In this document: positions 1-41,216 of the stretch, one piece after another
Numbering within the stretch: the stretch's first letter is position 1
Layout of the letters: the number at the start of each line of letters is the position of its first letter
From: a virus
Direction: 5' to 3' (one strand)
IMG/VR virus record: IMGVR_UViG_3300046747_000434
Span: 1-41,216 of that record
Length of the DNA: 41,216 bases
Notes under the pieces: generated by a model
What the model was told of the DNA's origin: nothing
Databases searched by the model: none
The model's input: only the letters and a program-made list of their open reading frames with translations
Made by a program: the position numbers and the translations under genes

Positions 1-125
1 CCCATCGCCTGCGAGATAGCGGCCTCCACGCACATCTTGCCATCGGCGCGTCCCACGCCAGTGCACAACCCACGCGCAAGTATCGCCTCGAATACAGGTT
101 GGTTGAATGCTGATAGATCGGTCAT
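1..125 (-). CDS. 5' fragment of an Ala-rich repeat family protein. Same sequence as the start of 40462..41214, so not an extra copy if the genome is circular.
   Basis: ATG at 125..123. Encodes MTDLSAFNQPVFEAILARGLCTGVGRADGKMCVEAAISQAMG, identical to the 40462..41214 N-terminus. Confidence 0.7.
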   Translation of the reverse strand, partial: MTDLSAFNQPVFEAILARGLCTGVGRADGKMCVEAAISQAM

Positions 126-127
126 TT
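1..127. repeat. Exact 127-bp terminal direct repeat (identical to 41090..41216); probably a circular-contig overlap
   Basis: Letter-by-letter identity of the first and last 127 nt. The same sequence also occurs at 31894..32020. Confidence 0.9.
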
Positions 128-131
128 CAGG

Positions 132-359
132 TCATCCTTTCGTGTTTGTTTCGTGAGCATCGAAGCACCCCGCGGCATCGAGCCCGGTGAGCAGAGTGGG
201 CGCCTCCTCACCGTGCAGCTGTCGGCAGATCGACTCAGCGGTCTGGACGAGCACAGGACGGGGCAGCGTGAGGGTGCGCAGGTAGTGCGCGATAGAGTCG
301 TGCGCCTGCGGGCGCATGGAGTGCGCACGGCACCAGGCGCGGTAGTGTGGCAGGGTCAT
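132..359 (-). CDS. Hypothetical protein, 75 aa (MTLPHYRAWC...)
   Basis: Internal ATG of ORF 132..608. It overlaps the upstream stop as TGATG. Lies immediately upstream of the family gene across the junction. Confidence 0.5.
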   Translation of the reverse strand: MTLPHYRAWCRAHSMRPQAHDSIAHYLRTLTLPRPVLVQTAESICRQLHGEEAPTLLTGLDAAGCFDAHETNTKG

Positions 360-535
360 CAGAGCACCGGCGTCCCGCCATGGCGGGCGTCGAAGTCGGC
401 CAGATCGCGCAGGGCAAGCGAGTAGGCCGCCCACTCCTCGGCGTTCGAGTCGTCTGGCAAAGAGGCCGGTGACGCAGACTTCACAGCGTCGACGATGTCG
501 TTGCGTGAGTCCCGGTAGTTGTTCTTGCTGGTCAT
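359..535 (-). CDS. Hypothetical acidic protein, 58 aa (MTSKNNYRDSRNDIVDAVK...)
   Basis: Hand-translated ORF below the 60-aa track cut-off. Its stop overlaps the next ATG (TGATG). Weak RBS. Confidence 0.45.
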   Translation of the reverse strand: MTSKNNYRDSRNDIVDAVKSASPASLPDDSNAEEWAAYSLALRDLADFDARHGGTPVL

Positions 536-648
536 GCCAATCCGTATTGCACGAGTGGTGCCACAACGAAACCATTGAGCTTTGCGTGGAGTCGATGCTC
601 AAAACCACGACATACGCGTCATGGTCTGGCTACTGCGCTAGCCACCAG

Positions 649-870
649 TCATGGCGTCAACAGCACGGTCTTCGTTCCGATCGCGAATGTGTTGCTTCGC
701 ATCAGCGCCGTCAGCTCGTTTTGCGAGTGCACGCCGAGTTTGCCGAACACGTGCTTGAGGTGATTGCGCGCGGTGTGCTTGCTGATGCCGAGCTTGGTGG
801 CGACGGCGGTGAGCGTCATGCCAGAGCACAGGCAGTCTGCGATCTCGCGCTCGCGTGGGCTGAGCTTCAT
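649..870 (-). CDS. LuxR/GerE-family helix-turn-helix transcriptional regulator (73 aa)
   Basis: LSPREREIADCLCSGMTLTAVATKLGISKHTARNHLKHVFGKLGV is a typical GerE HTH. Its ATG overlaps the stop of 867..1667 (ATGA). Confidence 0.85.
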   Translation of the reverse strand: MKLSPREREIADCLCSGMTLTAVATKLGISKHTARNHLKHVFGKLGVHSQNELTALMRSNTFAIGTKTVLLTP

Positions 871-1667
871 TTGCACGCCTCCATCAGCTCGATCAGCTTG
901 TCGGCCATGCGCGCGTGGTGCCTCCTGGCAGCAGCTCCAGCAGCGTCAGCAGCAGCGTCAGCAGCGCGAGCAGCGCGAGCAGCGCGAGCAGCTCCAGCAG
1001 CGTAATCAGCAGCGGAAGCAGCGTCAGCAGCAGCGTAAGCAGCAGCGTAAGCAGCGGAAGCAGCAGCGTAAGCAGCAGCGCGAGCAGCTCCAGCAGCGCG
1101 AGCAGCTCCAGCAGCGTAAGCAGCAGCGGAAGCAGCGCGAGAAGCAGCGCACCACTCAGTTGCGCTCGGCTCGTCTCCCGCAATGCGCCGCTCGAACAGC
1201 GCCACCACGGTAGCGATTGCGGCCTTAACTGCATCGTCAGCATGCCTGACCACGCCATGCCTCGGATCGCTGAGCATCCACACGGCGAGGCGCGGCCACA
1301 CCAGCGACAGGTCAGCGCCCGTCGTGATAGATTTCGCGAAGCGCTGCGGCCACAGCTTCGCGCGCGCCTTGGATTGCCTCTCGAACAAGCGATCCTGCAG
1401 GTATGCCAGCTCAATCGGTATGCCGAGACGCTCTGCTAGCGCCGTGTGGTTCGAATATGCGCCGATGTCCCGCTCGCGCAGGTCGACGTGATCGATGCGC
1501 GCAATGCTCCGCAGGCCGCATGCGACCGCGCAGCCGCGCCATTCCTTGCCCTCGCCGTGTCCGTACGAGCCTTGGCTGATGGCGTCCATGCGCGCGTGCC
1601 ACGCCAGTTCACGCAGGAAGCGCGCGCGGAATGCCTTATCACCGTTGTATCCGACTAGATTAGTCAT
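867..1667 (-). CDS. Ala-rich periodic-repeat protein, divergent paralog P1 (266 aa)
   Basis: C-terminal AAYAAGAARAAGAARAAAYAAASAAYAAAYAAADAASAADYAAGAARAARAARAADAA repeat. The N-terminal domain differs from the other three copies. Confidence 0.8.
   Translation of the reverse strand: MTNLVGYNGDKAFRARFLRELAWHARMDAISQGSYGHGEGKEWRGCAVACGLRSIARIDHVDLRERDIGAYSNHTALAERLGIPIELAYLQDRLFERQSKARAKLWPQRFAKSITTGADLSLVWPRLAVWMLSDPRHGVVRHADDAVKAAIATVVALFERRIAGDEPSATEWCAASRAASAAAYAAGAARAAGAARAAAYAAASAAYAAAYAAADAASAADYAAGAARAARAARAADAAADAAGAAARRHHARMADKLIELMEACK
921..1152 (-). repeat. GCT-rich (plus-strand GCAGC) coding microsatellite-like array inside P1
   Basis: Runs of gcagcagcgtaagcagc / gcgagcagc units. 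Several reading frames stay open across it (see the overlapping track ORFs 764..1213, 893..1414 and 915..1439). Confidence 0.85.
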
Positions 1668-1927
1668 TCTGCTGATCCAATCTTGTTTGCGGCCTCGAGA
1701 GCGAGCTCAAGCGTGGACGCTGCGACAGCGTGAGAACCGATCGGCGTCTGCGGGTACCAATGCACCACCCATACCTGTCCGGTGGCTAACATGGTCTCCC
1801 TGTCGACGAGATCAGCGGTGTTCCAACAGTCCCCAATCCACTCGGCTACGCTCTCGTAGTTGGTGGCGTGCGGCTGGTGCTCGATCGTGAGATTGATGTG
1901 CTTCGGAAGCGTCTGCGTGCTGGTCAT
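1664..1927 (-). CDS. Hypothetical protein, 87 aa
   Basis: GGAGGGAAC RBS before the ATG at 1927. Its stop overlaps the P1 start (ATGA). Confidence 0.6.
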   Translation of the reverse strand: MTSTQTLPKHINLTIEHQPHATNYESVAEWIGDCWNTADLVDRETMLATGQVWVVHWYPQTPIGSHAVAASTLELALEAANKIGSAE

Positions 1928-1957
1928 GTTCCCTCCACCAGCCAACCTACGCTACGC

Positions 1958-2215
1958 TCACCTGGGCTGCAAGCGGTAATCGAGCGCCTCTTGGACGGCG
2001 CGTCGGATTGCCTCGCTGTGGGTGACGCCCATGGCACTGGCCAGGCGCTCGAGGCGCAGCTCGTCGGCTGGGCACAGGCGCAGCGTGCGCACGTGCGTGG
2101 TTGGCCCACTGGGGTCTCGCGGTACTGGGCCGGGGCGTTTGCCAGGGGGTTCCACGATCACGCGCAGCTCTTTGGAGGGCCGGGGCTTGGGGCCGCTTCG
2201 CTTGGCGACAGTCAT
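1958..2215 (-). CDS. Ribbon-helix-helix (CopG/Arc-like) DNA-binding protein, 85 aa
   Basis: TLRLCPADELRLERLASAMGVTHSEAIRRAVQEAL fits a strand-helix-helix pattern. ATGA overlap with the upstream gene. Confidence 0.6.
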   Translation of the reverse strand: MTVAKRSGPKPRPSKELRVIVEPPGKRPGPVPRDPSGPTTHVRTLRLCPADELRLERLASAMGVTHSEAIRRAVQEALDYRLQPR

Positions 2216-2385
2216 GCTCGCGCCTCCTCTTTCTCGGCGTCGGCGTCGGCATAGCTCGCCCGCGGCGCCGCGCCCATTACCCGGGTATAGCAGCGCGTGC
2301 ACAGCTCGACGTAGTGGGCGCCGTCATCCTCCGCGTCTACGGCGTAGGTACTGCCCCCGCCGTCTCCTCCGCATGATCCGCACAT
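2212..2385 (-). CDS. Small CxxC...CxxC protein, 57 aa (possible zinc ribbon)
   Basis: Hand-translated as MCGSCGGDGGGSTYAVDAEDDGAHYVELCTRCYTRV... Coupled at both ends (TGATG and ATGA). Confidence 0.45.
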   Translation of the reverse strand: MCGSCGGDGGGSTYAVDAEDDGAHYVELCTRCYTRVMGAAPRASYADADAEKEEARA

Positions 2386-2690
2386 CACGAATTCTCCGAT
2401 GCGCGCTCGGCGCGAATGCGTGCGCGGGTTTCTTTGATGCGCGTCGTAAGTTCGCGCTTCATTTCCTCGGCGACTTTGGCCGCGTCGCAGACAGTATCGA
2501 GGCGACGCGCTACGGTATTCTCACGCTTCGAGTCGCGCACTACCGCGTGCACGTGCCAGATCTTCTCGACGGTGCCCACATAGGACCCGTCGGCGTTTTT
2601 CGGCGCGAAGTCGGTGTACTTCGCGATGGCCTCGACGCCAGGTGCACCCAATGCCGCCGCCAACTCAATCGCCTGTTCTCTGCTCAGCAT
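2385..2690 (-). CDS. Hypothetical protein, 101 aa
   Basis: Track ORF with a CAGGAGAC RBS before the ATG at 2690. Confidence 0.6.
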   Translation of the reverse strand: MLSREQAIELAAALGAPGVEAIAKYTDFAPKNADGSYVGTVEKIWHVHAVVRDSKRENTVARRLDTVCDAAKVAEEMKRELTTRIKETRARIRAERASENS

Positions 2691-2738
2691 GGTCAGTCTC
2701 CTGGTCTGGCGAACCCCTCGTCCGCCTCACAAGAACCA

Positions 2739-2766
2739 GTATTACCTATCTGCTGACCATACGCAA
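2739..2766 (-). promoter_or_regulatory. Candidate sigma70-like promoter (TTGCGT-16-TAATAC on the minus strand)
   Basis: Located in the lower-GC 89-bp gap upstream of 2385..2690. An alternative GTGACA-16-TATGGT lies just upstream. Confidence 0.3.
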
Positions 2767-2779
2767 TACCGATTACTTG

Positions 2780-2962
2780 TCACTTCGGGCCAAGCTTGAT
2801 CTCGTCCCATGGGTCTCGGTGATCGAGCTGCTTGGCGGCCTCGAGAGCGAGAGATGCACGGGATTGGCGCTGAGCCCAGGAGCGGCGCTGTTCCGCGCGT
2901 GCTCGGAGCTTCAGGCCATGGACGAATTGCGCGCGCGGGGTTTGCTTCTCACGCTTTGGCAT
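2780..2962 (-). CDS. Hypothetical basic protein, 60 aa (MPKREKQTPRAQF...)
   Basis: Internal ATG of ORF 2780..3082, preceded by AAGGTGG. Confidence 0.45.
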   Translation of the reverse strand: MPKREKQTPRAQFVHGLKLRARAEQRRSWAQRQSRASLALEAAKQLDHRDPWDEIKLGPK

Positions 2963-3104
2963 CGGCCACCTTGCAGCGGGCGACGATGTCCCGGAAGAGC
3001 CAGATCTTGAGCAAGCCATCGGCGACGCGCTCGACAGTGGCGCCGTCGCCGAGGTTGTCGATGCGCCTGCCCCAGCTGCCATTGATGTGCTGGACCAGCT
3101 CCAT
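2949..3104 (-). CDS. Hypothetical protein, 51 aa (MELVQHINGSWGRRIDNLGDG...)
   Basis: Hand-translated. Its ATG overlaps the stop of 3104..3493 (TGATG). Confidence 0.4.
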   Translation of the reverse strand: MELVQHINGSWGRRIDNLGDGATVERVADGLLKIWLFRDIVARCKVADAKA

Positions 3105-3493
3105 CACCGTGCCTTCATCCTGGCGAGCAGCTCTTGCGTGATGGCACCGGCGAGCTTGCTGGTGATGAGCTCGACCATGCCCTCACCGTCTCCGCTGCGC
3201 CGGTACCGATCGAGGTCGAGCCCACGCACGGCAGTGTCGTATTCGCGGCCATTGAGCGTGAACGCGACGTGAATCGAGTGCGTGCCGCTGGCCACGTCAG
3301 GCGCCATCTCGACGGCTACAACGCTGAACGCGTTGTAGCCAACCACGTGCGCCTTGATGACGCGCTTCAGGGCGGCGGCCTCTAGCTCGCGAAGGGCCTG
3401 GACTGACGCATCAGTCGGAGCGCGATGCTCGTGCACGTCGATGCGCTCGGGACCGCTGTAGCCGTGGTTGTGCCTGGTATACCTGTCGAACAT
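3104..3493 (-). CDS. Hypothetical protein, 129 aa; first gene of the minus-strand operon
   Basis: Internal ATG (MFDRYTRHNHG...) preceded by a GGAGGTGGG RBS. The upstream part of ORF 3104..3715 does not look like protein. Confidence 0.6.
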   Translation of the reverse strand: MFDRYTRHNHGYSGPERIDVHEHRAPTDASVQALRELEAAALKRVIKAHVVGYNAFSVVAVEMAPDVASGTHSIHVAFTLNGREYDTAVRGLDLDRYRRSGDGEGMVELITSKLAGAITQELLARMKAR

Positions 3494-3705
3494 GAACCCA
3501 CCTCCAGCCGACAGCATACCGCATGCAGGCCGCCCGGACCAGCGCCGAGAGCGATGACGCAGTGCGTAGCAACTCTTGTAGCCGCACCGCGTCATGAGCT
3601 GAAGTGAGCAGTGGAAAGCAATTGCGAACAGGCCGCCTAGCGATTGACTGAGGAGACAAAAGATAGACCGAGCTACCCGGCAAAGTACGATTAATCGATT
3701 CTCAC

Positions 3706-3736
3706 TTGGATACATACATGTGGCGTGTGGTATAAG
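3706..3736 (+). promoter_or_regulatory. Candidate extended -10 promoter (TTGGAT-19-TGgTATAAG)
   Basis: TGgTATAAG at 3728-3736 in an AT-richer patch. The 10-bp palindrome CGATTAATCG (3688-3697) lies nearby. No convincing ORF follows downstream. Confidence 0.3.
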
Positions 3737-3996
3737 TTGGGTACACCCTCATGGATCCCGGATCGAAGCCCCAGAGTTGCGCCAGCTGTACACCTGGTGT
3801 TTTTGCACGTGGCGCACATGGGGTGCACCGGTTACCCGCCGAGTACAGACCAGCAAGGTCAACGCACCCCACCGTGCAATCTCCGGCGACGACGCAGCCG
3901 ACCACCCGCGACGACAGCGACCAGCGGGAGCGGGTACGTAGACGTGACGGGAAGAAGCAGACAGCACGAGGAGAGATGCAAAGGAGAGTTCGCACT

Positions 3997-4014
3997 GCGT
4001 AAAACATTACGCAC
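3997..4014. promoter_or_regulatory. 18-bp inverted repeat TGCGTA-N6-TACGCA (copy 1); operator-like
   Basis: The sequence tgcgtaaaacattacgca has the same half-sites and spacing as 4188-4205. Confidence 0.4.
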
Positions 4015-4187
4015 CTCAAGCGGTTAACCGGAAAGCCGAGCACTTGTGAGTACTTAGAGAGCGAAGCTCGAGTACAGGTGAGGTTTGAGAGAGAGCAGCT
4101 CGCGCTGGGCGGGAAGGAGAGGCCGGCGGCGCGGGCAAGAGTTGCGCCAGCTGCGCATGTTGCTGGTGTCAACATTCTCGGCGCAGG

Positions 4188-4205
4188 TGCGTAAGCTTCT
4201 ACGCA
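4188..4205. promoter_or_regulatory. 18-bp inverted repeat TGCGTA-N6-TACGCA (copy 2); operator-like
   Basis: The sequence tgcgtaagcttctacgca abuts the first iteron. Confidence 0.4.
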
Positions 4206-4312
4206 TGACATCCCGCCGCAACAGGCATGACAGCGATGTCGTGGTGGCCACCACAGTGGCCATGACATGCGTGGCGCGCAGCTATGACAGCTCACCGCGT
4301 GGGCTATGACAT
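4204..4312 (+). repeat. Array of five direct YATGACAK iterons around a 14-bp perfect palindrome
   Basis: The ATGACA core starts at 4205, 4227, 4262, 4284 and 4306 (spacings 22, 35, 22, 22). GTGGTGGCCACCAC (4241-4254) sits in the 35-bp gap. Confidence 0.55.
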
Positions 4313-4361
4313 GAGAGGAGCGCGCGCGAAGACGGGGTGGCCGTGTAAAGATCAACCGGCA

Positions 4362-4393
4362 CCCGTATCTTAGATGGGTCCCATCGATACCGG
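4362..4393 (-). terminator. Imperfect hairpin downstream of the HNH gene (possible terminator)
   Basis: CCCGTATC...GATGGGtCCCATC...GATACCGG nested inverted repeats. Only a weak T-run follows on the minus strand. Confidence 0.25.
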
Positions 4394-4433
4394 CAGAGCG
4401 TAGCGAGTGTTCACTGAAATCAGCACCGATATC

Positions 4434-4895
4434 TCAAGCAAAACGGTATCTCCTATGCTTGACGATGTCCTGCATGCGGGAGAGAGATGTTCCGTACTCC
4501 TTGGCCAGTCCTTTGGTTGACCTGCCCGCGGCGTGCTTGTCGCGCATCTCCCTGATTTGCTCGTCAGACCAGCGCCGTGAGGACTGTCTCCCCGCGGTGC
4601 ACATGTCGCGCGTGTTGTCTTCATGCGTCCCGGCGTATAGGTGCTTGGGATTGCAGCAGGCCGGGTTGTGGCAGGTGTGGAGCGCCCATAGCCCGTTGAG
4701 AGCTACGCCACCGAGCCATTCGATGGCGAACACGGGGGCGGTTCTCACGTAGCCCTGACGGCTCCAACTGAACGTCCCGCGCCCGTTCTTGAGTGCTGAC
4801 CCAGCTGTCCATGGCCAGCACTCGTCGGGACCGAGCACGGATATCTTGGACAGAAACCGCATGTAGTCTTTTGCGCTTGGTGTAGGTGAATCCAT
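4434..4895 (-). CDS. HNH endonuclease with a C-terminal HTH-like tail
   Basis: ALHTCHNPACCNPKHLYAGTHEDNTRDM is an HNH_3-type motif. The MDSPTPS start was chosen inside ORF 4434..4931. Confidence 0.85.
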   Translation of the reverse strand: MDSPTPSAKDYMRFLSKISVLGPDECWPWTAGSALKNGRGTFSWSRQGYVRTAPVFAIEWLGGVALNGLWALHTCHNPACCNPKHLYAGTHEDNTRDMCTAGRQSSRRWSDEQIREMRDKHAAGRSTKGLAKEYGTSLSRMQDIVKHRRYRFA

Positions 4896-4991
4896 ATAGC
4901 AAGCATATAGGGTACACCATATTGATGCCATTAGTTTTCAGCACCCAAATCTCGAGCATCTCTGCTACGCTACCTCTCGGAGGTGGGCGTT

Positions 4992-5336
4992 ATGCTGTCT
5001 GACTGGACGCGGGTCGAGCTTGGCGATGTTGGCGTTTGGGCTGTCCCGCGAACCCCTGCCGGTCGCGTGGCGGCTGCCGAGGCGTTGCTGCGTCCGCTCT
5101 CGCACTACGAGATGGACGAGAACGGCGACGCGGTCCCTGTGTACGGCGAGCCGCTGATCGATGCTGCTGGCTACATGGCCATCGTCTCTGGCGCATCGGT
5201 TTACAGTCCTACTGTCGCCCTCGATCTCGGTCCGCCCGACGCCCAGGAGGCGGAGATAGCGCGCTTCAACGCCGCCGTTGCTGCCAAAGACGCGACCGCG
5301 CACCGACGCACGGCCCCGCGCGGCACGTGGTGTTGA
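4992..5336 (+). CDS. Hypothetical protein, 114 aa
   Basis: GGAGGTGGG RBS before the ATG at 4992. Confidence 0.6.
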   Translation: MLSDWTRVELGDVGVWAVPRTPAGRVAAAEALLRPLSHYEMDENGDAVPVYGEPLIDAAGYMAIVSGASVYSPTVALDLGPPDAQEAEIARFNAAVAAKDATAHRRTAPRGTWC

Positions 5337-5365
5337 GCGCTCAGCCTGCGCGTTAGGAGTCCCCT

Positions 5366-5395
5366 TTGCACGCGGCTAGCCCGTTGTGCTAGGGT
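5366..5395 (+). promoter_or_regulatory. Candidate promoter TTGCAC-18-TAGGGT
   Basis: Located in the 160-bp gap between 5336 and 5499. Confidence 0.25.
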
Positions 5396-5498
5396 GCGCA
5401 GTGGCGGGCAAGAGAAACGGCAACTCGCGAGGCCCATACCCTCGAGAACTCAGTTCAATTCTGAGGCTCCGCTACCAACTTCGATGGGGAGGTCACGC

Positions 5499-5741
5499 AT
5501 GAGTCCATGGCAAACGTTCGCGCCACCGCTCGGCTACAAGCTACTGCGGTCGGAGTACGGCGGCGGCAAGAGTACGCACGTGTTCGTGTCGCTCGACGGT
5601 CGTGAGGAGCGCACGTGCGAGGTGATGCCGGGCGAGGACGAGCTGCGCACGCTGGAGAAGTGGCGCGCCACGGTGCCGGCGTACGTGGAGCCGCTGCCCG
5701 AGGTGGGCGAGCCCGTGGATGTGCCACGGAAGCGCAAGTGA
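5499..5741 (+). CDS. Hypothetical protein, 80 aa
   Basis: GGGGAGG RBS before the ATG (MSPWQTF...). Confidence 0.6.
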   Translation: MSPWQTFAPPLGYKLLRSEYGGGKSTHVFVSLDGREERTCEVMPGEDELRTLEKWRATVPAYVEPLPEVGEPVDVPRKRK

Positions 5742-5962
5742 GCATCCGGTTCGAAGTCGCCAATGAGCCTAGCGCTGAGGTGGCTGCGGCCGTCGCGCGC
5801 AACGCGGTGAAGCTGGCGGAGCGCTTCGAAGGCATGACAGCGGCCGAGTTCGAAGAGCTGGTGCGATGCGTCGCCATGGGCGCGCTGACGTTCGAGGAAG
5901 GCACGCTCGAGGTGAAGGCCACGTGTAGGACTGGCCACGGCGCGCCCGAGGGTGTACAGTAG
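5738..5962 (+). CDS. Hypothetical protein, 74 aa (GTG start)
   Basis: GTGA overlap with the upstream stop. Protein-like sequence VSIRFEVANEPSAEVAAAVARNAVKLAERFEGMTAAEFEELV. Confidence 0.5.
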   Translation: MSIRFEVANEPSAEVAAAVARNAVKLAERFEGMTAAEFEELVRCVAMGALTFEEGTLEVKATCRTGHGAPEGVQ

Positions 5963-5966
5963 GCAG

Positions 5967-6036
5967 GCCTGAGGCGAGGACCGGCCAAACTGTGGTCAGG
6001 TGTTTGGTCGACCCCCCCTCTGTTCTTGCCTCAGGC
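5967..6036. terminator. Nested inverted repeats in a convergent intergenic gap (possible bidirectional terminator)
   Basis: GCCTGAGGC (5967-5975) pairs with GCCTCAGGC (6028-6036). Inner pair CCAAAC (5985-5990) with GTTTGG (6002-6007). Confidence 0.25.
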
Positions 6037-6038
6037 GC

Positions 6039-6251
6039 TTACACAGGATCCTTGTGCAGGAGGGCGCGTACGGCGCAGTCCTTTGCCTCGAGCAGCTTGC
6101 GAAGCGCGGTTGAGCGCTCAGCGCTGCGTGGTAGCTCGAGAGTCTTCTCGGCGAGCACGCAGAATGGCGCGCTGACGGCCTGTAGATGCTGTGGCAGGTG
6201 CGAGTACGCGAAAAACTGCATGATCGGCTCTGTGGTTGACTTCTCTTCCAT
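6039..6251 (-). CDS. Hypothetical protein, 70 aa
   Basis: AGGAGACAC RBS before the ATG at 6251 (MEEKSTTEPIMQFF...). Confidence 0.55.
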   Translation of the reverse strand: MEEKSTTEPIMQFFAYSHLPQHLQAVSAPFCVLAEKTLELPRSAERSTALRKLLEAKDCAVRALLHKDPV

Positions 6252-6259
6252 GTGTCTCC

Positions 6260-6619
6260 TCATTTCTCCGCTATGCGCGGCAAACACCTGAAGCCCGGCC
6301 AGTCGCGGCGCAGGTTGCTCAGCCTCGTCTCGGGCGAGATGTCGGTGGCCTTGGCCATGAACAGCTCCGCCTTCGTGAGAGGCTTGCATGGCAGCTCGTC
6401 GCCACCGTAGATCAGCCAGTTGACGTCGACCTTGTAGAAGTACGCCAGGATGCGCAGCCCACGGATATCAGCGCCGTTGATAGAGCTCTCCCACCGTGCA
6501 ATCTGCGGCTTGGTCAGCTTGGCGTACTTGGCGACGGTGAGGATGCGTAGACGACGGCACTTGCGCACGTAGCGCAGGCGACCGCCGACGGTGTTGAGGT
6601 CACAGATCTTGGTCGCCAT
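6260..6619 (-). CDS. XRE-family HTH regulator (CI/Cro-like), 119 aa
   Basis: GGRLRYVRKCRRLRILTVAKYAKLTKPQIARWESS is an HTH_3-like motif. The ATG at 6619 lies inside ORF 6260..6862. Confidence 0.7.
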   Translation of the reverse strand: MATKICDLNTVGGRLRYVRKCRRLRILTVAKYAKLTKPQIARWESSINGADIRGLRILAYFYKVDVNWLIYGGDELPCKPLTKAELFMAKATDISPETRLSNLRRDWPGFRCLPRIAEK

Positions 6620-6869
6620 CGGGTACGCCTTTCGTCGAGCCGCACGTATCGCAACAGACCTCGCCGCCGAAGTGACGGCGCACCAAACCCATACCGCAGT
6701 CGGTGCACGCGATCGCATTCCACGCTCCTTTCGGGCGAGGCTTGCCACGACCATCGTAAGCCGCGTATGGCCGCGGGTCGCGAGGAACGCAGAACTGCGA
6801 GCCTGTAGGCTTGACGAACAGGCCGGCCTGCATGCGCCCGTCGTTCCACCACTTGCGGTCACACTTCAC
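6600..6869 (-). CDS. Hypothetical Cys-rich (zinc-ribbon-like) protein, about 89 aa
   Basis: CTDCGMGLVRRHFGGEVCCDTCG. GAGAGGAGA RBS before the GTG at 6869. Confidence 0.5.
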   Translation of the reverse strand: MKCDRKWWNDGRMQAGLFVKPTGSQFCVPRDPRPYAAYDGRGKPRPKGAWNAIACTDCGMGLVRRHFGGEVCCDTCGSTKGVPDGDQDL

Positions 6870-7104
6870 GTGCAATCTCCTCTCGCTTCAGATCCACGTC
6901 GTGCAGCAGCCACAGAAGCGTCACGTCGCAGTAGCACGCCAGCTTGCACAGGTCTTCCATGGTCGGGCGCCGCGTGCCAGACTCCCACCGGTGCATGGTG
7001 CGCAGCGACACGCCCACCAGCTGCGCCAAGTCGGTCGCCGACAGGCCCGAATGCGCGCGCGCTTCGACGATGCGCTTGCGCAGCAGCCGGGTCAGGAATC
7101 GCAT
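6859..7104 (-). CDS. XRE-family HTH regulator, 81 aa
   Basis: RIVEARAHSGLSATDLAQLVGVSLRTMHRWESGTRRPTMEDLCKLA is a classic HTH_3 motif. Confidence 0.8.
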   Translation of the reverse strand: MRFLTRLLRKRIVEARAHSGLSATDLAQLVGVSLRTMHRWESGTRRPTMEDLCKLACYCDVTLLWLLHDVDLKREEIAREV

Positions 7105-7295
7105 GGGCTACCATTCGCGTCCCAGTGGCCGAGGTCAGCCGGTCGAGTCGGCTCTAGCCAGTATTCGACCGATCCGATGGGCGCAGGCGGCACTCGGCTC
7201 GGCGGGAGAATTGCGACGATGACGTATGACTCGCCCTTCATGAGGACCGTATCACCGATCAACAAGTGATGCTCTCTGACTCTGACGTACGGCAT
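7092..7295 (-). CDS. Hypothetical protein, 67 aa
   Basis: The ATG at 7295 (MPYVRVREHHLL...) makes it the first gene of the 7295->6039 operon. Confidence 0.5.
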   Translation of the reverse strand: MPYVRVREHHLLIGDTVLMKGESYVIVAILPPSRVPPAPIGSVEYWLEPTRPADLGHWDANGSPCDS

Positions 7296-7317
7296 GGCCA
7301 GCACCTTAGCACAGCAT

Positions 7318-7334
7318 TAGACCCATGCGGTCTA
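7318..7334. promoter_or_regulatory. 17-bp palindrome TAGACC-catgc-GGTCTA in the divergent region between 7295 and terS
   Basis: Perfect 6-bp arms. It lies in the 91-bp gap separating divergent operons. Confidence 0.3.
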
Positions 7335-7386
7335 AAAATCGACCAAGCGCTAGCGGCAACTCGAGTAGCCACGTACCGTGTGAGCA

Positions 7387-7914
7387 GTGGCTACCGTATC
7401 TACCACCCGCAGAGCTGGGCAGGCGTTCGACGCCTTCGAGGCTGAGCAGTACGCGCAGGCCCGGGCGAGCGGCCAGACGATCGGCGTGTCGGCTACGTCG
7501 GCTGGAGTGGGGATGGCAGCGGCCAAGACGCTGGAGAAAGACCCGGAGGTGCGCGCGCGTATTGCCGAGCTGCGCGAGGGGTCGAAGACGATCACCACGG
7601 TCAGCCCAGCGTGGATTCTCGAGCAGCTCAAGATCAACGCACTCGAGTCGCGCGAGGGCCGCGAGTACACGACGATCAACAAGGCCGGCGAGCCTGTCGA
7701 GGTGACGAGCGCGCCGAACTACAAGGCGTCGAACGAAGCGCTCCAGATGATGTATGAGATCATCAAGACAGACGACAGCATACTGAACGGTCTGGGCGGC
7801 GGACTGCCCGCGGGTTCGAAGGCGATGATGCAGGAGATCCAGAAGCGCCTGAGCGCGCCGACTCCGCAGCCGATCATCATCACGCAGCACGAAGCCGTCG
7901 AGGCTGAGCTGTGA
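7387..7914 (+). CDS. terS: Terminase small subunit
   Basis: Sits immediately upstream of TerL. N-terminal HTH-like segment, then VSPAWILEQLKINALES, which resembles Terminase_2/P27-type small subunits. GTG start. Confidence 0.7.
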   Translation: MATVSTTRRAGQAFDAFEAEQYAQARASGQTIGVSATSAGVGMAAAKTLEKDPEVRARIAELREGSKTITTVSPAWILEQLKINALESREGREYTTINKAGEPVEVTSAPNYKASNEALQMMYEIIKTDDSILNGLGGGLPAGSKAMMQEIQKRLSAPTPQPIIITQHEAVEAEL

Positions 7915-9536
7915 TGGCCAACATCCCAGTAGTGATGGGCGCCGCCATTGGGTCGCCCATGGCGTACCGGCCGAAGTGGGTGCCGAGCAACATCCCGTGG
8001 GGCGAGTGCGACCGTGAGCGGCGCATGATGCTGAACGCTGCATGGAGCGCAGGCGTTCTCGGTCATTTGCTCACGCCGTCGCAGCTGCGCACTGACGCCA
8101 AGATGGACGCCTGGAGCGATGCGGTAGGCGATAACCAGAAGCTCAGCGACCTGGACCTGCGCAAGAAGCTGATGGGCCGCGTGTACGTGCTCGACAGCGC
8201 GCGACGCTGGGGCAAGTCGCGCTTGCTACTCAAGAGGGCGCTGGCGAAGGGGATCCGCAACAAGGGCTGGCGGATGATCTATTTCGGCCCCATCAAAAAG
8301 GAGCTGCTGAAGATCGTGCATCCGCTCATGGCTGAGCTGGTGCGCGACTGCCCGCCCGGACTGCTCGGCAAGCACCAGGGGCCAGACTGGGTGGAGAAGG
8401 AGGAGGCCTACGTTTTCAAAACAGGCTCACGTCTCGAGATCATCGGCCTGGACAAGAATCCAGACGGCGCGCGCGGAACTGGCCTTGACGCTGCGTTTGG
8501 CGATGAAGTCGCGTTCTTCGACAAGCTCGAATACCTGATCAACAGCATCATCATGCCGCAGGTCATGGGCCGGCAGCACGCGCGGCTCGAGTGCGCGAGT
8601 ACGCCGCCCGTCAGCCCGTCGCACCACTGGTCACAGAACATGGTGCCGCACGCGGTCGCGGACGGTGCGCACGACAAGCGCACGATCGAAGAGGCCGATC
8701 AGTACGACACTTCGGAGATCGAGGAGATCATCCGCCAGGTTGGCGGAGACATGGGACGCAAGCACACCGCCGTGCGTCGCGAGCTGTTCTGCGAGCACGT
8801 CACCGACGAAACGCTAGCGGTCATCCCGGAGTTCAACTACGTCAAGAGCGAGGTGGTTCGAGAAATCACCGCCCCCACGTGGCGCGACTGCTACGCGTCC
8901 ATGGATCCCGGCTGGAAAGACCACACCGCCGTGCTGTTCGGGTACTGGCATTTCGAAGAGCAGGCCTGCGTGATCGAAGACGAGATCTGCGCACCGCGCC
9001 TGAACAGCGGCGATCTCGCTGCCGAGGTGAAGCGCAAGGAGGCGTTCCTGTGGGACGGCGTCAAGCGCCGCTCGTCGCAGGGGGGCCACCCGAAGCCACA
9101 GCCGTTCCTGCGCGTTACCGACCACGATCCGCGCCTGCAGCAAGATCTCGCGATGGCGCACGGGCTCGTATTCATTCCGACGCTCAAGGACAACCTCGAG
9201 CAGCAGGTCAACGCCGTGCGTGTGGCCTTTGCCAACAAGAAGATCATCATCCACCCACGTTGCACGAAGCTTGTGCTTCACCTGCAAAACGCGGTGTGGA
9301 AGAACAGGGACGCTCACATCTTCGCTCGCGAGGGCGGGAATCTCGGGCATTTCGATACGCTCGCCGCGCTCGTGTACCTGTGGCGCGTGATGCAACAGCA
9401 CAAGAACCGCAACCCAGCACCAATCGAGGCGCGCATTTATGCTCAGCGAGAAAACACCCACCAGCACCCCACGGGAAAGCCCGCTCCCCACGCCAGCCGC
9501 TGGACGCGACGCGGAAGGAGCTACTACGTCCGCTGA
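7914..9536 (+). CDS. terL: Terminase large subunit
   Basis: Walker A-like DSARRWGKS and Walker B-like LDAAFGDEVAF, plus a C-terminal nuclease-sized domain. TGATG overlap with terS (an alternative GTG lies at 7911). Confidence 0.9.
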   Translation: MANIPVVMGAAIGSPMAYRPKWVPSNIPWGECDRERRMMLNAAWSAGVLGHLLTPSQLRTDAKMDAWSDAVGDNQKLSDLDLRKKLMGRVYVLDSARRWGKSRLLLKRALAKGIRNKGWRMIYFGPIKKELLKIVHPLMAELVRDCPPGLLGKHQGPDWVEKEEAYVFKTGSRLEIIGLDKNPDGARGTGLDAAFGDEVAFFDKLEYLINSIIMPQVMGRQHARLECASTPPVSPSHHWSQNMVPHAVADGAHDKRTIEEADQYDTSEIEEIIRQVGGDMGRKHTAVRRELFCEHVTDETLAVIPEFNYVKSEVVREITAPTWRDCYASMDPGWKDHTAVLFGYWHFEEQACVIEDEICAPRLNSGDLAAEVKRKEAFLWDGVKRRSSQGGHPKPQPFLRVTDHDPRLQQDLAMAHGLVFIPTLKDNLEQQVNAVRVAFANKKIIIHPRCTKLVLHLQNAVWKNRDAHIFAREGGNLGHFDTLAALVYLWRVMQQHKNRNPAPIEARIYAQRENTHQHPTGKPAPHASRWTRRGRSYYVR

Positions 9537-9732
9537 GATCACGCGCGTACCGCACGCGTACGGGCTCGTGTTCGACGCGGCGACCAACAAGTACTTCGCC
9601 GTGCATCTCGAGGGTGCGATTGCGGAGAAAATCACGGTCATCGAAGCGAGCGGACGAGCCGAGTACTCGACCAAAGGTGTCATGCGGCTTATGCGCGAGA
9701 TGGAAATCCGTCACGCCAAGAAGGGATGGTGA
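9439..9732 (+). CDS. Hypothetical protein, 97 aa; overlaps the terL 3' end by 98 nt
   Basis: Track ORF. The ATG at 9439 is the only in-frame start before the terL stop. Confidence 0.4.
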   Translation: MLSEKTPTSTPRESPLPTPAAGRDAEGATTSAEITRVPHAYGLVFDAATNKYFAVHLEGAIAEKITVIEASGRAEYSTKGVMRLMREMEIRHAKKGW

Positions 9733-9735
9733 GCC

Positions 9736-10041
9736 ATGGAATGGATGCAAGCTTTGTGGGCCTTCGTGGCTCTGTGCGCAGTCGCCGCGTTGTGGGACGC
9801 CTTCGTGAGGAGACACGTCAATACCCATGCCGAGCGCCTCTGCGCAGAGGATCGACTGCGCGCTGAGATCCATGATCTGCGTGGAACATGCACAAACACG
9901 TTATCGGTGGCCAAGGGCCTTTGCGTCGATGTGCAGAAGCTAGAAGCATCCGACAAGCAGCGCGAGAGCGATATGATCGCGCTGTCAAACAAGGTGAATA
10001 GCGCGCATTCCGCGGCGGCGTCACGCTGGAGACGCCCATGA
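9736..10041 (+). CDS. Hypothetical membrane-anchored coiled-coil protein, 101 aa
   Basis: N-terminal hydrophobic WAFVALCAVAALW. ATGA overlap with the portal start. Confidence 0.55.
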   Translation: MEWMQALWAFVALCAVAALWDAFVRRHVNTHAERLCAEDRLRAEIHDLRGTCTNTLSVAKGLCVDVQKLEASDKQRESDMIALSNKVNSAHSAAASRWRRP

Positions 10042-12143
10042 TCATCCCCGAGAAAGAGCTGCCAGTGGAAGAGGCGTCAGAGGACGTCTACGACTGGAAG
10101 CAACACTACTGGCTGGCTCAGCCATTCATGTCGAAGGACTTCGGCGAGGAGGTATTCCGCCGCTTCGGCAAGCACGCGACGCAGTGGGACACGCATACGC
10201 CCGTTGGCGAGGCCGTGTGGACCGCCTACCGCGTCTACCACGGCCTTGTTGGCATGCCGAACGGTATGCAGATCAGCAGCCCCGTGGTGTCGCTCATGGA
10301 AACGGGAGAGTTCGGCGAGTTCCTATCGCTCACCGTGAACCAGTACCGTTCGTTGGTCCGCCACAAAATCGCGATGATCACCAGCGAGCGCATCGCATGG
10401 GACCCGCAAGCATCCACCTCCGATAGCAGCTCGGCGAAACAGGTCACGCTGTGCCGCAACCTGCTCGACTACATGTCGCGCGCCAAGCTGTTCGAACAGA
10501 AGTTCGCCGACCAGATGGAGATGTCCGAGGTCACCGGATCGGGCTTCCTTCCGATCGGATGGGATGCACGAGCGGGGTTCAATGGAGAGGGCGACGTATG
10601 GGCAGAGGTCAAGGCGCCGTGGGAGGTCTGCCACGAGAAGGTGCGCGATTACGAGACGTGCACCTGGTGGATCTTCACGCGCATGGAGTCGCGCTTCGAC
10701 TGGATCGCGCACTTCGCTGATGCGGACCCTGAGAAAGCCAAGCGCATCAGCGAGCTGGACATCGACAAGCGGCTGACCGTCGGCGTGCGCACGTCGACCG
10801 CTGAGGATGAGAACGAAGACCGCATCCCCGTGCTATACGTCTACGCCAACGCAACGAAGGCTTGCCCAAAGGGCCGGCTTGCGGTCTACGCGGCTGAGGA
10901 CATCCCGCTGATCGACGGGCCCATGCCTTACGGGCCCTATTCGCCGATCACGCGCTTGTGCGGCGGCGAGTACCTCGGAACCAGCATCCCGATTGCGAAC
11001 AGCTGGAGCCTGCTCCCCATCCAAGAGGCGGTCAATGCCGCATGGAGCGCCATCGTCACGCGGCTCGACCTCGGCGCCGTGCCAGACATCACGGCGCCCG
11101 ACGGGACCGAGTTCGAACAGGGTAGCTTCGGCGGCGCGAACCTGATCAAGACGACGCCAGGGCTCGAAAAGCCCGAGCTGCTCGACCTGCTGCAAATCCC
11201 CGGCGCCCTGCCCAATCTAGTGGAGCTGTTCACGAAGGCTGGCGAGGATCTCTTCGGCATCAACAGTGTCCAGCGCGGCAACCCTAACGAGAACATCACC
11301 AGCGGCAGCATGGCAGCCCTCGTGCAATCGATGGGCGTCCAGTTCAACTCGAGCGAGGAACGCGCCTACGTGATGAATCTCGAGGCCACCGGAACGAACC
11401 TGGTGCGCGTGATCCAACGGTGCGCGACCGAGGAGCAGATCATCTCCATCGCCGGACAAGACGAGCAGTGGACGACGCAGAAGTTCATCGGCGAGGATTT
11501 GAAGCAGGTGCTTCGCGTCGCGGTAAAGACGACCAGCGCGTTGATGAAAACGCTTACCGGGCGCAAGGAAATCGCAGATCAGCTGCTCGTCAACAAGCTG
11601 ATCGAGGACCCGCGTCAGTACCTACAGGCCATCGAGACGGGCAACCTGTCTCCGCTGTTCAGGTCCGCGGTGGATCAGCTCACGGTGATCAAGGAAGAGA
11701 ACGAACGCATGCTGCGCGGCGAGCAACCACGCGTCTTGAACTGGGACCACCACGCACTGCATGTGCGCGACCATCTGTGCCAGCTCAACACCGATGCGCG
11801 CTATGACATGCAGCGCAGCGAGTTGATCCAGAACCACATCCAAGAGCACATCGACCTGTGGGGCCAGCTCTCGCGCGAGTCGCCTGACATCCTCGAGGCC
11901 ACTGGCTGCCCACCACTCTCGCAGGCGTTTGCCGTGGGGCAACAGGCCATGCAAATGGGCGCAGGTGGCCAGCCCATCGAGCAGCCGGCGAAGGTGCAGC
12001 CAACCGCCGTCCCGGGCTCCGACGAGGCGAAAGCGCCTCCGGGACCGAAGCCAGCGCCGAAGGGCCAAGAACCGTCACAGGCAGGCCCGTCGCTGCCAAA
12101 GCCAGCCAAACCACCTAACCAGGCACAAGAGGGGATCCAATGA
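10038..12143 (+). CDS. Portal protein (701 aa)
   Basis: Size and position directly after terL and before the scaffold and coat genes (P22-like order). Pro/Ala/Lys-rich C-terminal tail. Confidence 0.8.
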   Translation: MIIPEKELPVEEASEDVYDWKQHYWLAQPFMSKDFGEEVFRRFGKHATQWDTHTPVGEAVWTAYRVYHGLVGMPNGMQISSPVVSLMETGEFGEFLSLTVNQYRSLVRHKIAMITSERIAWDPQASTSDSSSAKQVTLCRNLLDYMSRAKLFEQKFADQMEMSEVTGSGFLPIGWDARAGFNGEGDVWAEVKAPWEVCHEKVRDYETCTWWIFTRMESRFDWIAHFADADPEKAKRISELDIDKRLTVGVRTSTAEDENEDRIPVLYVYANATKACPKGRLAVYAAEDIPLIDGPMPYGPYSPITRLCGGEYLGTSIPIANSWSLLPIQEAVNAAWSAIVTRLDLGAVPDITAPDGTEFEQGSFGGANLIKTTPGLEKPELLDLLQIPGALPNLVELFTKAGEDLFGINSVQRGNPNENITSGSMAALVQSMGVQFNSSEERAYVMNLEATGTNLVRVIQRCATEEQIISIAGQDEQWTTQKFIGEDLKQVLRVAVKTTSALMKTLTGRKEIADQLLVNKLIEDPRQYLQAIETGNLSPLFRSAVDQLTVIKEENERMLRGEQPRVLNWDHHALHVRDHLCQLNTDARYDMQRSELIQNHIQEHIDLWGQLSRESPDILEATGCPPLSQAFAVGQQAMQMGAGGQPIEQPAKVQPTAVPGSDEAKAPPGPKPAPKGQEPSQAGPSLPKPAKPPNQAQEGIQ

Positions 12144-13249
12144 GCACGCAAGCAGCACCGAACGTCACGACCGCCGCCCCGGTTTCCACCGGCAAGCCAG
12201 GATCGCAAGTGGGCGCGCCGCGTGGCGATGCTCTCACGAACTTTTTCACCGACGGCTTCGAAGGGCTCGAGGAAACCGCGCCCGCTGCGAAGCCAGCGCC
12301 GAAAGCGCCGAAGGGCGTGAACGCGCAGCAAGCGGGGCTCGAGGCTGAAGGGCCCGAGAGCGAGGCTGACGCCGTCGACGACGCGCTGGAAGGCGGCGAG
12401 CCTGAGGAGATCGATGAGGCTGAGGCAAAGCCCGCGCTGCCAGAGGGAAAGGGCACGAAGGAGAAGCCATACGGCGTCAAGGATTTGCCCGCGGATCGCT
12501 TCATCGAGCTGAAGATCGACGGCAAGAAAGAGATCGTGTCGATGGCGGAGCTGGCACAAGGCCACATCCGCCAGGAGACGTTCAACCGCACGTACAACGA
12601 GGCCAAGCGGGTAATGTCCGAAGCGACCGCGCTCGGCGAGCAGGCCAAGCAGAGCGTCGCGACGATGCGCGAGAACTTGCACAACCTGTTCGAGCAGCCC
12701 GATCAGCTGTATGAGTTCCTCACCGAGCACGCCGCGCCAGCGCTCGACAAGGTTGCTCGGTTGTACGCGCGCGACCTGGACAGCTACGAGAAAAACCCGC
12801 AGCTCAAGTACCAGGCCGAGCACACCCGCGCGCAGCGCAAGCTCGCAGCGGAGCGCGAAGAGCTTCAGACACGCCAGCAAGCCGACCAAGCCGAGCGCCA
12901 GTCGCAGGCGTCGGTGGAGGCCGCCAAGCGCGCATTTGCGGCGCCGTTCCAAGCCGGCCTGAAGGCCATCGGCGTGCTCGACCCGTCGAAGCTCAGCGCG
13001 GAGTTCCGCGAGACGGTGCAGGTGATCATCCAGGCCAAGAAGCAGGCGAACGGCGTGCTGACTGGCGAGGACGTCACGGCCGCAGTGGTGCGCGCGAACC
13101 AGATTCACCCGGTCAAAGAGACGGTGGATGCCGCGAAGCCAGCGCCGGCCGCTAAGCCCGCTGCGAAGCCGAAGCCGAACGGAGCGCCGAAGCCGAACGG
13201 GCTCAAGCATGGCGCCGACTTCTTTCTGAAGGGCACGCGGTTTGCGTAA
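12140..13249 (+). CDS. Scaffolding protein (369 aa)
   Basis: Lies between portal and coat. Charged, coiled-coil-like and low-complexity, with AKPAPAAKPAAKPKP at the C-terminus. ATGA coupling to the portal gene. Confidence 0.65.
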   Translation: MSTQAAPNVTTAAPVSTGKPGSQVGAPRGDALTNFFTDGFEGLEETAPAAKPAPKAPKGVNAQQAGLEAEGPESEADAVDDALEGGEPEEIDEAEAKPALPEGKGTKEKPYGVKDLPADRFIELKIDGKKEIVSMAELAQGHIRQETFNRTYNEAKRVMSEATALGEQAKQSVATMRENLHNLFEQPDQLYEFLTEHAAPALDKVARLYARDLDSYEKNPQLKYQAEHTRAQRKLAAEREELQTRQQADQAERQSQASVEAAKRAFAAPFQAGLKAIGVLDPSKLSAEFRETVQVIIQAKKQANGVLTGEDVTAAVVRANQIHPVKETVDAAKPAPAAKPAAKPKPNGAPKPNGLKHGADFFLKGTRFA

Positions 13250-13253
13250 CATC

Positions 13254-13282
13254 TTGACCTGAACGCATCACCCGGCTACTGT
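13254..13282 (+). promoter_or_regulatory. Candidate promoter TTGACC-17-TACTGT upstream of the coat gene
   Basis: Located in the 148-bp gap. Overlaps the hairpin GCTACTG-taagcgc-CAGTAGC (13275-13295). Confidence 0.3.
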
Positions 13283-13397
13283 AAGCGCCAGTAGCTCAAA
13301 AGATGCAGATCCGAGCCGCGCGGCCTAACTAGCCGGGCCACCTCTGTACCTCGTTGCCGGGCTCCAAAAACACAACTGTTTTCGGAGGATACCCACA

Positions 13398-14699
13398 ATG
13401 TCGTCAGCAGCAGGTCAGGCGCTCGATTACTCTCGAGCTAACGCGTATCTCAAAGAGATCTACGCCCCCAAGGTCGAGGACATGGTCCCCGAGATCGACC
13501 GGATCGCCAAGAGCGTTCCGTTCGTGACCGGCGACAAGGTTCTTGGTCGTTTTTATCACCAGCCCGTCAAGTTGACGAAGTCGATGGGCGTCACCTTCTG
13601 GAACGATGGCAGCGCCGCCGCACTGAACAAGGGCCTTGCGCCTTTGGTCGCAGATGCGCTCCTGCAGGGCTCTGAGATCCTGGTGCGCGACACGATGTCC
13701 TACGACATCATGCAGGCCGCCCTCTCGGGTGGCGGCGGCAAGGCTGGCGCGAAGGCGTTCGTGCAGGCCACCAGCGATACGATGATGAACCTGACCAAGT
13801 CGGCCAGCTTCTTCCGTGAGATGGGCCTTCTGTACGGCGGTGGCGTTGGCGCTGACGCGAGCATCGCCACGATCGAGACCATCGTCTCCTTCGTGACCAC
13901 GACGCTGGTGGTCACGATCACCGCTGCGACGTGGGCGACGGCCATCTGGGCCGGCTGCGAAAACGGTGAGTACGACCTGTACTCGGGCGCCACCAAGCGC
14001 AACGCGGCGGGTACGGCACTGGCGCGCGACAACGTCTACGTGCTGACGTCCATCTCGCCCGCGACCCGCCAGCTCACGTTCTCGTCCATCGCGGCGAACG
14101 TTGCTGCGGCCGTCATCGGTGACACGTTCTCGTTTGCGGGATCGCGCACGAAGGACATGGTCGGTATCCAGGCCGCGTGCGCTTTGACAGGCACGCTCTG
14201 GAACATCTCGAAGACGAGCTACTACCTATGGAACCCGCAAGTGGTTCCGGTCGGTGGACAGCTCAGCTTCGAGGCAATCCTAGGCGGCACCGCGAAGGTG
14301 GCCGACGTCGGGTTCGATGGCGTTCTCAACATCAACGTGAGCACGCAGGGGTTCCAGGACCTCGCGAACGACCAGACCGCGCTCGTCCGCCACGCCGACC
14401 AGAAGGGCGGCACGGTGACGATGGGCTACGAGAACATCGAGTACTACTCGCAGACCGGAAAGATCCGCATCAAGCCTCACCGCCTGGTGAAGAACGGCTT
14501 CGCATTCGGCATCCCAGAAGACGAGTGCGTGCGCGTCGGAACGACCGACATCACGTACGAGATGCCCGGTTACGGCAAGATGATCCGCGAGCTGGAAGAC
14601 ACCGCTGGTGTCGAGGTCCGCAACTACACGAACCAGGCGTTCTTCTGCAAGCACCCGGCGTACATGGTGTACTACACGGGCATCACCAACAGCCGCTGA
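13398..14699 (+). CDS. Major capsid protein (433 aa)
   Basis: Strong GGAGGA RBS and its own intergenic leader. Position after the scaffold gene and a size similar to P22-type coat proteins. Confidence 0.75.
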   Translation: MSSAAGQALDYSRANAYLKEIYAPKVEDMVPEIDRIAKSVPFVTGDKVLGRFYHQPVKLTKSMGVTFWNDGSAAALNKGLAPLVADALLQGSEILVRDTMSYDIMQAALSGGGGKAGAKAFVQATSDTMMNLTKSASFFREMGLLYGGGVGADASIATIETIVSFVTTTLVVTITAATWATAIWAGCENGEYDLYSGATKRNAAGTALARDNVYVLTSISPATRQLTFSSIAANVAAAVIGDTFSFAGSRTKDMVGIQAACALTGTLWNISKTSYYLWNPQVVPVGGQLSFEAILGGTAKVADVGFDGVLNINVSTQGFQDLANDQTALVRHADQKGGTVTMGYENIEYYSQTGKIRIKPHRLVKNGFAFGIPEDECVRVGTTDITYEMPGYGKMIRELEDTAGVEVRNYTNQAFFCKHPAYMVYYTGITNSR

Positions 14700-14711
14700 A
14701 AGGGGTACGTC

Positions 14712-15296
14712 ATGGCTGCTTCTTGGCTGATTTGCGCGGTGCGCGTCGACAACCTGCCAGCGCAAAGGCTGGCCGAGATCGTCTGGCCGGGTCCCATGGT
14801 CGCCGGGCAGAACGGCCGGCGTATCGCGGAGAACGTTGCCGATCTGCTCGATTCCTGCTCGAGTGGCGTTCGCGCGGGCAACGTCTACACGACGGTGCTG
14901 GCCGACGATGGAACGAAGTCGACGGGCAACATCGCGTGCGTCCAGGCGAACGCCACGGGCGACACGATCACTTTCACCTACGGCACGAAGGCGGTTGTTC
15001 TCACCGAGGGCGCTACCGGCGAGAGTGGCTTCGCGCGAGGTGCTAGCAACACCACGTGTGCAGCCAACCTAGCGGCATGCATCAATGCGCACTCTGTGCT
15101 TGGTCCGTTGATCACGGCGCTGGGCGCGGTCGGAAACTGCGGCCTTACGGCCAAGGTCGCTGACTCGATTCTGCACGGGATCGCGATGACTACCAGCGAC
15201 GGCACGGCCTTCTCGTTCACGCAGCTCACGGGCGGCACAGAGGGCACGGCGCAGTACTTCATCCAGCAAGCGAAGCTGCAAAGGACGCCGACGTGA
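14712..15296 (+). CDS. Hypothetical virion protein, 194 aa
   Basis: Track ORF in the structural operon, with an AAAGGGG RBS. Confidence 0.55.
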   Translation: MAASWLICAVRVDNLPAQRLAEIVWPGPMVAGQNGRRIAENVADLLDSCSSGVRAGNVYTTVLADDGTKSTGNIACVQANATGDTITFTYGTKAVVLTEGATGESGFARGASNTTCAANLAACINAHSVLGPLITALGAVGNCGLTAKVADSILHGIAMTTSDGTAFSFTQLTGGTEGTAQYFIQQAKLQRTPT

Positions 15297-15511
15297 AGCC
15301 ATTCCAGAAGAAGGATCCAGAAATGGACGCGGTGAGCGCGCTGATGGGCGCTCCCGACGACGAGTCAGCCGAGCCGGCTGCGCTCGACACCGAAGACGAA
15401 GAGATTTCCGAGGGCGAGCCCACGGAGAAGCCGAAACAGGACCCGTTGTTGCTGGTCAGCCAGCTGCGACAGGACCTTTCGAAACTGGAGCAGGCACTCT
15501 CGGGCGTGTAA
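15293..15511 (+). CDS. Hypothetical acidic protein, 72 aa
   Basis: GTGA overlap with the upstream gene. Asp/Glu-rich. Confidence 0.5.
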   Translation: MKPFQKKDPEMDAVSALMGAPDDESAEPAALDTEDEEISEGEPTEKPKQDPLLLVSQLRQDLSKLEQALSGV

Positions 15512-15520
15512 GGAGCACTG

Positions 15521-16510
15521 GTGAGCACGGATTTCAACGCAGCGACATGGAGCGCAGCAGATCTGCTCACCGATGTCTATCGCACGTGCCGCATGCCCGA
15601 CACTGGCACGGTCGACTACTCGCCTCAGGTTGTGCTGTCGATCGCGACTCAGGCGATCCACAACTGGGCGGGTAGCCTCATCGCTGGTGCGGGGCAAGGC
15701 CGCGGCGTCACCATCCTCCCCCGTGCAATCACGTCGGCTGCGGTGGACGTCAACGGTCAGGTGTACGAGCTGCCGCCGATGGCCTCGGCTGACGCGATCG
15801 ATGCGGTGACGTGGGTCGATTCGTCGACGAACACGGAGCGCCGATTGCAGACCGTGCCGCGCGCCATGGAGTCGGTGTTTTCGCAGCCTGCGTCGTCTGG
15901 CTGCCCTGAGGTCTACACGCTCGAGGATGGCACGCTGCGCGTGCTTCCGAAGCCGACGGCCGCAGGAACGCTGCGCATCCAGTACCAGCGCCGTCACGGC
16001 GTGCTGGTGAGTGGCAGCGACACGGCTAGCATCGTGAGCGCGGTGCCAACTGCCACGTATGTAGACATCACGCTTTCGGCGGTGCCGGCTGCGTTTGTCA
16101 ACGGCGCGTGGGTGGACATCTTCGGGCGCTACTACCCGCACCGGACGAAGATCCACGGCGGCCTTGTGTCGGCCGTAGGCGGGTCTGTCGTTCGCGTGAA
16201 CATTCCAGGCGCCGACTACACCGCTGCGCAGGTCACTGACGACACGATTTGCACGTATGGAAAGACCCCGTATGTGCAGCTGCCGCTTGAGTTGCGCAGC
16301 CCGCTGACGCAGCACATCAAGGCGCTGATCACGACCGATCTGGGCGACATGCAGTCGGCTTCAGCAGCGGACCAGCTTGCAGCGGCAGGCGCGGCGCGCG
16401 CGCAGGAGATGCTCTCTCCACGTGTGCACTCCACGCCGCAAAAGATCTACAATCCGCGTGGACTGATGCGCGGGGGGGTGCGACGCCGATGGCCTGGGGA
16501 TTCTCGTTGA
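15521..16510 (+). CDS. Hypothetical virion protein, 329 aa (possible head-tail adaptor or tail protein)
   Basis: AGGAG RBS plus a GTG start. The call rests on position between the coat gene and the large tail protein. Confidence 0.55.
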   Translation: MSTDFNAATWSAADLLTDVYRTCRMPDTGTVDYSPQVVLSIATQAIHNWAGSLIAGAGQGRGVTILPRAITSAAVDVNGQVYELPPMASADAIDAVTWVDSSTNTERRLQTVPRAMESVFSQPASSGCPEVYTLEDGTLRVLPKPTAAGTLRIQYQRRHGVLVSGSDTASIVSAVPTATYVDITLSAVPAAFVNGAWVDIFGRYYPHRTKIHGGLVSAVGGSVVRVNIPGADYTAAQVTDDTICTYGKTPYVQLPLELRSPLTQHIKALITTDLGDMQSASAADQLAAAGAARAQEMLSPRVHSTPQKIYNPRGLMRGGVRRRWPGDSR

Positions 16511-19200
16511 GCACCGAAGCAAAAGCGGGCCTGCTTGGCCTGTTGACGAACGTCAGCTGTTTGCAGGCGCCGCCTGGCGCGCTGCTTGAGGCTGAGAACG
16601 TCGTGTTTCGCCGTGCTGGCTGCGCGGAGACGCGCGACGGCGTGAAGCTGCTCGCCACGACGGGTCAGGCGGCCTGGGGGTTCTCGTGGGTCTCGAGTGA
16701 CGTTGTGGGCGTGTGGCGGGGCACTGACTTCGGTTGGAGCATCATCGGCGGCGCCAGCCTTCAATACTCCGATCCCGTTATCGGAGCAGTGGATCCGCAG
16801 CCGTTTCGTCGCGACATGTTCAACGTCGCTGAGCTGCGCGGAAACACGTATTTCCCGTATGACTCTGGCGTTCTGAAGCTGACGAGCGCTCCTGCGTTCG
16901 CCAAGGCAGGACTACCGCTTTACGCTGGTATTGGCCTGGGGCCATCTGTCGTTGGTACCTGGTTACCAGCTAGCAACTCTGTTGGCTACCGGGTTGTCGT
17001 CACGCGCACGGACGAGCATGGACTGATCACACGCTCGATCCCCAGCGGTGCGCAGCTCGTCACGGACCTGAGCGGAGCGCCGTCGAGCGTGCGCGTTTCG
17101 CTTGGATTCCACGTAATCGCTCTCGGTTTGTTCGACGCTGTGGAGGTGTACCGTACGCGCAACTTCGCAGCCGGGATCACGGTTGACGACGAGATGCAGC
17201 TCGTGGCCACGATCCCACAGTCAGCGTTCGCTCTCACTCCACCGCTCTACTCGTATTCGTTCGAGGACTTGATCAGCCCAACCGCGCGCGGCGCCACGCT
17301 CTACACGAGCCCTTCGCGCGGCGGTATCGAACAGCGTAACAACCCGCCGCCTGCTGCCGCATGCATTGCCCAGTACAAGCAGGCGCTGTTTTTCGGCAAC
17401 GTTCGAGGCCCTCAACAGAAAACATTCAGCTTCACACAAGCGGTTTGGACAGGCAGCGCAACGGGCGTCGGCGCGCGGTCGTACACCGGAGATGTGACAG
17501 CCACACTGTCGACGATCATCAACCTGTCATCGACGGTAGGCCTTGAGCGCGGCCAGTTGGTACGCAATGCCAACTTCCCAGACGACACGTACATCACCAA
17601 CATCGTCGGCACGACAGCCACCGTAAGCCACCCATCCACCGGCACGGTGGTCGGGACGAGCGTGTCATTTCGTGACGCCGTGAAGATTGACGGGATCTGG
17701 ATCGAAGCAGCGAACGCTATCGATGCAGTGCTGGACTCCTATGGCACGGGTAAGTTCATCGCATATCAGCTCACTCCAGCGCTTGGCGGCAATAGCTTTA
17801 CATGGGTCGTAGAGACGGTTTCAAGGCTGGCCGGATCTGACACCATCCAGGCGACGCATGGGGCTGAATACACCCCGCCTCTGCCGAACTACCTCGGCAC
17901 CCCGATGGAGCTAGACCAGGACGTGTTTCCCGGTGGTCTCATGTGGGCCAAGACGGACGAGCCTGAGCACGTGGCGCCGGTAAACTTCGCGTTCGTGGGC
18001 GACTCATCGCGCGCAACTCTGGGGCTGGTACCGACGCGAGACGCTCTCTACATCCTGAAAGAAGACGGGGTTTGGCGGCTCACTGGTGTAGACGGGACAT
18101 GGGCTATCGACCCCTACGACCCAACTCTACTGTGCGTGCTCCCGAGCAGCGTCAAGCCGCTCAACGGGCGCGCCTACTTCCTGTCGAGCAATGGCGTCGT
18201 CGCGTTCAGCGACGCGGGGCCTGACAACGTGTCGCGCGGCATCTTCCCCGAGGTGCGTCCACTGATCGACCAGGCGCGCGCGAACCAGCGCAGCACTGGC
18301 TTCTACGAGCTGGACAACGTGATCGGCTCGACGTCGGCCGTGTACGACCGCGAGGACGAGTACACGCTGCTACGCTCCGACGTGTTGCCACCTCTCGTGT
18401 TCAACGAGAACACGCGCGCGTGGAGCACGTGGAAGTACGCCGCGGCCGGCTCCGAGTTCCTCTCTCACGCGGGGCTGTTCTATTTGGAGCGCGAAGGCCG
18501 GGTGGCCTACGGGCTCGGATACGATCTGTACGTCACGCGGCTGAGCACGGATTCGCAGCTCGGCGTCATCGCTGCCGAGGCGCGCAACGATCGCGAGACG
18601 GCGATCACGGTCAGCTCGTACACACCGGCCAGCGGGTACGTCACGCTTTCGGCGCCCGTCACTGCGCTCGAGGACGACGTCATCCAAGATGCCGCTGGGG
18701 TGCTGTGGCGCGTCGTCAACGACGTGAATGGCTCTGTGACGGTCTACGTCAACGCGCTCACGGTGAGCGTGGGTGGAAGCTCGCTCGACTTCACCACGGG
18801 CGCCTGCGTGATGTACCGCAGCATCCGTGCGAAGGTCACGCCGCAGCCGTTCGCGCAGGACCCGTCGCTTCCCAAGAAGTGGCGGAGGATCTCCACCGCG
18901 TTCGAGCTGCTCGATGGGCCGATCGCGCTGCGATACGCGTTCGACAGCAGCGAGACGCCGCGCACTTCACTCACGCCAGATTGGGACCAAGAAGACGCCG
19001 TTCTGGTGCTCGACGCCGGTCGCGCGCAGTACACGTCTGGGTACGCCTACGCCGGGTACGTTCCCAATGCTCACGTTCACGCGTGGATGCTGCGAGCGAG
19101 TGCACGGTGGGTGCAGAGTCATGGGACGGCGCGTCTCGGCGCGCTCTACGCAATGAGCGAGCCTCGCGAAGAGGGCGGGCGTCATGGGAGGTCTCTGTGA
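16489..19200 (+). CDS. Large virion protein, 903 aa (tail tube/nozzle-like by size and position)
   Basis: Long clean ORF. Podovirus gene order places a roughly 800-900 aa tail tubular protein here. No motif recognised. Confidence 0.6.
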   Translation: MAWGFSLSTEAKAGLLGLLTNVSCLQAPPGALLEAENVVFRRAGCAETRDGVKLLATTGQAAWGFSWVSSDVVGVWRGTDFGWSIIGGASLQYSDPVIGAVDPQPFRRDMFNVAELRGNTYFPYDSGVLKLTSAPAFAKAGLPLYAGIGLGPSVVGTWLPASNSVGYRVVVTRTDEHGLITRSIPSGAQLVTDLSGAPSSVRVSLGFHVIALGLFDAVEVYRTRNFAAGITVDDEMQLVATIPQSAFALTPPLYSYSFEDLISPTARGATLYTSPSRGGIEQRNNPPPAAACIAQYKQALFFGNVRGPQQKTFSFTQAVWTGSATGVGARSYTGDVTATLSTIINLSSTVGLERGQLVRNANFPDDTYITNIVGTTATVSHPSTGTVVGTSVSFRDAVKIDGIWIEAANAIDAVLDSYGTGKFIAYQLTPALGGNSFTWVVETVSRLAGSDTIQATHGAEYTPPLPNYLGTPMELDQDVFPGGLMWAKTDEPEHVAPVNFAFVGDSSRATLGLVPTRDALYILKEDGVWRLTGVDGTWAIDPYDPTLLCVLPSSVKPLNGRAYFLSSNGVVAFSDAGPDNVSRGIFPEVRPLIDQARANQRSTGFYELDNVIGSTSAVYDREDEYTLLRSDVLPPLVFNENTRAWSTWKYAAAGSEFLSHAGLFYLEREGRVAYGLGYDLYVTRLSTDSQLGVIAAEARNDRETAITVSSYTPASGYVTLSAPVTALEDDVIQDAAGVLWRVVNDVNGSVTVYVNALTVSVGGSSLDFTTGACVMYRSIRAKVTPQPFAQDPSLPKKWRRISTAFELLDGPIALRYAFDSSETPRTSLTPDWDQEDAVLVLDAGRAQYTSGYAYAGYVPNAHVHAWMLRASARWVQSHGTARLGALYAMSEPREEGGRHGRSL

Positions 19201-19571
19201 ATCTAGGACCTCGCCACACGACGATCGACAGCAAGCCGGACGCGGCGGCGCTGCAGAACGGCGAGAACGCGCGCGACACACGCCTGGCGCTGGCCGGCCG
19301 CGTGGCCGGTTACTTCGCATCGGTCGAGCGCTACACCGCCACAGGCTCAGCGGCAACGAAGATGCGCATCGGAGCAGGCGACCGCCCCCGTGCAATCATC
19401 CCTGTGCGCGTTGCGCCGGTCTACGACGAGGCCGGCAGTCTCGCGGTGAGCGGGAACGGCAACTTCGTGTGGGACTCGACCACGCAGTCGATCGACGTCT
19501 ACGAGCCCAGCGGGCTCACTGCAAATGTCGTGTACACCCTGGATTTTCTGGTGCTGGAGGCAAAGCCATGA
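19197..19571 (+). CDS. Hypothetical virion protein, 124 aa
   Basis: The GTG start overlaps the upstream stop (GTGA). The upstream part of ORF 18420..19571 is an out-of-frame artefact. Confidence 0.5.
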   Translation: MNLGPRHTTIDSKPDAAALQNGENARDTRLALAGRVAGYFASVERYTATGSAATKMRIGAGDRPRAIIPVRVAPVYDEAGSLAVSGNGNFVWDSTTQSIDVYEPSGLTANVVYTLDFLVLEAKP

Positions 19572-20299
19572 TCGGCGATTCAATCGGCAAGGCCGTCGGT
19601 GCAAAGAAGCAGCTCGACGAGTCGAAGAAGGAGAACGCGCGTACGCGGCGAGATCGCGAGCGAGCGCTCGGTATGGCCGCGAACCAGGACTGGGAACCGA
19701 CGATGCTGAACGCGGCGATCGACCCGTTCCAGCGCAGCCAAAGCCCCATGGCGGATGCGTTCACGTCCAGCCTGATCACCGGCCGCAACCCGGCTGCGGT
19801 ACAAGGCGTGCGCAACGGCGCGCCGCAAGCTCGCGCAGCGGCTCAGCAGAGCTTCGACAAGAGCTACGGGCCTGTCGATGCGTTGCTCGCCAAGCAGAGC
19901 GCAATGCAGGCCGCTACCCCCTGGCAGGTGCGGACGCCGCAGAAGCCGGTGATCGCCGACAACGAGCGCCTGAATATGACGCTCGGTCCAACGGGCATGG
20001 CCGCTCTGTCGAAGTATGGGATCGCGCCTGAGGAATACTCCACGCTGCAATCGCTCGGGTTCACGATGGATCCGAACAAGGGCACGATCGGTGCTGGCGA
20101 CAACCAGGGCAAGGCCGAGCTGAGCTACCTGAACGACCTGCTCAAGAAGGGCGACTCGAGCGCCTTCTCTCGCTACGCGCAAGAGCGCTCATCGGGCAAT
20201 GATGACCCGTACCTGGCGCGCAGTTGGGACGATCCTGCGTTCGTCCAGCGCACCGGCAGAGCGGCGCCTGTCGCCACACCAAAGAAATGGCTGAAGTGA
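19568..20299 (+). CDS. Hypothetical internal virion/ejection-like protein, 243 aa
   Basis: ATGA coupling (MIGDSIGKAVGAKKQLDESKK...). Confidence 0.55.
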   Translation: MIGDSIGKAVGAKKQLDESKKENARTRRDRERALGMAANQDWEPTMLNAAIDPFQRSQSPMADAFTSSLITGRNPAAVQGVRNGAPQARAAAQQSFDKSYGPVDALLAKQSAMQAATPWQVRTPQKPVIADNERLNMTLGPTGMAALSKYGIAPEEYSTLQSLGFTMDPNKGTIGAGDNQGKAELSYLNDLLKKGDSSAFSRYAQERSSGNDDPYLARSWDDPAFVQRTGRAAPVATPKKWLK

Positions 20300-20300
20300 C

Positions 20301-21602
20301 ATGCCGCTAGACAAATACGGCCTATCTGACGAAGACCTGCGAGCCATCGGCGCTCAGTCGCAAGACGAGTACGGCGACAGCGGCGCAGGCGCGCGCGCGC
20401 GCAATCAGGGGGCCGGATACGTCGACCTTGGCGAGCTGGCGAAGACGGATCCGAACGTCGCTATGCAGTACGTCGGCGCTGGCGCTCAGGGCAACATGGT
20501 GATGCCCGACTTCTCAGGCTTCACCGACGCAGACTGGCAGAACATCGGACAGACGACGGGCATCGACCCGAAGCCGGCGCCGACGAATGAGGGCCGCTTT
20601 GGCAACGACATGGGCTGGCTGGACGAGCTGTTCCAGACCGATCCCGGCGCGGCGCTTGCCGAGGCGCAGGCGCAGGGCACCAGTGCAGATCCGAACATCG
20701 TCAAGCAACAGCAGTCCATGGTGGACGAGATCAACGGGCGCGGCACCAGCGCGGATCCAGAAGCCGAAGCGGCGCAAAAGAAGGCCATCGGAGAGCTGTT
20801 CGGGCTGTACGACCAGGGCGGCCGTGGAGCGCAGGATCAGAATGCACGGGCGCAGGCGCGCGCTACGAGTGAGAACTGGCTGAAGGGCCAGCGTGATGCA
20901 GACCGCCAGTCACTGGCTCAGCGCGGCATGCTCGGCAGCGGTGCCGATCTGCTCATGCAGTCGAGCGACAGCCAGGGCGCCGCGCAGCGTCTCAGCGCGG
21001 CCGACTTGCAGGCGAGCGCCGACGCTGAGAAGCGCGCGCTCGATGCGCTCATGGGTGGCGGCCAGCTCGCCGGCCAGGTGCGCGGGCAGTCCGATGCGTA
21101 CAAACAGGGCAATACGGCACTCGCTGGTGGCATGCTCGGCGACATGAACACGTCGGCCAACAACTACGTGCAATCGAACGCGGACCGCATCGCCAAGACG
21201 CGCGCCGCGAATACCGACTTCCTGAAGAGCAGTTACACCGACATGATCAATCGGCGTAACGACTGGGACAAGAACGTGTTCAACCAGCAGATCGGCGCAG
21301 CGCAGAACCAGCAGCAGCTTGACGCGAACCAGAACGCGCAGGGCTGGCAATCCGGCTTCAACACAGCTGGCACCGATACCGGCGCAGCGAACAACGCACA
21401 AAGCAATTTCAATACGTCCACGACTGGCGCTTTCACGGGCGCAAGCCCAGCGGTGAACAACTCTGGCCAGACCGTGGTGGGCCTGACTGGTGCGCCTCAG
21501 GCTGCCGCGGGTGAGGCGTTCTCTGGAGCTGCGAAGGCGATCGCCAGCATCTACGGTGGGGCGCTCTCGGGCGGCGGCAGCGGCAAGACGGAGAAGAAGT
21601 GA
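20301..21602 (+). CDS. Hypothetical Gln/Asn/Gly/Ala-rich internal virion-like protein, 433 aa
   Basis: Track ORF. Low-complexity Q/N/A composition typical of ejection proteins. Confidence 0.6.
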   Translation: MPLDKYGLSDEDLRAIGAQSQDEYGDSGAGARARNQGAGYVDLGELAKTDPNVAMQYVGAGAQGNMVMPDFSGFTDADWQNIGQTTGIDPKPAPTNEGRFGNDMGWLDELFQTDPGAALAEAQAQGTSADPNIVKQQQSMVDEINGRGTSADPEAEAAQKKAIGELFGLYDQGGRGAQDQNARAQARATSENWLKGQRDADRQSLAQRGMLGSGADLLMQSSDSQGAAQRLSAADLQASADAEKRALDALMGGGQLAGQVRGQSDAYKQGNTALAGGMLGDMNTSANNYVQSNADRIAKTRAANTDFLKSSYTDMINRRNDWDKNVFNQQIGAAQNQQQLDANQNAQGWQSGFNTAGTDTGAANNAQSNFNTSTTGAFTGASPAVNNSGQTVVGLTGAPQAAAGEAFSGAAKAIASIYGGALSGGGSGKTEKK

Positions 21603-22915
21603 TGCGCACCGACCAAGACATGCTCGATCCGCAAGCACCGGCCGACGACGACTGGTTGCGCGTGTTGCTCGCCGAGCAGACGGCACAGCCTGAGCCCGTG
21701 GCACCAGCTCCTGTCGCGCCCCCTGTGCAAAGCGGTCCGGGCGCCGAAGAGCAGCGTTACGTGCAGGACAACCCGAGCCCCGAAGGCGGATGGCGCAACG
21801 TGCTACGCGGTGCGATGGCCGGACTCGCGGACGCGACCGGCTCGAGCGGCGCGCTTGCGAGCTTCCAGCAACAGCAGGCCGAGCGAATGAAGCAGTACCA
21901 GCATGGGCTCGAGGGCGCGCGCGGCGTGGATCGCGGCAAGCAACCGCTGGACACGGCAACGCTCGCGCTACTGCGTCAGGCTGGCCTCACGCCTGAGGAG
22001 CTGCAAGGCACTACGCGTGACAGTGAGGTGCTGAAGCTCGCGCCCAGCATGGGCACGGTGGACCTGCGCCGGTCGAACGCGGAGAACGCTGCGACCATGC
22101 GTCAGGCAGCGATCGACGCTGCAAACGAGCGCAACGCGTTCAATCAGTCGCAGCAGAACGCGCGCCAGGACAAAGCGATCGCGGCAAAGAAGAAGCCAGC
22201 GGGGCTCGGTGCGCCGATGACGCCCGAGCAGAAGGCGCAGAAGCAGAGCGGCTTGGCGGCGTATCTCGCGGCGCAGGCCAACGTGCCAGCGGCCGAGGCT
22301 GAGGCCTTCGTCGCGGGCAGTGCGGATGGCATCCCGCCAGAACACGCCGAGCGCTTGCAGCGCTTCGCAGCGATGTTCAGTCAGCTGCCAGCGAAAAAGC
22401 AGGCCGAGGCCATGCTCGACGCATCGAAACGCGAGGGGGCAATGCCTGATCGTCTCGCCAACCAGGTTGCCGGCAAGCAGCGCGACCCGAACAAGCGCAT
22501 GGAGATCCGCAACGAGATCACCCAGTCCGGCCGCGTCATTGCCGAGGCATCGCAAGCCTGGAACAGCATGAGCCCGTCGGGCAAGGCCGCCATGGCCAAG
22601 CTCAGTGGCGAGGGGTGGATGTCCAACACCGCGCGCGACCTGATGACGACCGAGGCCGACAAGGTTGCGGCTTCGAAGATTCAGGCGCTGGCGAACAACC
22701 TGATCAAGGCCACTTCTGGCGCTGCTGTGAGCGATTCCGAGTGGAACCGGCTGGCTCGACAGATGGGATTCGCGTCTCAGTCGCTCGATGCGCTGAAGAG
22801 TCCAGCGGCGATCGATTCGTGGATCCGCAGCTCGCGTCAGGGATGGGTGGATAACAAGCGGTCAGCGGTCGCTGAGTTTGGCGACCTGTGGAAGGACCAA
22901 AATGCCGGGCAGTGA
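21602..22915 (+). CDS. Hypothetical coiled-coil internal virion-like protein, about 437 aa
   Basis: TGATG overlap (an alternative GTG lies at 21599). Confidence 0.6.
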   Translation: MRTDQDMLDPQAPADDDWLRVLLAEQTAQPEPVAPAPVAPPVQSGPGAEEQRYVQDNPSPEGGWRNVLRGAMAGLADATGSSGALASFQQQQAERMKQYQHGLEGARGVDRGKQPLDTATLALLRQAGLTPEELQGTTRDSEVLKLAPSMGTVDLRRSNAENAATMRQAAIDAANERNAFNQSQQNARQDKAIAAKKKPAGLGAPMTPEQKAQKQSGLAAYLAAQANVPAAEAEAFVAGSADGIPPEHAERLQRFAAMFSQLPAKKQAEAMLDASKREGAMPDRLANQVAGKQRDPNKRMEIRNEITQSGRVIAEASQAWNSMSPSGKAAMAKLSGEGWMSNTARDLMTTEADKVAASKIQALANNLIKATSGAAVSDSEWNRLARQMGFASQSLDALKSPAAIDSWIRSSRQGWVDNKRSAVAEFGDLWKDQNAGQ

Positions 22916-24335
22916 TGACGACTTCGATCAGGAGGCTGCCGCGATCGGCCTGGGCGCGCCATTGCCTAGCGATACGGACGCCTTCGATCAGGAGGCCGCT
23001 TCCGTTGGGCTGCATTCTGCGCCAGCTCCACTCGAGCAGCAGCACGAAGGGGGCTTTGGTCACGACCCTGAGGGCGAAGGCGCGGGCATGCTGCGTGACG
23101 CCGCGCTTGGCTTCGGCGAGGGCGCATCGCTGGGGCACGGTAAGGAGCTGGGCCAGCTCGGCGAGAAGGCCGGCAGCTGGTTCTACTCGCTGCTTCACCC
23201 TGACCAGCGTCCTACGACGCGTGTCAACGGCCGCGACTTGGAACCCGACCTGTACCGCAAGCTAGGTGCACTAGAGCCGGGCAATGTCGACTTGCGCAAC
23301 CGTCCGCACGTCAAAAACGGCGACAGCATCAGCACGATTCGCAGCATGGGGTTTCAGGAAACCGAGGGCGGCCCGGAAATCCTGATCCCCACCGTGAGCG
23401 ACGACGGGCGTTTGCTGAGCGGTGACGAGGCGATCGACCAGTACTACAAAACCGGTCGACACCTGGGCAAGTACGCAACGCCAGAGGCCGGGACTGCCGC
23501 GGGTGAGGCGCTGCATCAAGATCAGGTCAGTCGGCCGCCGCGCAACACGCTGGACCGCAATTCCAGCCCATCTACAAACCTCGGCATCTCCGACGAGCTG
23601 CACGATCGGGCGCTCGCCACCGACGCTGGCAAGGTTGGCCGCGTGCTGGGCGGCCTCAACACGTCCATCGCAGCGGGTGGCCTTGCGCCGGCGGGAGTCG
23701 CGTCGCAGGCGGCCGTGGGCGCGGGCATTGGCGGCCTACAGGCCCACGGGCAGGAGGGGAGCGACTGGAAGTCGATCCTTCTCGGCGCGGCCGGTGGCGG
23801 GGCGCTGGGCGCTGGTGGGGCGCTCGTCGGCAAGGGACTGAGCTCCATGGGCGCGCGCTCGCCGCAGAACGGGTGGCAGGGCGCCACCGTGGCGGACGAC
23901 CTGCTCGCGAAGATGCCGGTCGGCGTGGATCAACTGCGGCGCCCGTGGGAGCTCCCCGGCTTGCTCGCTGGGCAGGGCGCAGTGCGCGCAGGCAAGGCGC
24001 TGGCCCCAGCGGCCCCAGCGGTCGCACGTGCGGGAACCGCTCTCGCGCCGGCTGGCGGCGCGGTCGGCGGGTACATCGGGACCGCTCTCGCACCGAGTAA
24101 GGCCAAGGCGCAAGAGAAGGCATACGCGACGCCCGCAACAGCCTCATGGGCCGTGCAATCTGTCCTCACCAGTGGTGACACCGGTCTACGCCCGCAAGAC
24201 GAGCAGCGTCTCACCGAGGCCGTCATGAGTGGCGACGAGGACCGCGTGATCGCAGCCAACTTCGCGCTGCAACAGTCGAACCCGATGTACGGGCGTAAGA
24301 TTCAACAAGAGCTTGAAGCTCTACAGGAGCAGTGA
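22902..24335 (+). CDS. Hypothetical internal virion-like protein, 477 aa, with a compact conserved-looking central domain and a Gly/Ala-rich C-terminal half
   Basis: Start at MPGSDDDFDQEAAAIG. A repeated DxFDQEAA motif. The central GNVDLRNRPHV...ILIPTVSDDGRLLSGDEAIDQYYKTGRHLGKY segment. Confidence 0.6.
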   Translation: MPGSDDDFDQEAAAIGLGAPLPSDTDAFDQEAASVGLHSAPAPLEQQHEGGFGHDPEGEGAGMLRDAALGFGEGASLGHGKELGQLGEKAGSWFYSLLHPDQRPTTRVNGRDLEPDLYRKLGALEPGNVDLRNRPHVKNGDSISTIRSMGFQETEGGPEILIPTVSDDGRLLSGDEAIDQYYKTGRHLGKYATPEAGTAAGEALHQDQVSRPPRNTLDRNSSPSTNLGISDELHDRALATDAGKVGRVLGGLNTSIAAGGLAPAGVASQAAVGAGIGGLQAHGQEGSDWKSILLGAAGGGALGAGGALVGKGLSSMGARSPQNGWQGATVADDLLAKMPVGVDQLRRPWELPGLLAGQGAVRAGKALAPAAPAVARAGTALAPAGGAVGGYIGTALAPSKAKAQEKAYATPATASWAVQSVLTSGDTGLRPQDEQRLTEAVMSGDEDRVIAANFALQQSNPMYGRKIQQELEALQEQ

Positions 24336-24336
24336 C

Positions 24337-24723
24337 ATGCGAGGAGCAGACCGCGGCGAGTTGCCGAGATTCCCGCTAGCGACAGCTGACAACACCATGG
24401 TGACGCCTGGCAATCAGCGCATTGCATGCACGGGTGCGACGCAGTCCTACGCGTTCCCTGCCAGCTCGCCGATGCGTGGCAAGTTCCTCTACGTGCGCGC
24501 GATCGGCGTAGAGATTCAATGCGCCGTGGCCAAGTCGGCGCAAGCGCTCACGCTCGATCAGGTGAGCAATGCGGCGGCGGGCACGTCAAGCGCTGGTGCG
24601 GGCATGACGCTCTATGCCGGCGAGTTTTTCGACAAGGTGCTGATCGACAGCGCAATCACGCACTTCGTGTGGATCAGCCGCACGGCTGCTGGCTTCGTTG
24701 AGTTCTACGTTTCGGAGGGTTGA
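24337..24723 (+). CDS. Hypothetical protein, 128 aa
   Basis: ATG lies 1 nt after the upstream stop, inside ORF 24313..24723. Confidence 0.5.
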   Translation: MRGADRGELPRFPLATADNTMVTPGNQRIACTGATQSYAFPASSPMRGKFLYVRAIGVEIQCAVAKSAQALTLDQVSNAAAGTSSAGAGMTLYAGEFFDKVLIDSAITHFVWISRTAAGFVEFYVSEG

Positions 24724-26642
24724 TCGTGGCGCATCAGGTCCTATTCCCGGCTACTGGGCTGACCGTCTATGACGAGTTCGGCAATCTTGTGCCGTCCACG
24801 GGGATCGGGCCTGTCGACACGTCGTCAGCTTACTACGCCGAACAGATGCGCCAAGGTCGACTGGGGACGGTGGACCCGCTCAGTGTGAATCACCCGCCAG
24901 CTCCAGGTGTGTACGCGCCCGTGACGCTCGGGCTCGTGACGACGCAGCTCGCGGGATACGCGATTCAGCGGGATACGCAGTATGTCACCACCAGCGGATA
25001 CGCCACGCCAGGAGACGGCGGCGGCATGACGTTTCAGGGCGCGCTGGGCGTGTCAGCCGGAGCTGACGGCTACATCAAGATCAACGCCAACAATGGGCAG
25101 TGGCGAGCGCTCACGCCGTCACAACTCGGGTACATGGACCCGCGGTGGTTTGGCGCACGGTGGGATGACACGACAGGGGTCGATGACACGGACGCGATCA
25201 ACCTTGCGATAACGACTGCGGTCGCAGCGGGCCTGAAGTCCACCTACCTGCCAGCGGGTACCGCACTAATTTGCAGCTCGACGGCTCAGGATGGAGTCAT
25301 ATGTCCAATCGGCCATCGATTGTTCGGCTCAGGATCGATCACAACAAAGCTTCGCGTGGGCGCCAACGCGTCTGATGGTAATGGAAACTTCGGCTTCGAC
25401 ACAGGCGCCCGGTATGCGGTCTACATTGCCGGCGCCTACACTGACGCGGAGGGCTTTGGAATCACAGTCGACAATGCCGATCTAGTAGATCCTCGGTCAC
25501 CATTGCCGCTGGCCAATCAGAGACACGGGCTTTTGTACCAAGGTTACGCGGCTTCGCTCAGACTGATCGATGTGTATGGCGTGTCTGGCGCGGGCTTCCG
25601 TGGCCTCGGCAGTTCATTTCAAGTGGCGATCTTTGGTATCGTCACCTCAAACACCGGTAACCACGGAATATGGCTGACCGGAAATAACACATGGATCGTA
25701 GAGCACTGCAGCGCAGCCGCAGTGCCGGACGGTCATAGCGGACTAAAGATCGACGGCGGCCAGGCGTTTGTAAGCGTATTCAACAGTCTGTTCACGAACT
25801 ATTTTTATGGTGGGCTGCCGTCGAGATGGGACCCTGTCACCAATCCAACAGGTTGGCGCGAGCAACTCACCAACTGCGCCGAGATATCAGCTGACTGTGT
25901 GTTCGTCGCGTGCAACTTCGAGGAGTTCACCGGGTGCGGGATCAAGGTCGGAAGTCCACGCGCACCAGTGCTCCTAGGCTGCACCTTCTATTCGTACAAG
26001 GGCGGATCCATCGGGGCCGGTGGGTGTCGCGGGGTGGAAGCGACCTTCATCAACACTCCGGTAGATCTGAACGGTAGTAACAACTTCTTCCCTCCATCCT
26101 ACGGAGGCTGGGGAGACCCAGCAACTGGCGTTCTTGATGGTTGCGCGTTTAGTTGTCGCGGATCGTCGCTGCCGCCATTCACCTATCCGTACAAGGATTT
26201 CGGTCCCATCTACTCTTACGGATCCAGCGCAGCTCTCACGATCTACGCGCAGAGCTTTTTGCAGGTTGGAAACGTTCAGTTAGCCACCAGATTCCCCAGC
26301 GTTCATATCGATAAGGCCCAGTTTCCCCGAACGGCGATAACCGCCGCCGGAAACATTGGTTTCGGTCACAGCCTTTGCGATGTCTCTGCGGCTGGGTACA
26401 CAGTGCACCTCCCGTCTCCTGTCACAGACAGCGGTGACGAGTGTGTTGTATCGATCATGAAAGGCGCGAATACGCTTACCGTGGACGCGGTGTCGGGATA
26501 CCCAATTTTCGACGGGACTGGCGGGGCGGCGTTGACGTGGGCGATAACGGGACTGCACAAGTCCGTAACTTTCCGGCGCGGCAAAGGCCAATATCTCGGG
26601 TCAACCTTCGACGGCTGGGTGATCTCAGCAAAGAACTACTGA
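24720..26642 (+). CDS. Tailspike/tail fibre with a pectate-lyase-like right-handed beta-helix (probable polysaccharide depolymerase)
   Basis: DPRWFGARWDDTTGVDDTDAINLAITTAVAAGLKSTYLPAGTALI resembles the Pectate_lyase_3 N-cap motif, followed by repetitive G/N/V-rich turns. TTG (24720) or GTG (24726) start. Confidence 0.75.
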   Translation: MIVAHQVLFPATGLTVYDEFGNLVPSTGIGPVDTSSAYYAEQMRQGRLGTVDPLSVNHPPAPGVYAPVTLGLVTTQLAGYAIQRDTQYVTTSGYATPGDGGGMTFQGALGVSAGADGYIKINANNGQWRALTPSQLGYMDPRWFGARWDDTTGVDDTDAINLAITTAVAAGLKSTYLPAGTALICSSTAQDGVICPIGHRLFGSGSITTKLRVGANASDGNGNFGFDTGARYAVYIAGAYTDAEGFGITVDNADLVDPRSPLPLANQRHGLLYQGYAASLRLIDVYGVSGAGFRGLGSSFQVAIFGIVTSNTGNHGIWLTGNNTWIVEHCSAAAVPDGHSGLKIDGGQAFVSVFNSLFTNYFYGGLPSRWDPVTNPTGWREQLTNCAEISADCVFVACNFEEFTGCGIKVGSPRAPVLLGCTFYSYKGGSIGAGGCRGVEATFINTPVDLNGSNNFFPPSYGGWGDPATGVLDGCAFSCRGSSLPPFTYPYKDFGPIYSYGSSAALTIYAQSFLQVGNVQLATRFPSVHIDKAQFPRTAITAAGNIGFGHSLCDVSAAGYTVHLPSPVTDSGDECVVSIMKGANTLTVDAVSGYPIFDGTGGAALTWAITGLHKSVTFRRGKGQYLGSTFDGWVISAKNY

Positions 26643-27346
26643 TGTCACGCAGAGCAAACCGTAGACAGCGATTCCTTTCTTTCGCCCAGCCAGACCCGTT
26701 CGTGATGGGCGGAGCAAGCCGCGCCTGGCGCGCAGAAGACTCCGCTAATGACGGGTCGAATACTACCAGCCTTCCGCCATATATCGGCAGTCTAACGCTC
26801 GTCAAAAACGCAGCCGGTCAGGCCGTAAAATCCGCGTCTGCAAACTTCGGCGGGAAGGCTGTTGTTCCGTTTTTGGTAGCTGGCAACAGGGCGTACAGCG
26901 GATCATTCGCCGTGCCCGCTGCTATGACCGTTATCAGTGTTTGGCGCATCTCTGCAACTAATGCAGGGTTACACGCCATTACCGTATCGGATGCTGTCAA
27001 CACGGGGAACAGTTGCTACTTGGATCTCGGCAACATCTCCGCACAAAAGCTGGCAGTACCGCTCGCGCAAGCGCAGGCGGTACCAATCAAGCTAGTCTCG
27101 GCGTCTGTGTTCACGGCCGCAGGAATCACGCATTACGTAAACAGCCTTACGCCGACCAGTTCGGCCGTCGTCGGAGCGCTCACGGGCGACAAGTTTACGC
27201 TTGGCGCGATCACGGCCGTCGGCACATACGTCGCCACGGGCGAATGGAGAAAAACTGCGCAGTGGGACAGGGCGCTATCCAACGCCGAGGTAGGCGCACA
27301 GCTTGCCGTACTCGGAACCCAAGAAGGAATCGTCATAGCCCCATAG
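26642..27346 (+). CDS. Hypothetical tail-associated protein, 234 aa (possible LamG/concanavalin-like fold)
   Basis: TGATG coupling to the tailspike gene. The C-terminal WDRALSNAEVGAQL resembles the ending of Laminin_G_3 domains. Confidence 0.55.
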   Translation: MSRRANRRQRFLSFAQPDPFVMGGASRAWRAEDSANDGSNTTSLPPYIGSLTLVKNAAGQAVKSASANFGGKAVVPFLVAGNRAYSGSFAVPAAMTVISVWRISATNAGLHAITVSDAVNTGNSCYLDLGNISAQKLAVPLAQAQAVPIKLVSASVFTAAGITHYVNSLTPTSSAVVGALTGDKFTLGAITAVGTYVATGEWRKTAQWDRALSNAEVGAQLAVLGTQEGIVIAP

Positions 27347-27363
27347 CCCCATAAGGAGTACCC

Positions 27364-27666
27364 ATGGATCATCTACTCGACCTCATCCCAGCCCAGCACC
27401 GCCCGATCGCCACCGCGCTGTGGTCTCTCCTGCGCGCCATCCTCGAGTTCGCAGGCGGCACGAGCGCCGTGCTCGCGATGACTCGCGGCGTGCTCAACAA
27501 GGTGCGCCCCGGCCGCACGCGCGCTGTGCTCGAGGCGCTCGATTTGCTGCTCCACCGATTCGCGATCAACACCGAGCCTCTTATTGCCAGGTCGGCACCA
27601 AAGGACTCGATCATTGATCGCATTGCCGACTCTGCCACGGAAATCGTGAACAAGAGCAAACCGTGA
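27364..27666 (+). CDS. Hypothetical protein, 100 aa (holin candidate by position only)
   Basis: AAGGAG RBS. One hydrophobic stretch, IATALWSLLRAILEFAGGTSAVLAM. Lies upstream of the endolysin gene. Confidence 0.45.
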   Translation: MDHLLDLIPAQHRPIATALWSLLRAILEFAGGTSAVLAMTRGVLNKVRPGRTRAVLEALDLLLHRFAINTEPLIARSAPKDSIIDRIADSATEIVNKSKP

Positions 27667-27706
27667 AGCGTCCATCTGTGGCCGCAGTGCAAAGGAGACT
27701 CCGACG

Positions 27707-27871
27707 ATGGACAACGAAGCGAAGCAAGCATACACGCGGATGACAGACGCTATCACCGTGCTCTCGACGATCGCGATGCAGCTGCGCGACGCGGTGACCG
27801 ATCTGCGCGCGGTGTGCCAGGTACTCGCCATGCAGGGCGATCGGGGGGTGAGAGATGCACCCGCAGAGTGA
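27707..27871 (+). CDS. Hypothetical small protein, 54 aa
   Basis: Hand-translated. AAAGGAG RBS before the ATG. Overlaps the endolysin start. Confidence 0.35.
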   Translation: MDNEAKQAYTRMTDAITVLSTIAMQLRDAVTDLRAVCQVLAMQGDRGVRDAPAE

Positions 27872-28280
27872 CACCGCACTACTCGTGCCTGCGTTCTGGG
27901 AGCGCCTGGAGCCTGCCTTGCGCGAGCTGCGCGGCCAGGGATTCCACCCTGTGGTTCACGAGACGCTACGCTCACTGGCGCGCTCTGAGGCGCTCGTTGC
28001 AGCCGGTAAGAGTAAGTCCGTGGGCCCGTCGATGCACTGCTACGGACTGGCGGCAGACGTCGTCTGCGGAGTGCACGGGTATGACTGCAAGCGTCACCAC
28101 TGCCCGTTCTTCACCGAGTACGGGCTTGCCGTCGAGCGTCACCGTTTGACATGGGGCGGGCGGTGGAAGACGCTGGTCGACTCGCCGCACAGCCAGGCCA
28201 TACCCGTAGCGCTCCAAAACAAGGCGCGCGCGATGCCCGCTGACCAGCTAGACGCCTTCGTGCGCAGCGTACTCGGCTGA
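27855..28280 (+). CDS. Endolysin, peptidase M15 (VanY / L-Ala-D-Glu peptidase-like)
   Basis: Zn-ligand pattern H..(SMHCYGLAADV)..(DSPHSQ), typical of M15 cell-wall peptidases. Confidence 0.8.
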   Translation: MHPQSDTALLVPAFWERLEPALRELRGQGFHPVVHETLRSLARSEALVAAGKSKSVGPSMHCYGLAADVVCGVHGYDCKRHHCPFFTEYGLAVERHRLTWGGRWKTLVDSPHSQAIPVALQNKARAMPADQLDAFVRSVLG

Positions 28281-28657
28281 TGGACCCAACAACGTTAGTA
28301 GTCGCAGGTAGCACGATTGCTGTTGGCATCGGCGCTTTGCTCAAGGGATGGGGCAAGCGTGATGAGGCCAGCGCAGCCGGCGTGCTGGCGCTGGTCGGCC
28401 AGATCGAGGCACTGAACGGTCGATGTAACACGCTCGAGTCAGAGGTGCTCGTGCTGCGCGCTGATCTCGAGAAAGCCACCACGGACCACGCTGCAGAGCG
28501 GGAGCAGCGCATCCACTATGAGGGCCAGGTGAAGCTCCTACAGACCGAACTGGCGACCACCAAAGCGGCAGCGCGCAGGCTCACCGAGGAATGGGAACAG
28601 GACAAGCTTCGGGGGCGTCCAACGCACAGCAGCGAGCGTCCGGGCAAGCGGCGCTAG
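28280..28657 (+). CDS. Spanin-like protein (N-terminal TM plus coiled coil), 125 aa
   Basis: LVVAGSTIAVGIGALL membrane segment followed by a heptad-like coil. TGATG coupling to the endolysin gene. Confidence 0.5.
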   Translation: MDPTTLVVAGSTIAVGIGALLKGWGKRDEASAAGVLALVGQIEALNGRCNTLESEVLVLRADLEKATTDHAAEREQRIHYEGQVKLLQTELATTKAAARRLTEEWEQDKLRGRPTHSSERPGKRR

Positions 28658-29505
28658 GCCACCCCCGGGTACAGCCTGTCCAGCAATTCCACGCCCGGGC
28701 AGGCCATGTCGCGCAGTACCTGTAGGCACAGGTTAGCGCTCAGGACGAGGTACCGCTCACCAGCAGCGTAAGCAGCAGCGTCAGCAGCGCGAGCAGCGCG
28801 AGCAGCGCGAGCAGCGGAAGCAGCAGCGTAAGCAGCGCGAGCAGCAGCGTTAGCAGCAGCGTAAGCAGCAGCGTAAGCAGCAGCGTCAGCAGCGTTAGCA
28901 GCAGCGTAAGCAGCAGCGTAAGCAGCGCGAGCAGCAGCGTTAGCAGCAGCGTAAGCAGCAGCGTAAGCAGCAGCGTCAGCAGCGTTAGCAGCAGCGTAAG
29001 CAGCAGCGTAAGCAGCGGAAGCAGCAGCGTCAGCAGCGGGAGAAGCAGCGGAAGCAGCAGCGTAAGCAGCGGAAGCAGCGTCCTTGGTCCCCTCTTTTTC
29101 GCAGCGGTCGGCGGCCTCGCGGCAACGTTGGTGCACTGGCGAGGTGGCAGTGAACAGTTCGCGGAACAGCGTGGGCAGCAGCACACGGATGTGCGCCTCG
29201 GCGATACGGCGCGCGAAGTCCAACCCGTCGAGCGTATCGCTACCGAGCTGGGCGACTGCGATGTCGCGAAGCCCACGCGCGCGGGACTCGTCGCTCTCCC
29301 AGCGCTGCGAGTCGTTCAGCGTGATCTTGAAGCCGCGCACAACGGGGTTGACGCAGGCAGGGTCGTCGCCGAAGGGGAGGCCCATGGCTTGGCTGATGGC
29401 GGCCTCCACGCACATCTTGCCGTCCGGCTTACCCGCGCCAGTGCAAAGACCGCGCGCAAGTATCGCTTCGAATACAGGTTGGTTGAATGCTGATAGATCG
29501 GTCAT
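28654..29505 (-). CDS. Ala-rich periodic-repeat protein, paralog P2 (283 aa)
   Basis: N-terminal domain MTDLSAFNQPVFEAILARGLCTG..., a long AAYAAAYAAANAADAAAY... repeat, and a conserved ERYLVLSANLCLQVLRDMACPGVELLDRLYPG tail. Confidence 0.85.
   Translation of the reverse strand: MTDLSAFNQPVFEAILARGLCTGAGKPDGKMCVEAAISQAMGLPFGDDPACVNPVVRGFKITLNDSQRWESDESRARGLRDIAVAQLGSDTLDGLDFARRIAEAHIRVLLPTLFRELFTATSPVHQRCREAADRCEKEGTKDAASAAYAAASAASPAADAAASAAYAAAYAAANAADAAAYAAAYAAANAAARAAYAAAYAAANAADAAAYAAAYAAANAAARAAYAAASAARAARAARAADAAAYAAGERYLVLSANLCLQVLRDMACPGVELLDRLYPGVA
28756..29083 (-). repeat. GCT-codon repeat array in P2, including a perfect 90-bp tandem duplication (28831-28920 = 28921-29010)
   Basis: The block agcagcgcgagcagcagcgttagc...gcagcgta recurs exactly 90 nt later. 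Several reading frames are open across the array. Confidence 0.85.
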
Positions 29506-30431
29506 GTCAGGTTGCCTTTCGTGAGCTTCTGAATCTCGTGTCGCACCACCAAGTAGCTAGCCCATAAGCGCTGAGCTACCGGACGCTGGTGAAAGTCCGG
29601 CTTCGCGTACATCACCTCGCGCAGGAAGCCAGGTGGCACCTCGGTGTACTTCTTGCCGGGGTACCGCTTCGCATCGGCGGCGAAAACTGGCGGATCCATC
29701 GGGGGCGCGTGCAGTCCGTGCTCGTCTGCTGCGCCGGAGGCGATGCTGAACGCGTTGAATATCTCATCGCACAGGTCGTTGTGGCGGCCCACCCAGTCGA
29801 CGTTAGTAGTCGCAGAAGATTCCGTGCGGGACGTCGTCCCAGTCACCGAGATCGCAGCTGGGGCACCGACCGTTGGCGCGGAGCCTGGTGCCGTGTTCTG
29901 GGCATTCTTCTGGGGCTGCTCTTTTGGGCGCTCCTCGTGGTCACCTCCACCGGCCACGTCGTCAAGCGACCGCGCAACCTTGCCCGGGCGTTTCGCGGCA
30001 TGCTCGAACCGCTCGTTAGAGTCGTGCTCAGGGTCCTCTGTGACGCCACCAGCGAGCTGGCAGACGCGCAGCATGGCCGTGCGGTCGAGCGCTGTGCTCG
30101 CGATGTATGCGGCCTTGTCGCCAGCGTGAGTTGTCGCCGCGAAGGCGTACTCACGAATCTCACCGCTCTCGTGGATCAGCTCGAACACTCCGCGCCACAA
30201 CCAGACAATACTCGCTCCAGCCTTGTCGGCAACAGGCTGCGCGCACACGAAGATCACATCTTTTTGCACGAGGGTGAGACCGTACGTGAGTAGCGCCTCC
30301 CGTGCGCCGCTTGTCAGCACGTGTTCGTGGCCGACGTATGGGTAGTTCTGATGCGCGTTTTTGCCCGCCTTGTTGACGACAACCGCGCACGCGATGCGCG
30401 CCAGTTTCAGCGCTTTCCCAAGTTCGCTCAC
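29502..30431 (-). CDS. erf: Erf-like single-strand annealing protein
   Basis: N-terminal KNAHQNYPYVGHEHVLTSGAREALLTYGLTLVQ and DKAAYIASTALDRTAML fit the ERF pattern. A disordered C-terminal half. GTGA coupling to the exonuclease gene. Confidence 0.7.
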   Translation of the reverse strand: MSELGKALKLARIACAVVVNKAGKNAHQNYPYVGHEHVLTSGAREALLTYGLTLVQKDVIFVCAQPVADKAGASIVWLWRGVFELIHESGEIREYAFAATTHAGDKAAYIASTALDRTAMLRVCQLAGGVTEDPEHDSNERFEHAAKRPGKVARSLDDVAGGGDHEERPKEQPQKNAQNTAPGSAPTVGAPAAISVTGTTSRTESSATTNVDWVGRHNDLCDEIFNAFSIASGAADEHGLHAPPMDPPVFAADAKRYPGKKYTEVPPGFLREVMYAKPDFHQRPVAQRLWASYLVVRHEIQKLTKGNLT

Positions 30432-31144
30432 AGCTCACCTCTCTTTAGCCTGTCGACCTCAGCCATGAAAATAGGCACTTCAGCGCGAATCCTCGCGATC
30501 ACGGCTTCGTGCCTACGAATCGGGTACGCGCGCAGCTTGAAGCACGGTGCGCAGAGATGCAGCACGAGTAGCGCGCCCCACTCCGCGCCGGTCACCGCCA
30601 GCTCAGTCTGTACCTGCAGCTGGTAGTCCAGCGGCGGCCCCTTAGACCACACAGCAGTGGACTCCGCGCCGCTTTTCTGCGGCTTGCAGTCCTCGGTAGC
30701 CTGGCACGTGGTGGCCTTGATCTGCACGATTGAGAGGCCGAGGTCATCCGCGTTCACGTCGACGCTCTCGACGTGCGGAACGTACAGCTCAAACTTTCCT
30801 CCGGCCTTGCGCCAGCGCACACGCAGATCACTTTGTGGAGTGAGCAACAGGTAGTCCGGAGTCGCACCGAGCAGAGGACACGACGCGTCCACGCGCAGCA
30901 CGCCAGCCTCGTGCAGCTTCCACCCGAACTTGCGCATCGCCATACGTGCAATCGCCGGCTCGAGATCGAGGCCGATGTCGGTCTGCTCGCTACCGGCCCA
31001 CTCCTCGGCGAGTCCGGCCTTCTCCATGCGCAATTGCTCGCGCGTCTTGTACTTCGACTCGCCAAGTATAGCGGCAACGTCGCTGGCAGTTACGAGCAGC
31101 CGGCGCGCAGCGAGCCACGCTGCGCGGTCTGAGCTATGTGTCAT
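30428..31144 (-). CDS. YqaJ-type (lambda Exo-like) recombination exonuclease
   Basis: RRLLVTASDVAAILGESKYKTREQLRMEKAG is a YqaJ N-terminal motif. Adjacent to the annealase gene. Confidence 0.8.
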   Translation of the reverse strand: MTHSSDRAAWLAARRLLVTASDVAAILGESKYKTREQLRMEKAGLAEEWAGSEQTDIGLDLEPAIARMAMRKFGWKLHEAGVLRVDASCPLLGATPDYLLLTPQSDLRVRWRKAGGKFELYVPHVESVDVNADDLGLSIVQIKATTCQATEDCKPQKSGAESTAVWSKGPPLDYQLQVQTELAVTGAEWGALLVLHLCAPCFKLRAYPIRRHEAVIARIRAEVPIFMAEVDRLKRGEL

Positions 31145-31284
31145 CCGGCCCGCCTCCTGACATTGAGAACGAAATGGTTAGCTACGCCAAGAGCGACCAT
31201 CAGCGCGCAACCAAATGCAGATCCATAAACAGCCTGCGATACGGCTGCGCCAAGCCAACACGCACCGCTTAGCCACAGCAGCAT
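31141..31284 (-). CDS. Small hydrophobic (membrane) protein, 47 aa
   Basis: MLLWLSGACWLGAAVSQAVYGSAFGCALMVALGVANHFVL. TGATG overlap with the P3 stop and ATGA overlap with the exonuclease start. Confidence 0.5.
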   Translation of the reverse strand: MLLWLSGACWLGAAVSQAVYGSAFGCALMVALGVANHFVLNVRRRAG

Positions 31285-32018
31285 CACGCTGCCCCCGGGT
31301 ACAGGCGATCCAGCAGCTCCACACCTGGGCAGGCCATGTCGCGCAGTACCTGTAGGCACAGGTTAGCGCTCAGCACAAGGTAACGCTCACCAGCAGCTCC
31401 AGCAGCGCGAGCAGCTCCAGCAGCGTAAGCAGCAGCGGAAGCAGCGTAAGCAGCGTAAGCAGCAGCAGCGCGATCAGCGGAAGCAGCGTAAGCAGCGTAA
31501 GCAGCAGCAGCGCGATCAGCGTAAGCAGCGCGAGAAGCGTAAGCAGCAGCGTGAGCAGCGTCAGCAGCGCAAGCAGCAGCGTGATAAGCAGCGTGCTTGC
31601 TCCCCTCTTTTTCGCAGCGGTCGGCGGCTTCGCGGCAGCGTTGGTGCGCTGGTGACGCGTCGGTGAACAGCTCGCGGAACAGCGTGGGCAGCAGCACACG
31701 GATGTGCGCCTCGGCGATACGGCGCGCGAAGTCCACACCATCGAGCGTGTCGCTACCGAGTTGCGCGACTGCGATGTCGCGAAGCCCACGCGCGCGGGAA
31801 TCGTCGCTCTCCCAGCGTGGAGAGTCGTTGAGCGTGATCTTGAATCTGCGCACAGCAGGGTGGACACACGCGGGGTCATCGCCGAACGGGAGGCCCATCG
31901 CCTGCGAGATAGCGGCCTCCACGCACATCTTGCCATCGGCGCGTCCCACGCCAGTGCACAACCCACGCGCAAGTATCGCCTCGAATACAGGTTGGTTGAA
32001 TGCTGATAGATCGGTCAT
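31284..32018 (-). CDS. Ala-rich periodic-repeat protein, paralog P3 (244 aa)
   Basis: The ATG at 32018 follows a GGAG RBS and overlaps the upstream stop (ATGA). Same N- and C-terminal modules as P2 and P4. Confidence 0.85.
   Translation of the reverse strand: MTDLSAFNQPVFEAILARGLCTGVGRADGKMCVEAAISQAMGLPFGDDPACVHPAVRRFKITLNDSPRWESDDSRARGLRDIAVAQLGSDTLDGVDFARRIAEAHIRVLLPTLFRELFTDASPAHQRCREAADRCEKEGSKHAAYHAAACAADAAHAAAYASRAAYADRAAAAYAAYAASADRAAAAYAAYAASAAAYAAGAARAAGAAGERYLVLSANLCLQVLRDMACPGVELLDRLYPGAA
31391..31592 (-). repeat. GCT-codon repeat array in P3
   Basis: Encodes AAYHAAACAADAAHAAAYASRAAYADRAAAAYAAYAASADRAAAAYAAYAASAAAYAAGAARAAGAAG. Contains an internal duplication of the DRAAAAYAAYAAS unit. 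Confidence 0.8.
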
Positions 32019-32392
32019 TTGGAGTCTCCAATCCACGGTCCACGACCTAGGCGTTCGCGACCTTCGTCTGACATTGCAAAGCTGACCATCTTATCCTGTG
32101 AGTCGGCCACCCAAGCGCGTCCGCTCGCTTGGCAGTCCCATCCGGTGTAATCGCAGCCGGCTTCGAGGTAGAAGTAGCGCCCGTCCTTGAGGCGACCACA
32201 GCACACCCACGAAGGACCGTCGTTTTCGCCGTCGCTGCTCGCGTAGATCACGTCCACGTCGGCAAGCCCGAACGTATCCACGCTGCAATCACTACCCGCC
32301 GACAGCTCCGGCACCCCGGCGTTGTACGCGCCGCCAGAAAAACCAAAGGCCTCTTTCCAGTCGAAGTCGTTTATCATCTGCTCGAAATTCAT
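32015..32392 (-). CDS. Hypothetical protein, 125 aa (MNFEQMINDFDWKEAFGF...)
   Basis: AGGTGAGG RBS before the ATG at 32392. Coupled to P3. Confidence 0.6.
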   Translation of the reverse strand: MNFEQMINDFDWKEAFGFSGGAYNAGVPELSAGSDCSVDTFGLADVDVIYASSDGENDGPSWVCCGRLKDGRYFYLEAGCDYTGWDCQASGRAWVADSQDKMVSFAMSDEGRERLGRGPWIGDSK

Positions 32393-32503
32393 TTCGTCCT
32401 CACCTGCAGCGCCACATGCGTCACCCACACGTAGCCAGCTGCGATCAACTTGTTGCGTTTCGACATGCCTCATCGTGACATCGCGCCATCGCGACTGCAA
32501 GCG

Positions 32504-32662
32504 CTATTTGAGCTTGCGTGCGAAATCGCCTAGCAGCTGCGCGACGACGGCGCTTTGCGACTGTCGCAACCGAGCGGCTTCCTTTCGCAGGATGCCACGC
32601 ACAACAGGGTGCAGGCGAATGGTGACGGTCACGTACTTCTCAGCGGCTGGTTTTTTCTGCAT
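32504..32662 (-). CDS. Small ribbon-helix-helix protein, 52 aa
   Basis: KYVTVTIRLHPVVRGILRKEAARLRQSQSAVVAQLL fits a strand-helix-helix pattern. First gene of the minus-strand recombination operon. Confidence 0.5.
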   Translation of the reverse strand: MQKKPAAEKYVTVTIRLHPVVRGILRKEAARLRQSQSAVVAQLLGDFARKLK

Positions 32663-32687
32663 GCCGCAACCGTAGTCGCGATTCCGC

Positions 32688-32716
32688 GCTTGCGCAAGCT
32701 GGCAGCTGCGTCTATG
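32688..32716 (+). promoter_or_regulatory. Perfect 12-bp palindrome GCTTGCGCAAGC overlapping a candidate promoter TTGCGC-17-TATGCT
   Basis: Located in the 76-bp divergent gap between the RHH gene and the plus-strand replication operon. Confidence 0.35.
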
Positions 32717-32738
32717 CTCGGCGGACAGGAGATTACGC

Positions 32739-32951
32739 ATGACCCAAGAGAAAAAGCCACGCTCACCCAACAAGACATTTGCGCAGTCGATGCGCGACAA
32801 GCGAGATGCGCTGCATAAGCGCGTCGGAAACCTGTACCTGAAAAGCGAGGCCGCGGCGGACGCAGCGAAGGACGCAGAGGAAGCCTGGGAAGCCGCTAAG
32901 GCAGAGCTTGCTAGCGCTGACGCGTTTCTCGCCACGGTCAAAGCGCCGTGA
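32739..32951 (+). CDS. Hypothetical coiled-coil protein, 70 aa
   Basis: CAGGAG RBS. First gene of the plus-strand replication operon. Confidence 0.55.
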   Translation: MTQEKKPRSPNKTFAQSMRDKRDALHKRVGNLYLKSEAAADAAKDAEEAWEAAKAELASADAFLATVKAP

Positions 32952-33157
32952 CCATGCGCGGGCTGACCACGCCGAGCTGCTATCTGCTCTCCACTGAGTG
33001 CGTGGACGACGACGACCCCACGCGCCCGCTGGAGCGTACCGTGTTCTTCGGCATCGCCTACAGGGTGGCGCCGTATCCTGCTGACAAGCCGCTACCCATC
33101 CCGGGCGTGGCACCTGCGATTGCTCAGGCCACTGTGCTAGAAAAGAGGTATGCATGA
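32948..33157 (+). CDS. Hypothetical protein, 69 aa
   Basis: GTGA overlap (an alternative ATG lies at 32954). Confidence 0.45.
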   Translation: MTMRGLTTPSCYLLSTECVDDDDPTRPLERTVFFGIAYRVAPYPADKPLPIPGVAPAIAQATVLEKRYA

Positions 33158-33279
33158 AGTTCGCCTATCTGCTGCTCGCCGCGGTGTACCTGGGTGCTGT
33201 TGCGATGATGGTAGTCGCGTCCTACAGCGTGGCCATGCTGTTCATCGCGGCAATTCGTGTGCTGACTGGAGGGGTGTGA
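33154..33279 (+). CDS. Small membrane protein, 41 aa
   Basis: Hand-translated as MKFAYLLLAAVYLGAVAMMVVASYSVAMLFIAAIRVLTGGV. Coupled at both ends (ATGA and TGATG). Confidence 0.45.
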   Translation: MKFAYLLLAAVYLGAVAMMVVASYSVAMLFIAAIRVLTGGV

Positions 33280-33512
33280 TGGCTGAGCATGACTACGAGC
33301 TGATCGCGACGGTGAAGCTTCACCGCTGCACGAAAACGGGCTGCTACGCTGCTGTTGTGGTGACGCCCGACCACGCGCGGAGTTGCACGGAGGGTATCGC
33401 CGGGTTCTCCACCGTTGGCGGCGTCATGCAGCGTGCTGGCGACATCGTCATTGAGGAGCTTGGGCGACGCGTGACGGTGGATGAGCTTGTACCGGTGACG
33501 ATCGATGGCTAG
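33279..33512 (+). CDS. Hypothetical protein, 77 aa
   Basis: Internal ATG of ORF 33150..33512 (MAEHDYELIATVKLHRC...). Confidence 0.5.
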   Translation: MAEHDYELIATVKLHRCTKTGCYAAVVVTPDHARSCTEGIAGFSTVGGVMQRAGDIVIEELGRRVTVDELVPVTIDG

Positions 33513-33708
33513 GCCAGGGATCGTCTGGACCAAGGTCGCTGATGTTCGAGCGTTCATGGCTGGCGGAAAGCGGGTGGCCGGGGCGCATGCGCCGAAGTCC
33601 CTTCGCGGCATTCCATGGCCATGCTGTGGACGATGCGGGCTGATATACCTCAAGAACGACCCGACCCGCCGCGCCATAAAACAACCATGCATTACGATCG
33701 AGGACTGA
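33505..33708 (+). CDS. Hypothetical Cys-containing protein, 67 aa
   Basis: Track ORF with an 8-nt overlap on the upstream gene. Confidence 0.45.
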   Translation: MARPGIVWTKVADVRAFMAGGKRVAGAHAPKSLRGIPWPCCGRCGLIYLKNDPTRRAIKQPCITIED

Positions 33709-33711
33709 CGC

Positions 33712-34176
33712 ATGAGTAAGGACAGCGACGTAAGATTCACCCCACAGCACGTGCTCAACGTCGTGCGCGAGTTCGATGAGATTGTGTGCGACCCGTGCAC
33801 GGTTGCGAGCAACCCGGCGGGGGCTAATCTGTTCTACACTGAGGCCGATAACGGGCTTGTGCAGCCGTGGGGCGGAGGGCTTACGTTCGTCAACAACCCA
33901 TACTCACGTGGTCAGATCTTTCCGTGGGCTGAGAAATGCGCGCTAGAAGCCAAGATCGGACTGGAGATCATCCAGCTCATCCCGGCTGACATGTCGACGA
34001 TATACACCAAGTTCCTGTTCGGTAAGGCGAACGCTGTTGCGTTCTGGGACAAGCGCATCGTCTTCGACGGCTCCAATGGCGCGAAGTTCGGAAGCGCTTT
34101 TTGGTACTTTGGCGATCGGCAAGGCCGCTTCAAACGCGTATTCGAGCCACACGCCACCGTGCTATTCCTCCGGTAG
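33712..34176 (+). CDS. dam: Phage-type DNA N6-adenine methyltransferase (Dam family, PF05869-like)
   Basis: RFTPQHVLNVV...VCDPC...GLVQPWGGGLTFVNNPYSRG (an NPPY-like motif)...IQLIPADMST. No cognate endonuclease is present. Confidence 0.8.
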   Translation: MSKDSDVRFTPQHVLNVVREFDEIVCDPCTVASNPAGANLFYTEADNGLVQPWGGGLTFVNNPYSRGQIFPWAEKCALEAKIGLEIIQLIPADMSTIYTKFLFGKANAVAFWDKRIVFDGSNGAKFGSAFWYFGDRQGRFKRVFEPHATVLFLR

Positions 34177-34179
34177 ACC

Positions 34180-35781
34180 ATGCACTACGCGCATACAGAC
34201 CTGTTCGCCATGGTAGAGCCTGACCGCGTCGCTGAGATGCCTGCGCTCGGTTTGCGTTATTATCAACAAGAGGCGCGCGAAGCCGTTGCGCGTGTGCACG
34301 AGGCGCATCGCGGCGCGCTTGTGGTGTTGCCTACGGGCACGGGTAAGAGCAGATTGCTGGGCGCTATCACATGGGATGGCCACATCAGGCATCAGCGCGC
34401 ACTCGTGCTGTGCCCGACGATTACGCTTGTGCGCCAGATGTACAGCGACTTGCGCAAGCTCGGCCTGAACGTCGAGATGGAGCAGGCGTCGAACCGTGCA
34501 CGAAGGCCGCTGCCACCGGTCGTGGTGGCATGCGTCGCGTCCATGCGTGGCGACCGGCTAGCTTCGTTCGATCCGTACGACTTCGACCGCATCGGAGTGG
34601 ACGAGGCGCACCGCTGCATCTCGCCGCTGTATGAGGCGATCTTCGCGCACTTCCACGCGGCCAAGCTGATCGGGCTCACCGCAACGCCTTCGCGCTCTGA
34701 TGGCGTGTCGCTTGGCAACGTCTTCGAAGAGACGGCCTACACTATGACCATGCTGCGCGCCATCAGCGAAGGGTGGCTCGTGCCGTTGCGCTTCAAGACG
34801 GCGGTCACGGACTTCGACCCGAAGGCGCTGCGCACGCTGGCCGGCGAGGTTGACCCGTCGAGTGTGGCAGCGGAGATCACGCGCTCCGGGCTCTTGCACG
34901 AGGCTGCCAACACGCTGGCAGAGCTGAGCGCTGGCGAGCGCACGGTCGCGTTCCTGCCCACCGTGGCAAGCTCGAAGGCGTTCGTCGCTGAGCTGATCGC
35001 GCGCGGCATCGAGGCTGCGCACGTGGATGCGAGCACGCCCGAGCAAGCGCGTAACGAGATGTTCGCCGCGTTCGCAGCGGGGACCACGCGCGTGATCGCG
35101 AACGTGGGGATCCTGTGCGAGGGCTGGGATATGCCCGCGTGCTCGGTGGTCGCGCTGCTCAACCCCACCAAGAGCTGGCAGCGCCTTACCCAGATGATCG
35201 GCCGCATCACGCGCCTGGCGCCCGGCAAAGAGTTCGCCCTCGTGCTCGACTTCTGCCCGGGCAGGCTGCGCAAAGGCCGCCTGGCGAGCCCTGCGGACGC
35301 GCTTGCGGGCAAGATGCTGGACGATGCGGTGCACGACCAGATGGCCACGGAAGGCGATCTCGCCACGGCTATCGCGGACGCTGAGACGAGCGCAGCGGAG
35401 ATCGAAGAGAAGAAGCGCAAGGCGCTCGAGAAGGCCGAGGCGCGCAAGCAGCGTGTAAGAGAGCTGGCAGAGCTGGCGCGAAAAAAGAAGTACCGCTACG
35501 GCGTCCAGGACCACGATGCGGCGGCCATCCTGGGCGGCGCTGGTGGCGAGCAGCCTGGCGAGATGCGCTCGCACGACGTCGAGCCGTCAGAGGACGAGCT
35601 GCGCAAGGCGGCTGGCATCTGCAGCGTCAAGCAGAGCCATATCCTGCGACGGTGGGGGCTCAACCCGCGCATGTCGCGCGCGCTCGCTGGCGAGGTGATG
35701 GGCGCGCTCTCCGAGACGAACTGGCAGGTGTTGCCCGAGCGGATCAAAAACAACCCAATTTTCAAAGCGACCAGCGTATGA
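34180..35781 (+). CDS. Superfamily-2 DEAD/DEAH-box helicase
   Basis: Walker A VLPTGTGKS, motif II VDEAHR and motif III LTATP, plus a helicase C-terminal domain (ANVGILCEGWDMP, QMIGRITR). Confidence 0.9.
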   Translation: MHYAHTDLFAMVEPDRVAEMPALGLRYYQQEAREAVARVHEAHRGALVVLPTGTGKSRLLGAITWDGHIRHQRALVLCPTITLVRQMYSDLRKLGLNVEMEQASNRARRPLPPVVVACVASMRGDRLASFDPYDFDRIGVDEAHRCISPLYEAIFAHFHAAKLIGLTATPSRSDGVSLGNVFEETAYTMTMLRAISEGWLVPLRFKTAVTDFDPKALRTLAGEVDPSSVAAEITRSGLLHEAANTLAELSAGERTVAFLPTVASSKAFVAELIARGIEAAHVDASTPEQARNEMFAAFAAGTTRVIANVGILCEGWDMPACSVVALLNPTKSWQRLTQMIGRITRLAPGKEFALVLDFCPGRLRKGRLASPADALAGKMLDDAVHDQMATEGDLATAIADAETSAAEIEEKKRKALEKAEARKQRVRELAELARKKKYRYGVQDHDAAAILGGAGGEQPGEMRSHDVEPSEDELRKAAGICSVKQSHILRRWGLNPRMSRALAGEVMGALSETNWQVLPERIKNNPIFKATSV

Positions 35782-35954
35782 AGTCATCACGCCGATCGCG
35801 CATCCGCAAGCATCGGCGCAAGAGTCGCCAGCGGCGGCCATTTAGTCGCCATGGCGCAGGCCGCCACGCTTCGCCGTCTGGTCGCACCGGCAGCGTAAAA
35901 CACAAGGAACGTCTCTCTATTCAGGATGCGACGCGTCGACAGGCCAAGCGATGA
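35778..35954 (+). CDS. Highly basic Arg-rich microprotein, 58 aa
   Basis: MKSSRRSRIRKHRRKSRQRRPFSRHG... ATGA overlaps at both ends (helicase stop and primase-like start). Only moderate GC3. Confidence 0.4.
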   Translation: MKSSRRSRIRKHRRKSRQRRPFSRHGAGRHASPSGRTGSVKHKERLSIQDATRRQAKR

Positions 35955-36937
35955 CCGAACCGCGCGTAACTGTCGTGCAGGAACAGCGCATTATCGGCTG
36001 GCCGGACGAGCCCGGAGCCGAGCCGAGACCACAGGATCGCGCTTACGTGCTGCCGATCTCCAAGGCACTCGCGCGCAGCTACACGACAGACGCTCATTTC
36101 GCGCAGTACGTGACGCCCAACGCACGACGCCTCAAGACAGCAGCAGCATCGCTCCTACGCGTGCGGCTTGGCGTGATCGTGCTCGATCTCGACTGCGCTG
36201 AGGCACACGCGAGCGGTGATCCCGCCCCGGAGTCGTGGCGCATCGACGTGCGTCGCCAGGCAACGCAGCTACTTCGCGCCCACGGCCGTGGCTACTACTA
36301 CGAGACGCGGGGCGGGGCGCGCATCGTGTACCTGCAGCCTGCGCCCTACAAGATCAGCTCAGCCGCTGATGCGCTCCAGTGGCGCCAGGACTACGCCGTC
36401 ACGTGCGCATGGATGCGCCGCAGCTTCGGGCTCGAGGTGGACGTCGCGTGCTCCGACTGGCCTCGGTTGTTCCGCCTGCCACGCGCCACCCGGAAAGGCA
36501 GCACGGTGTCTGAGGACTACCTCACGCTTGGCCGCTCCGACAACATCGGCGCGCTGAGCTTCACGCCAGAGACGTGCGATCTCGACCTGGCCCGTGAGCT
36601 ACTCCCCCGTGCATTCGACGAGCGGCGCAGCGCATTCGCGCCCGAGTTGGCAGATGGCAACGGCGTGCTGTTCCATGCGTTGCGCGCGCGCGGCGCGATA
36701 CTGCGGCCGATGGGCGGCAAGGCGTACGTGATCCGCTGTCCCAACGAAGCGCAGCACAGCGCAGGCGGGAAGGCGAAAGACCGCGCAACCGTGCTGTATC
36801 TGCCAAGTACGGGGCAGTCGATAGGCCTGATATGGTGCCTCCACGCGCACTGCGGCAATACGAAACCAGTTGACTGGCTGAAGCATTTCAGCCGTGATGA
36901 GCTGAACGCGGCTGATGCTGCGATGAAGGGGAAGTGA
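35951..36937 (+). CDS. Primase/primase-polymerase-like replication protein with a C-terminal zinc-binding motif
   Basis: VIVLDLDC acidic motif, ETRGGARIVY and FRLPRATR, plus C-terminal CPNEAQHS...CLHAHCG, as seen in phage/plasmid primases. Confidence 0.5.
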   Translation: MTEPRVTVVQEQRIIGWPDEPGAEPRPQDRAYVLPISKALARSYTTDAHFAQYVTPNARRLKTAAASLLRVRLGVIVLDLDCAEAHASGDPAPESWRIDVRRQATQLLRAHGRGYYYETRGGARIVYLQPAPYKISSAADALQWRQDYAVTCAWMRRSFGLEVDVACSDWPRLFRLPRATRKGSTVSEDYLTLGRSDNIGALSFTPETCDLDLARELLPRAFDERRSAFAPELADGNGVLFHALRARGAILRPMGGKAYVIRCPNEAQHSAGGKAKDRATVLYLPSTGQSIGLIWCLHAHCGNTKPVDWLKHFSRDELNAADAAMKGK

Positions 36938-37449
36938 TGCCGAAACCGATACTCGTGTTGCTACAGGGTGAGATGATGCCGATCAAGCACGCTGCCGACA
37001 AGCTGGGTGTGGCGCAAATCACTGTGAAGCGCCGCCACCTGCGTGGTGAGCCGGTGGACATGCCGCTCTATCACTCCGGACGTGGGCGCCGTGGTGGCGT
37101 CAAACACGGTCCGGCCGACTTCGACATTGACGCTGAATGGGCTGACGAGTGCGTTGCCGAATCCGTGCGCCTGCATCCCGACGGCATGACGCTGCACGAG
37201 GTTGGCGTGTTGGTCGGACTGAGTCGCGAGCGCATCCGGCAGATCGAGGAGAGCGCGCTGCGCAAGATCCGCCTGCTCGGGCTGAGCGAACGAGAGGTGA
37301 AGCGCGCGCTGTTCGCCGACCTGCAAGTCGCGCACGAGTCGTTTGACGAACGCCACCCACCGGGTCACTGGGGCGTTGTTGCGATCGCTCCGCATTGCCG
37401 TCTTCAGCGCCCTAGCGCTAGGCCATCCGGTTTGCTGGTGACGACGTGA
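36937..37449 (+). CDS. Sigma-70 region-4-like HTH protein
   Basis: MTLHEVGVLVGLSRERIRQIEESALRKIR is a canonical sigma region 4.2 motif. No region 2 was recognised. Confidence 0.6.
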   Translation: MPKPILVLLQGEMMPIKHAADKLGVAQITVKRRHLRGEPVDMPLYHSGRGRRGGVKHGPADFDIDAEWADECVAESVRLHPDGMTLHEVGVLVGLSRERIRQIEESALRKIRLLGLSEREVKRALFADLQVAHESFDERHPPGHWGVVAIAPHCRLQRPSARPSGLLVTT

Positions 37450-37799
37450 AAACGCAGTTCTCGTTTCGCCTAGAAGGTCCACCCGTCAGCAAAGCGCGCC
37501 CTCGCGTCACGCTACGAGGCACGTACACGCCAGCCAAGACGCGCACAGGGGAGAAGGCGCTCAAGCTTGTGGCGCAGTCGCGGCGCCCCGCTGACTGGCC
37601 GATGGACGAGCGCTACATGCTTACGATCATCGTTGGCGTGGACAACAACAGGCGCGCCGACTGCGATAATTTCGCGAAGTTGATCCTGGACGCTCTGATT
37701 GGCGTTGCATACCGCGACGACAGTCAGGTCGACGTGCTTTGGATTCAGCGCAAGCGCGGCGTCGAGCCGTTCACCAGTGCAATCGTGGAGGTCATGTAA
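37446..37799 (+). CDS. rusA: RusA-family Holliday junction resolvase
   Basis: GPPVSKARPR...DCDNFAKLILDALIGVAYRDDSQV is the RusA signature. GTGA overlap. Confidence 0.85.
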   Translation: MKTQFSFRLEGPPVSKARPRVTLRGTYTPAKTRTGEKALKLVAQSRRPADWPMDERYMLTIIVGVDNNRRADCDNFAKLILDALIGVAYRDDSQVDVLWIQRKRGVEPFTSAIVEVM

Positions 37800-37800
37800 A

Positions 37801-38178
37801 ATGGGAGCTCAAAGAAAGACGCTGTGCGTAGACTTCGACGGCGTGATCAACAGCTATATCAGCGGCTGGAAGGGCGTCGAACAGGTAACGGACCCACCCG
37901 TACGCGGTGCCATCGAGTGGCTATTGGCGATGCTCGGCGAGGGATTTGATGTCTGCATCTACTCAAGCCGCAGCAAGGAAGCGGCCGGGGTACAGGCGAT
38001 GCGCGACGCGCTCAAGCGCTGGGGCATGCATCAAGACGACATCGATCGAATCGACTTCCCGACGCAGAAGCCGGCTGCCTGGTTGACAATCGACGATCGC
38101 TGCGTGCGCTTTGACGGCAACTTCGAAGCGCTTACAGCGGACGCAATCAACAACTTCAAGCCATGGAACAAGCCATGA
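37801..38178 (+). CDS. HAD-superfamily phosphatase-like protein, 125 aa
   Basis: LCVDFDGVI (DxDG motif I), SSRS (motif II-like) and IDDR (motif IV-like). Confidence 0.65.
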   Translation: MGAQRKTLCVDFDGVINSYISGWKGVEQVTDPPVRGAIEWLLAMLGEGFDVCIYSSRSKEAAGVQAMRDALKRWGMHQDDIDRIDFPTQKPAAWLTIDDRCVRFDGNFEALTADAINNFKPWNKP

Positions 38179-38390
38179 TCAAGGCGTCATTTACGCGAGA
38201 AAATGGTCGTCGCGGCTTCATCTTCGGACTGTCAGCTCAGAACATCAAGCGGCTGCAGGACGGCCAACCAATAGCTTTTGCGATGGAGCCGATCGGAGGC
38301 ACAGGAGATATCGTTATCATGTTCGGAGAGACAGAAGAAAGCATCGCTGCAGAGCTTGCGCTGCTCGGTGCTCCAGCGGAGCAGCCATGA
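38175..38390 (+). CDS. Hypothetical protein, 71 aa
   Basis: ATGA overlap with the upstream gene. Confidence 0.5.
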   Translation: MIKASFTRENGRRGFIFGLSAQNIKRLQDGQPIAFAMEPIGGTGDIVIMFGETEESIAAELALLGAPAEQP

Positions 38391-38617
38391 AAACCAGACT
38401 AGAAATCAGCATCTCGTACACAGACGCCAAGGGCGTGAAGCGATACGTCAACAGTCTTGGCAACGTGTGGCTCGACACGGAAAACATGCGCGGCTCGATC
38501 GACCTGCCGCCTGGCGTGAGCCTTCATTCCCAGTCAGGCGTCTACATCAACGTGCAGAAGCCTCGCGAGCGTGACGGCGCGCAGCGCAAAGGGAACGACG
38601 ATGAAATCCCGTACTGA
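38387..38617 (+). CDS. Hypothetical protein, 76 aa
   Basis: ATGA overlap with the upstream gene. Confidence 0.5.
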   Translation: MKTRLEISISYTDAKGVKRYVNSLGNVWLDTENMRGSIDLPPGVSLHSQSGVYINVQKPRERDGAQRKGNDDEIPY

Positions 38618-38626
38618 GGTGTCACC

Positions 38627-38881
38627 ATGGGAAGCATGACCAGACGAATCGCGAAGCGCACCATGGTGGTGCAGTCTCGCAAGAACGCGCGCTCAAAGGA
38701 TCCAGGTGGAGCTGGCAAGCTCATCACCGCGCGTGATGGGCGCGTGGCGCTGTGCGTGTCATCGCGACCGCGCGAAAAAAAGCTACTCGTGCGCTGCGAA
38801 GGGCGGTTGTACCTGTGGGGGCAGCTCGAGATCTCCGACGAGGAGCTGTGCCGCGTGATGGGCGTGACGGTGACGCCGTGA
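38627..38881 (+). CDS. Hypothetical basic protein, 84 aa
   Basis: GAGGTG RBS. Track ORF. Confidence 0.5.
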   Translation: MGSMTRRIAKRTMVVQSRKNARSKDPGGAGKLITARDGRVALCVSSRPREKKLLVRCEGRLYLWGQLEISDEELCRVMGVTVTP

Positions 38882-39069
38882 GCGACGCGATCCGCGTGAT
38901 CGTCTTCGCGGCAGTGCTCGCAGCATCGGCGATCGCGATGAGCGCCGGGCGCGCGCACTGCTCGTGGTGCCCGCGCTGGACGTGCTACTCGAGCGAGGCG
39001 TGCCGCGGCTGCGTGTGCCTGCGAGAGCAGCCTTGGGTCGGTGGACGGTGCGTGTCATTGGCGCCTTGA
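38878..39069 (+). CDS. Small Cys-rich protein with an N-terminal hydrophobic segment, 63 aa
   Basis: VSDAIRVIVFAAVLAASAIAMSAG followed by 8 Cys within 36 aa. GTGA overlap. Confidence 0.45.
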   Translation: MSDAIRVIVFAAVLAASAIAMSAGRAHCSWCPRWTCYSSEACRGCVCLREQPWVGGRCVSLAP

Positions 39070-39118
39070 CACGGCGCGTAAGCCGTAGGACTTTGCCCGA
39101 CGAAAGTTGAGGCATTGA

Positions 39119-39853
39119 ATGACACGACTACTGATTTTGGCAGCGCTGCTGTTCGCCCCCGCGCTCGCCAGCGCGCAGATCAATGTGAGCATCGCCGGCC
39201 TGTCGAGCCTGCAGGTGGATGGCATCGCTCCGGGGAACACGTGCGCCGACACGGTAAGCGGAACCCTGACGTGCACGTACGGAGGGTTTTACTTCCAGGC
39301 CACGCCGTTGCTTGGCACCGCGACGCGAGAGTGCCAGTGCTACCCCGGCAACACCGGTCCAACCGGCGCTACGGGGGCCACAGGGGCGGCTGGCTCTTCT
39401 GGTGCGACAGGAGCGACGGGCCCCGCTGGAGCGGCATCTGGTGGCTTCTACCGCGACTCGAGCGGCGATCAGGTGATCGGCCTGTATCGCGTCGACAGCG
39501 TTCCGAACTACTGGGATGGTGACGTGTGGTGGCAGGTCAGCTCGAGTACTGGACTCGCTACGCCAGACGACATAGGTCAGGCGCTGCGGTACACAGGAGC
39601 ATCGTGCACAGGTAGCGTGTTCGGATCCGACTTCGGAGGCAACCGAACGTACCAGTATCGCACGAAGATGGGCACGCTCGAGATATGGGGGCCGGTGGGC
39701 AGCTTCTCATACGCCGGCACCTGCTACGGGTGGAATGGATCGAGCTGCACTGCCATTTCGTGCCTCAGTGGTCCACTGGTGGAGCTGGCGCATTTCACCA
39801 GCCCACCAGATTTGAGCAGCTACGACTTGCCGCTCACGTTTGTGGGGGACTGA
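39119..39853 (+). CDS. Secreted collagen-like (Gly-X-Y repeat) protein, 244 aa
   Basis: Signal peptide MTRLLILAALLFAPALASAQ. GNTGPTGATGATGAAGSSGATGATGPAGAAS is a run of about 10 uninterrupted G-X-Y triplets. Confidence 0.8.
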   Translation: MTRLLILAALLFAPALASAQINVSIAGLSSLQVDGIAPGNTCADTVSGTLTCTYGGFYFQATPLLGTATRECQCYPGNTGPTGATGATGAAGSSGATGATGPAGAASGGFYRDSSGDQVIGLYRVDSVPNYWDGDVWWQVSSSTGLATPDDIGQALRYTGASCTGSVFGSDFGGNRTYQYRTKMGTLEIWGPVGSFSYAGTCYGWNGSSCTAISCLSGPLVELAHFTSPPDLSSYDLPLTFVGD

Positions 39854-40127
39854 ATCTTCGGTAGAAGCGCACTATTGCGCTTCTACGCGTATCTCCGTCT
39901 CGAACGGGATCTTGCACCCAATTGTAACAGTGTGCGCCGAGGCGCTGCATCAGATCCCACAGCTGCCATCGGCTCCAACCGCAGGCGTCCTCTTTGGGAG
40001 GATCTATCTGCTTGAGATGCGGCGCCTCTGCAAGAAGCTCGGCATCCTGCGCGGCGAGTATGGAGCGACCGTGCGGGGTGAGTCTCACGGAGACGTGGTT
40101 GTTGATGTTGAAAGGAATCATCGCCAT
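39834..40127 (-). CDS. Hypothetical protein, 97 aa
   Basis: Track ORF; last gene of the wrap-around minus-strand operon. Confidence 0.5.
   Translation of the reverse strand: MAMIPFNINNHVSVRLTPHGRSILAAQDAELLAEAPHLKQIDPPKEDACGWSRWQLWDLMQRLGAHCYNWVQDPVRDGDTRRSAIVRFYRRFSPPQT
39861..39886. terminator. 10-bp-stem hairpin GTAGAAGCGC-actatt-GCGCTTCTAC at the convergent junction
   Basis: Perfect inverted repeat 8 nt after the collagen-like gene stop. No clear U-tract. Lies inside the 3' end of 39834..40127. Confidence 0.3.
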
Positions 40128-40462
40128 TCCTCACTGAGGTGTAACGGTCCATCGTGGTCGGGCAAAGAAGCCGCTTCCGCGTAGTCACAAGCGACCAACT
40201 CGGCCGCTCGGGATGGTGAGTGTTGTGCCATGTATCGCTCGTGTAGTCGGCAGGCCGTCTCAGCAAGTTCGCGGCTCTCCCAGTCACACGCGCCGAGTGC
40301 ATCCCGTGCATCGATCGCGACCACGCGCGCCTGCGTGGGCATGCCGTTGAGGTACGGGGCAGCTCCGATCCACTGAGCTGACCAGCCGCCCGTGGATGTA
40401 CGCTCCACGCGATACTCTCCGGTGGTCGTCTCGGCGGTGAGCTGGATTGGTTCGAAGTGCAT
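40118..40462 (-). CDS. Hypothetical protein, 114 aa (MHFEPIQLTAETTTGEYRVERT...)
   Basis: Internal ATG of ORF 40118..40537. It overlaps the P4 stop as TGATG. Confidence 0.55.
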   Translation of the reverse strand: MHFEPIQLTAETTTGEYRVERTSTGGWSAQWIGAAPYLNGMPTQARVVAIDARDALGACDWESRELAETACRLHERYMAQHSPSRAAELVACDYAEAASLPDHDGPLHLSEEWR

Positions 40463-41214
40463 CACGTTACCCCCGGGTACAGGCGATCCAGCAGCTCCAC
40501 ACCTGGGCAGGCCATGTCGCGCAGTACCTGTAGGCACAGGTTAGCGCTCAGCACAAGGTAACGCTCACCAGCAGCTCCAGCAGCGGAAGCAGCGTCAGCA
40601 GCAGCGCGAGCAGCGGAAGCAGCAGCGTAAGCAGCGCGAGCAGCAGCGTTAGCAGCAGCGTAAGCAGCAGCGTAAGCAGCAGCGTCAGCAGCGTTAGCAG
40701 CAGCGTAAGCAGCAGCGTAAGCAGCGGAAGCAGCAGCGTCAGCAGCGGGAGAAGCAGCGGAAGCAGCAGCGTAAGCAGCGGAAGCAGCGTCCTTGGTCCC
40801 CTCTTTTTCGCAGCGGTCGGCGGCCTCGCGGCAACGTTGGTGCACTGGCGAGGTGGCAGTGAACAGTTCGCGGAACAGCGTGGGCAGCAGCACACGGATG
40901 TGCGCCTCGGCGATACGGCGCGCGAAGTCCACACCATCGAGCGTGTCGCTACCGAGTTGCGCGACTGCGATGTCGCGAAGCCCACGCGCGCGGGAATCGT
41001 CGCTCTCCCAGCGTGGAGAGTCGTTGAGCGTGATCTTGAATCTGCGCACAGCAGGGTGGACACACGCGGGGTCATCGCCGAACGGGAGGCCCATCGCCTG
41101 CGAGATAGCGGCCTCCACGCACATCTTGCCATCGGCGCGTCCCACGCCAGTGCACAACCCACGCGCAAGTATCGCCTCGAATACAGGTTGGTTGAATGCT
41201 GATAGATCGGTCAT
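40462..41214 (-). CDS. Ala-rich periodic-repeat protein, paralog P4 (250 aa); a mosaic of P3 and P2
   Basis: The N-terminal 119 aa are identical to P3. The linker and repeat are identical to P2 minus one 90-bp unit. The 3' end is identical to P3. Confidence 0.85.
   Translation of the reverse strand: MTDLSAFNQPVFEAILARGLCTGVGRADGKMCVEAAISQAMGLPFGDDPACVHPAVRRFKITLNDSPRWESDDSRARGLRDIAVAQLGSDTLDGVDFARRIAEAHIRVLLPTLFRELFTATSPVHQRCREAADRCEKEGTKDAASAAYAAASAASPAADAAASAAYAAAYAAANAADAAAYAAAYAAANAAARAAYAAASAARAAADAASAAGAAGERYLVLSANLCLQVLRDMACPGVELLDRLYPGVT
40568..40791 (-). repeat. GCT-codon repeat array in P4
   Basis: Same unit structure as the P2 array, but with a single copy of the 90-bp unit. Confidence 0.85.
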
Positions 41215-41216
41215 TT

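Follow-up and report, generated by a model that had tools for sequence, protein, structure and literature searches.

The question raised by this locus is why a compact, circular phage genome of ~41.1 kb should carry almost a kilobase of DNA that lacks genes. The DNA analyzed here, called the window, is the whole stretch of 41,216 nucleotides, whose ends share a 127-bp assembly overlap. Positions 3494-4433 form its largest gene-free interval (916 nt as delimited by a crude gene caller), followed by intervals of 608 and 370 nt. To the left lies a minus-strand gene for a 129-aa protein whose function was not recognized (3104..3493; ATG at 3493, RBS GGAGGTG), with homologues of 127-132 aa that share 47-60% identity over 97-98% coverage. 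To the right is the stop codon, at 4434, of a minus-strand HNH gene. The gap of ~0.94 kb reported in a preliminary description of this DNA is real as 3494-4433, but the full intergenic region is 3494-4991, and the HNH gene is inserted within it.

The comparisons below rely on seven relatives for which DNA is available, all of them uncultured (L009, L012, L013, L086, L087, L088, and L089). These were recruited through TerL (~150 homologues), and their TerL proteins are 49-70% identical to that of the window. Every relative carries an equivalent gene-free region of 0.45-1.4 kb, and the range becomes 0.45-1.9 kb when the inserted endonuclease genes of the window and L012 are counted. In six of the seven, the region separates a leftward from a rightward early operon, whereas the arrangement in L087 is not divergent. 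Regions were compared by local HSPs; global MAFFT alignment is unreliable at such divergence. Searches elsewhere were uninformative: blastn against GenBank phages gave no useful match, 16-19-nt core patterns gave 71 chance matches in IMG/VR with none related, and GTDB genomes yielded nothing useful for TerL and no match for a 19-mer from the G-tract described below.

The interval had initially been judged non-coding, and the data agree. Codon usage was scored as log-odds, with 13 confident genes of the window as the training set and 14 held-out small genes as a control. All 14 control genes scored positive (+0.04 to +0.52 per codon), and every ORF in the six frames of the gap scored negative (-0.13 to -0.73 per codon). 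A 217-aa ORF on the minus strand, previously dismissed as nonsense, is indeed not a genuine gene, as it scores -0.42 per codon and has no homologue: its 188-aa version retrieved only itself from 5.8 billion proteins. This shorter version was called by a gene caller on Logan contig SRR26077926_14017, and an ORF placed in the gap in this manner should not be given a protein annotation. No gap ORF reaches threshold against Pfam or PHROG families (VKOR comes closest, with 17 bits where 27.5 are required), a tblastx comparison of the gap with all relatives returns only noise (<32 bits), and the relatives have no conserved protein-coding ORF in this region. In a plot of GC by codon position, periodicity is absent over 3500-4050 and a weak signal appears at 4060-4330.

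The homing endonuclease gene that follows the gap has a codon score of ~0, unlike other genes of the window, and is absent from L009, L086, L088, L013, and L089. This gene was inserted into the non-coding region and does not belong to the conserved element described below. No Rfam match points to a group I intron or other known RNA beside it. Unrelated HNH and GIY-YIG-like genes occur in the same region of L012 and L086, respectively; the L012 gene is of the PF01844 type, sits at another place in the region, and points away from the core. Three unrelated nuclease families are thus found in this region across three phages.

What the relatives share is restricted to the right ~200 bp of the gap, which contains TGAC(A/G) repeats, AGATCAAC, a variable G-tract, GATGGGTCCCATC, and CAGAGCGnAGCG. 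A profile of this core searched with nhmmer gives exactly one match in each of seven genomes (E 1e-10 to 1e-23), whereas the surrounding DNA is not conserved. The five phased iterons noted earlier are real, with YATGACA present on one strand at 4204, 4226, 4261, 4283, and 4305 (spacings of 22/35/22/22 bp; two helical turns). Five of the eight YATGACA matches on both strands of the entire window fall in this array, against ~0.01 expected in such a stretch. Likewise, the 14-bp palindrome is genuine (GTGGTGGCCACCAC, 4241-4254). In L009, L086, L088, L013, L012, and L087, a same-strand array of TGAC[AG] immediately precedes the AGATCAAC box; in relatives, the repeats are 13-37 bp apart and the 22-bp phasing is not kept. 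The 16-mer CAGCGATGTCGTGGTG is 100% identical in L012 and 94% identical over 18 nt in L009. A palindromic site within the array, ATGACA-GCGA-TGTCgT, is conserved and single, and L012 carries three tandem versions of this motif ~30 bp apart (GACAT-CC-ATGTC twice and ATGACA-GCGA-TGTCAT once). The AGATCAAC box includes a GATC that is conserved in the core, GATGGGTCCCATC is a 13-bp palindrome, and the window, L009, L012, and L089 each have a single AGAGCGnAGCG, in every case on the terL strand.

Given that the core is conserved within diverged DNA, has indels whose lengths are not multiples of 3, shows no conserved RNA fold, and is present in single copy, it is best read as a DNA-level element rather than an RNA or a protein. 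We propose that the functional heart of the locus is this single-copy element of double-stranded DNA at 4204-4410. The right-hand 200 bp is probably a protein-binding site, for example a replication origin; here and below, we infer protein binding, origin function, and promoter assignments from sequence. Two known kinds of binding site were considered for the core and rejected. A PhoB-type pho box is suggested by CTGTCAT, which is ATGACAG read on the opposite strand, but with a spacing of 22 bp instead of 11 the units do not form adjacent pairs. A candidate IHF site at ATCAAC is missing the TTR part of the consensus.

Table 1. Positions of features in and around the non-coding region (window coordinates)
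Feature	Position	Strand	Remarks
Non-coding interval	3494..4433		Left and central part of 3494-4991; leftward and rightward early operons on either side
Ra, inverted degenerate ~55-nt copy	3535..3590	-	Overlaps 13-nt inverted repeat 3554-3566 / 3583-3595
Probable leftward promoter region	3563..3612	-	TGCTACGCA (3571->3563) and TGCTCACTT-CAGCTC-ATG (3612->3593) resemble TGCTACGCT; predicted function
Terminator-like hairpin, then T-run	3667..3681	-	One of 2 matches
Left conserved island, CGATTC-TCACTTGG	3696..3709		Overlaps end of CGATTAATCG palindrome
Putative promoter of the preliminary description, TTGGAT-N18-TATAAG	3707..3736	+	TG before -10; in AT-rich patch 3677-3738
Rb, direct ~55-nt copy	3773..3828	+	Exact 16-mer AGAGTTGCGCCAGCTG at 3773-3788
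Palindromic site O1, TGCGTAAAACATTACGCA	3996..4013		Exact match
Rc, direct ~55-nt copy	4126..4191	+	Exact 16-mer at 4138-4153
Palindromic site O2, TGCGTAAGCTTCTACGCA	4188..4205		Inverted relative to O1, 18/21 identical
Iteron array	4204..4311	+	Five YATGACA; encloses 16-mer CAGCGATGTCGTGGTG (4231-4246) and palindrome 4241-4254
Conserved island	4345..4410	+	AGATCAAC 4349-4356, tract 4357-4372, GATGGGTCCCATC 4373-4385, CAGAGCGTAGCG 4394-4405
His-Me finger / HNH_3-type homing endonuclease gene	4434..4931	-	Alternative start 4862; Pfam and PHROG matches
Probable rightward promoter, extended -10-like TGCTACGCT	4963..4971	+	21 nt upstream of 4992 start codon

The left ~600 bp is specific to this phage. 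The gap as a whole is, as had been claimed, dense in non-random repeats of a kind bound by proteins, and most of those first listed in its left part are authentic. The exact 16-bp direct repeat exists (~1e-4 such pairs are expected by chance in 940 bp) and is the core of three degenerate ~55-nt copies (Ra, Rb, and Rc; Table 1); local alignment of the reverse complement of 3535-3590 to 4126-4191 scores 33, as compared to 18 +/- 2.2 (maximum 26) for shuffled sequences. There are exactly two TGCGTA-N6-TACGCA sites, at 3996 and 4188, with no others in the window even when two mismatches are allowed. The palindrome CGATTAATCG (3688-3697) is present, but at chance level, as one 10-bp palindrome is expected per ~1 kb. 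In the relatives, the iterons and palindrome-adjacent sequence of the core are kept, but none of them carries the 16-bp repeat, the TGCGTA palindromes, the AT-rich patch, or CGATTAATCG; these features cannot define the conserved element. The left conserved island, as read by eye, is common to L009 (1561-1579) and L088 (~5700-5718), with a 4-nt indel. We read the left ~600 bp, with its three ~55-nt repeats and two 18-bp palindromes, as accessory operator or spacer DNA.

Two other motifs in this part were set aside. A sigma-54 promoter match, TGGCGCAACTCTTGC (4135-4149, minus strand), lies inside the 16-bp repeat and is the sole exact TGGCNC-N5-TTGC in the window. It is at chance level, since 18 one-mismatch matches are seen and 18.6 are expected, and the -12 GC is missing from the other repeat copies. 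Chi-like octamers (GCTGGTGG in the L086 and L088 arrays, GCTGGCGC within the 16-bp repeat) are scattered in all loci and are not enriched.

One explanation that would require little of this DNA is that it is mostly functionless, with the left ~600 bp made of decayed insertions at a hot spot for homing endonucleases and the repeats as leftovers of duplication. The absence of left-part conservation in any relative, the variable length of the region, and the nuclease genes of three phages are all in keeping with such a history. However, tblastx and profile searches find no trace of a decayed gene, pseudogene, or endonuclease remnant, and decay does not produce two perfect 18-bp palindromes and an exact 16-bp repeat. 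Moreover, all relatives retain a long gene-free region despite their otherwise compact genomes, and the explanation is inapplicable to the conserved core. We regard it as improbable.

Outward-facing promoters probably flank the region at its two ends, near 3563-3612 (minus strand) and 4963 (plus strand). The TGCTACGCT motif of the latter also precedes early genes in L009, L088, and L086, and positions 3589-3615, by eye, match L009 1531-1556 and L012 ~2003-2024. The extended -10-like TGgTATAAG (3728-3736), originally put forward as a promoter, is present as sequence, but it is weak, does not have the conserved last T of the -10 box, and is not found in the relatives. A promoter scan of 3000-5200 gave no sigma-70-like site. 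Evidence for the terminator-like hairpin (Table 1) is weak, because two matches are seen where 1.1 are expected by chance. The 9-mer GGGTACACC occurs at 3739 and 4910, beside TATA-like boxes, where it might be an initial transcribed sequence; this idea was dropped, as there are two copies only and the relatives give no support. In lambda-type nut sites, a boxA-like sequence and a hairpin are present in each early transcript, hence in two copies per genome. Minus-strand CGCTCTG-N7-GATGGGACCCATC resembles boxA-boxB, but the element is single-copy and was rejected as a nut site. Its hairpin variants favor opposite strands in L009 and L012.

The TGgTATAAG candidate underlies the proposal that the gap contains a non-coding RNA gene. 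Such a gene would run rightward from ~3740, and its product would be either a free-standing RNA or a ColE1-/mycobacteriophage-like primer that forms an R-loop at the G-tract ~610 nt downstream. Purines are in excess on the plus strand of the gap (AT skew +0.21 to +0.26, GC skew +0.09 to +0.14), as in plus-strand transcribed DNA of the window, and the fold z-score of this strand is -2.0 (-1.3 for the minus strand; both from 20 shuffles only). The variable tract is G-rich in most relatives, and in five of the seven the core is among the most G-rich plus-strand segments (top 0.3-5% of 250-nt windows of the locus). Furthermore, RNA-based non-coding origins exist in integrase-less prophages (PMC7157519).

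Against this, no Rfam family matches at its gathering score in the window or six relatives, and relaxing the limit to E<=10 gives only two implausible eukaryotic families. RNAalifold assigns -0.8 and 0 kcal/mol to the two strands of the core, with no covariation and no consensus fold. The promoter lacks the invariant -7 T, was missed by the scan, and is unconserved; relatives have nothing equivalent to the ~600 nt that separate it from the core; and no plus-strand terminator is found inside the gap. In a ColE1-like or mycobacteriophage RNA-primed origin, a promoter ~0.5 kb upstream would direct a G-rich transcript into the origin. Here, the candidate promoter lies 610 nt upstream but is weak and unconserved, and the core is strongly G-rich on the plus strand in five of seven relatives but in the window has no G-tract or strong GC skew (0.07). 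A non-coding RNA gene at this site is therefore very improbable.

The position of the region between early operons in six relatives is in keeping with an array of early-gene operators or enhancers, wherein a phage or host transcription factor would bind the TGACA-type sites and palindromes and control the two flanking promoters, possibly by looping. Several details fit this arrangement. The three tandem palindromes of L012 resemble a tripartite operator, the two perfect 18-bp palindromes of the window have the geometry typical of HTH dimers, and the TACGCA half-site recurs in the -10-like TGCTACGCA (3571, minus strand) and TGCTACGCT (4963, plus strand). In addition, xTGACA is similar to a -35 box. 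Encoded by the phage are a protein with a Sigma70_r4 match (36934-37449), a LuxR-type HTH protein (649-876), and Cro-like and CI-like HTH proteins (6260-7104, with genes at 6260-6619 and 6859-7104). These are the candidate operator factors, and HTH proteins are conserved across the clade.

However, no site overlaps a candidate promoter, with O1 and O2 being 425 and 775 bp away. In relatives, 60-300 bp separate the iteron array from the rightward promoter downstream of it; in the window, the HNH insertion has increased this distance to 650 bp. No regulator gene adjoins the region, the CI-like proteins are only 28-48% identical even though the TGAC core is constant, and the region in L087 is not divergent. 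Control of early genes is thus a possible function of the region, but a doubtful one.

A further possibility is that the core is a packaging site (pac or a concatemer junction). In this case, the array would be the binding site of the small terminase, with cleavage by the large terminase close by, perhaps at the tract flanked by short inverted repeats. SPP1 pac and lambda cosB typically have an array of repeats next to the region that is cleaved, and the combination of a conserved GATC with a phage-encoded Dam methylase recalls P1 pac with its Dam-methylated hexamers. The core is single-copy and always lies upstream of terS (7387-7914 in the window) in the same orientation; in six genomes, the start of terL is 2.1-3.8 kb away. 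It also co-occurs with the conserved terS-terL module across 49-70% TerL identity while neighboring and replication genes are mosaic, but this association is partly built in, because the relatives were found through TerL.

Other observations make a packaging site rather unlikely. The core is neither in nor beside terS, the usual place of pac for related terminases, but is 3.0 kb upstream of this gene in the window. The corresponding distance in relatives ranges from 1.6 to 8.2 kb, and in L089 and L013 the core is as far as 7.5-8.5 kb away. Assembly contigs end at paralogue repeats or arbitrary places, and none ends in the core. The TerL match to Terminase_6N is weak, and there is no sign of cos-type ends. 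An HK97-type HNH-cos-terminase module, which would have a small PF01844 HNH gene conserved beside cos and terS on the same strand, was also rejected, as the HNH protein of the window is of the zf-His_Me_endon/HNH_3 homing type, its gene is on the strand opposite terS, and five relatives do not have it.

Our best reading, which we hold tentatively, is that the region is a DNA-level protein-binding hub, most likely a replication origin. Specifically, the ~1.5-kb non-coding hub between the leftward and rightward early operons would be a platform where a sequence-specific protein loads cooperatively onto the phased repeats along one helix face. The adjacent palindrome and G-tract module would then be the place where the duplex is distorted or primed, and divergent transcription from the flanking promoters might help opening.

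Several observations support origin function. First, the window has five same-strand repeats at 22/35/22/22 bp, and a 22-bp periodicity is typical of iteron origins. Second, in L087 (and only there) the core is directly upstream of replication genes, ~310 bp from the gene for a 300-aa protein without a Pfam hit that, as read by eye, is possibly a replication organizer, followed by an IstB/DnaC-like loader. Third, 3 of the 14 low-GC patches in the window are in this region, and one of these (4410-4468) comes directly after the core. Fourth, the phage encodes a Dam methylase and the core has its conserved GATC. Fifth, the window accommodates a homing endonuclease gene in the interval from the core to the rightward promoter, which suggests that the function of the element is independent of its spacing to that promoter. 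Finally, scans with Pfam and PHROGs recognized no integrase or partition genes among the ORFs scanned, which also removes attP from consideration, and non-coding origins have been documented in integrase-less prophages (PMC7157519).

Other observations run counter to an origin. No initiator gene adjoins the element in the window, where the flanking genes encode the 129-aa protein and the HNH endonuclease, and the replication genes, including a helicase, are at 33.7-37.8 kb (Pfam/PHROG). Replication modules appear to differ as well, with an SF2 helicase in the window, an organizer and DnaC-like loader in L087, and a DnaG/AAA_25 primase-helicase in the P0021 contig. Were the TGAC core read by a module-specific initiator, its retention alongside such different modules would be surprising. 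The relatives do not keep the 22-bp phasing, and only 7-8 bp are conserved per repeat. The gap of the window contains no match to the DnaA box TTATCCACA with <=2 mismatches, no relative is enriched in such boxes, and a clearly AT-rich unwinding element is absent from the relatives, the low-GC patch after the core being a feature of the window only. GC-skew analysis, suggested in the preliminary description, gave no support for an origin, because a switch in transcription direction is sufficient to explain the cumulative-skew minimum near 2808-3486.

The non-coding control DNA of uncultured phages is almost never annotated. Here, a long gene-free region proves to be stably maintained, and at a conserved position, across a clade for which metagenomes are the only source, and it has a defined core of ~200 bp. 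If this core is an origin or a packaging signal, then it would offer a handle for vector building and for predicting genome termini, as well as insight into how mosaic phages match cis-sites to machinery. We speculate, with little confidence, that the TGAC repeats, AGATCAAC, G-tract, palindrome, and CAGAGCGnAGCG make up a previously undescribed family of phage cis-elements read by a conserved protein or by host machinery. Such an element could be a module-independent origin (for example, one primed by transcription or an R-loop at the G-tract) or a packaging signal throughout a clade of uncultured ~41-kb phages, and could also be the target that draws three unrelated families of homing endonucleases.

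Among known systems, iteron origins (lambda ori and those of P1, F, RK2, and R6K) share with this locus short repeats in the same orientation, ~22 bp apart in the window, with a palindrome and low-GC patch beside the array, a GATC alongside a phage-encoded Dam methylase, and single copy. However, iteron origins conserve 17-22 bp per repeat compared to 7-8 bp here. The lambda ori is inside gene O and plasmid iterons are beside rep, such that an initiator gene overlaps or adjoins the array; here there is none, nor are there DnaA boxes, and the phasing is lost in relatives. Lactococcal c2/sk1-type phages have intergenic origins. These and the origins of cluster A mycobacteriophages likewise occupy several hundred base pairs of non-coding DNA, dense in direct and inverted repeats, that include early promoters or lie close to them, and the present phage has no recognizable integrase. 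The prophage origins of cluster A mycobacteriophages have been defined experimentally and include an expressed non-coding RNA beside parABS (PMC7157519). In contrast, the locus described here has no parABS and no conserved RNA fold.

The lambdoid OL/OR regions are also located between leftward and rightward early operons and carry multiple 16-18-bp palindromes whose sequences vary among relatives, but the present region has no repressor gene, has its sites away from the candidate promoters, and is 5-10 times longer. The pac and cos regions (SPP1 pacL-pacC-pacR, lambda cosB, and P1 pac) similarly combine an array with a partly symmetric segment, linkage to terminase, and a conserved GATC. These have been found in or beside terS, rather than 1.6-8.2 kb away as in the genomes compared here.

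Lastly, free-standing homing endonuclease genes occur in intergenic regions of T-even and other phages, where HNH and GIY-YIG ORFs lie between conserved genes and are variably present in close relatives, as seen here. This parallel explains the HNH gene and not the non-coding DNA. Unlike in the T-even-type cases, three nuclease families converge on one non-coding region in these phages, which illustrates well, in nature, how homing endonucleases can settle where DNA is tolerant of insertion and a conserved target is close by.

The largest gene-free interval that a crude gene caller finds in this genome (hereafter the gap) had been reported in the preliminary description as about 940 bp of non-coding DNA among tightly packed genes, an observation that is correct and worth keeping. 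Its left limit is set by the start codon at 3493 of a 129-aa gene with a GGAGGTG ribosome-binding site and full-length homologues. The third-position GC bias of the flanking genes is absent from the gap in a plot of GC by codon position. Moreover, a codon log-odds model built from 13 confident genes gave positive scores to all 14 held-out small genes and negative scores to every gap ORF in six frames, and searches of these ORFs against Pfam and PHROG gave no match up to threshold. The HNH homing endonuclease gene to the right has a score near zero, in line with imported DNA. In a public, independent Logan contig, 3702-4268 (-) carries a gene-caller annotation for a 188-aa protein. This protein is almost certainly spurious, given its negative codon score, its Cys/Arg-rich composition, and its lack of any match except itself among 5.8 billion proteins. 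It is a shorter version of the minus-strand ORF in the gap that had been dismissed as Cys/Arg-rich nonsense. The second-largest stretch lacking a codon-model-positive gene (39854-40461, 608 bp) holds a 142-aa ORF at 39883-40311 (-) without a family match and a TGTTACAAT box at 39929 (-).

The window represents a tailed-phage genome of ~63% GC. The ORFs scanned in it include no recognisable integrase, partition protein, or Rep-type initiator. Positions 1-127 and 41090-41216 are identical over exactly 127 bp, a hallmark of circular assembly at k=127. The genome is thus really 41,089 bp long, and nothing about physical termini can be read from the window ends. There is no close cultured relative; the closest TerL match in GenBank phages is 24% identical, and the gap itself has no blastn match in these phages. 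GATC is about twice as common in the whole window as base composition predicts (282 observed, 138 expected), as would fit protection of these sites by the phage-encoded Dam methylase and not their avoidance. Four paralogous genes, all on the minus strand (867-1667, 28654-29505, 31284-32036, and 40462-41214), carry C-terminal Ala-rich AAYAAA(N/S/D)AA tandem repeats. All match phrog_3416 (unknown function) except 28654-29505, which has no PHROG match and is grouped with the others by sequence. Near-identical 5′ ends (MTDLSAFNQPVFE...) are common to all of them except 867-1667, such that window 1-127 equals 31894-32020 and 41090-41216. Both ends of SRR26077926_14017, in which the same phage was assembled independently, adjoin paralogue repeat arrays.

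Coordinates of features in the window and in its uncultured relatives
Feature	Genome	Position	Remarks
LuxR/GerE-type HTH protein	window	649-876 (-)
Gap	window	3494-4433	left edge, start of 129-aa leftward gene; right edge, stop of leftward HNH gene
Left island 1	window	3589-3615	at leftward gene start; common to L009, L012
Left island 2	window	3696-3709	CGATTC-TCACTTGG; common to L009, L088
Two XRE-type HTH genes	window	6260-7104 (-)
terS	window	7387-7914	recognisable gene
terL	window	7911-9536	structural genes come after
701-aa ORF	window	10038-12143	taken as portal, among structural genes
Erf-like and RecE-like genes	window	29502-31144 (-)
Dam methylase	window	33712-34176
SF2 helicase	window	34180-35781
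Sigma70_r4-matching protein	window	36934-37449 (+)	171 aa, match in two stretches
RusA	window	37446-37799
TGnTAnnnT upstream of early genes	window	4963, 5387 (+); 7254, 7311, 39929 (-)
TGnTAnnnT upstream of early genes	L009	2233, 2401
TGnTAnnnT upstream of early genes	L088	6289, 7317, 7473
TGnTAnnnT upstream of early genes	L086	7306
Gene-free region	L012	1086-2955	TerL identity to window 70%
Gene-free region	L009	1536-2428	TerL 61%
Gene-free region	L013	805-1742	TerL 57%
Gene-free region	L086	6998-7454	TerL 57%
Gene-free region	L088	5678-6317	TerL 51%
Gene-free region	L089	~1701-3113	TerL 51%; 1.4 kb; IMG/VR relative
Gene-free region	L087	6594-7180	TerL 49%

Seven relatives, which are contigs from unrelated metagenomes reached via TerL homologues, each carry 0.45-1.4 kb of gene-free DNA (not counting an HNH gene inside the L012 region), and one more contig, known from its gene table alone, has a 1.07-kb gap at the same place. 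In all relatives but L087, the region has a leftward operon on one side and a short rightward one on the other. In L012, L009, and L086, the rightward operon begins with a homologue of window 5499-5741, which is second in line in the window, and there is no HNH gene at the region in L009, L086, L088, L013, or L089. Thus, the window HNH gene (His-Me/HNH_3 type; 4434-4931) has been inserted. The 114-aa gene that follows it is probably also an insertion. The intergenic region proper spans 3494-4991. L012 carries a different HNH gene (PF01844; 1557-1922) close to the left limit of the region, and L086 carries at the left edge a GIY-YIG-like ORF (6236-6997) whose score of 21.7 bits falls just below the Pfam cutoff of 22.6. 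Because these three nuclease ORFs are unrelated and reside in three related phages, three nuclease families have settled in the same non-coding region, which looks like a homing-endonuclease hot spot beside a conserved DNA core. A tRNA-Pro (CGG) gene at 321-397 (-) in L009, ~1.1 kb left of its non-coding region, is absent from the window and the other relatives.

Most repeats ascribed to the gap are present and far beyond chance: an exact 16-mer at 3773 and 4138, perfect TGCGTA-N6-TACGCA sites at 3996 and 4188, five YATGACA units at 4204-4311 (spacing 22/35/22/22 bp), and a 14-bp palindrome at 4241-4254. Three degenerate copies of ~55 nt, one of them inverted (3535-3590), share the 16-mer as their core. 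Two other proposed elements are weaker: the palindrome CGATTAATCG occurs at chance frequency, and the extended -10-like TGgTATAAG is missing the invariant final T of a -10 box and went undetected in the promoter scan.

Conservation is restricted to the right-hand ~200 bp of the gap (the core, 4204-4410). The left ~600 bp, with its ~55-nt repeats, both 18-bp palindromes, and purine-rich strand, has no counterpart in the relatives save two small islands. Within the core, the 16-mer CAGCGATGTCGTGGTG (4231-4246) is identical in L012 and matches at 17 of 18 positions in L009, and window 4324-4407 can be aligned to L012, L009, L086, L088, L087, and L013. An nhmmer profile of this segment finds exactly one match per locus (E 1e-10 to 1e-23). 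From left to right, the shared anatomy comprises a same-strand TGAC(A/G) array that includes a palindromic ATGACA-GCGA-TGTCRT site, AGATCAAC, a variable-length tract (8-11 G in most relatives, CGGCACCCG in the window), GTAnCTT, the palindrome GATGGGTCCCATC (GGCGGA-tagt-TCCGCC instead in L087), and CAGAGCGnAGCG. In the L089 region, the TGACA repeats give way to about ten copies of another short palindrome, GGCTAGCC, but the G-tract and CAGAGCGTAGCGA are retained.

Length differences among core copies do not come in multiples of three, RNAalifold yields almost no consensus RNA structure (-0.8 and 0 kcal/mol on the two strands), and Rfam searches of the window and relatives return nothing except the L009 tRNA. 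Therefore, the core behaves as a double-stranded DNA site. The broader statement that it is a DNA-level protein-binding element is likely to hold. The non-coding RNA gene suggested earlier is very improbable: its candidate promoter is weak and unconserved, no terminator or conserved fold accompanies it, and folding z-scores are only -2.0 and -1.3. LuxR/GerE-type HTH and Sigma70_r4 folds both recognise -35-like sequences of the TTGACA type, and the core's xTGACA repeats resemble these. The two phage proteins of these types are candidate binders and offer a lead.

In the window (4963), L009, L088, and L086, the first rightward gene is preceded by a motif of the extended -10 form TGnTAnnnT, namely TGCTACGCT. 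Five of the 15 such sites in the window lie in short intergenic regions and are aimed at the next gene. This motif (typically TGCTACGCT) recurs shortly upstream of early genes, directed towards them, and is probably the early promoter signature of the clade. For a leftward promoter, the best candidates are imperfect minus-strand copies at 3571 and 3612; if one serves as such, the region would have an outward-facing promoter at each end, and the intervening DNA may remain wholly untranscribed. An inverted repeat, GTAGCCAC-N14-GTGGCTAC (7365-7394), spans the terS start codon and is a candidate operator. GTGGCTAC occurs only three times in the window; L009 has the same motif upstream of terS, and L012 has two copies in its non-coding region.

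Origin, operator, and packaging functions are inseparable from sequence alone. An origin of replication ranks first among them, as a realistic but tentative possibility. The phased same-strand repeats, adjacent palindrome and low-GC patch, conserved GATC in a phage with a Dam methylase, single-copy state of the core, and its location just upstream of replication genes in L087 all fit this function. However, the repeat phasing is not conserved, replication modules vary among phages sharing the same repeat core, no DnaA boxes were found, and no initiator gene lies beside the core in the window. The cumulative-skew minimum at 2808-3486 adds no independent support because transcription switches direction there. 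An RNA-primed origin is a minor option: the core ranks among the most G-rich plus-strand segments in five of seven relatives, but the window core lacks this richness. RNA-based non-coding origins are present in integrase-less mycobacterial prophages (PMC7157519).

That the core is instead an operator array or promoter-proximal regulator site is somewhat doubtful. The three tandem palindromic motif versions in L012 look operator-like, but the palindromes overlap no candidate promoter, and an endonuclease gene tolerated between core and rightward promoter is hard to reconcile with this role. A packaging site is rather unlikely, even though the core is co-inherited with terS and terL despite mosaic neighbours, since it never adjoins terS, is 7.5-8.5 kb away in two genomes, and contains no contig end.

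The region is of a kind already known, namely non-coding control DNA that is rich in repeats and separates the early operons of phages. The conserved architecture of its core matches no described family that could be compared.

Follow-up and report, generated by a model that had tools for sequence, protein, structure and literature searches.

Four minus-strand genes of a circular phage genome of 41,089 bp, here called P1 to P4, are genuine protein-coding genes that belong to two uncharacterised phage and prophage families with one plan: an all-alpha head, an alanine-rich tract of 68 to 107 residues, and a short tail helix. Together they occupy 3,141 nt, or 7.6% of the genome, in line with the share of about 7.5% given in a first-pass annotation of this DNA, whose positions and translations for the four reading frames were confirmed. 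To our best explanation of what these proteins do, we give a probability of roughly 40%: they would be early cytoplasmic proteins in which the tract provides an evolvable contact arm of Tyr, Asp, and Ser, with a role in counter-defence or host takeover.

Gene organization

The window, i.e., the whole stretch of 41,216 nt that was analysed, begins and ends with the same 127 nt, which means that the contig is a circular assembly. The closure falls inside the 5′ end common to P3 and P4. The features considered here are the following, by position in the window.

1..127: terminal overlap of 127 nt, 100% identical to 41090-41216 and 31894-32020 (repeat search)
132..608, minus strand: ORF of 158 aa, the sole gene between P1 and P4 over the circular junction
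867..1667, minus strand: P1 gene, 266 aa (ORF translation); head-A aa 1-168 (1164-1667), tract aa 176-247 (927-1142), tail 870-926
28654..29505, minus strand: P2 gene, 283 aa (ORF translation); head-B aa 1-138 (29092-29505), Ala tract aa 143-249 (28759-29079), tail helix aa 250-283 (28657-28758)
28817..29017, minus strand: exact 90-nt tandem duplication in the P2 tract, 2.22 copies (110-nt self-match run at period 90)
29502..30431, minus strand: Erf-like single-strand annealing protein, between P3 and P2 (phrog_155, E 4e-10)
30428..31144, minus strand: YqaJ-type exonuclease, directly downstream of P3 (Pfam PF09588, E 3.4e-14)
31284..32018, minus strand: P3 gene, 244 aa from ATG; head-B 31605-32018, tract 31389-31592, tail 31287-31388
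31433-31521, minus strand: exact 42-nt tandem duplication in P3
40462..41214, minus strand: P4 gene, 250 aa; head-B 40801-41214, tract 40567-40788, tail 40465-40566

As the first-pass annotation had it, all four genes lie outside the virion module, which runs from terminase to lysis on the plus strand (7911-28657). The translational coupling to neighbouring genes that it described also holds, given that P1, P2, and P3 have an ATGA start/stop overlap with the upstream gene, while P3 and P4 have a TGATG overlap with the downstream one. P1 and P4 form one leftward operon, one gene apart, and the 158-aa ORF that separates them had no match in Pfam, PHROG, or PADLOC.

Two head families with a common plan

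The four genes had been described as one four-copy family, but we found three head-B copies (P2, P3, and P4) and one head-A member (P1, PHROG 3416). There is no detectable relation between the two heads (hhalign probability 0.1%), so homology between them can be ruled out, and the two families can be aligned with each other only over the tail (hhalign 95%, E 3e-8). P1 has only the tract-plus-tail plan in common with the other three.

Among P2, P3, and P4, the head module and conserved tail that had been noticed earlier are both present, the head with around 135 to 138 aa and the tail, ERYLVLSANLCLQVLRDMACPGVELLDRLYPG, exact in all of them. Protein identity to P2 is 83% for P3 and 94% for P4. 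When the head-B profile was run against the window with hmmsearch, these three proteins were found with E values from 2e-54 to 4e-55, and they carry every residue that is invariant in the family alignments (G19, G23, G25, C32, E34, D47, P49, C51, V52, K60, N64, D65, W69, R75, Q86, G88, F97, P111, and C135), while P1 gave no match. In the head-B family, the tail has the form [DE][KR]YLxLSAxLxLxVLR[DE]hxxPG and follows the Ala-rich tract; ERYLVLSANLCLQVLRDMACPGVELL, found in the tails of P2 to P4, fits this form, and residues L253, L264, P270, and G271 are invariant. By eye, we also looked at the tail as a possible beta-clamp-binding motif but rejected this, as the register does not fit and the residues are not conserved in the window copies. 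Head-A has around 165 aa, with H24, C46, and C50 (GCAVxC), H74, D92, E96, and P107 as invariants, and is followed by an Ala tract and an ADKLIELLEAA-type tail; P1 fits this family, its short tail ending in MADKLIELMEACK. The match of P1 to phrog_3416 (E 2.9e-10) covers only profile positions 101-213 of 248, and P2 to P4 match the same PHROG weakly, via the tract only.

PHROG 3416, which has no function assigned, was the only family match obtained from the Pfam, NCBIfam, PHROGs, and PADLOC searches. In Pfam, no family was found at E<=1 with either the whole proteins or the heads alone, NCBIfam returned only low-complexity noise far under its cut-offs, and PADLOC had nothing for P1 and P2, the two copies scanned. 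For PDB sequences, hmmsearch with profiles from three alignments gave best E values of 0.024-0.063 over short stretches, and Foldseek of the AF2 models against the PDB found nothing better than E 3.2 with P2 and E 1.1 with P1, and no TM above 0.25. The P2 model found only uncharacterised relatives in BFVD. Literature searches on phage repeat proteins rich in alanine, on PHROG 3416, on Cr30, and on the Xanthomonas phages listed no title or abstract with a bearing on P1 to P4. The earlier judgement that no named, characterised family fits is therefore upheld by the negative results with Pfam, NCBIfam, PADLOC, and the PDB sequence and fold searches. Both families are large and uncharacterised and have no Pfam model, structure, or function.

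In phages and prophages from many phyla, the head-B profile finds 1,652 clusters (50% identity); P2 has at least 719 hits, and at least 304 homologues have the architecture of P1. Whatever the length of the tract, head and tail remain conserved in a single frame. Among the best 150 of the 1,652 head-B clusters, the proteins have 108 to 337 aa and a mostly N-terminal head; no domain fusions were found among them, and none is long enough for an extra domain. Cultured carriers include the Caulobacter phage Cr30 and the Xanthomonas phages KPhi1, phiXaf18, and NEB7, and INPHARED contains no phage nearly identical to the one described here; scans of IMG/VR and the JGI metagenomes for exact patterns of this phage had no match either.

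The genes are always located among small early or DNA-metabolism genes, with recurrent sites after the integrase/repressor/Cro switch, after VirE/VapE primases, and beside exonuclease/annealase genes. A conserved partner gene can be rejected, as the largest neighbour cluster reaches just 3 of the 84 loci, and neither a partner gene in these 84 loci nor a fusion in the best 150 clusters favours any of the roles that had been suggested for these proteins. Both head types are found repeatedly next to exonuclease/annealase genes or directly after VirE/VapE primases, which would fit a possible, if somewhat unlikely, explanation in which the head, together with the tail, is the whole functional unit, for instance an accessory factor of replication or recombination or a small enzyme that depends on a metal. 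The hairpin would then be a low-constraint rod, spacer, or oligomerisation element, the variability of the tract would reflect the slippage rate alone, and the extra copies would be recent and nearly neutral. The invariant polar and cysteine residues of head-B (C32, E34, D47, C51, K60, N64, D65, W69, R75, Q86, and C135) and the invariant H24, C46, C50, H74, D92, and E96 of head-A also favour such a functional head. The Cys and His residues among them would be candidate ligands if either head binds zinc or another metal. On the other hand, one and the same tract-plus-tail module is found on two unrelated heads, which suggests that the module has a role of its own.

The alanine tract as a predicted hairpin

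The tracts of P1 to P4 have 72, 107, 68, and 74 residues, of which 65-71% are Ala. The periodicity of 3 to 4 residues that had been read from the sequence is real, since the non-Ala residues are spaced almost only by 3 or 4. It had also been proposed that this spacing places the Tyr, Asn, and Asp side chains on one face of an alanine helix, for which we compared the helical moment of the non-Ala positions at 100 degrees with that of shuffles. The moment is 0.77 for P2 and 0.82 for P4, against a mean of 0.36 and a maximum of 0.56-0.61 for the shuffles, and that of P1 peaks at 105 degrees (0.69). The proposal is thus supported for P1, P2, and P4 (0.69-0.82) but not for P3, the moment of which is weak (0.39), so that it applies to three of the four proteins.

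In the AF2 models, which are of high confidence, the tract is predicted to fold as a long antiparallel helical hairpin, formed by helices H181-224 and H229-266 in P2 (pLDDT 88.4, pTM 0.86) and by H169-215 and H220-263 in P1 (pLDDT 83.6, pTM 0.80). The tail has a pLDDT of 95-98 (96-98 in P2), and these pLDDT and pTM values suggest that the tail helix may pack onto the head. Across the family, tracts range from 20 to 153 residues and have no conserved tip; with this range, no conserved acidic tip, and no fold match, a Gre/DksA-type secondary-channel factor was discarded.

The composition of the family tracts is more distinctive than their length. Tyr makes up 21-26% of the non-Ala residues, Asp 17-25%, Ser 9-13%, and Arg 8-12%, whereas in the heads Tyr accounts for 1-3%; the tracts are depleted in Leu, Ile, Met, Phe, Lys, and Pro. 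A neutral spacer would not be expected to be 7- to 19-fold enriched in Tyr and to leave out Leu, Ile, Met, Phe, and Lys almost entirely, and to do so in two families whose heads are unrelated. The explanation based on the head can nevertheless point to the fact that the tract is conserved in composition and not in sequence, and that it is nearly absent in some members, such as P0049 (173 aa) and P0106, with a tract of 26 residues. The existence of such almost tract-less members means that head and tail may work without the arm. Tyr, Ala, Asp, and Ser are reportedly enough for high-affinity paratopes in synthetic antibodies.

Charge is relevant to another proposal, namely that these proteins mimic DNA or inhibit a nuclease or recombination complex of the host, in analogy to lambda Gam, P22 Abc2, or T7 gp5.9. 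P3 and P2 flank the YqaJ exonuclease and the Erf-like annealase, another family member lies near a PDDEXK nuclease in a prophage, two-thirds of the family tracts are net negative (median -3 to -4 over about 65 residues), and lambda Gam is also an all-helical protein. However, the tracts in the window are about neutral, with Arg/Asp counts of 6/4, 5/4, 4/3, and 2/3 for P1 to P4, and they do not have the dense, patterned negative charge of Ocr, ArdA, or Gam-type mimics. Known DNA mimics have a far higher charge density, the net charge is positive in 16 B-type and 7 A-type tracts, linkage to recombination genes is not conserved over the 84 loci, and neither Gam nor any other PDB entry gave a sequence or fold match. 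We therefore consider this proposal quite improbable.

Codon use and turnover of the tract

GCT accounts for 222 of the 225 Ala codons in the tracts of P1 to P4, while eight large ORFs of the window use it for 15% of Ala codons and the heads for about 9%. The description of the repeats as GCT-encoded is thus true, to an extreme degree, of this genome (222/225), but it does not extend to the family, in which homologues mostly use GCC. In 59 homologues, the top Ala codon represents a median of 0.94 of the tract and 0.27 of the head of the same gene, and this favoured tract codon is GCC in 37 of them, GCT in 12, GCA in 5, and GCG in 5. Tracts from cultured phages are mono-codon too, with GCG at 33 of 34 positions in phiXaf18 gp37 and GCT at 45 of 47 in Cr30 gp001. 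The use of a single Ala codon per tract, with the codon varying between genes, points to slippage and unequal recombination.

One could also imagine that the function lies at the nucleic-acid level, with (GCT)n DNA or (GCU)n RNA as the element (a recombination hot spot, an origin, or a structured RNA) and an incidental Ala frame. This would account for the extreme use of GCT despite a genome of 63% G+C, CTG/CAG-type repeats form slipped structures, and a GC3-weighted gene caller favours other frames over the tracts (28740-29276, 31370-31972, and 40548-41168). These alternative frames are excluded, however, by the conservation of head and tail in the Ala frame, which extends to 1,652 clusters. 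Homologues with GCC, GCG, or GCA keep no nucleotide motif, which rules out a GCT-specific DNA signal, and RNA from the P2 tract folds no better than dinucleotide shuffles (z = +1.37), which rules out a structured RNA there. A nucleic-acid function is therefore extremely improbable and has been largely refuted by the codon switch among homologues.

TRF detects repeat arrays at 28761-29070 in the P2 tract, and the 90-nt unit duplicated there, which encodes AAYAAAYAAANAADAAAYAAAYAAANAAAR, is found in one copy in P4. We propose that the tract DNA would consist of units of 9, 12, and 21 nt, which are created, deleted, and homogenised by replication slippage and by recombination, either unequal or between paralogues. 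Such a process would lead to a single Ala codon per tract, to tract lengths and sequences that change much faster than head and tail, and to block exchange between copies in one genome. Consistent with fast change, three metagenomic contigs from three samples, compared over around 2.9 kb, have identical flanks and differ in the tract by in-frame indels of 18, 42, and 21 nt and also by 6 substitutions, although these differences could in part be short-read assembly errors. Similarly, the tract differs in 19 of 19 protein pairs with heads at least 98% identical, a figure inflated by the collapsing of proteins with over 90% identity in the database. In the Xanthomonas phages KPhi1, phiXaf18, and MYK3, which come from three continents and differ by 0.2-0.5% in the head-A gene, the tracts have no indels and are 100% identical in protein. 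Tract turnover is thus uneven, as it outpaces that of the heads and yet the tract is stable in these cultured phages, and this stability among diverged phages also argues against a tract whose variability depends on the slippage rate alone.

Origin and reality of the copies

P4 is a block mosaic: a P3-type block (nt 1-349) is followed by a P2-type block (nt 350-608) and then by a tail that resembles the one of P3 but has private changes. Its informative sites run as 41 consecutive P3-type sites followed by 71 P2-type sites, with exact runs of 347 nt with P3 and 315 nt with P2, and there are no private changes over the first 608 nt. A mosaic this perfect indicates very recent gene conversion or duplication, or else it is partly an assembly path. 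No second copy was found in the 83 other loci, within up to 10 kb on each side, so multi-copy carriage is not a general feature. Given both results, the argument that four copies imply strong selection is not borne out, and a third copy this young is what would be expected if the head were the functional unit and the additional copies nearly neutral.

A more radical possibility is that the copy number itself is an assembly artefact, in which the assembler duplicated or chimerised one or two real loci and, for P4 in particular, took a wrong route through a collapsed repeat. The sequence shared by P3 and P4 has its boundary precisely at the contig end, with the 127-mer present three times, and the perfect P3/P2 mosaic of P4 could have the same cause. 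In addition, homologous tracts do break assemblies: 25 of 83 homologous genes run off the contig end inside the tract, and the GenBank isolates XapPhi1 and XapPhi2 have their match within about 240-255 nt of the record end, which in XapPhi1 the reading frame reaches inside the tract. Against such an artefact, the flanks of each B-type copy are distinct on both the 5′ and the 3′ side, over 100 sites distinguish P2 from P3, and private differences occur in the tail of P4. Furthermore, an independent Logan assembly of SRR26077926 equals window positions 29476-31321 exactly. This assembly breaks off 30 nt inside P2 and 38 nt inside the tail of P3, just at the points from which the paralogues are identical, which implies that the graph branches into more than one context. 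An artefactual copy number is thus very unlikely, the interior of P4 (nt 350-608) being the one doubtful part of the assembly.

Proposed mode of action and implications

Under the contact-arm explanation that we prefer, a conserved all-alpha head would be followed by the tract hairpin and then by a conserved, amphipathic C-terminal helix that returns to the head, such that head and tail form a constant module from which the hairpin projects as an arm. The protein would act alone in the cytoplasm, expressed together with early replication, recombination, and accessory genes. On the arm, the stripe of Tyr, Asp, Ser, Asn, and Arg along an alanine helix would offer a contact surface that is easily re-tuned, and its target would be a variable factor of the host or of a rival element, in which case the role would be host takeover or counter-defence. 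The three B-type copies, with near-identical heads and different arms, might widen the range of targets. Both the binding surface and the counter-defence role are inferred.

A stronger version of this idea, which we consider speculative and unlikely, is that we are dealing with a new type of diversification scaffold, in which head and tail are constant and the stripe on the arm is rewritten by repeat slippage and paralogue recombination, free of reverse transcriptase, so that phages and prophages in many bacterial phyla could rapidly retarget a binder against variable targets in host defence or takeover. Phages like this one would then carry a small panel of arms on one head. If the hairpin is indeed a tunable binding arm, it would represent a second, repeat-based route to targeted diversification of phage proteins that is independent of diversity-generating retroelements (DGRs), as well as a scaffold whose alphabet, Ala with Tyr, Asp, Ser, and Arg, is almost minimal, and would be relevant to the arms race between phages and hosts and to binder engineering. 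Regardless of the arm, the analysis defines two large families, with 1,652 clusters for head-B alone, which systematically break metagenomic and even isolate assemblies and over whose tracts a GC3-weighted ORF picker chose the wrong frame. Given that cultured carriers exist, the function is directly testable.

Comparison with known systems

Several systems resemble P1 to P4 in part. Lambda Gam and P22 Abc2 are also encoded beside exonuclease/annealase genes in an early operon, but P1 to P4 resemble them in neither sequence nor fold, the families described here do not keep this linkage, and the tracts of P1 to P4 are not acidic. Type I fish antifreeze proteins are alanine-rich helices with a Thr ladder. 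They are similar in composition only, with Ala above 60% and one helix face at a 3/4 spacing, while P1 to P4 are not homologous to them, have no Thr ladder, and are intracellular proteins with a head domain and a hairpin.

The variable proteins of DGRs likewise have a conserved scaffold on which fast diversification is confined to one patch, with many Tyr, Asp, Ser, and Asn residues. In contrast, the changes described here are unit indels and recombination instead of adenine mutagenesis, and the fold is helical and not that of a C-type lectin or Ig domain. A DGR was ruled out, as the scanned window ORFs include no reverse transcriptase and there is no template/variable repeat pair; the only long repeats in the window are the P2, P3, and P4 paralogues themselves. 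Contingency loci and bacterial tandem-repeat proteins share with our genes the short perfect units, the in-frame gain and loss, and the homogenised codons. Repeat variation between otherwise identical genomes, as expected of a contingency locus, was seen in the three metagenomic contigs and not in KPhi1, phiXaf18, and MYK3. Unlike in contingency loci, the units are multiples of three and there is thus no on/off switching, and the repeats would form a cytoplasmic helical hairpin of an early phage protein and not a surface antigen.

The closest relatives are hypothetical proteins of cultured phages. For P1, these are phiXaf18 gp37 and KPhi1 gp60, along with PHROG 3416. The P1 head is 28-29% identical to gp37 over 89% of its length, and gp37 has a head-A, a SAARWAARSAESAA-type tract, a short tail, and mono-codon GCG, the difference being that the Xanthomonas tract is stable between isolates. 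For P2, the closest is Cr30 gp001 (YP_009098759.1), which is probably A0A067XQQ9, the top fold match in BFVD. It is an uncharacterised single-copy gene of a 156-kb T4-like phage, and its tract sequence is unrelated to that of P2, but it has the same arrangement of head, AAD/AAY tract, and tail, with a head 41.8% identical to that of P2 (residues 1-117) and a tract that is likewise written almost entirely with GCT.

Head-hairpin-tail proteins of two families

P1 to P4 are, with high confidence, real genes belonging to two large uncharacterised families with a common head-hairpin-tail plan. The four ORFs exist, their translations agree with those quoted in the first-pass annotation, and the translational coupling proposed there is backed by ATGA and TGATG overlaps with adjoining genes. 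Their Ala-rich tracts contain 65-71% Ala.

867-1667, minus strand: P1, 266 aa, tract of 72 residues
28654-29505, minus strand: P2, 283 aa, tract of 107 residues
31284-32018, minus strand: P3, 244 aa, tract of 68 residues
40462-41214, minus strand: P4, 250 aa, tract of 74 residues

P2, P3 and P4 have in common an N-terminal head of about 138 aa (head-B) and an identical 32-aa tail; protein identity to P2 is 83% for P3 and 94% for P4. P1, which carries a different head (head-A), matches PHROG 3416 (function unknown; E 2.9e-10). Both families are built alike, with a head, an Ala-rich tract and an amphipathic tail helix, but in a profile-profile comparison the tail alone aligns (95% probability, E 3e-8), while the heads by themselves give no alignment (probability 0.1%). 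The window therefore holds three head-B members and one head-A member, and the earlier reading of a single four-copy family must be given up. On the other hand, the proteins do lie outside any named characterised family, as had been suggested, since no model in Pfam, NCBIfam or PADLOC (scanned with P1 and P2) was matched by the full-length proteins or by their heads taken separately. Homologues, all of them "hypothetical", number at least 719 for P2 and at least 304 for P1. Run against 1.84 billion representatives, the head-B profile matched 1,652 clusters defined at 50% identity; the best 150 of these are all 108-337 aa long, mostly with the head N-terminal and with no domain fusions.

AlphaFold2 with family alignments gave confident all-alpha models of P2 (pLDDT 88.4, pTM 0.86) and P1 (pLDDT 83.6, pTM 0.80), in each of which the tract folds into an extended antiparallel hairpin of two helices (H181-224/H229-266 for P2; H169-215/H220-263 for P1). 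With a pLDDT of 95-98 in the two models, the tail may dock back onto the head. Foldseek found no relative in the PDB (best E 3.2 for P2 and 1.1 for P1), and a BFVD search, made with the P2 model, brought up uncharacterised family members exclusively. Invariant residues include C32, E34, D47, C51, K60, N64, D65, W69, R75, Q86 and C135 in head-B, and are H24, C46, C50, H74, D92, E96 and P107 in head-A; the heads, especially the Cys2His2 set of head-A, are possible candidates for a metal site.

Non-Ala residues in the four tracts are spaced by 3 or 4 residues, with few exceptions. The earlier idea that they line one face of a helix was scored as the helical moment of the non-Ala positions at 100 degrees against shuffles (means 0.36, maxima 0.56-0.61), and it holds for P2 (0.77) and P4 (0.82) and, with a peak of 0.69 at 105 degrees, for P1, while in P3 the moment is weak (0.39).

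Genomic setting and reality of the copies

The other genes recognised in the window are as follows.

Up to about 27 kb, plus strand: structural genes
7911-9536, plus strand: terminase large subunit
27855-28280, plus strand: M15 endolysin
29502-30431, minus strand: Erf-like annealase
30428-31144, minus strand: YqaJ exonuclease
33712-34176, plus strand: Dam methyltransferase
34180-35781, plus strand: SF2 helicase
36934-37449, plus strand: small sigma-70 region-4 protein (two region-4-like HTH motifs, E 1e-13)
37446-37799, plus strand: RusA resolvase
39119-39853, plus strand: 244-aa ORF, weakly matching the collagen triple-helix repeat (Pfam E 6.5e-4)

In one leftward operon, P3 is followed by the YqaJ exonuclease, the Erf-like annealase and then P2, and this order bears out the proposed placement of P1 to P4 in early, recombination or accessory operons. 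It is nevertheless improbable that the P proteins are nuclease inhibitors like Gam or Abc2; across 84 loci, clustering five neighbours per side yielded no conserved partner, the largest cluster covering 3 loci. The window encodes one Cro/CI-type HTH protein; neither a reverse transcriptase nor an integrase was detected. The sigma-70 region-4 protein, directly upstream of RusA, is a possible late-gene transcription factor of the phage's own. The collagen-repeat ORF lies just ahead of the operon end holding P4.

Bases 1-127 are identical to 41090-41216, a k=127-style overlap which shows that the contig was assembled as a circle, 41,089 bp in length. On this circle P1 and P4 share a leftward operon with one 158-aa gene in between. 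The terminal 127-mer is present three times, the third site being 31894-32020 at the 5′ end of P3, so that the circular closure falls within repeated sequence. P4 is a clean block mosaic, with 41 consecutive informative sites of P3 type (nt 1-349) followed by 71 of P2 type (nt 350-608), and a P3-like tail carrying private changes; it agrees with P3 over an exact run of 347 nt and with P2 over one of 315 nt. Either the mosaic arose by gene conversion in the very recent past or, as far as the P4 interior is concerned, the assembler followed a false path in its graph. That the copy number is an assembly artefact, mainly of the P4 interior, is highly unlikely, and against a wholesale artefact stand the distinct flanks on both sides of P2, P3 and P4, differences between P2 and P3 at more than 100 sites, and an independent assembly, Logan contig SRR26077926_1275177 (run SRR26077926), which is 100% identical to 29476-31321. 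This contig spans the exonuclease/annealase segment and takes in 30 nt of P2 at one end and 38 nt of the P3 tail at the other, ending exactly where these genes become identical to their paralogues, so the graph branches there.

Codon use and turnover of the tract

The reported GCT bias is extreme, with 222 of the 225 tract Ala codons being GCT, compared with 15% across eight large ORFs of this genome. Among 59 homologues, the top Ala codon has a median share of 0.94 in the tract versus 0.27 in the head of the same gene, but it is GCC in 37, GCT in 12, GCA in 5 and GCG in 5; for instance, the tract of phiXaf18 gp37 uses GCG in 33/34 and that of Cr30 gp001 GCT in 45/47. A mono-codon tract is thus a hallmark of the family, while the particular codon is not, and a GCT-specific nucleic-acid signal was rejected, given that homologues also favour GCC, GCA or GCG. 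It is extremely unlikely that the feature is a nucleic-acid-level element of any kind, and the P2 tract RNA has no more structure than shuffled sequence (z = +1.37).

Long alternative-frame ORFs overlie the tracts (28740-29276, 31370-31972 and 40548-41168 on the minus strand; 915-1439 on the plus strand). Because GCT lowers GC3, a GC3-weighted ORF picker chose these over the true P genes, and automatic annotation may make the same miscall.

With high confidence, slippage and recombination shape the tract DNA. The mono-codon tracts suggest that units of 9, 12 and 21 nt (TRF) are continually gained, lost and homogenised, a process of which the direct traces are an exact 90-nt tandem duplication in P2 (P4 has one copy), an exact 42-nt duplication in P3 and the P4 mosaic. 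Despite the unrelated heads, the P1 tract has exact runs of 44-55 nt in common with those of P2 to P4; these may result from exchange between tracts, which would explain the use of GCT in all four genes. The tract/tail junctions of all three B-type copies (28759-28775, 31389-31405 and 40567-40583) read GCTGCTGGTGAGCG at the tract end, within which GCTGGTGA is a 7/8 match to the Chi site of E. coli.

Several observations speak for rapid turnover of the tract. Over about 2.9 kb, three contigs from three different samples are the same apart from changes inside the tract, namely in-frame indels of 18, 42 and 21 nt and 6 substitutions, and the tract differs in 19/19 protein pairs with heads at least 98% identical, in a database that collapses proteins more than 90% identical. 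The contig ends within the tract in 25 of 83 homologous genes. Isolate assemblies and annotation are disturbed too: the XapPhi1 GenBank record (PP391659.1) stops inside the homologous tract, the match in XapPhi2 (PP391660.1) is equally near its record end, and the head-A gene is unannotated in XapPhi1, 2, 4 and 6. In KPhi1, phiXaf18 and MYK3, however, the gene has 2-4 point changes, no tract indels and an identical tract protein, which is evidence against a simple hypermutable switch; the NEB7/XapPhi3 lineage has a completely different and longer tract with a head visibly similar, by eye, to theirs. Two homologues, P0037 and P0004 (contigs of 41,996 and 41,258 bp), have the same head, and the tract of P0037, PPTPPTPPP...RRRRLRRL, is a frameshifted reading of the P0004 repeat, the cause being either slippage that left an indel not divisible by three or an error in sequencing.

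Distribution

Head-B genes were confirmed in 239 stretches of IMG/VR phage contigs and also occur in genomes or MAGs of many lineages:

Acidobacteriota (Bryobacterales): two copies, heads 99-100% identical
Bradyrhizobium, Afipia, Devosia, Sphingomonadales
Actinomycetota; Mucilaginibacter; Verrucomicrobia
Cyanobacteria, Melainabacteria

With up to 10 kb per side fetched around each locus, more than one copy was seen in this window alone. The Bryobacterales MAG, whose two copies in one bacterial genome have different tracts, adds another instance of multiple copies that differ in their arms. Caulobacter phage Cr30 stands alone among cultured phages in having a head-B gene (gp001), and head-A is represented by 13 records of Xanthomonas phages, among them KPhi1, phiXaf18, MYK3, NEB7 and XapPhi1-6. 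Homologues are always surrounded by small early or DNA-metabolism genes; one lies just after an integrase/repressor/Cro-like switch and another within a prophage having a PDDEXK nuclease. In two unrelated phages, a head-A gene (phiXaf18 gp37, at 4995-5849 of its locus) and a head-B gene (at 3001-3684 of locus L108) directly follow a VirE/VapE primase gene, which may indicate a positional association with the replication module.

Interpretation and comparison with known systems

We favour, with a probability of roughly 0.4, a stand-alone early cytoplasmic factor in which head and tail would form the constant module and the hairpin would serve as an evolvable arm for contacting a variable target of the host or of a rival element. 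The alternative that the head is functional and the tract a low-constraint rod seems somewhat unlikely. Tyr makes up 21-26% of the non-Ala tract residues in both families (1-3% in heads), followed by Asp (17-25%), Ser (9-13%) and Arg (8-12%), with strong depletion of Leu, Ile, Met, Phe, Lys and Pro; the same composition on two unrelated heads is unlikely to be neutral.

The sequences can be found in public databases, where they are labelled hypothetical proteins, and head-A is catalogued as PHROG 3416. None of the characterised families tried took them in, and from these absent matches and the unusual features we rate the finding as outside known kinds. In contrast to DNA mimics, the window tracts are about neutral and the family median net charge is mildly negative (-3 to -4), which counts against a role of that type. 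The contact arm that we favour may be compared with synthetic antibodies, for which an alphabet of Tyr, Ala, Asp and Ser is reportedly enough to build high-affinity paratopes.

Follow-up and report, generated by a model that had tools for sequence, protein, structure and literature searches.

Red- and Erf-type recombination operons, such as gam-bet-exo of lambda and erf with abc1/abc2 of P22, pair an exonuclease with an annealing protein in an early leftward transcription unit and carry small accessory genes upstream. The annealase/exonuclease system of lambda (Red) efficiently recombines genes that are 22 % diverged, and its products contain 100 % identical 'hits' within 'shoulders' of lower identity, as in the mosaics of temperate phages (Martinsohn, Radman and Petit 2008, PMC2327257). 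The locus analyzed here lies in IMG/VR record IMGVR_UViG_3300046747_000434, of which positions 1 to 41,216 form the window. Like the operons of lambda and P22, it holds an exonuclease and an annealase gene in an early leftward operon with accessory genes upstream. Unlike in these operons, the exonuclease gene precedes the annealase gene, and P3, which lies upstream of the pair, resembles neither Gam nor Abc. P3 and a second member of the same gene family, P2, bracket the recombination genes, and a third member, P4, lies elsewhere in the window. We consider it probable, with appreciable room for doubt, that this region is a translationally coupled operon in which old, selected family copies bracket the recombination genes as a by-product, and that P4 arose by gene conversion.

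Operon layout and gene assignments

The transcription order on the minus strand is ORF161 (32015-32500), P3 (31284-32018, 244 AA), a 47-AA hydrophobic protein (31141-31284), a YqaJ/lambda-exonuclease-type recombination exonuclease (30428-31144, 238 AA), an Erf-like single-strand annealing protein (29502-30431, 309 AA) and P2 (28654-29505, 283 AA). From P3 to P2, the gene order and orientation given in a preliminary description of this DNA agree with the ORF coordinates, which also bear out that the recombination genes lie between two homologous sequences of the same orientation. Successive genes share 1-4 nt at their start and stop codons (ATGA, GTGA or TGATG), as for the ORF161 stop with the P3 ATG (ATGA), the P3 stop with the start of the 47-AA gene (TGATG), the stop of the latter with the YqaJ start, and the Erf stop with the P2 ATG (ATGA). 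These overlaps therefore point to a single translationally coupled operon, and the region from ORF161 to P2 is best explained as an early operon, transcribed leftward, on a phage contig of 41.1 kb with overlapping ends.

The exonuclease can be assigned to the YqaJ/lambda-exonuclease family by its match to Pfam PF09588, which covers profile positions 2-150 of 150 and scores above the curated cutoff (3.4e-14, 53.8 bits compared to 22). Further profiles, phrog_434 (1e-31) and TIGR03033 (3.4e-17), match as well. The Erf-like protein matches phrog_155 'Erf-like' over AA 8-136 (4e-10), and no Pfam match was found for the protein itself at E<=0.01. Its homologs P0140, P0141 and P0144 carry PF04404 and are 53-58 % identical to the window protein over the N-terminal half; the alignment of the homologs shows a conserved N-terminal core and a variable C-terminal half. 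For ORF161, no family match was obtained in Pfam, PHROGs or NCBIfam. The 47-AA protein, which reaches a top mean Kyte-Doolittle value of 1.73 in 19-AA windows and ends in RRRAG, had no match in the NCBIfam search.

A large family of early phage genes

P2 and P3 are direct repeats in the same orientation on either side of exo-erf, and their similarity is genuine and far exceeds chance. The head regions differ at 50 of 420 nt (88 % identity) and the tails at 23 of 132 nt (83 % identity), with an in-register spacing of 2513 nt for the heads and 2630 nt for the tails. The earlier claim that the two genes share long stretches of near or exact identity is thus upheld for the overall similarity; the longest exact match between them, however, is only 64 nt. 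Synonymous divergence (dS) is 0.39 for the heads and 0.56 for the tails, with a dN/dS of 0.15, and the tail peptide ERYLV...LYPG is 100 % conserved. Judging from these values, the divergence of P2 and P3 is ancient and has proceeded under purifying selection. The two genes have been neither homogenized nor collapsed despite a separation of just 1.8 kb.

Both genes belong to a family that falls into about 2,250 clusters when grouped at 50 % identity. At E<=1e-3, 2,253 clusters were counted, compared to 829 at E<=1e-30, and the proteins are all roughly 175-340 AA long. Members occur in (pro)phage-like contigs and in MAGs assigned to Acidobacteriota, Proteobacteria, Actinomycetota and cyanobacteria. 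P2, P3 and P4 match the family HMM with E-values of 2e-76 to 5e-91, and a head-only HMM from which the window sequences were left out gives the P2 head 184 bits. The family hallmarks are present in these genes, namely a conserved head of about 140 AA (G.MC[IV]EAA..., LP[HF]GDDP.CV, LND..W) that is all-alpha with conserved cysteines, an Ala-rich tract and a conserved tail, which forms a helix pair at the C-terminus. In the AF2 model of P3 (pLDDT 84.5, pTM 0.86), which is all-alpha, the tract is predicted to connect the globular head with a tail folded back against the head. No model covering the head was found in Pfam, PHROGs, NCBIfam or PADLOC, and a Foldseek search against the PDB gave no fold match, the best E-value being 2.2. 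The three genes are best explained as intact copies, apparently maintained by selection, of a very large undescribed family of early phage and prophage genes. With thousands of clusters, no entry in the searched domain libraries and no known fold, this family is more noteworthy than the bracket itself.

The repeat tracts (31390-31593 in P3; 28761-29070 in P2, with periods of 12, 33 and 45 nt; both minus strand) are strikingly uniform in their codons, as all Ala codons are GCT (38 of 38 in P3 and 69 of 69 in P2). Across the family, essentially one Ala codon is used per gene, sometimes two, and this codon differs between lineages; the tandem units of 9, 12, 21, 33 or 45 nt are likewise codon-homogeneous. 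The tract is best explained as a hypervariable, helical Ala/Tyr-rich region that would have been rebuilt in each lineage through recent tandem expansion at the DNA level. Its length also appears to change between otherwise identical phages, since two contig pairs with 0 mismatches over 3.7 kb differ solely by in-frame tract indels of 96 nt or 78 nt, which could also stem from assembly collapse. Codon-homogeneous tandem units and in-frame indels of 78-96 nt are reminiscent of bacterial contingency-type loci and the collagen-like repeats of phage tail fibers. In contrast to these, the protein here is of an early cytoplasmic type and does not belong to a surface or tail. There is also no on/off switching as in contingency-type loci, since every unit length is divisible by three.

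The non-Ala residues of the tract (Y, N, D, R, S) are spaced 4, 4, 3, giving periods of 11 and 15 residues that correspond to the 33- and 45-nt TRF periods. Ala-rich amphipathic helices with a periodicity of about 11 residues are known from type I antifreeze proteins, and antiparallel packing of such helices from the 'Alacoil'; this likeness is structural only. The 11-residue periodicity is shared with these proteins, whereas homology or a sign of ice binding was not found and the tract, in the predicted model, links a head to a back-packed tail.

Mosaic structure of P4 and exchange between family copies

P4 (40462-41214, minus strand, 250 AA) consists of a P3 head, a P2 middle and a P3 tail. 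Along its informative sites, 41 consecutive sites match P3, the next 71 match P2, and 19 of the 20 in the tail match P3 again. The exact blocks comprise 347 nt of coding sequence shared with P3 (349 nt including 2 bases upstream of the ATG) and 315 nt shared with P2, although bulge collapse by the assembler may inflate the perfect identity of blocks among P2, P3 and P4. All long exact blocks in this set involve P4. The preliminary description had taken P4 for the kind of hybrid that a P3 x P2 deletion would leave. This does not hold, as both the head and the tail of P4 are of the P3 type, with a P2 patch between them, and the gene lies in unique sequence on either side. P4 therefore represents gene conversion.

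At the level of sequence, the mosaic shows that family copies have exchanged segments at least once, presumably by homologous or homeologous recombination. In the proposed mechanism, a P2 patch of about 260-315 bp would have been placed in an otherwise P3-type gene. One breakpoint would lie in a 64-nt block identical in all three copies (P3 31672-31735, P2 29159-29222, P4 40868-40931, minus strand), which forms the first crossover interval, and the other in the repeat tract. The agent was most likely the phage's own exonuclease/annealase pair. The pattern of P4 against P2, a 315-nt identical patch with shoulders of about 85-88 % in a genome that encodes a Red-like system, matches the hits with shoulders of temperate phages (PMC2327257), which differ in having arisen between co-infecting phages and not between paralogs within one genome.

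The same chemistry could delete exo-erf through annealing of P3 with P2. Annealase/exonuclease systems recombine sequences that are up to 22 % diverged, so such a self-deletion would be mechanistically possible. The age of the P2-P3 split, as judged from synonymous sites, shows that deletion products have not displaced the intact arrangement.

The mosaic, the perfect blocks and possibly the copy number could instead be products of repeat resolution in a metagenome de Bruijn graph. The contig starts and ends on the same 127-mer (1-127 and 41090-41216), which also occurs internally (31894-32020), and the point of self-closure coincides precisely with the upstream boundary of the block identical in P3 and P4. 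An overlap of 127 nt is consistent with assembly at k=127, as in a pipeline often used for such metagenomes, and was counted in favor of an artifact. Furthermore, family genes frequently break assemblies, and the tandem tracts of 200-310 nt are longer than typical reads. Against this, every copy is flanked on either side by unique sequence, and the first mosaic junction spans only 66 nt between P3-specific and P2-specific sites; k-mers across this junction must therefore be present in the reads for an assembly at k=127. The unitig L085, obtained independently at k=31, reproduces 29476-31321 of the window exactly. It branches where repeat edges are expected, ending where the 31-mers shared among the P genes start, which fits several contexts for the repeat. 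The P2-P3 dN/dS is also that of real genes. An assembly artifact is therefore considered unlikely, and conversion between real copies remains the preferred reading.

Bracketing in relatives and a possible link to recombination

Copy number in relatives is low: each of 83 metagenome and viral loci has a single family gene, and just 1 of 29 genome loci, or 1 of 112 related loci overall, has two full copies. These counts may be underestimates, as 20 of 80 viral contigs break off within the tract. The repeat tract thus breaks about a quarter of the assemblies containing a family gene, and in 32 of the 80 viral contigs this gene lies less than 1 kb from the contig end. Since contigs break at or near the family gene, multi-copy genomes would tend to fragment. 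A genome with three copies and a documented conversion is rare and may offer an entry point to the function of the family and to the reshaping of phage genes by annealases.

Relatives of the window Erf (38-59 % identical) show a different neighborhood from that seen here. No family member was seen at any of 17 Erf-relative loci, of which six have useful flanks and 11 are about 3 kb or shorter; within this range, the outcome goes against the preliminary interpretation. The genes adjoining Erf there encode HNH, SSB, ORF161-like proteins or small ORFs; in L089 an ORF161 homolog directly adjoins the Erf gene, and L031 contains another. Conversely, within 5 kb of the family gene at 48 loci, ERF was found at 6 and YqaJ at 4, alongside a PD-(D/E)XK nuclease at 5 and AAA_24 at 5.

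The preliminary description placed P3 in the position of Gam and speculated about a functional link to recombination or nuclease control. In this reading P3, and perhaps P2, would assist the recombination module, for instance by inhibiting host RecBCD/AddAB in the manner of Gam or Abc, or by modulating exo or Erf. P3 does lie upstream of the exonuclease/annealase pair in the same coupled operon, and the family sits in early regions that are fairly rich in recombination genes. The analogy is nevertheless unsupported, because the family is absent from all 17 Erf-relative loci, six of them with useful flanks, and recombination genes are near only a minority of family loci, so that synteny with recombinases is not fixed. 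Searches of Pfam, NCBIfam and PADLOC returned no Gam-type match for P2 or P3, nor did a profile search of PDB sequences return anything relevant, and no likeness to Gam or any solved structure was found in sequence or fold. P4 lies in a different operon without recombination genes next to it. The protein is near neutral, with a pI of 6.3, and is therefore not an acidic DNA mimic. A functional link of this kind is regarded as very improbable.

The bracketing instead looks like a by-product of the spread of the family through the early operons of one lineage and not like a conserved functional unit. With three dispersed copies in a genome, bracketing of something is unavoidable, and the perfect repeats of P3/P4 and P2/P4 also bracket a region that includes a helicase and a methyltransferase gene. 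The bracket would thus be an ordinary consequence of dispersed paralogs in a recombination-proficient phage. Of the initial interpretation, the bracketing and the exchange of segments stand, whereas P4 as a deletion hybrid and the Gam analogy do not.

Possible programmed diversification and the P1 gene

The copies could also act as donors and acceptors for conversion driven by the exonuclease and annealase, varying a host-interacting protein as in cassette-based antigenic variation. This would fit the single clean segmental conversion in P4, the hypervariable and length-polymorphic repeat tracts across the family, the position of the recombination genes between two copies and the divergence tolerated by annealase systems (PMC2327257). 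However, only one event is visible, P2 and P3 are not homogenized (dS 0.39-0.56), relatives are almost always single-copy, and relatives of the Erf gene lack the family. Systems of the pilE/pilS and vlsE type resemble this locus in the segmental, non-reciprocal transfer between copies, of which P4 is the one case here. They differ in combining one expression site with silent, promoterless or partial donor cassettes. None of these occurs here, as all copies are full-length ORFs that are coupled or have a ribosome-binding-like site (AAGGA-like). Programmed diversification is therefore rated as quite improbable. Equally doubtful is a self-contained device in which expressed copies of a hypervariable protein are interleaved with an exonuclease and annealase that shuffle segments and tracts among them. 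If it were true, the outcome would be a fast-changing set of host-targeting or anti-defense proteins, and shuffling could extend to the unrelated head of a further gene, P1, through the common GCT-coded tract.

P1 (867-1667, minus strand, 266 AA) combines this head with a GCT-coded Ala/Tyr tract (928-1150) and a short C-terminal helix. It was considered as a paralog by its head and rejected, as it scores -0.9 bits against the head-only HMM compared to 184 bits for P2, and hhalign yields a probability of 53 % over 11 columns. Only the repeat tract is common to P1 and P2, P3 and P4, and the P1 head belongs to a small family of its own with 12 matches.

Paralogs flanking the recombination genes

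P3 (31284-32018) and P2 (28654-29505), two copies of a gene family composed of a head, an Ala/Tyr repeat tract and a tail, flank the exo-erf genes in the same orientation. The genes in between encode a 47-aa hydrophobic protein with a basic C-terminus (31141-31284), a YqaJ exonuclease (30428-31144) and a 309-aa Erf-like protein (29502-30431). Together with ORF161 (32015-32500), which precedes P3, they form a minus-strand operon that ends with P2. All junctions of this operon are overlaps of 1-4 nt, and the genes are therefore translationally coupled. P2 converges with the last ORF of the lysis region (28280-28657, plus strand), which comes after the gene of a Peptidase_M15_4 endolysin, and the two stop codons overlap by 4 nt (28654-28657). 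No terminator-like hairpin was found between the two converging units, and a scan of 28000-33600 for sigma-70 promoters and terminators remained at background level.

The exonuclease matches the Pfam model YqaJ above its cut-off (3.4e-14), phrog_434 'RecE-like exonuclease' (1e-31) and TIGR03033 (3.4e-17). The Pfam search gave no direct match for the Erf-like protein, which matches phrog_155 'Erf-like ssDNA annealing protein' at 4e-10 and has an N-terminal core that is 53-58% identical to PF04404-bearing proteins. Several long minus-strand ORFs in alternative frames that overlap the family genes (MPTGTARHGLP..., LLLTLLL...; 28538-28729, 31141-31359, 40118-40537, 28740-29276 and 31370-31972) arise as frame artefacts from the conserved tail and the tract. 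A resemblance between the GTG-extended 'TM' ORF and two further ORFs of the window, which these frames caused, was rejected as paralogy, being an out-of-frame reading of the family tail.

The gene order and the alignment of P2 with P3 confirm, with corrections, the preliminary description, in which two homologous copies bracket exo-erf. P2, P3 and the third copy, P4, can be aligned over their full length except for the repeat tract; of the long stretches of near or exact identity also described, the longest exact match between P2 and P3 spans 64 nt. These two genes differ at 50 of 420 positions in the head (dS 0.39) and at 23 of 132 positions in the tail (dS 0.56). Since these dS values are high, the dN/dS is 0.15 and the tail peptide is invariant, P2 and P3 are two old, functional genes and not the product of a fresh duplication.

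P4 had been regarded as a hybrid of the kind left by a deletion between P3 and P2. Instead, it is a mosaic of three blocks, which equals P3 over the first 347 nt, equals P2 at positions 284-598 and matches P3 again in the tail, with informative-site runs of 41 (P3), 71 (P2) and 19/20 (P3). The first switch falls within the 64-nt block common to all three copies and the second within the repeat tract. As P4 has its own neighbours on each side, ORF158 upstream and another coupled ORF downstream, it is a conversion patch and not a deletion remnant. A perfect patch with shoulders of lower identity is the signature of homeologous recombination by Red-type systems, which efficiently recombine genes that are 22% diverged (PMC2327257). 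P4 resembles this pattern in its perfect patch and in flanking shoulders that are about 85-88% identical.

The longest perfect direct repeats in this genome are those of P3/P4 and P2/P4, which enclose helicase and methyltransferase genes, among others. With three same-strand copies on a circular map, each pair of copies brackets something. The evidence points to the spread of a gene family together with gene conversion, not to a functional unit of the family and exo-erf. Of the earlier interpretation, it holds that homologous substrates flank exo-erf and that the copies have recombined, whereas the proposed analogy of P3 with the nuclease inhibitor Gam is without support.

Distribution and gene neighbourhood of the family

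P3 has at least 794 relatives in a word-indexed search, which are unnamed except for one evidently spurious source label. In an exhaustive profile search the family comprised 2,253 clusters at 50% identity, and 829 of these reached E<=1e-30; the members were without exception stand-alone proteins of about 175-340 aa. The head is not covered by any Pfam, PHROG, NCBIfam or PADLOC model, and all 54 members scanned at E<=1 still gave no match on it; PHROG matches are confined to the Ala-rich tract. The head has three conserved cysteines. The AF2 model shows P3 as an all-alpha protein of 11 helices, with a pLDDT above 90 in head and tail and of 47-68 in the tract. A Foldseek search of this model against the PDB found no neighbour there (best E 2.2); the only neighbours of the model are uncharacterised viral ones. 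The literature search found no account of the family.

Isolated phages gave no megablast match to 27000-34000, and the sole tblastn match of P3 was to the head part in Caulobacter phage Cr30. Besides viral contigs, the family is represented in MAG or genome contigs of Acidobacteriota, Alpha-, Beta- and Gammaproteobacteria, Actinomycetota and cyanobacteria. Its surroundings are those of an early region, with integrases, HTH regulators, helicases, methylases and HNH endonucleases. A minority of loci have recombination genes near the family member (ERF 6, YqaJ 4, PD-(D/E)XK 5 and AAA_24 5 within 5 kb, 48 loci).

As far as the data reach, the P3/P2 bracket around exo-erf is not conserved. Erf relatives (38-59% identity) were covered in 17 loci, of which 11 span about 3 kb or less, and no family ORF was present in any of them, even at E<1. 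The gene order is YqaJ-HNH-Erf-SSB in one of the related loci (L086) and YqaJ-Erf in another (L088). In a third (L089), a homolog of ORF161 (1-246) ends on the Erf start and adjoins it directly; a second ORF161 homolog is located at L031 5082-5576. In this Erf clade, ORF161 may ancestrally have been the upstream partner, the L089 lineage lacking P3, the 47-aa gene and YqaJ. Scanning viral contigs with Erf alone gave no locus, and with YqaJ alone one remote locus.

All 83 metagenome and viral loci carry a single family copy within 10 kb, and two tandem copies occur in one of 29 genome loci (L110); copy number outside this genome is possibly underestimated, because multi-copy genomes would fragment at repeats. 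The tandem copies lie at 1287-3040 of a Terriglobales MAG contig. In a Bryobacterales MAG contig (L104 6385-7420), the family gene is divided between two overlapping frames, with the split inside the tract, and this points to a frameshift.

Repeat tract

The tracts of P2 (28761-29070), P3 (31390-31593) and P4 (40578-40790) encode alanine exclusively by GCT (69/69, 38/38 and 46/46 codons; 153/153 in total), compared to 15% in other window genes. In most tracts of 80 homologs one Ala codon predominates, in some two do so equally, and the predominant codon, GCT, GCC, GCG or GCA, varies by lineage (loci L001-L084). The encoded protein is rich in Ala, with Y, D, N, R or S spaced by 4, 4 and 3 residues (TRF periods, 33 and 45 nt). 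This lineage-dependent use of one or two codons implies that the tract has been regenerated in each lineage by recent, repeated tandem expansion of short units at the DNA level, under a protein-level constraint that kept the product Ala-rich. The resemblance of GCTGGTGA in the tract to E. coli Chi (7/8 bases) was dropped, since E. coli is not the host.

Two contig pairs, drawn from different samples, match perfectly over 3.7 kb apart from an in-frame tract indel of 96 nt or 78 nt (L053 7089-7955 and L054 2989-3759; L074 9917-10717 and L075 9917-10639), which is either a real length polymorphism or an assembly repeat collapse. Furthermore, 20 of 80 viral contigs stop inside the tract (IMG/VR contigs L014, L016-L019, L021, L023, L028, L029, L031, L032, L034, L036, L037, L041, L047, L059, L067, L069 and L079), and in 32 of the 80 the family gene lies within 1 kb of the end. 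Indels and contig breaks both fit real instability, but short-read assembly could also be their source. The family is a systematic assembly breaker, possibly hiding multi-copy genomes.

Contig ends and assembly

The first and last 127 nt of the window are identical (1-127, 41090-41216), giving a unit of 41,089 bp, and the same 127-mer occurs a third time internally (31894-32020). The contig end falls exactly at the start of P3/P4 identity, 2 nt 5' of the ATG, as would be expected of a de Bruijn assembler halting at a repeat. Therefore, circular closure depends on how the assembler resolved the 349-nt repeat; the other pairing of this repeat would give two circles, of about 31.9 kb and 9.2 kb. 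A Logan unitig of 1,846 nt (SRR26077926) supports the assembly independently: it exactly equals 29476-31321 and stops where 31-mers common to other copies start, as expected if the 5' end and the 3' tail of the family genes are each present in two or more contexts. Exact look-ups of the P2, P3 and P4 products found no record.

A second family with a similar tract

P1 (867-1667) was rejected as a head paralog: a head-only HMM built without the window sequences gave 184 bits for P2 and -0.9 bits for P1, and a profile-profile comparison with the family head gave nothing convincing. Foldseek with the P1 AF2 model (pLDDT 75) found nothing below E=2 in the PDB. P1 is a member of another small family, whose head differs but whose architecture of head, Ala-rich tract and short C-terminal helix is the same. 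Its tract (928-1150) is GCT-coded Ala/Tyr and has exact matches of 44-55 nt to other copies in the window. Two different head families thus carry one kind of tract in the same genome; the tract has either moved between genes or converged. The C-terminal part of a homolog in the P1-type family (P0284), RRRLRRRRLRRR..., resembles an out-of-frame translation of the repeat tract, and this protein is a frameshifted or miscalled relative.

Follow-up and report, generated by a model that had tools for sequence, protein, structure and literature searches.

Introduction

Bacterial contingency loci, established by Moxon and colleagues, bring about phase variation through simple-sequence repeats, and in the classical cases expression is turned on or off when unit changes put the gene out of frame or when promoter spacing is altered. 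Coding VNTRs occur in surface and adhesin proteins, such as the streptococcal alpha C, M and collagen-like Scl proteins and yeast FLO1, and type I fish antifreeze proteins are Ala-rich and alpha-helical with an 11-residue period. In humans, codon-pure repeats, CTG/GCT included, are those that are length-polymorphic, and CTG/GCT is among the most polymorphic codon runs (PMC1557989).

The window analyzed here, the whole 41,216-nt stretch of a viral contig, carries four minus-strand genes, P1 to P4, that share a layout in which an Ala-rich array lies between a conserved N-terminal domain and a short C-terminal tail that is also conserved. Like bacterial contingency loci, the arrays are repetitive intragenic tracts in which slippage mutation would be much faster than in the surroundings, giving heritable and reversible variation; unlike them, they are carried by a phage, lie inside the ORF and change in multiples of 3 nt, altering how long a helical projection is and what surface it presents. 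The likeness to contingency loci drawn in the original prediction therefore holds for hypermutability but not for an on/off switch, as the changes are in frame and nothing is switched.

The arrays show the marks of a coding tandem-repeat locus (near-identical head-to-tail units, in-frame changes and, in family relatives, length polymorphism), and they resemble VNTR proteins in these respects as well as in paralogue recombination and in a domain length that scales with copy number. They differ in having much shorter units (9-12 nt) in a nested order, with variation at the level of codon runs, units and blocks alike, and in their small product of ~250 aa. With type I antifreeze proteins they have in common >60% Ala, long helices, a periodic polar stripe and repeat-number variation between isoforms, but there is no sequence homology, the period is 3-4 instead of 11, a conserved globular core is present, and nothing points to ice binding. 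As in eukaryotic poly-Ala and poly-Gln tracts, codon homogeneity marks trinucleotide slippage (PMC1557989); unlike those tracts, the arrays carry a variable residue after every 2-3 alanines, and their predicted form is that of ordered helices. Slippage-driven coding repeats are a known kind, and what is new is their setting in an undescribed phage family, which is large, has a core with no significant PDB match and bears an insert that differs in length from one otherwise identical genome to another. A literature search for earlier descriptions of Ala-rich repeat proteins in phages returned nothing relevant.

Results and discussion

A recent 90-bp duplication within an array of nested repeats

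P2 (28654-29505, minus strand, 283 aa) is divided, according to its translation and AlphaFold model, into an N-domain, a 106-aa Ala array (28762-29079) and a C-terminal tail. P3 (31284-32018, minus strand) encodes 244 aa from an MTDL start in an ORF that reaches 32036, with its array at 31392-31592; P4 (40462-41214, minus strand, 250 aa) has its array at 40570-40788, and P1 (867-1667, minus strand, 266 aa; array at 930-1148) has an unrelated N-domain and a different C-tail. A gene for a RecE/YqaJ-like exonuclease lies between P3 and P2 (30428-31144, minus strand; PHROG 434, E 1e-31), with Pfam YqaJ recorded on an identical Logan copy, and an Erf-like single-strand annealing protein is encoded directly upstream of P2 (29502-30431, minus strand; PHROG 155, E 4e-10).

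The array unit has 9-12 nt and consists of two or three GCT codons and one "punctuation" codon, mostly NAC, TCC, CGC or GGA, and P1 uses the same dialect as the other arrays (GCT with TAC, CGC, GGA, TCC and GAC). Tandem Repeats Finder reports periods of 9, 12, 21, 33 and 45 in all four arrays and places that of P2, which comprises 31 units of 10 types, at 28761-29070.

Within the P2 array, on the minus strand, the 90-bp block at 28921-29010 (codons 166-195, the first copy in gene order) is followed in frame by a second copy at 28831-28920 (codons 196-225) with zero base differences, as the original prediction had it, and perfect period-90 identity extends over 200 nt (28818-29017, 2.2 copies). 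The longest self-match in this array is 110 nt at offset 90, whereas 500 shuffles of its own 9-12-nt units gave a mean of 35.5 (sd 5.5) and a maximum of 58, placing the duplication far beyond what the low complexity of the array would produce. The block encodes the 30-aa unit described previously, with the register shifted by two residues. The same 90-bp unit was expected once in P4 and is present there once, and the separate internal duplication expected in P3 was also found, with ADRAAAAYAAYAAS occurring twice; Tandem Repeats Finder resolves it as a 42-bp period with 2.8 copies and 94% matches (31433-31550, minus strand). The 180-bp feature of P2 is genuine: a tandem duplication of very recent date that keeps the frame of the coding mini/microsatellite in which it lies.

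Exchange between paralogues and length change among relatives

P4 matches P3 exactly over 349 nt (40868-41216 and 31672-32020) and P2 exactly over 315 nt (40617-40931 and 28908-29222). It is an exact mosaic of P3 and P2, in which conversion is directly visible. P1, despite its unrelated N-domain, shares with the P3 array a 55-nt exact match, longer than in all 100 unit-shuffle nulls. Where paralogous arrays are not identical, they differ by indels.

Length polymorphism was seen in family relatives, as the collections hold no close relatives of this phage: megablast against phages and exact look-ups of P1-P4 gave no match, and the best match of the terminase is only 24% identical. In two pairs of metagenomic phage contigs, no mismatches occur over ~1.4 kb and the sole difference is an in-frame array indel, of 96 nt with a flanking direct repeat of 19 nt in one pair (L039 and L041) and of 78 nt with a flanking direct repeat of 52 nt in the other (L056 and L061). 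Every length-polymorphic pair comes from metagenome assemblies. Array lengths thus do vary among related phages, in the comparison that the original prediction had called for, and all indels and duplications found (3, 42, 78, 90 and 96 nt) are multiples of 3. In three protein sets, the N-domains and tails are identical and the arrays differ. Frameshifted arrays in the database homologues P0009, P0060, P0122, L094 and L099 are indistinguishable from sequencing errors.

Cultured Xanthomonas phages with a P1-like gene have less pure arrays of nearly invariant length within each group (three proteins of 284 aa, one of 285 aa with one extra GCG, and five of 327 aa), indicating that turnover rate depends on repeat purity.

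We consider it very likely that the arrays are coding mini/microsatellites that turn over by slippage or unequal recombination together with conversion between paralogues. In the events seen, a single codon, a single unit or a block of several units (42-96 nt) is gained or lost in frame by duplication or deletion, and arrays are swapped between paralogues; the causes would be slippage during replication or unequal recombination at short direct repeats, plus gene conversion. The sequences accordingly support the claim of DNA-level evolution, in which the repeat is expanded, contracted and converted in frame by recent and probably ongoing events, with zero-difference copies, codons that are pure within an array, the 96- and 78-nt indels and the P4 mosaic all pointing the same way. 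A contribution from the Erf-like annealing protein and RecE-like exonuclease that the phage itself encodes is possible, but their proximity to an array gene was not found as conserved synteny among 101 related loci, which leaves their role in array turnover a conjecture. Array turnover probably outpaces point substitution, in which case the Ala codons of each array would derive from one recent seed unit and would for that reason be identical.

A predicted helical core with projecting arrays

The N-domain of P2 has 118 homologues, and its profile run against 5.8 billion proteins found at least 1,986 protein clusters and added no named relative; among the 120 N-domain clusters listed, none carried a Pfam domain. 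Alignments of the P2-type family show invariant G19, G23, C32, E34, D47, P49, C51, V52, N64 and D65 in the N-domain and a C-tail motif, YLxLSAxLxLxxLxxxxSPG, all of them present in P2, P3 and P4 and absent from P1, whose relatives are found in Xanthomonas phages and metagenomes. Common ancestry of the two kinds of N-domain was rejected as undetected, hhalign giving a probability of 37% for P1 against the P2-type profile.

Pfam had no match to P1-P4 at E <= 1, NCBIfam only sub-threshold low-complexity matches and PADLOC no match. PHROG 3416, of unknown function, matched P1 (E 2.9e-10) over residues 129-245, which are mostly array, and was weak for P3 and P4 and silent for P2. The sequence-profile search of the PDB was empty, and Foldseek found no significant PDB match to the conserved core; in BFVD it recovered the homologue from Caulobacter phage Cr30 and one uncultured-phage protein. 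An all-helical phage protein named as Imm-5-like ranked eighth in the BFVD search (E 1.9, probability 0.33), and this resemblance is weak; as Pfam had no match, the array proteins are not Imm-5-like members.

In the AlphaFold models the N-domain and tail come together in a single all-helical core of high confidence, from which the array is predicted to project as long helices of variable length. The P4 model has a pLDDT of 91.5 and a pTM of 0.90, with core pLDDT above 95 and a helical array, and the model of P2, which has 33 more residues, shows the same core with longer array helices. The Ala-rich helices would thus exit and re-enter a core built by the N-domain together with the C-terminal helices, and a change in length would extend or shorten the projection and leave the core undisturbed. 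Punctuation residues are spaced 3-4 apart with a period of 3.4-3.75, and so fall on one helical face.

Slippage may proceed as described while the array is merely a tolerated low-complexity linker with no adaptive role, which is possible, though we doubt it. Array length ranges across the family from 0 to ~118 aa, with a median of 48, and the arrays may lack a function, given that a few members (P0006, P0031 and P0071) are almost array-free; the arrays of one subgroup have a period of 2 (AYAY or ASAS type) without helical periodicity, and the Pfam, NCBIfam, PADLOC and PDB-profile searches pointed to no function or partner. On the other hand, the great majority of the ~2,000 family clusters have an array, as does a second, unrelated N-domain family, most arrays keep the alpha-helical spacing, and four copies are retained in a 41-kb genome. 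Diverse punctuation beside uniform synonymous sites also speaks against the linker reading. Rapid turnover accounts for codon purity but does not by itself explain the 4-14 kinds of punctuation residue per array found among 76 arrays.

These proteins could have an accessory role in which the projecting hairpin touches a partner from the host or the phage, and variation in length and surface might tune or diversify that contact, although this is speculative; no signal peptide or other sequence evidence of a surface location was found in the array proteins. A fuller version, which we put forward tentatively and hold to be unlikely as a whole, is that the arrays are a slippage-driven generator of adaptive diversity: a register-tolerant helical hairpin whose length and punctuation face are redrawn by microsatellite turnover and paralogue conversion, possibly tracking variable host targets such as defence proteins, while the arrays also provide the homology through which unrelated N- and C-terminal modules are shuffled.

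Codon purity is a family trait and not a property of GCT

Every Ala codon in the four arrays is GCT (222 of 222; 50 in P1, 76 in P2, 44 in P3 and 52 in P4), as had been claimed from the first reading, whereas in 15 long ORFs outside the arrays of the same genome GCT makes up 15% of Ala codons, with GCG at 45%, GCC at 26% and GCA at 14%. Such exclusive use of a rare codon could mean that selection acts on the codon, keeping GCT for translation through the tRNA pool, elongation speed or mRNA structure, with repeat dynamics secondary. Punctuation codons do follow the genome's preference for third-position C (82 of the 97 in the window, with Y, D, N and H all encoded by NAC), and minority synonymous forms are confined to punctuation (8 of 62 codons, against 0 of 221 Ala codons, the exact Ala count being 222; Fisher p = 3.7e-6). 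However, the minority forms TCT, GAT and TAT all end in T and are better read as GCT changed by a single base. No tRNA genes were found within the 41,216-nt window, and the folding energy of the array is unexceptional; an exceptional hairpin stability of its ssDNA was rejected (z = -0.33 and +2.89 against dinucleotide shuffles).

In 76 distinct arrays from relatives, Ala codons are uniform or strictly patterned by position, the choice varies by lineage, and only 4.9% of 3438 Ala codons depart from the modal pattern of their own array. Some relatives are GCT-pure (134/134 in L003, 84/84 in L006 and 60/60 in L064), as is the array of phage Cr30, whose sampled 2.2-kb locus has 39% GC and which might by itself favor selection for GCT. 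Others are equally pure with GCC (69/69 in L051, 42/42 in L004), use GCG (L008, L033 and KPhi1) or GCA (45/49 in L057), whatever the genome GC, and arrays that look mixed follow strict patterns: GCC-GCT 24 times in L022, GCT-GCG 17 times in L010, GCG-GCT-GCG 18 times in L020, GCC-GCG-GCT-GCC-GCC nine times in L101, and GCA-GCC-GCA in L071. The pattern differs even where N-domains are 81-90% identical, as between L018 and L026, indicating that arrays are rebuilt or replaced quickly. Since codon choice varies between lineages, there is no GCT-specific translational preference; selection specific to GCT was rejected, and selection on the codon in general is very unlikely to be the main cause. Codon purity is a family-wide trait that is not attached to GCT.

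Several reading frames had been said to stay open through the arrays on both strands, which is true, with three of six frames free of stops in P2 and P4 and four of six in P1 and P3, but the effect is modest. An overlapping gene in another frame was rejected: the residues encoded in the open frames depend on the Ala codon, with Leu, Cys or Ser read from GCT but Pro, Arg or Gly from GCC and GCG, so nothing is conserved in those frames.

The duplication and the mosaic in light of short-read assembly

Repeats of this kind raise the question of whether mis-assembly of short reads produced the 90-bp duplication of P2, the mosaic structure of P4 or the differing array lengths seen in relatives. Positions 1-127 of the window are identical to 41090-41216 and to 31894-32020 in P3, which means that the contig closes on itself by a 127-bp overlap inside the P3/P4 repeat. 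The only other assembly found, Logan SRR26077926, is 100% identical over 29476-31321 and stops at both flanking paralogues, P2 and P3; the gene is cut by the contig end in 22 of 80 IMG/VR relatives, and one GenBank phage record terminates within the array. At a k of 127, a tract with two or more true copies would presumably assemble as exactly the 200-nt periodic tract observed.

A de Bruijn contig, however, contains only k-mers present in reads, and a 127-mer inside the 200-nt tract of P2 would not fit into the 110-nt periodic tract of P4 and so cannot derive from it, while 127-mers at the P4 junction cross the 64-nt stretch common to P2, P3 and P4; both features would therefore need real reads. 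Among the relatives, the 19-nt repeat at the L039/L041 indel is too short to collapse at usual k, the long form of one pair is identical in five independent assemblies, and arrays are also present in complete isolate genomes. We regard mis-assembly as highly improbable for these features. Because arrays break short-read assemblies, array lengths in public phage genomes are best taken as minimum estimates.

Possible diversification without a reverse transcriptase

Targeted mutagenesis of the kind driven by diversity-generating retroelements (DGRs), which would spare adenine-free Ala codons such as GCT and diversify AAC-type punctuation to NNC, in keeping with the C-ending punctuation and its NAC codons, was rejected and can be practically dismissed: the reverse transcriptase family RVT had no match in 40 window ORFs (P1-P4 and 16 others scanned against both Pfam and PHROGs, and a further 10 against each of the two alone), no pair of repeats stands as template and variable copy with differences at adenines, P2 and P4 being identical where aligned, between-array differences are mainly indels, and the GCA arrays of L057 and L071 are pure when adenine mutagenesis would scramble them.

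Should the variation of the slippage-driven arrays be adaptive, they would represent a way for phages to diversify a protein's surface without reverse transcriptase, to be placed beside DGRs and tail-fibre mosaicism, and would offer a natural helical module that tolerates arbitrary in-frame length changes. As hints of module shuffling, we also noted the contrast of P1 with P2-P4 in this genome and, among the homologues, P0014 and P0093, in which P2-type N-domains are joined to P1-type tails.

Exact duplication and single-codon arrays in the window

P2, one of four minus-strand genes with an alanine-rich array in which runs of GCT codons are closed by a non-alanine punctuation codon, contains an exact 90-bp tandem duplication. 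Positions 28831-28920 and 28921-29010 show no base differences, period-90 identity extends over 200 nt (28818-29017), and the two copies together occupy P2 codons 166-225, in frame. Tandem Repeats Finder placed the four arrays at ~929-1150, 28761-29070, 31391-31593 and 40568-40790, within the minus-strand ORFs P1 (867-1667), P2 (28654-29505), P3 (31284-32036, probable start 32018) and P4 (40462-41214). With an offset of 90, the P2 array matches itself over 110 nt, its longest such match, and shuffling its units 500 times gave at most 58 (mean 35.5); low complexity was rejected as the source of the duplication. As described in the original prediction, the 90-bp unit is present once in P4 and P3 has an internal duplication of its own, which measures 42 bp. 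The claim that array alanines are exclusively GCT also held (222/222 in P1-P4), compared with 15% GCT among the Ala codons of 15 long ORFs of the same genome (63% GC), and no stop interrupts three or four of the six reading frames in each array, as expected from the earlier remark that several remain open.

Length change, conversion and module shuffling

Evolution of the repeat at the DNA level, by in-frame expansion, contraction and conversion, was supported when array lengths were compared among related phages. Two related loci from different metagenomes (L039 and L041) are identical over 1.4 kb save for a 96-nt in-frame array indel flanked by 19-nt direct repeats, and the long allele of this pair is identical in five independent assemblies. 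The sole difference between a second pair, L056 and L061, is a 78-nt in-frame array indel flanked by 52-nt repeats. Three sets of database homologues (P0003/4/5, P0018/20 and P0119/120/121) have the same N-domains and tails with different arrays. Within the window, P4 is a mosaic of P3 and P2, being identical to P3 over 349 nt and to P2 over 315 nt, both exact, with a 64-nt overlap between the stretches and a 3′ tail that is again P3-like; P4 thus carries a clean patch of conversion with the array inside it.

The P1 array (930-1148) and the P3 array (31392-31592) have a 55-nt exact match encoding AASAAAYAAGAARAAGAA, against a maximum of 39 in 100 unit-shuffle nulls, and this match joins arrays that sit on non-homologous N-domains. 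Two homologues, P0014 and P0093, combine the N-domain of P2, P3 and P4 (P2-type) with a P1-type C-terminal tail (...QADKLIELLA...), which hints that arrays may bridge recombination between different genes and so shuffle modules. P1-like arrays of cultured Xanthomonas phages are less pure and Ser-rich, and within a group they hardly differ in length (284 aa in three proteins, 285 aa in one with an extra GCG, and 327 aa in five), so how fast an array turns over evidently depends on its repeat purity. As single-stranded DNA, the array showed no exceptional folding. In the homologues P0009, P0060, P0065, P0122, L094 and L099, a frame shift turns the array into PPTPP/RRRL, GGV, RRRRL, PTPPP or LLFCC runs, for which either sequencing errors or genuine plus or minus 1 slips that inactivate the gene may account.

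Our results support the view that the window arrays are coding mini/microsatellites with rapid in-frame turnover and conversion between paralogues, and the mechanism of this turnover is of a known kind. The proposed resemblance to contingency loci applies to hypermutability but not to switching, as the arrays turn nothing on or off.

Protein family and predicted structure

The carrier is new: a large uncharacterized phage family with a core that has no significant PDB match and a hypervariable Ala-helix insert. P2, P3 and P4 are built alike: a common N-domain of ~140 aa is followed by the Ala array, and this by a common tail (GERYLVLSANLCLQVLRDMACPGVELLDRLYPG). The window carries four array copies, one of them on the unrelated N-domain of P1, which has an array of the same kind, a different tail and no detectable homology to the P2-P4 N-domains (hhalign probability 37%). 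An imperfect 17-bp direct repeat (GCACAAGGTAACGCTCA, twice, 82% matches) was seen at 31356-31389 and 40534-40567, within the conserved C-tail coding region of P3 and P4.

A single-sequence search with the P2-type N-domain gave 118 homologues and a profile search at least 1,986 clusters, with 215 P2-type loci in IMG/VR and 21 in genome bins, mostly Alphaproteobacteria. Almost all of these relatives are annotated as "hypothetical protein," none has a Pfam domain among the matches listed, and only one, AGS80886 of Caulobacter phage Cr30, comes from a cultured phage. Metagenomes and Xanthomonas phages of the KPhi1 and NEB7 groups contain P1-type relatives. In the P2-type N-domain, ten residues are conserved without exception (G19, G23, C32, E34, D47, P49, C51, V52, N64 and D65).

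The AlphaFold model of P4 is confident (pLDDT 91.5, pTM 0.90) and all-helical, with the N-domain and C-tail above 95 and the array helices (141-154, 158-180 and 184-211) at 73-88, while the model of P2, with 33 additional residues, has the same core and array helices that are longer and less confident. We read these models as predicting an Ala-rich helical hairpin, variable in length, that projects from a conserved core. Foldseek found nothing significant in the PDB (best E-value 1.2), its BFVD matches were limited to the Cr30 homologue and a single protein from an uncultured phage, and searches of Pfam, NCBIfam, PADLOC and PDB sequence profiles gave no match above threshold. Punctuation residues in the window arrays are 3-4 apart (period 3.4-3.75), so they would line one helical face. 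That the array is a neutral spacer, an explanation that concerns function rather than mechanism, is in our view plausible but less likely than not.

Codon dialects across the family

When the array gene was extracted from 101 related loci, each array was found to use essentially one Ala codon, and which codon this is differs between lineages. Some arrays are pure GCT (134/134, 84/84 and 60/60 at three loci) or pure GCC (69/69 and 42/42 at two), and others use GCG, as in KPhi1, or GCA (45/49). The Cr30 array is all GCT even though GC makes up only 39% of the 2.2-kb locus sampled, and the N-domains of array genes use all four Ala codons. Apparently mixed arrays follow strict patterns (GCC-GCT x24, GCT-GCG x17, GCG-GCT-GCG x18, GCC-GCG-GCT-GCC-GCC x9 and GCA-GCC-GCA), and only 4.9% of 3438 Ala codons in 76 distinct arrays depart from the modal pattern of their array. 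Patterns switch between N-domains that are 81-90% identical, as in L018 (CTC third positions) and L026 (ACA). On this evidence, codon purity is a trait of the family and not specific to GCT, and it reflects descent from a recent seed unit rather than codon preference or long-term conservation. Turnover accounts for this purity, but not for the maintained diversity of punctuation residues, of which each of the 76 arrays has 4-14 kinds.

Retroelement-like adenine mutagenesis of the punctuation codons merited a test, as these codons are mostly NNC and GCT lacks adenine. The window ORFs scanned contained no reverse transcriptase, however, a template repeat is absent, and arrays built on GCA remain pure. 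The relatives, with their other codons and patterns, contradict selection for GCT itself, and an overlapping gene in another frame was excluded, as the alternative frames vary with the codon used. We also observed, in some related phages, a second array gene within 6 kb (e.g., of the DAARAAAWAAAG type; L070/L073/L076 4656-4910, L071 5567-5848, L072 2480-2677 and L028 6753-6971), usually with a codon pattern unlike that of the main array, so the common dialect of the window's four arrays is not universal.

Array genes as assembly breakpoints

Assemblies break systematically at genes of the array family. In 22 of 80 IMG/VR relatives (including L004, L009, L012, L015-L018, L021, L025 and L027), the contig stops within the gene, and the GenBank record of XapPhi2 (L110) terminates within the array. 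The window's phage has just one other assembly, a Logan contig from SRR26077926 (L113), which is identical over 29476-31321 and stops at P2 and P3 paralogue sequences. Assuming that the 127-bp terminal overlap of the window reflects k = 127, a 127-mer within the 200-nt periodic tract cannot derive from the 110-nt tract of P4, so at least two copies would be present in the reads, and 127-mers across the P4 junction should exist there as well. Any true copy number of two or more would assemble as the observed 200 nt, and two copies would therefore be the minimum.

Genome and gene neighborhood

The window is a phage, with a large terminase (7911-9536), a helicase (34180-35781), a RecE/YqaJ-like exonuclease (30428-31144), an Erf-like annealing protein (29502-30431), an M15 endolysin (27855-28280), and a Dam-like N6-adenine methyltransferase and a small sigma-70 region-4 protein in the early/middle region (33712-34176 and 36934-37449, plus strand). 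No tRNA genes were found in it. As megablast of the window gave zero matches and the best match to the terminase is only 24% identical, the phage is novel. Bases 1-127 are identical to 41090-41216, and also to 31894-32020, which makes the contig either circular or terminally overlapping and puts the genome at ~41,089 bp, and the closure point lies inside the 349-nt stretch common to P3 and P4. The minus-strand order is P3, exonuclease, Erf and P2, with P1 and P4 adjacent across the junction. The recombination module (29502-31144) lies exactly between P3 and P2, an adjacency of Erf/RecE to an array gene that is not conserved among relatives. Just upstream of P4, a tail-fibre-like ORF (39119-39853) with several PHROG tail-fibre matches contains a short collagen-like run of Gly-X-Y (Pfam Collagen, E 6.5e-4) and is another repeat-bearing gene of the window.

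Follow-up and report, generated by a model that had tools for sequence, protein, structure and literature searches.

The window analysed here, a contig of 41,216 bp, represents the genome of a phage. Its first 127 bases (1–127) are identical to its last 127 (41090–41216), so that the genome is circular or circularly permuted, with a unique length of 41,089 bp. Among its genes are those for a large terminase, a beta-helix tail protein, a helicase, a Dam methylase and a sigma-70 region-4 protein. A megablast search against INPHARED revealed no close relative among isolated phages, the sole tblastn match was to Caulobacter phage Cr30 (45%), and the relatives of TerL reach at most 26% identity.

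Four genes, all on the minus strand, contain GCT-rich alanine repeat arrays: P1 (867–1667, 266 residues), P2 (28654–29505, 283 residues), P3 (31284–32018, 244 residues from its ATG) and P4 (40462–41214, 250 residues, confirmed by the ORF list and translation). P2, P3 and P4 are direct repeats in one circular genome, and each is a full open reading frame with an ATG and a Shine-Dalgarno-like motif, coupled to neighbouring genes. P3 and P2 are linked by a chain of genes in which stop and start codons overlap. The stop of P3 overlaps the ATG of a 47-residue hydrophobic ORF (31141–31284), which is followed by the gene for a YqaJ/RecE-like exonuclease (30428–31144, minus strand; Pfam PF09588, E 3e-14; PHROG 434, E 1e-31), the gene for an Erf-like single-strand annealing protein (29502–30431, minus strand; PHROG 155, E 4e-10) and P2, the ATG of which overlaps the stop of the Erf-like gene (ATGA). 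These assignments bear out the original prediction, made from the sequence alone, that the genome encodes its own annealase and exonuclease; a RusA Holliday-junction resolvase (37446–37799, plus strand; Pfam PF05866, E 3e-17) is encoded besides. P1 and P4 are located ~740 bp apart, in a different minus-strand run from that of the P3–P2 chain. The upstream region of P4 (128–165, minus strand), read across the circular junction as gctcacgaaagg..acctga..ATG, contains the Shine-Dalgarno-like motif aaagga. Its similarity to the upstream region of P2, which had already been pointed out, is real and includes an 11-nt insertion in P4, so that P4 also retains some features of its own.

The three genes P2–P4 have the same layout: an N-domain of ~140 residues is followed by a variable, AAYAAAS-like Ala-X array, and a conserved helix forms the C-terminal part. 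Searching with the N-domain alone gave 1,367 clusters at 50% identity, and 251 relatives are found in IMG/VR. The best non-self homolog among ~5.8 billion proteins is 55% identical, and scans of IMG/VR, JGI metagenomes and GTDB with P4 peptides gave distant matches only. None of 80 aligned family members matched Pfam, and no assignment for the Ala-array family was obtained from NCBIfam, PADLOC or a PDB sequence search. PHROG 3416, a group of unknown function, was matched by P1 (E 2.9e-10), P3 (E 2e-3) and P4 (E 3.5e-4) and was not matched by P2; all three matches are confined to the Ala-array region. An AlphaFold2 model of P4, based on 80 sequences, is all-helical, with high confidence (pLDDT 92.8, pTM 0.90). 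Foldseek found no structural neighbour of this model in the PDB (best E 0.8, TM <0.3), and in BFVD it matched uncharacterised homologs only. P2–P4 are members of a large, uncharacterised family with a hypervariable array. A literature search gave nothing specific, either for this family or for conversion within phage genomes.

A comparison of the three loci in related phages had been suggested together with the original prediction. None of the collections searched contains a close relative that would allow the mosaic to be compared across genomes. In 88 related loci we found no second N-domain within 10 kb; the triplication is special to this phage. A conserved linkage of the family to exo and erf genes was not found in the relatives.

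The arrays are the most variable part of these proteins. Tandem Repeats Finder located tandem arrays within the ORFs, and the arrays of P2 and P4 differ by one in-frame 90-bp unit. GCT, a minority alanine codon of the genome, is used for 222 of the 224 array alanines in the window. The relatives likewise have one dominant alanine codon per array, and the codon varies between lineages. Arrays with a single alanine codon point to continual local expansion and contraction. In two near-identical phages from different samples (L002 and L008), 15 of the 17 differences found in 11.8 kb fall within the array. For two other pairs the arrays differ by 32 residues (L065 and L071) and 26 residues (L084 and L089), while the flanks are 99.5–100% identical. 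Instability of the array is thus a trait of the family, and the 90-bp difference between P2 and P4 is best read as the gain or loss of one unit in an event of its own, by slippage or unequal exchange.

P1 has a GCT-coded alanine array of the same kind and an unrelated N-domain. Beyond the array, neither BLASTP nor hhalign detected any relation to P2–P4. In-frame exact stretches of 44–55 nt are common to the P1 array and the arrays of P2, P3 and P4; none of 300 codon shuffles, a procedure that ignores motif-level structure, reached this match length. This is at most suggestive of a relationship between the arrays. The N-domain of P1 has ~28% identity with a hypothetical Xanthomonas phage KPhi1 protein that likewise has an alanine array at its end.

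P4 is a P3/P2/P3 mosaic, a patchwork of the two other copies, as revealed by maximal exact matches. The first tract, at the 5′ end of the gene (40868–41216, minus strand), is identical to P3, with positions 41216 down to 40868 corresponding to P3 32020 down to 31672 (349 bp, no mismatch). The second tract (40600–40931, minus strand) is derived from P2 (28801–29222). Here, 315 bp from 40931 down to 40617 are identical to P2 29222 down to 28908, and 127 bp from 40726 down to 40600 are identical to P2 28927 down to 28801 in a register shifted by 90 bp. Taken together, these two matches make the 332 bp from 40931 down to 40600 equal to P2 without exactly one 90-bp (30-codon) unit. The point of deletion is ambiguous, because P2 is identical to itself at a shift of 90 over 110 bp. 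The third tract (40470–40585, minus strand) is again identical to P3 (40585 down to 40470 corresponding to 31407 down to 31292; 116 bp) and is followed by two private codons and a TGATG stop/start overlap.

Junction 1 (40868–40931, minus strand), where the switch from P3 to P2 falls, is a block of 64 bp common to P2, P3 and P4. This block is also the longest exact match between P2 and P3, with no difference in 64 nt as compared with 14% divergence elsewhere. Junction 2 (40586–40599, minus strand) is a zone of 14 nt of array sequence (GCT GAC GCT GCT TC) between the P2-like and the P3-like tract, which is out of register with both P2 and P3. P4 has GTA ACG as its last two sense codons, where P3 has GCA GCG and P2 has GTG GCC, so that this pair is private to P4.

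The original prediction had described P4 as a clean three-segment mosaic, with a 5′ end identical to P3, a middle part equal to P2 minus one 90-bp unit and a first switch inside a block identical in all copies; each of these points was recovered in the exact matches (tracts of 349, 332 and 116 bp). It had also held that the 3′ end is identical to P3 up to the stop and that the second switch falls inside the GCT array. The 3′ identity was found over 116 bp, but does not include the last two sense codons. The location of the second switch in the array was confirmed as well, but with the 14 nt that fit the register of neither copy.

The mosaic stands out from the diverged background of its parents. 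P2 and P3 are ~86% identical at the nucleotide level (dS 0.39), with 40 differences among the 283 sites of the N-domain block, 9 among the 68 of the linker and 10 among the 106 of the C-terminal part. Their omega values (0.15 and 0.05) indicate that P2 and P3 evolve under purifying selection. At the informative sites of alignment A1, P4 agrees in order with P3 (41 of 41), P2 (65 of 65) and P3 (14 of 14). Outside the array, the order of site labels is 40 times P3, nine times P2, 10 times P3, once P2 and twice P3. A three-block mosaic as clean as this has P ~6e-10, and none of 200,000 permutations gave as few switches as are seen in P4. The P4 tracts show no differences at all against a dS of 0.39 between P2 and P3, which points to very recent events. 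The P3-type sequence of the 5′ tract is also kept in P3, the middle tract in P2 and the 3′ end in P3. With the donor sequences still present in P2 and P3, the transfer was non-reciprocal.

As the contig is a short-read metagenome assembly, we considered whether the P4 path could be an artefact in which strain variants or misresolved repeats have been stitched together, so that no single genome would carry the mosaic. An overlap of 127 bp at the contig ends is a product of the JGI metaSPAdes pipeline at its largest k. The terminal 127-mer (1–127 and 41090–41216) also occurs in P3 (31894–32020) and is therefore a branching vertex of the assembly graph. With k set to 127, repeats in the genome are limited to one single 127-mer and the tracts of 349 and 315 bp, and the two long exact repeats needed resolution by read pairs. 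The length of the second match between P2 and P4, exactly 127 nt, equals the presumed k; this is presumably coincidental, the match being made up of 110 nt of P2-internal repeat and another 17 nt. Further, 25 of the ~88 public contigs bearing a homolog end inside the alanine array, indicating that this region is hard for short-read assemblers, and one relative (L008) carries a frameshifted array.

The k-mers of P4 itself argue against such an artefact. The discriminating bases 40932 and 40867 enclose junction 1, with 66 bp between them, and all 127-mers that span this junction (start positions 40932–40993) are unique to P4. The 3′ tract of 116 bp is shorter than k, and its 127-mers are likewise all unique to P4. 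Since graph traversal in a de Bruijn assembler creates no k-mers of its own, these must come from reads, and recombinant molecules existed in the sample. With three distinct flanks upstream and as many downstream, the genome must contain three copies of the gene. Reasoning from the k-mer analysis, alternative Eulerian circuits would retain both recombinant junctions and merely relocate them between copies; the only other single-circle solution would appear to spread them over two copies. Wrong repeat resolution could thus shift the junctions between copies, but would not create them. A Logan contig (L091; an independent k=31 assembly, run SRR26077926) equals positions 29476–31321 of the window exactly and breaks exactly where 31-mers become common to several copies. 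Its breakpoints agree with the repeat structure, on reads that are not independent. For the genes on either side of P4, no Logan contig with the exact products is recorded. An assembler chimera, offered with the original prediction as the alternative, is thereby weakened and we consider it unlikely. Provided that metaSPAdes resolved the 315-bp and 349-bp exact repeats correctly with read pairs, both junctions of P4 would lie on one DNA molecule. The array part of P4, i.e. junction 2 and the 90-bp unit, could nevertheless be a path through strain variants, since the DNA comes from a metagenome and arrays of this family are hypervariable.

We consider it probable that P4 is a real recombinant, produced by recent ectopic gene conversion among the resident copies together with slippage in the array. 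The features of gene conversion were found side by side, namely paralogs in one genome with a diverged background, supported breakpoints and unchanged donors. P2 and P3 would have diverged to their present identity under purifying selection, while P4 would recently have been overwritten by non-reciprocal homologous recombination, through ectopic gene conversion or copy-choice with the resident copies as templates. In a first step, the whole P4 locus would have been taken over by P3 sequence. A P2 patch of ~330 bp, comprising the linker and array, would then have been copied into P4, with one patch end resolved in the 64-bp block common to all copies and the other in the GCT-rich array. By parsimony, P4 is probably the recipient, as two events suffice in this case and three are needed if P4 is the donor. 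Likely catalysts would be the phage's own Erf-like annealase, its YqaJ exonuclease and RusA, with replicating or concatemeric phage DNA as the substrate; host RecA would be an alternative. This reading is in line with a published intra-phage assay, in which an Erf/Exo pair was as efficient as lambda Red on substrates of 100% and 78% identity, and with the statement in the same paper that the exchange of patches of ~100 bp within genes is common (PMC3945230).

Phage Rad52-like recombinases readily make patches of this type between related genomes (PMC3945230), and the family is widespread, as seen from its number of clusters. The tracts of P4 might then have come from co-infecting relatives or a prophage with P2-like and P3-like alleles, as in ordinary phage mosaicism between genomes. 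However, over 349 and 332 bp the tracts match the resident copies with 100% identity, whereas the closest non-self homolog in the databases is merely 55% identical. An external donor would have to equal the resident copies, which amounts to recombination between sister genomes and is mechanistically the same as conversion among the resident copies. An origin of the tracts outside this phage therefore seems improbable to us, and non-reciprocal exchange among resident paralogs, as originally proposed, is the most economical interpretation.

The same proposal had likened the exchange to the cassettes of antigenic-variation systems, and this part of it was not supported. In a programmed diversification of this type, P4 would be the expression site and P2, P3 and P1 the donor cassettes, with high-frequency copying that varies a host-interacting protein. 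The mosaic is indeed segmental, the array is hypervariable across the family, the P1 array has exact stretches of the other arrays despite its unrelated N-domain, and the recombination genes are located between P3 and P2. However, no silent cassettes were found: the three copies are all complete genes, translationally coupled to their neighbours and under purifying selection. A G4 motif, defined as (G3+N1-7)x4, is absent from both strands of the window, and no other special cis element was seen. No reverse-transcriptase domain was detected in 34 distinct ORFs scanned against Pfam, a set that includes part of the small ORFs. Multiple donor copies are not a feature of the family, as seen from the 88 related loci, and a single mosaic state was observed. 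Taken together, this makes programmed diversification highly improbable.

A more novel reading would treat the Ala-X array proteins as a phage-encoded diversification module. A predicted helical bundle, in which Tyr, Asp, Asn, Ser and Arg residues form a stripe on an alanine scaffold, would be reshaped continually by slippage and, in this phage, also by segmental exchange among the three paralogs with its own Erf, exonuclease and RusA; the exchange may even extend to the array of P1 with its unrelated N-domain. We think this quite unlikely; if true, a surface for host interaction or counter-defence could vary rapidly with no reverse transcriptase involved.

Dispersed repeats are unusual in phage genomes (PMC3945230). 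If reads confirm the mosaic, P4 would provide a clean natural case in which dispersed paralogs of one small phage genome have very recently undergone gene conversion. The processes involved, homologous recombination and repeat slippage, are well known, so that the value of the case is that of an example and a lead, and not of a new mechanism. It draws attention to a large unannotated family with an array that varies between near-identical phages.

Several known systems resemble the ectopic gene conversion that we favour for P4. The mosaicism caused by Rad52-like annealases (Red-beta, RecT, Erf) involves the same type of annealase plus exonuclease, partners of 78–88% identity, patches of at least ~100 bp inside genes and junctions in short stretches of identity (De Paepe et al., 2014; PMC3945230). 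There, a phage recombines with prophages or other phages, whereas both donors of P4 are resident paralogs and the role of Erf is a probable one. As in coding VNTR and contingency proteins, the array changes in frame by whole units and is homogenised to one alanine codon. Unlike these, the units of P2–P4 are imperfect GCT blocks of 9–45 nt in a predicted alanine-rich helical bundle, with no link shown to phase variation or a surface protein.

Gene conversion from paralogous sequences also gives rise to segmental mosaics in Neisseria pilE/pilS, Borrelia vlsE/vls and Anaplasma msp2. Such antigenic-variation systems have one expression site and silent, truncated donors, use dedicated cis elements (a G4 at pilE) and switch unidirectionally at high frequency. 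In contrast, P2, P3 and P4 are three intact, selected and apparently expressed genes. A pilE-like mechanism was rejected, as silent donors and a G4 motif were not found in the window. Phage diversity-generating retroelements (DGRs), such as that of Bordetella phage BPP-1 acting on Mtd, likewise rewrite the variable part of a phage gene from a second copy in the same genome. The P4 case differs by having no template-repeat/variable-repeat pair and no adenine-specific mutagenesis. A DGR mechanism was rejected, because the tracts are 100% identical to their donors, with no A-specific changes, and the scanned ORFs yielded no reverse transcriptase.

A further parallel is the ectopic gene conversion and concerted evolution of dispersed bacterial paralogs such as the rRNA operons and tufA/tufB. 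In these, tracts are also copied non-reciprocally between paralogs of one genome, leaving stretches of perfect identity in a diverged background with ends in shared identity blocks. The P4 case is different in that it occurs in a 41-kb phage, with recombination functions that are probably phage-encoded and in an uncharacterised gene family. P4 appears to have arisen in the manner of concerted evolution by gene conversion, combined with the instability of a tandem repeat.

The alanine-rich arrays of the window lie at about 909–1157 in P1 (867–1667, minus strand), 28760–29080 in P2 (28654–29505), 31390–31590 in P3 (31284–32018) and 40570–40790 in P4 (40462–41214), the latter three being minus-strand paralogues and P4 a mosaic of the other two. 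GCT accounts for 222 of the 224 alanine codons in these four arrays, unlike the genome-wide preference, which is for GCG and GCC. The P1 array shares exact in-frame stretches of 44–55 nt with the arrays of the three paralogues (P1 1026–1137 versus 28771–29030, 31392–31446 and 40696–40739), despite an N-domain which is unrelated to theirs. This suggests exchange at the level of the array or a common origin inside the genome.

The N-domain of the paralogues (40795–41214 in P4) belongs to a family of 1,367 clusters at 50% identity, for which Pfam, NCBIfam and PADLOC contain no model. An AlphaFold2 model is confident (pLDDT 92.8), and a search of the PDB returned no structural neighbour. The invariant residues include C32, E34, D47, K60, N64, D65, W69, R75 and C135.

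The switch from P3 to P2 sequence in P4 falls inside a block of 64 bp that is the same in all three copies (40868–40931 in P4, 29159–29222 in P2, 31672–31735 in P3). The identity extends to synonymous sites, in surroundings that are about 14% diverged. The block may have been left by an earlier conversion event involving P2 and P3, or it may reflect a constraint at the nucleotide level; its statistical support is borderline.

P3 and P2 are the outer members of a tightly coupled chain of five genes (28654–32018), with the order P3, TGATG, a 47-residue hydrophobic ORF (31141–31284), a YqaJ exonuclease, an Erf-like annealase, ATGA and P2. The recombination module is thus bracketed by direct repeats of the paralogue and would be lost if P3 and P2 crossed over with each other. 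Further genes of the phage code for a RusA resolvase (37446–37799), a sigma-70 region-4 protein (36934–37449) and an HNH/His-Me endonuclease (4434–4931); no integrase was found among the scanned ORFs.

The ends of the window overlap exactly by 127 bp (1–127 and 41090–41216), and the contig is therefore circular. The terminal 127-mer occurs again within P3 (31894–32020), so the point at which the circle was cut is a branching vertex of the assembly graph. A second exact match, between P2 (28801–28927) and P4 (40600–40726), is also exactly 127 nt long and is the sole single-k-mer repeat of the genome. This length equals the presumed k of the assembler. The agreement is probably a coincidence, the match consisting of a 110 nt internal repeat of P2 plus 17 nt. 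An SRA run that was assembled independently at k=31 yielded a Logan contig (SRR26077926_1275177, L091; 1,846 bp) which corresponds exactly to window 29476–31321 and ends precisely where the first 31-mers common to the paralogues begin.

The alanine array is a hot spot of assembly breaks. A homologue is carried by about 88 public contigs, and 25 of these end inside that gene, 0–275 bp past the N-domain and hence within the array (L005, L014, L020, L022, L023, L026, L027, L032, L034, L035, L037–L039, L043, L046, L048, L052, L056, L058, L060, L075, L078, L081, L083, L088). Near-identical phages from different samples (L002/L008, L065/L071, L084/L089) differ almost exclusively in the array. Between L002 and L008, 15 of 17 differences are located there (L002 10496–10680), among them indels shifting the frame in L008. 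In L065/L071 and L084/L089 the array indels are clean and keep the frame, with lengths of 32 and 26 codons, respectively. In distant relatives, as in the window, each array has a single dominant alanine codon, which may be GCT, GCC or GCG. Such dominance of one codon points to rapid local expansion and turnover of the arrays.
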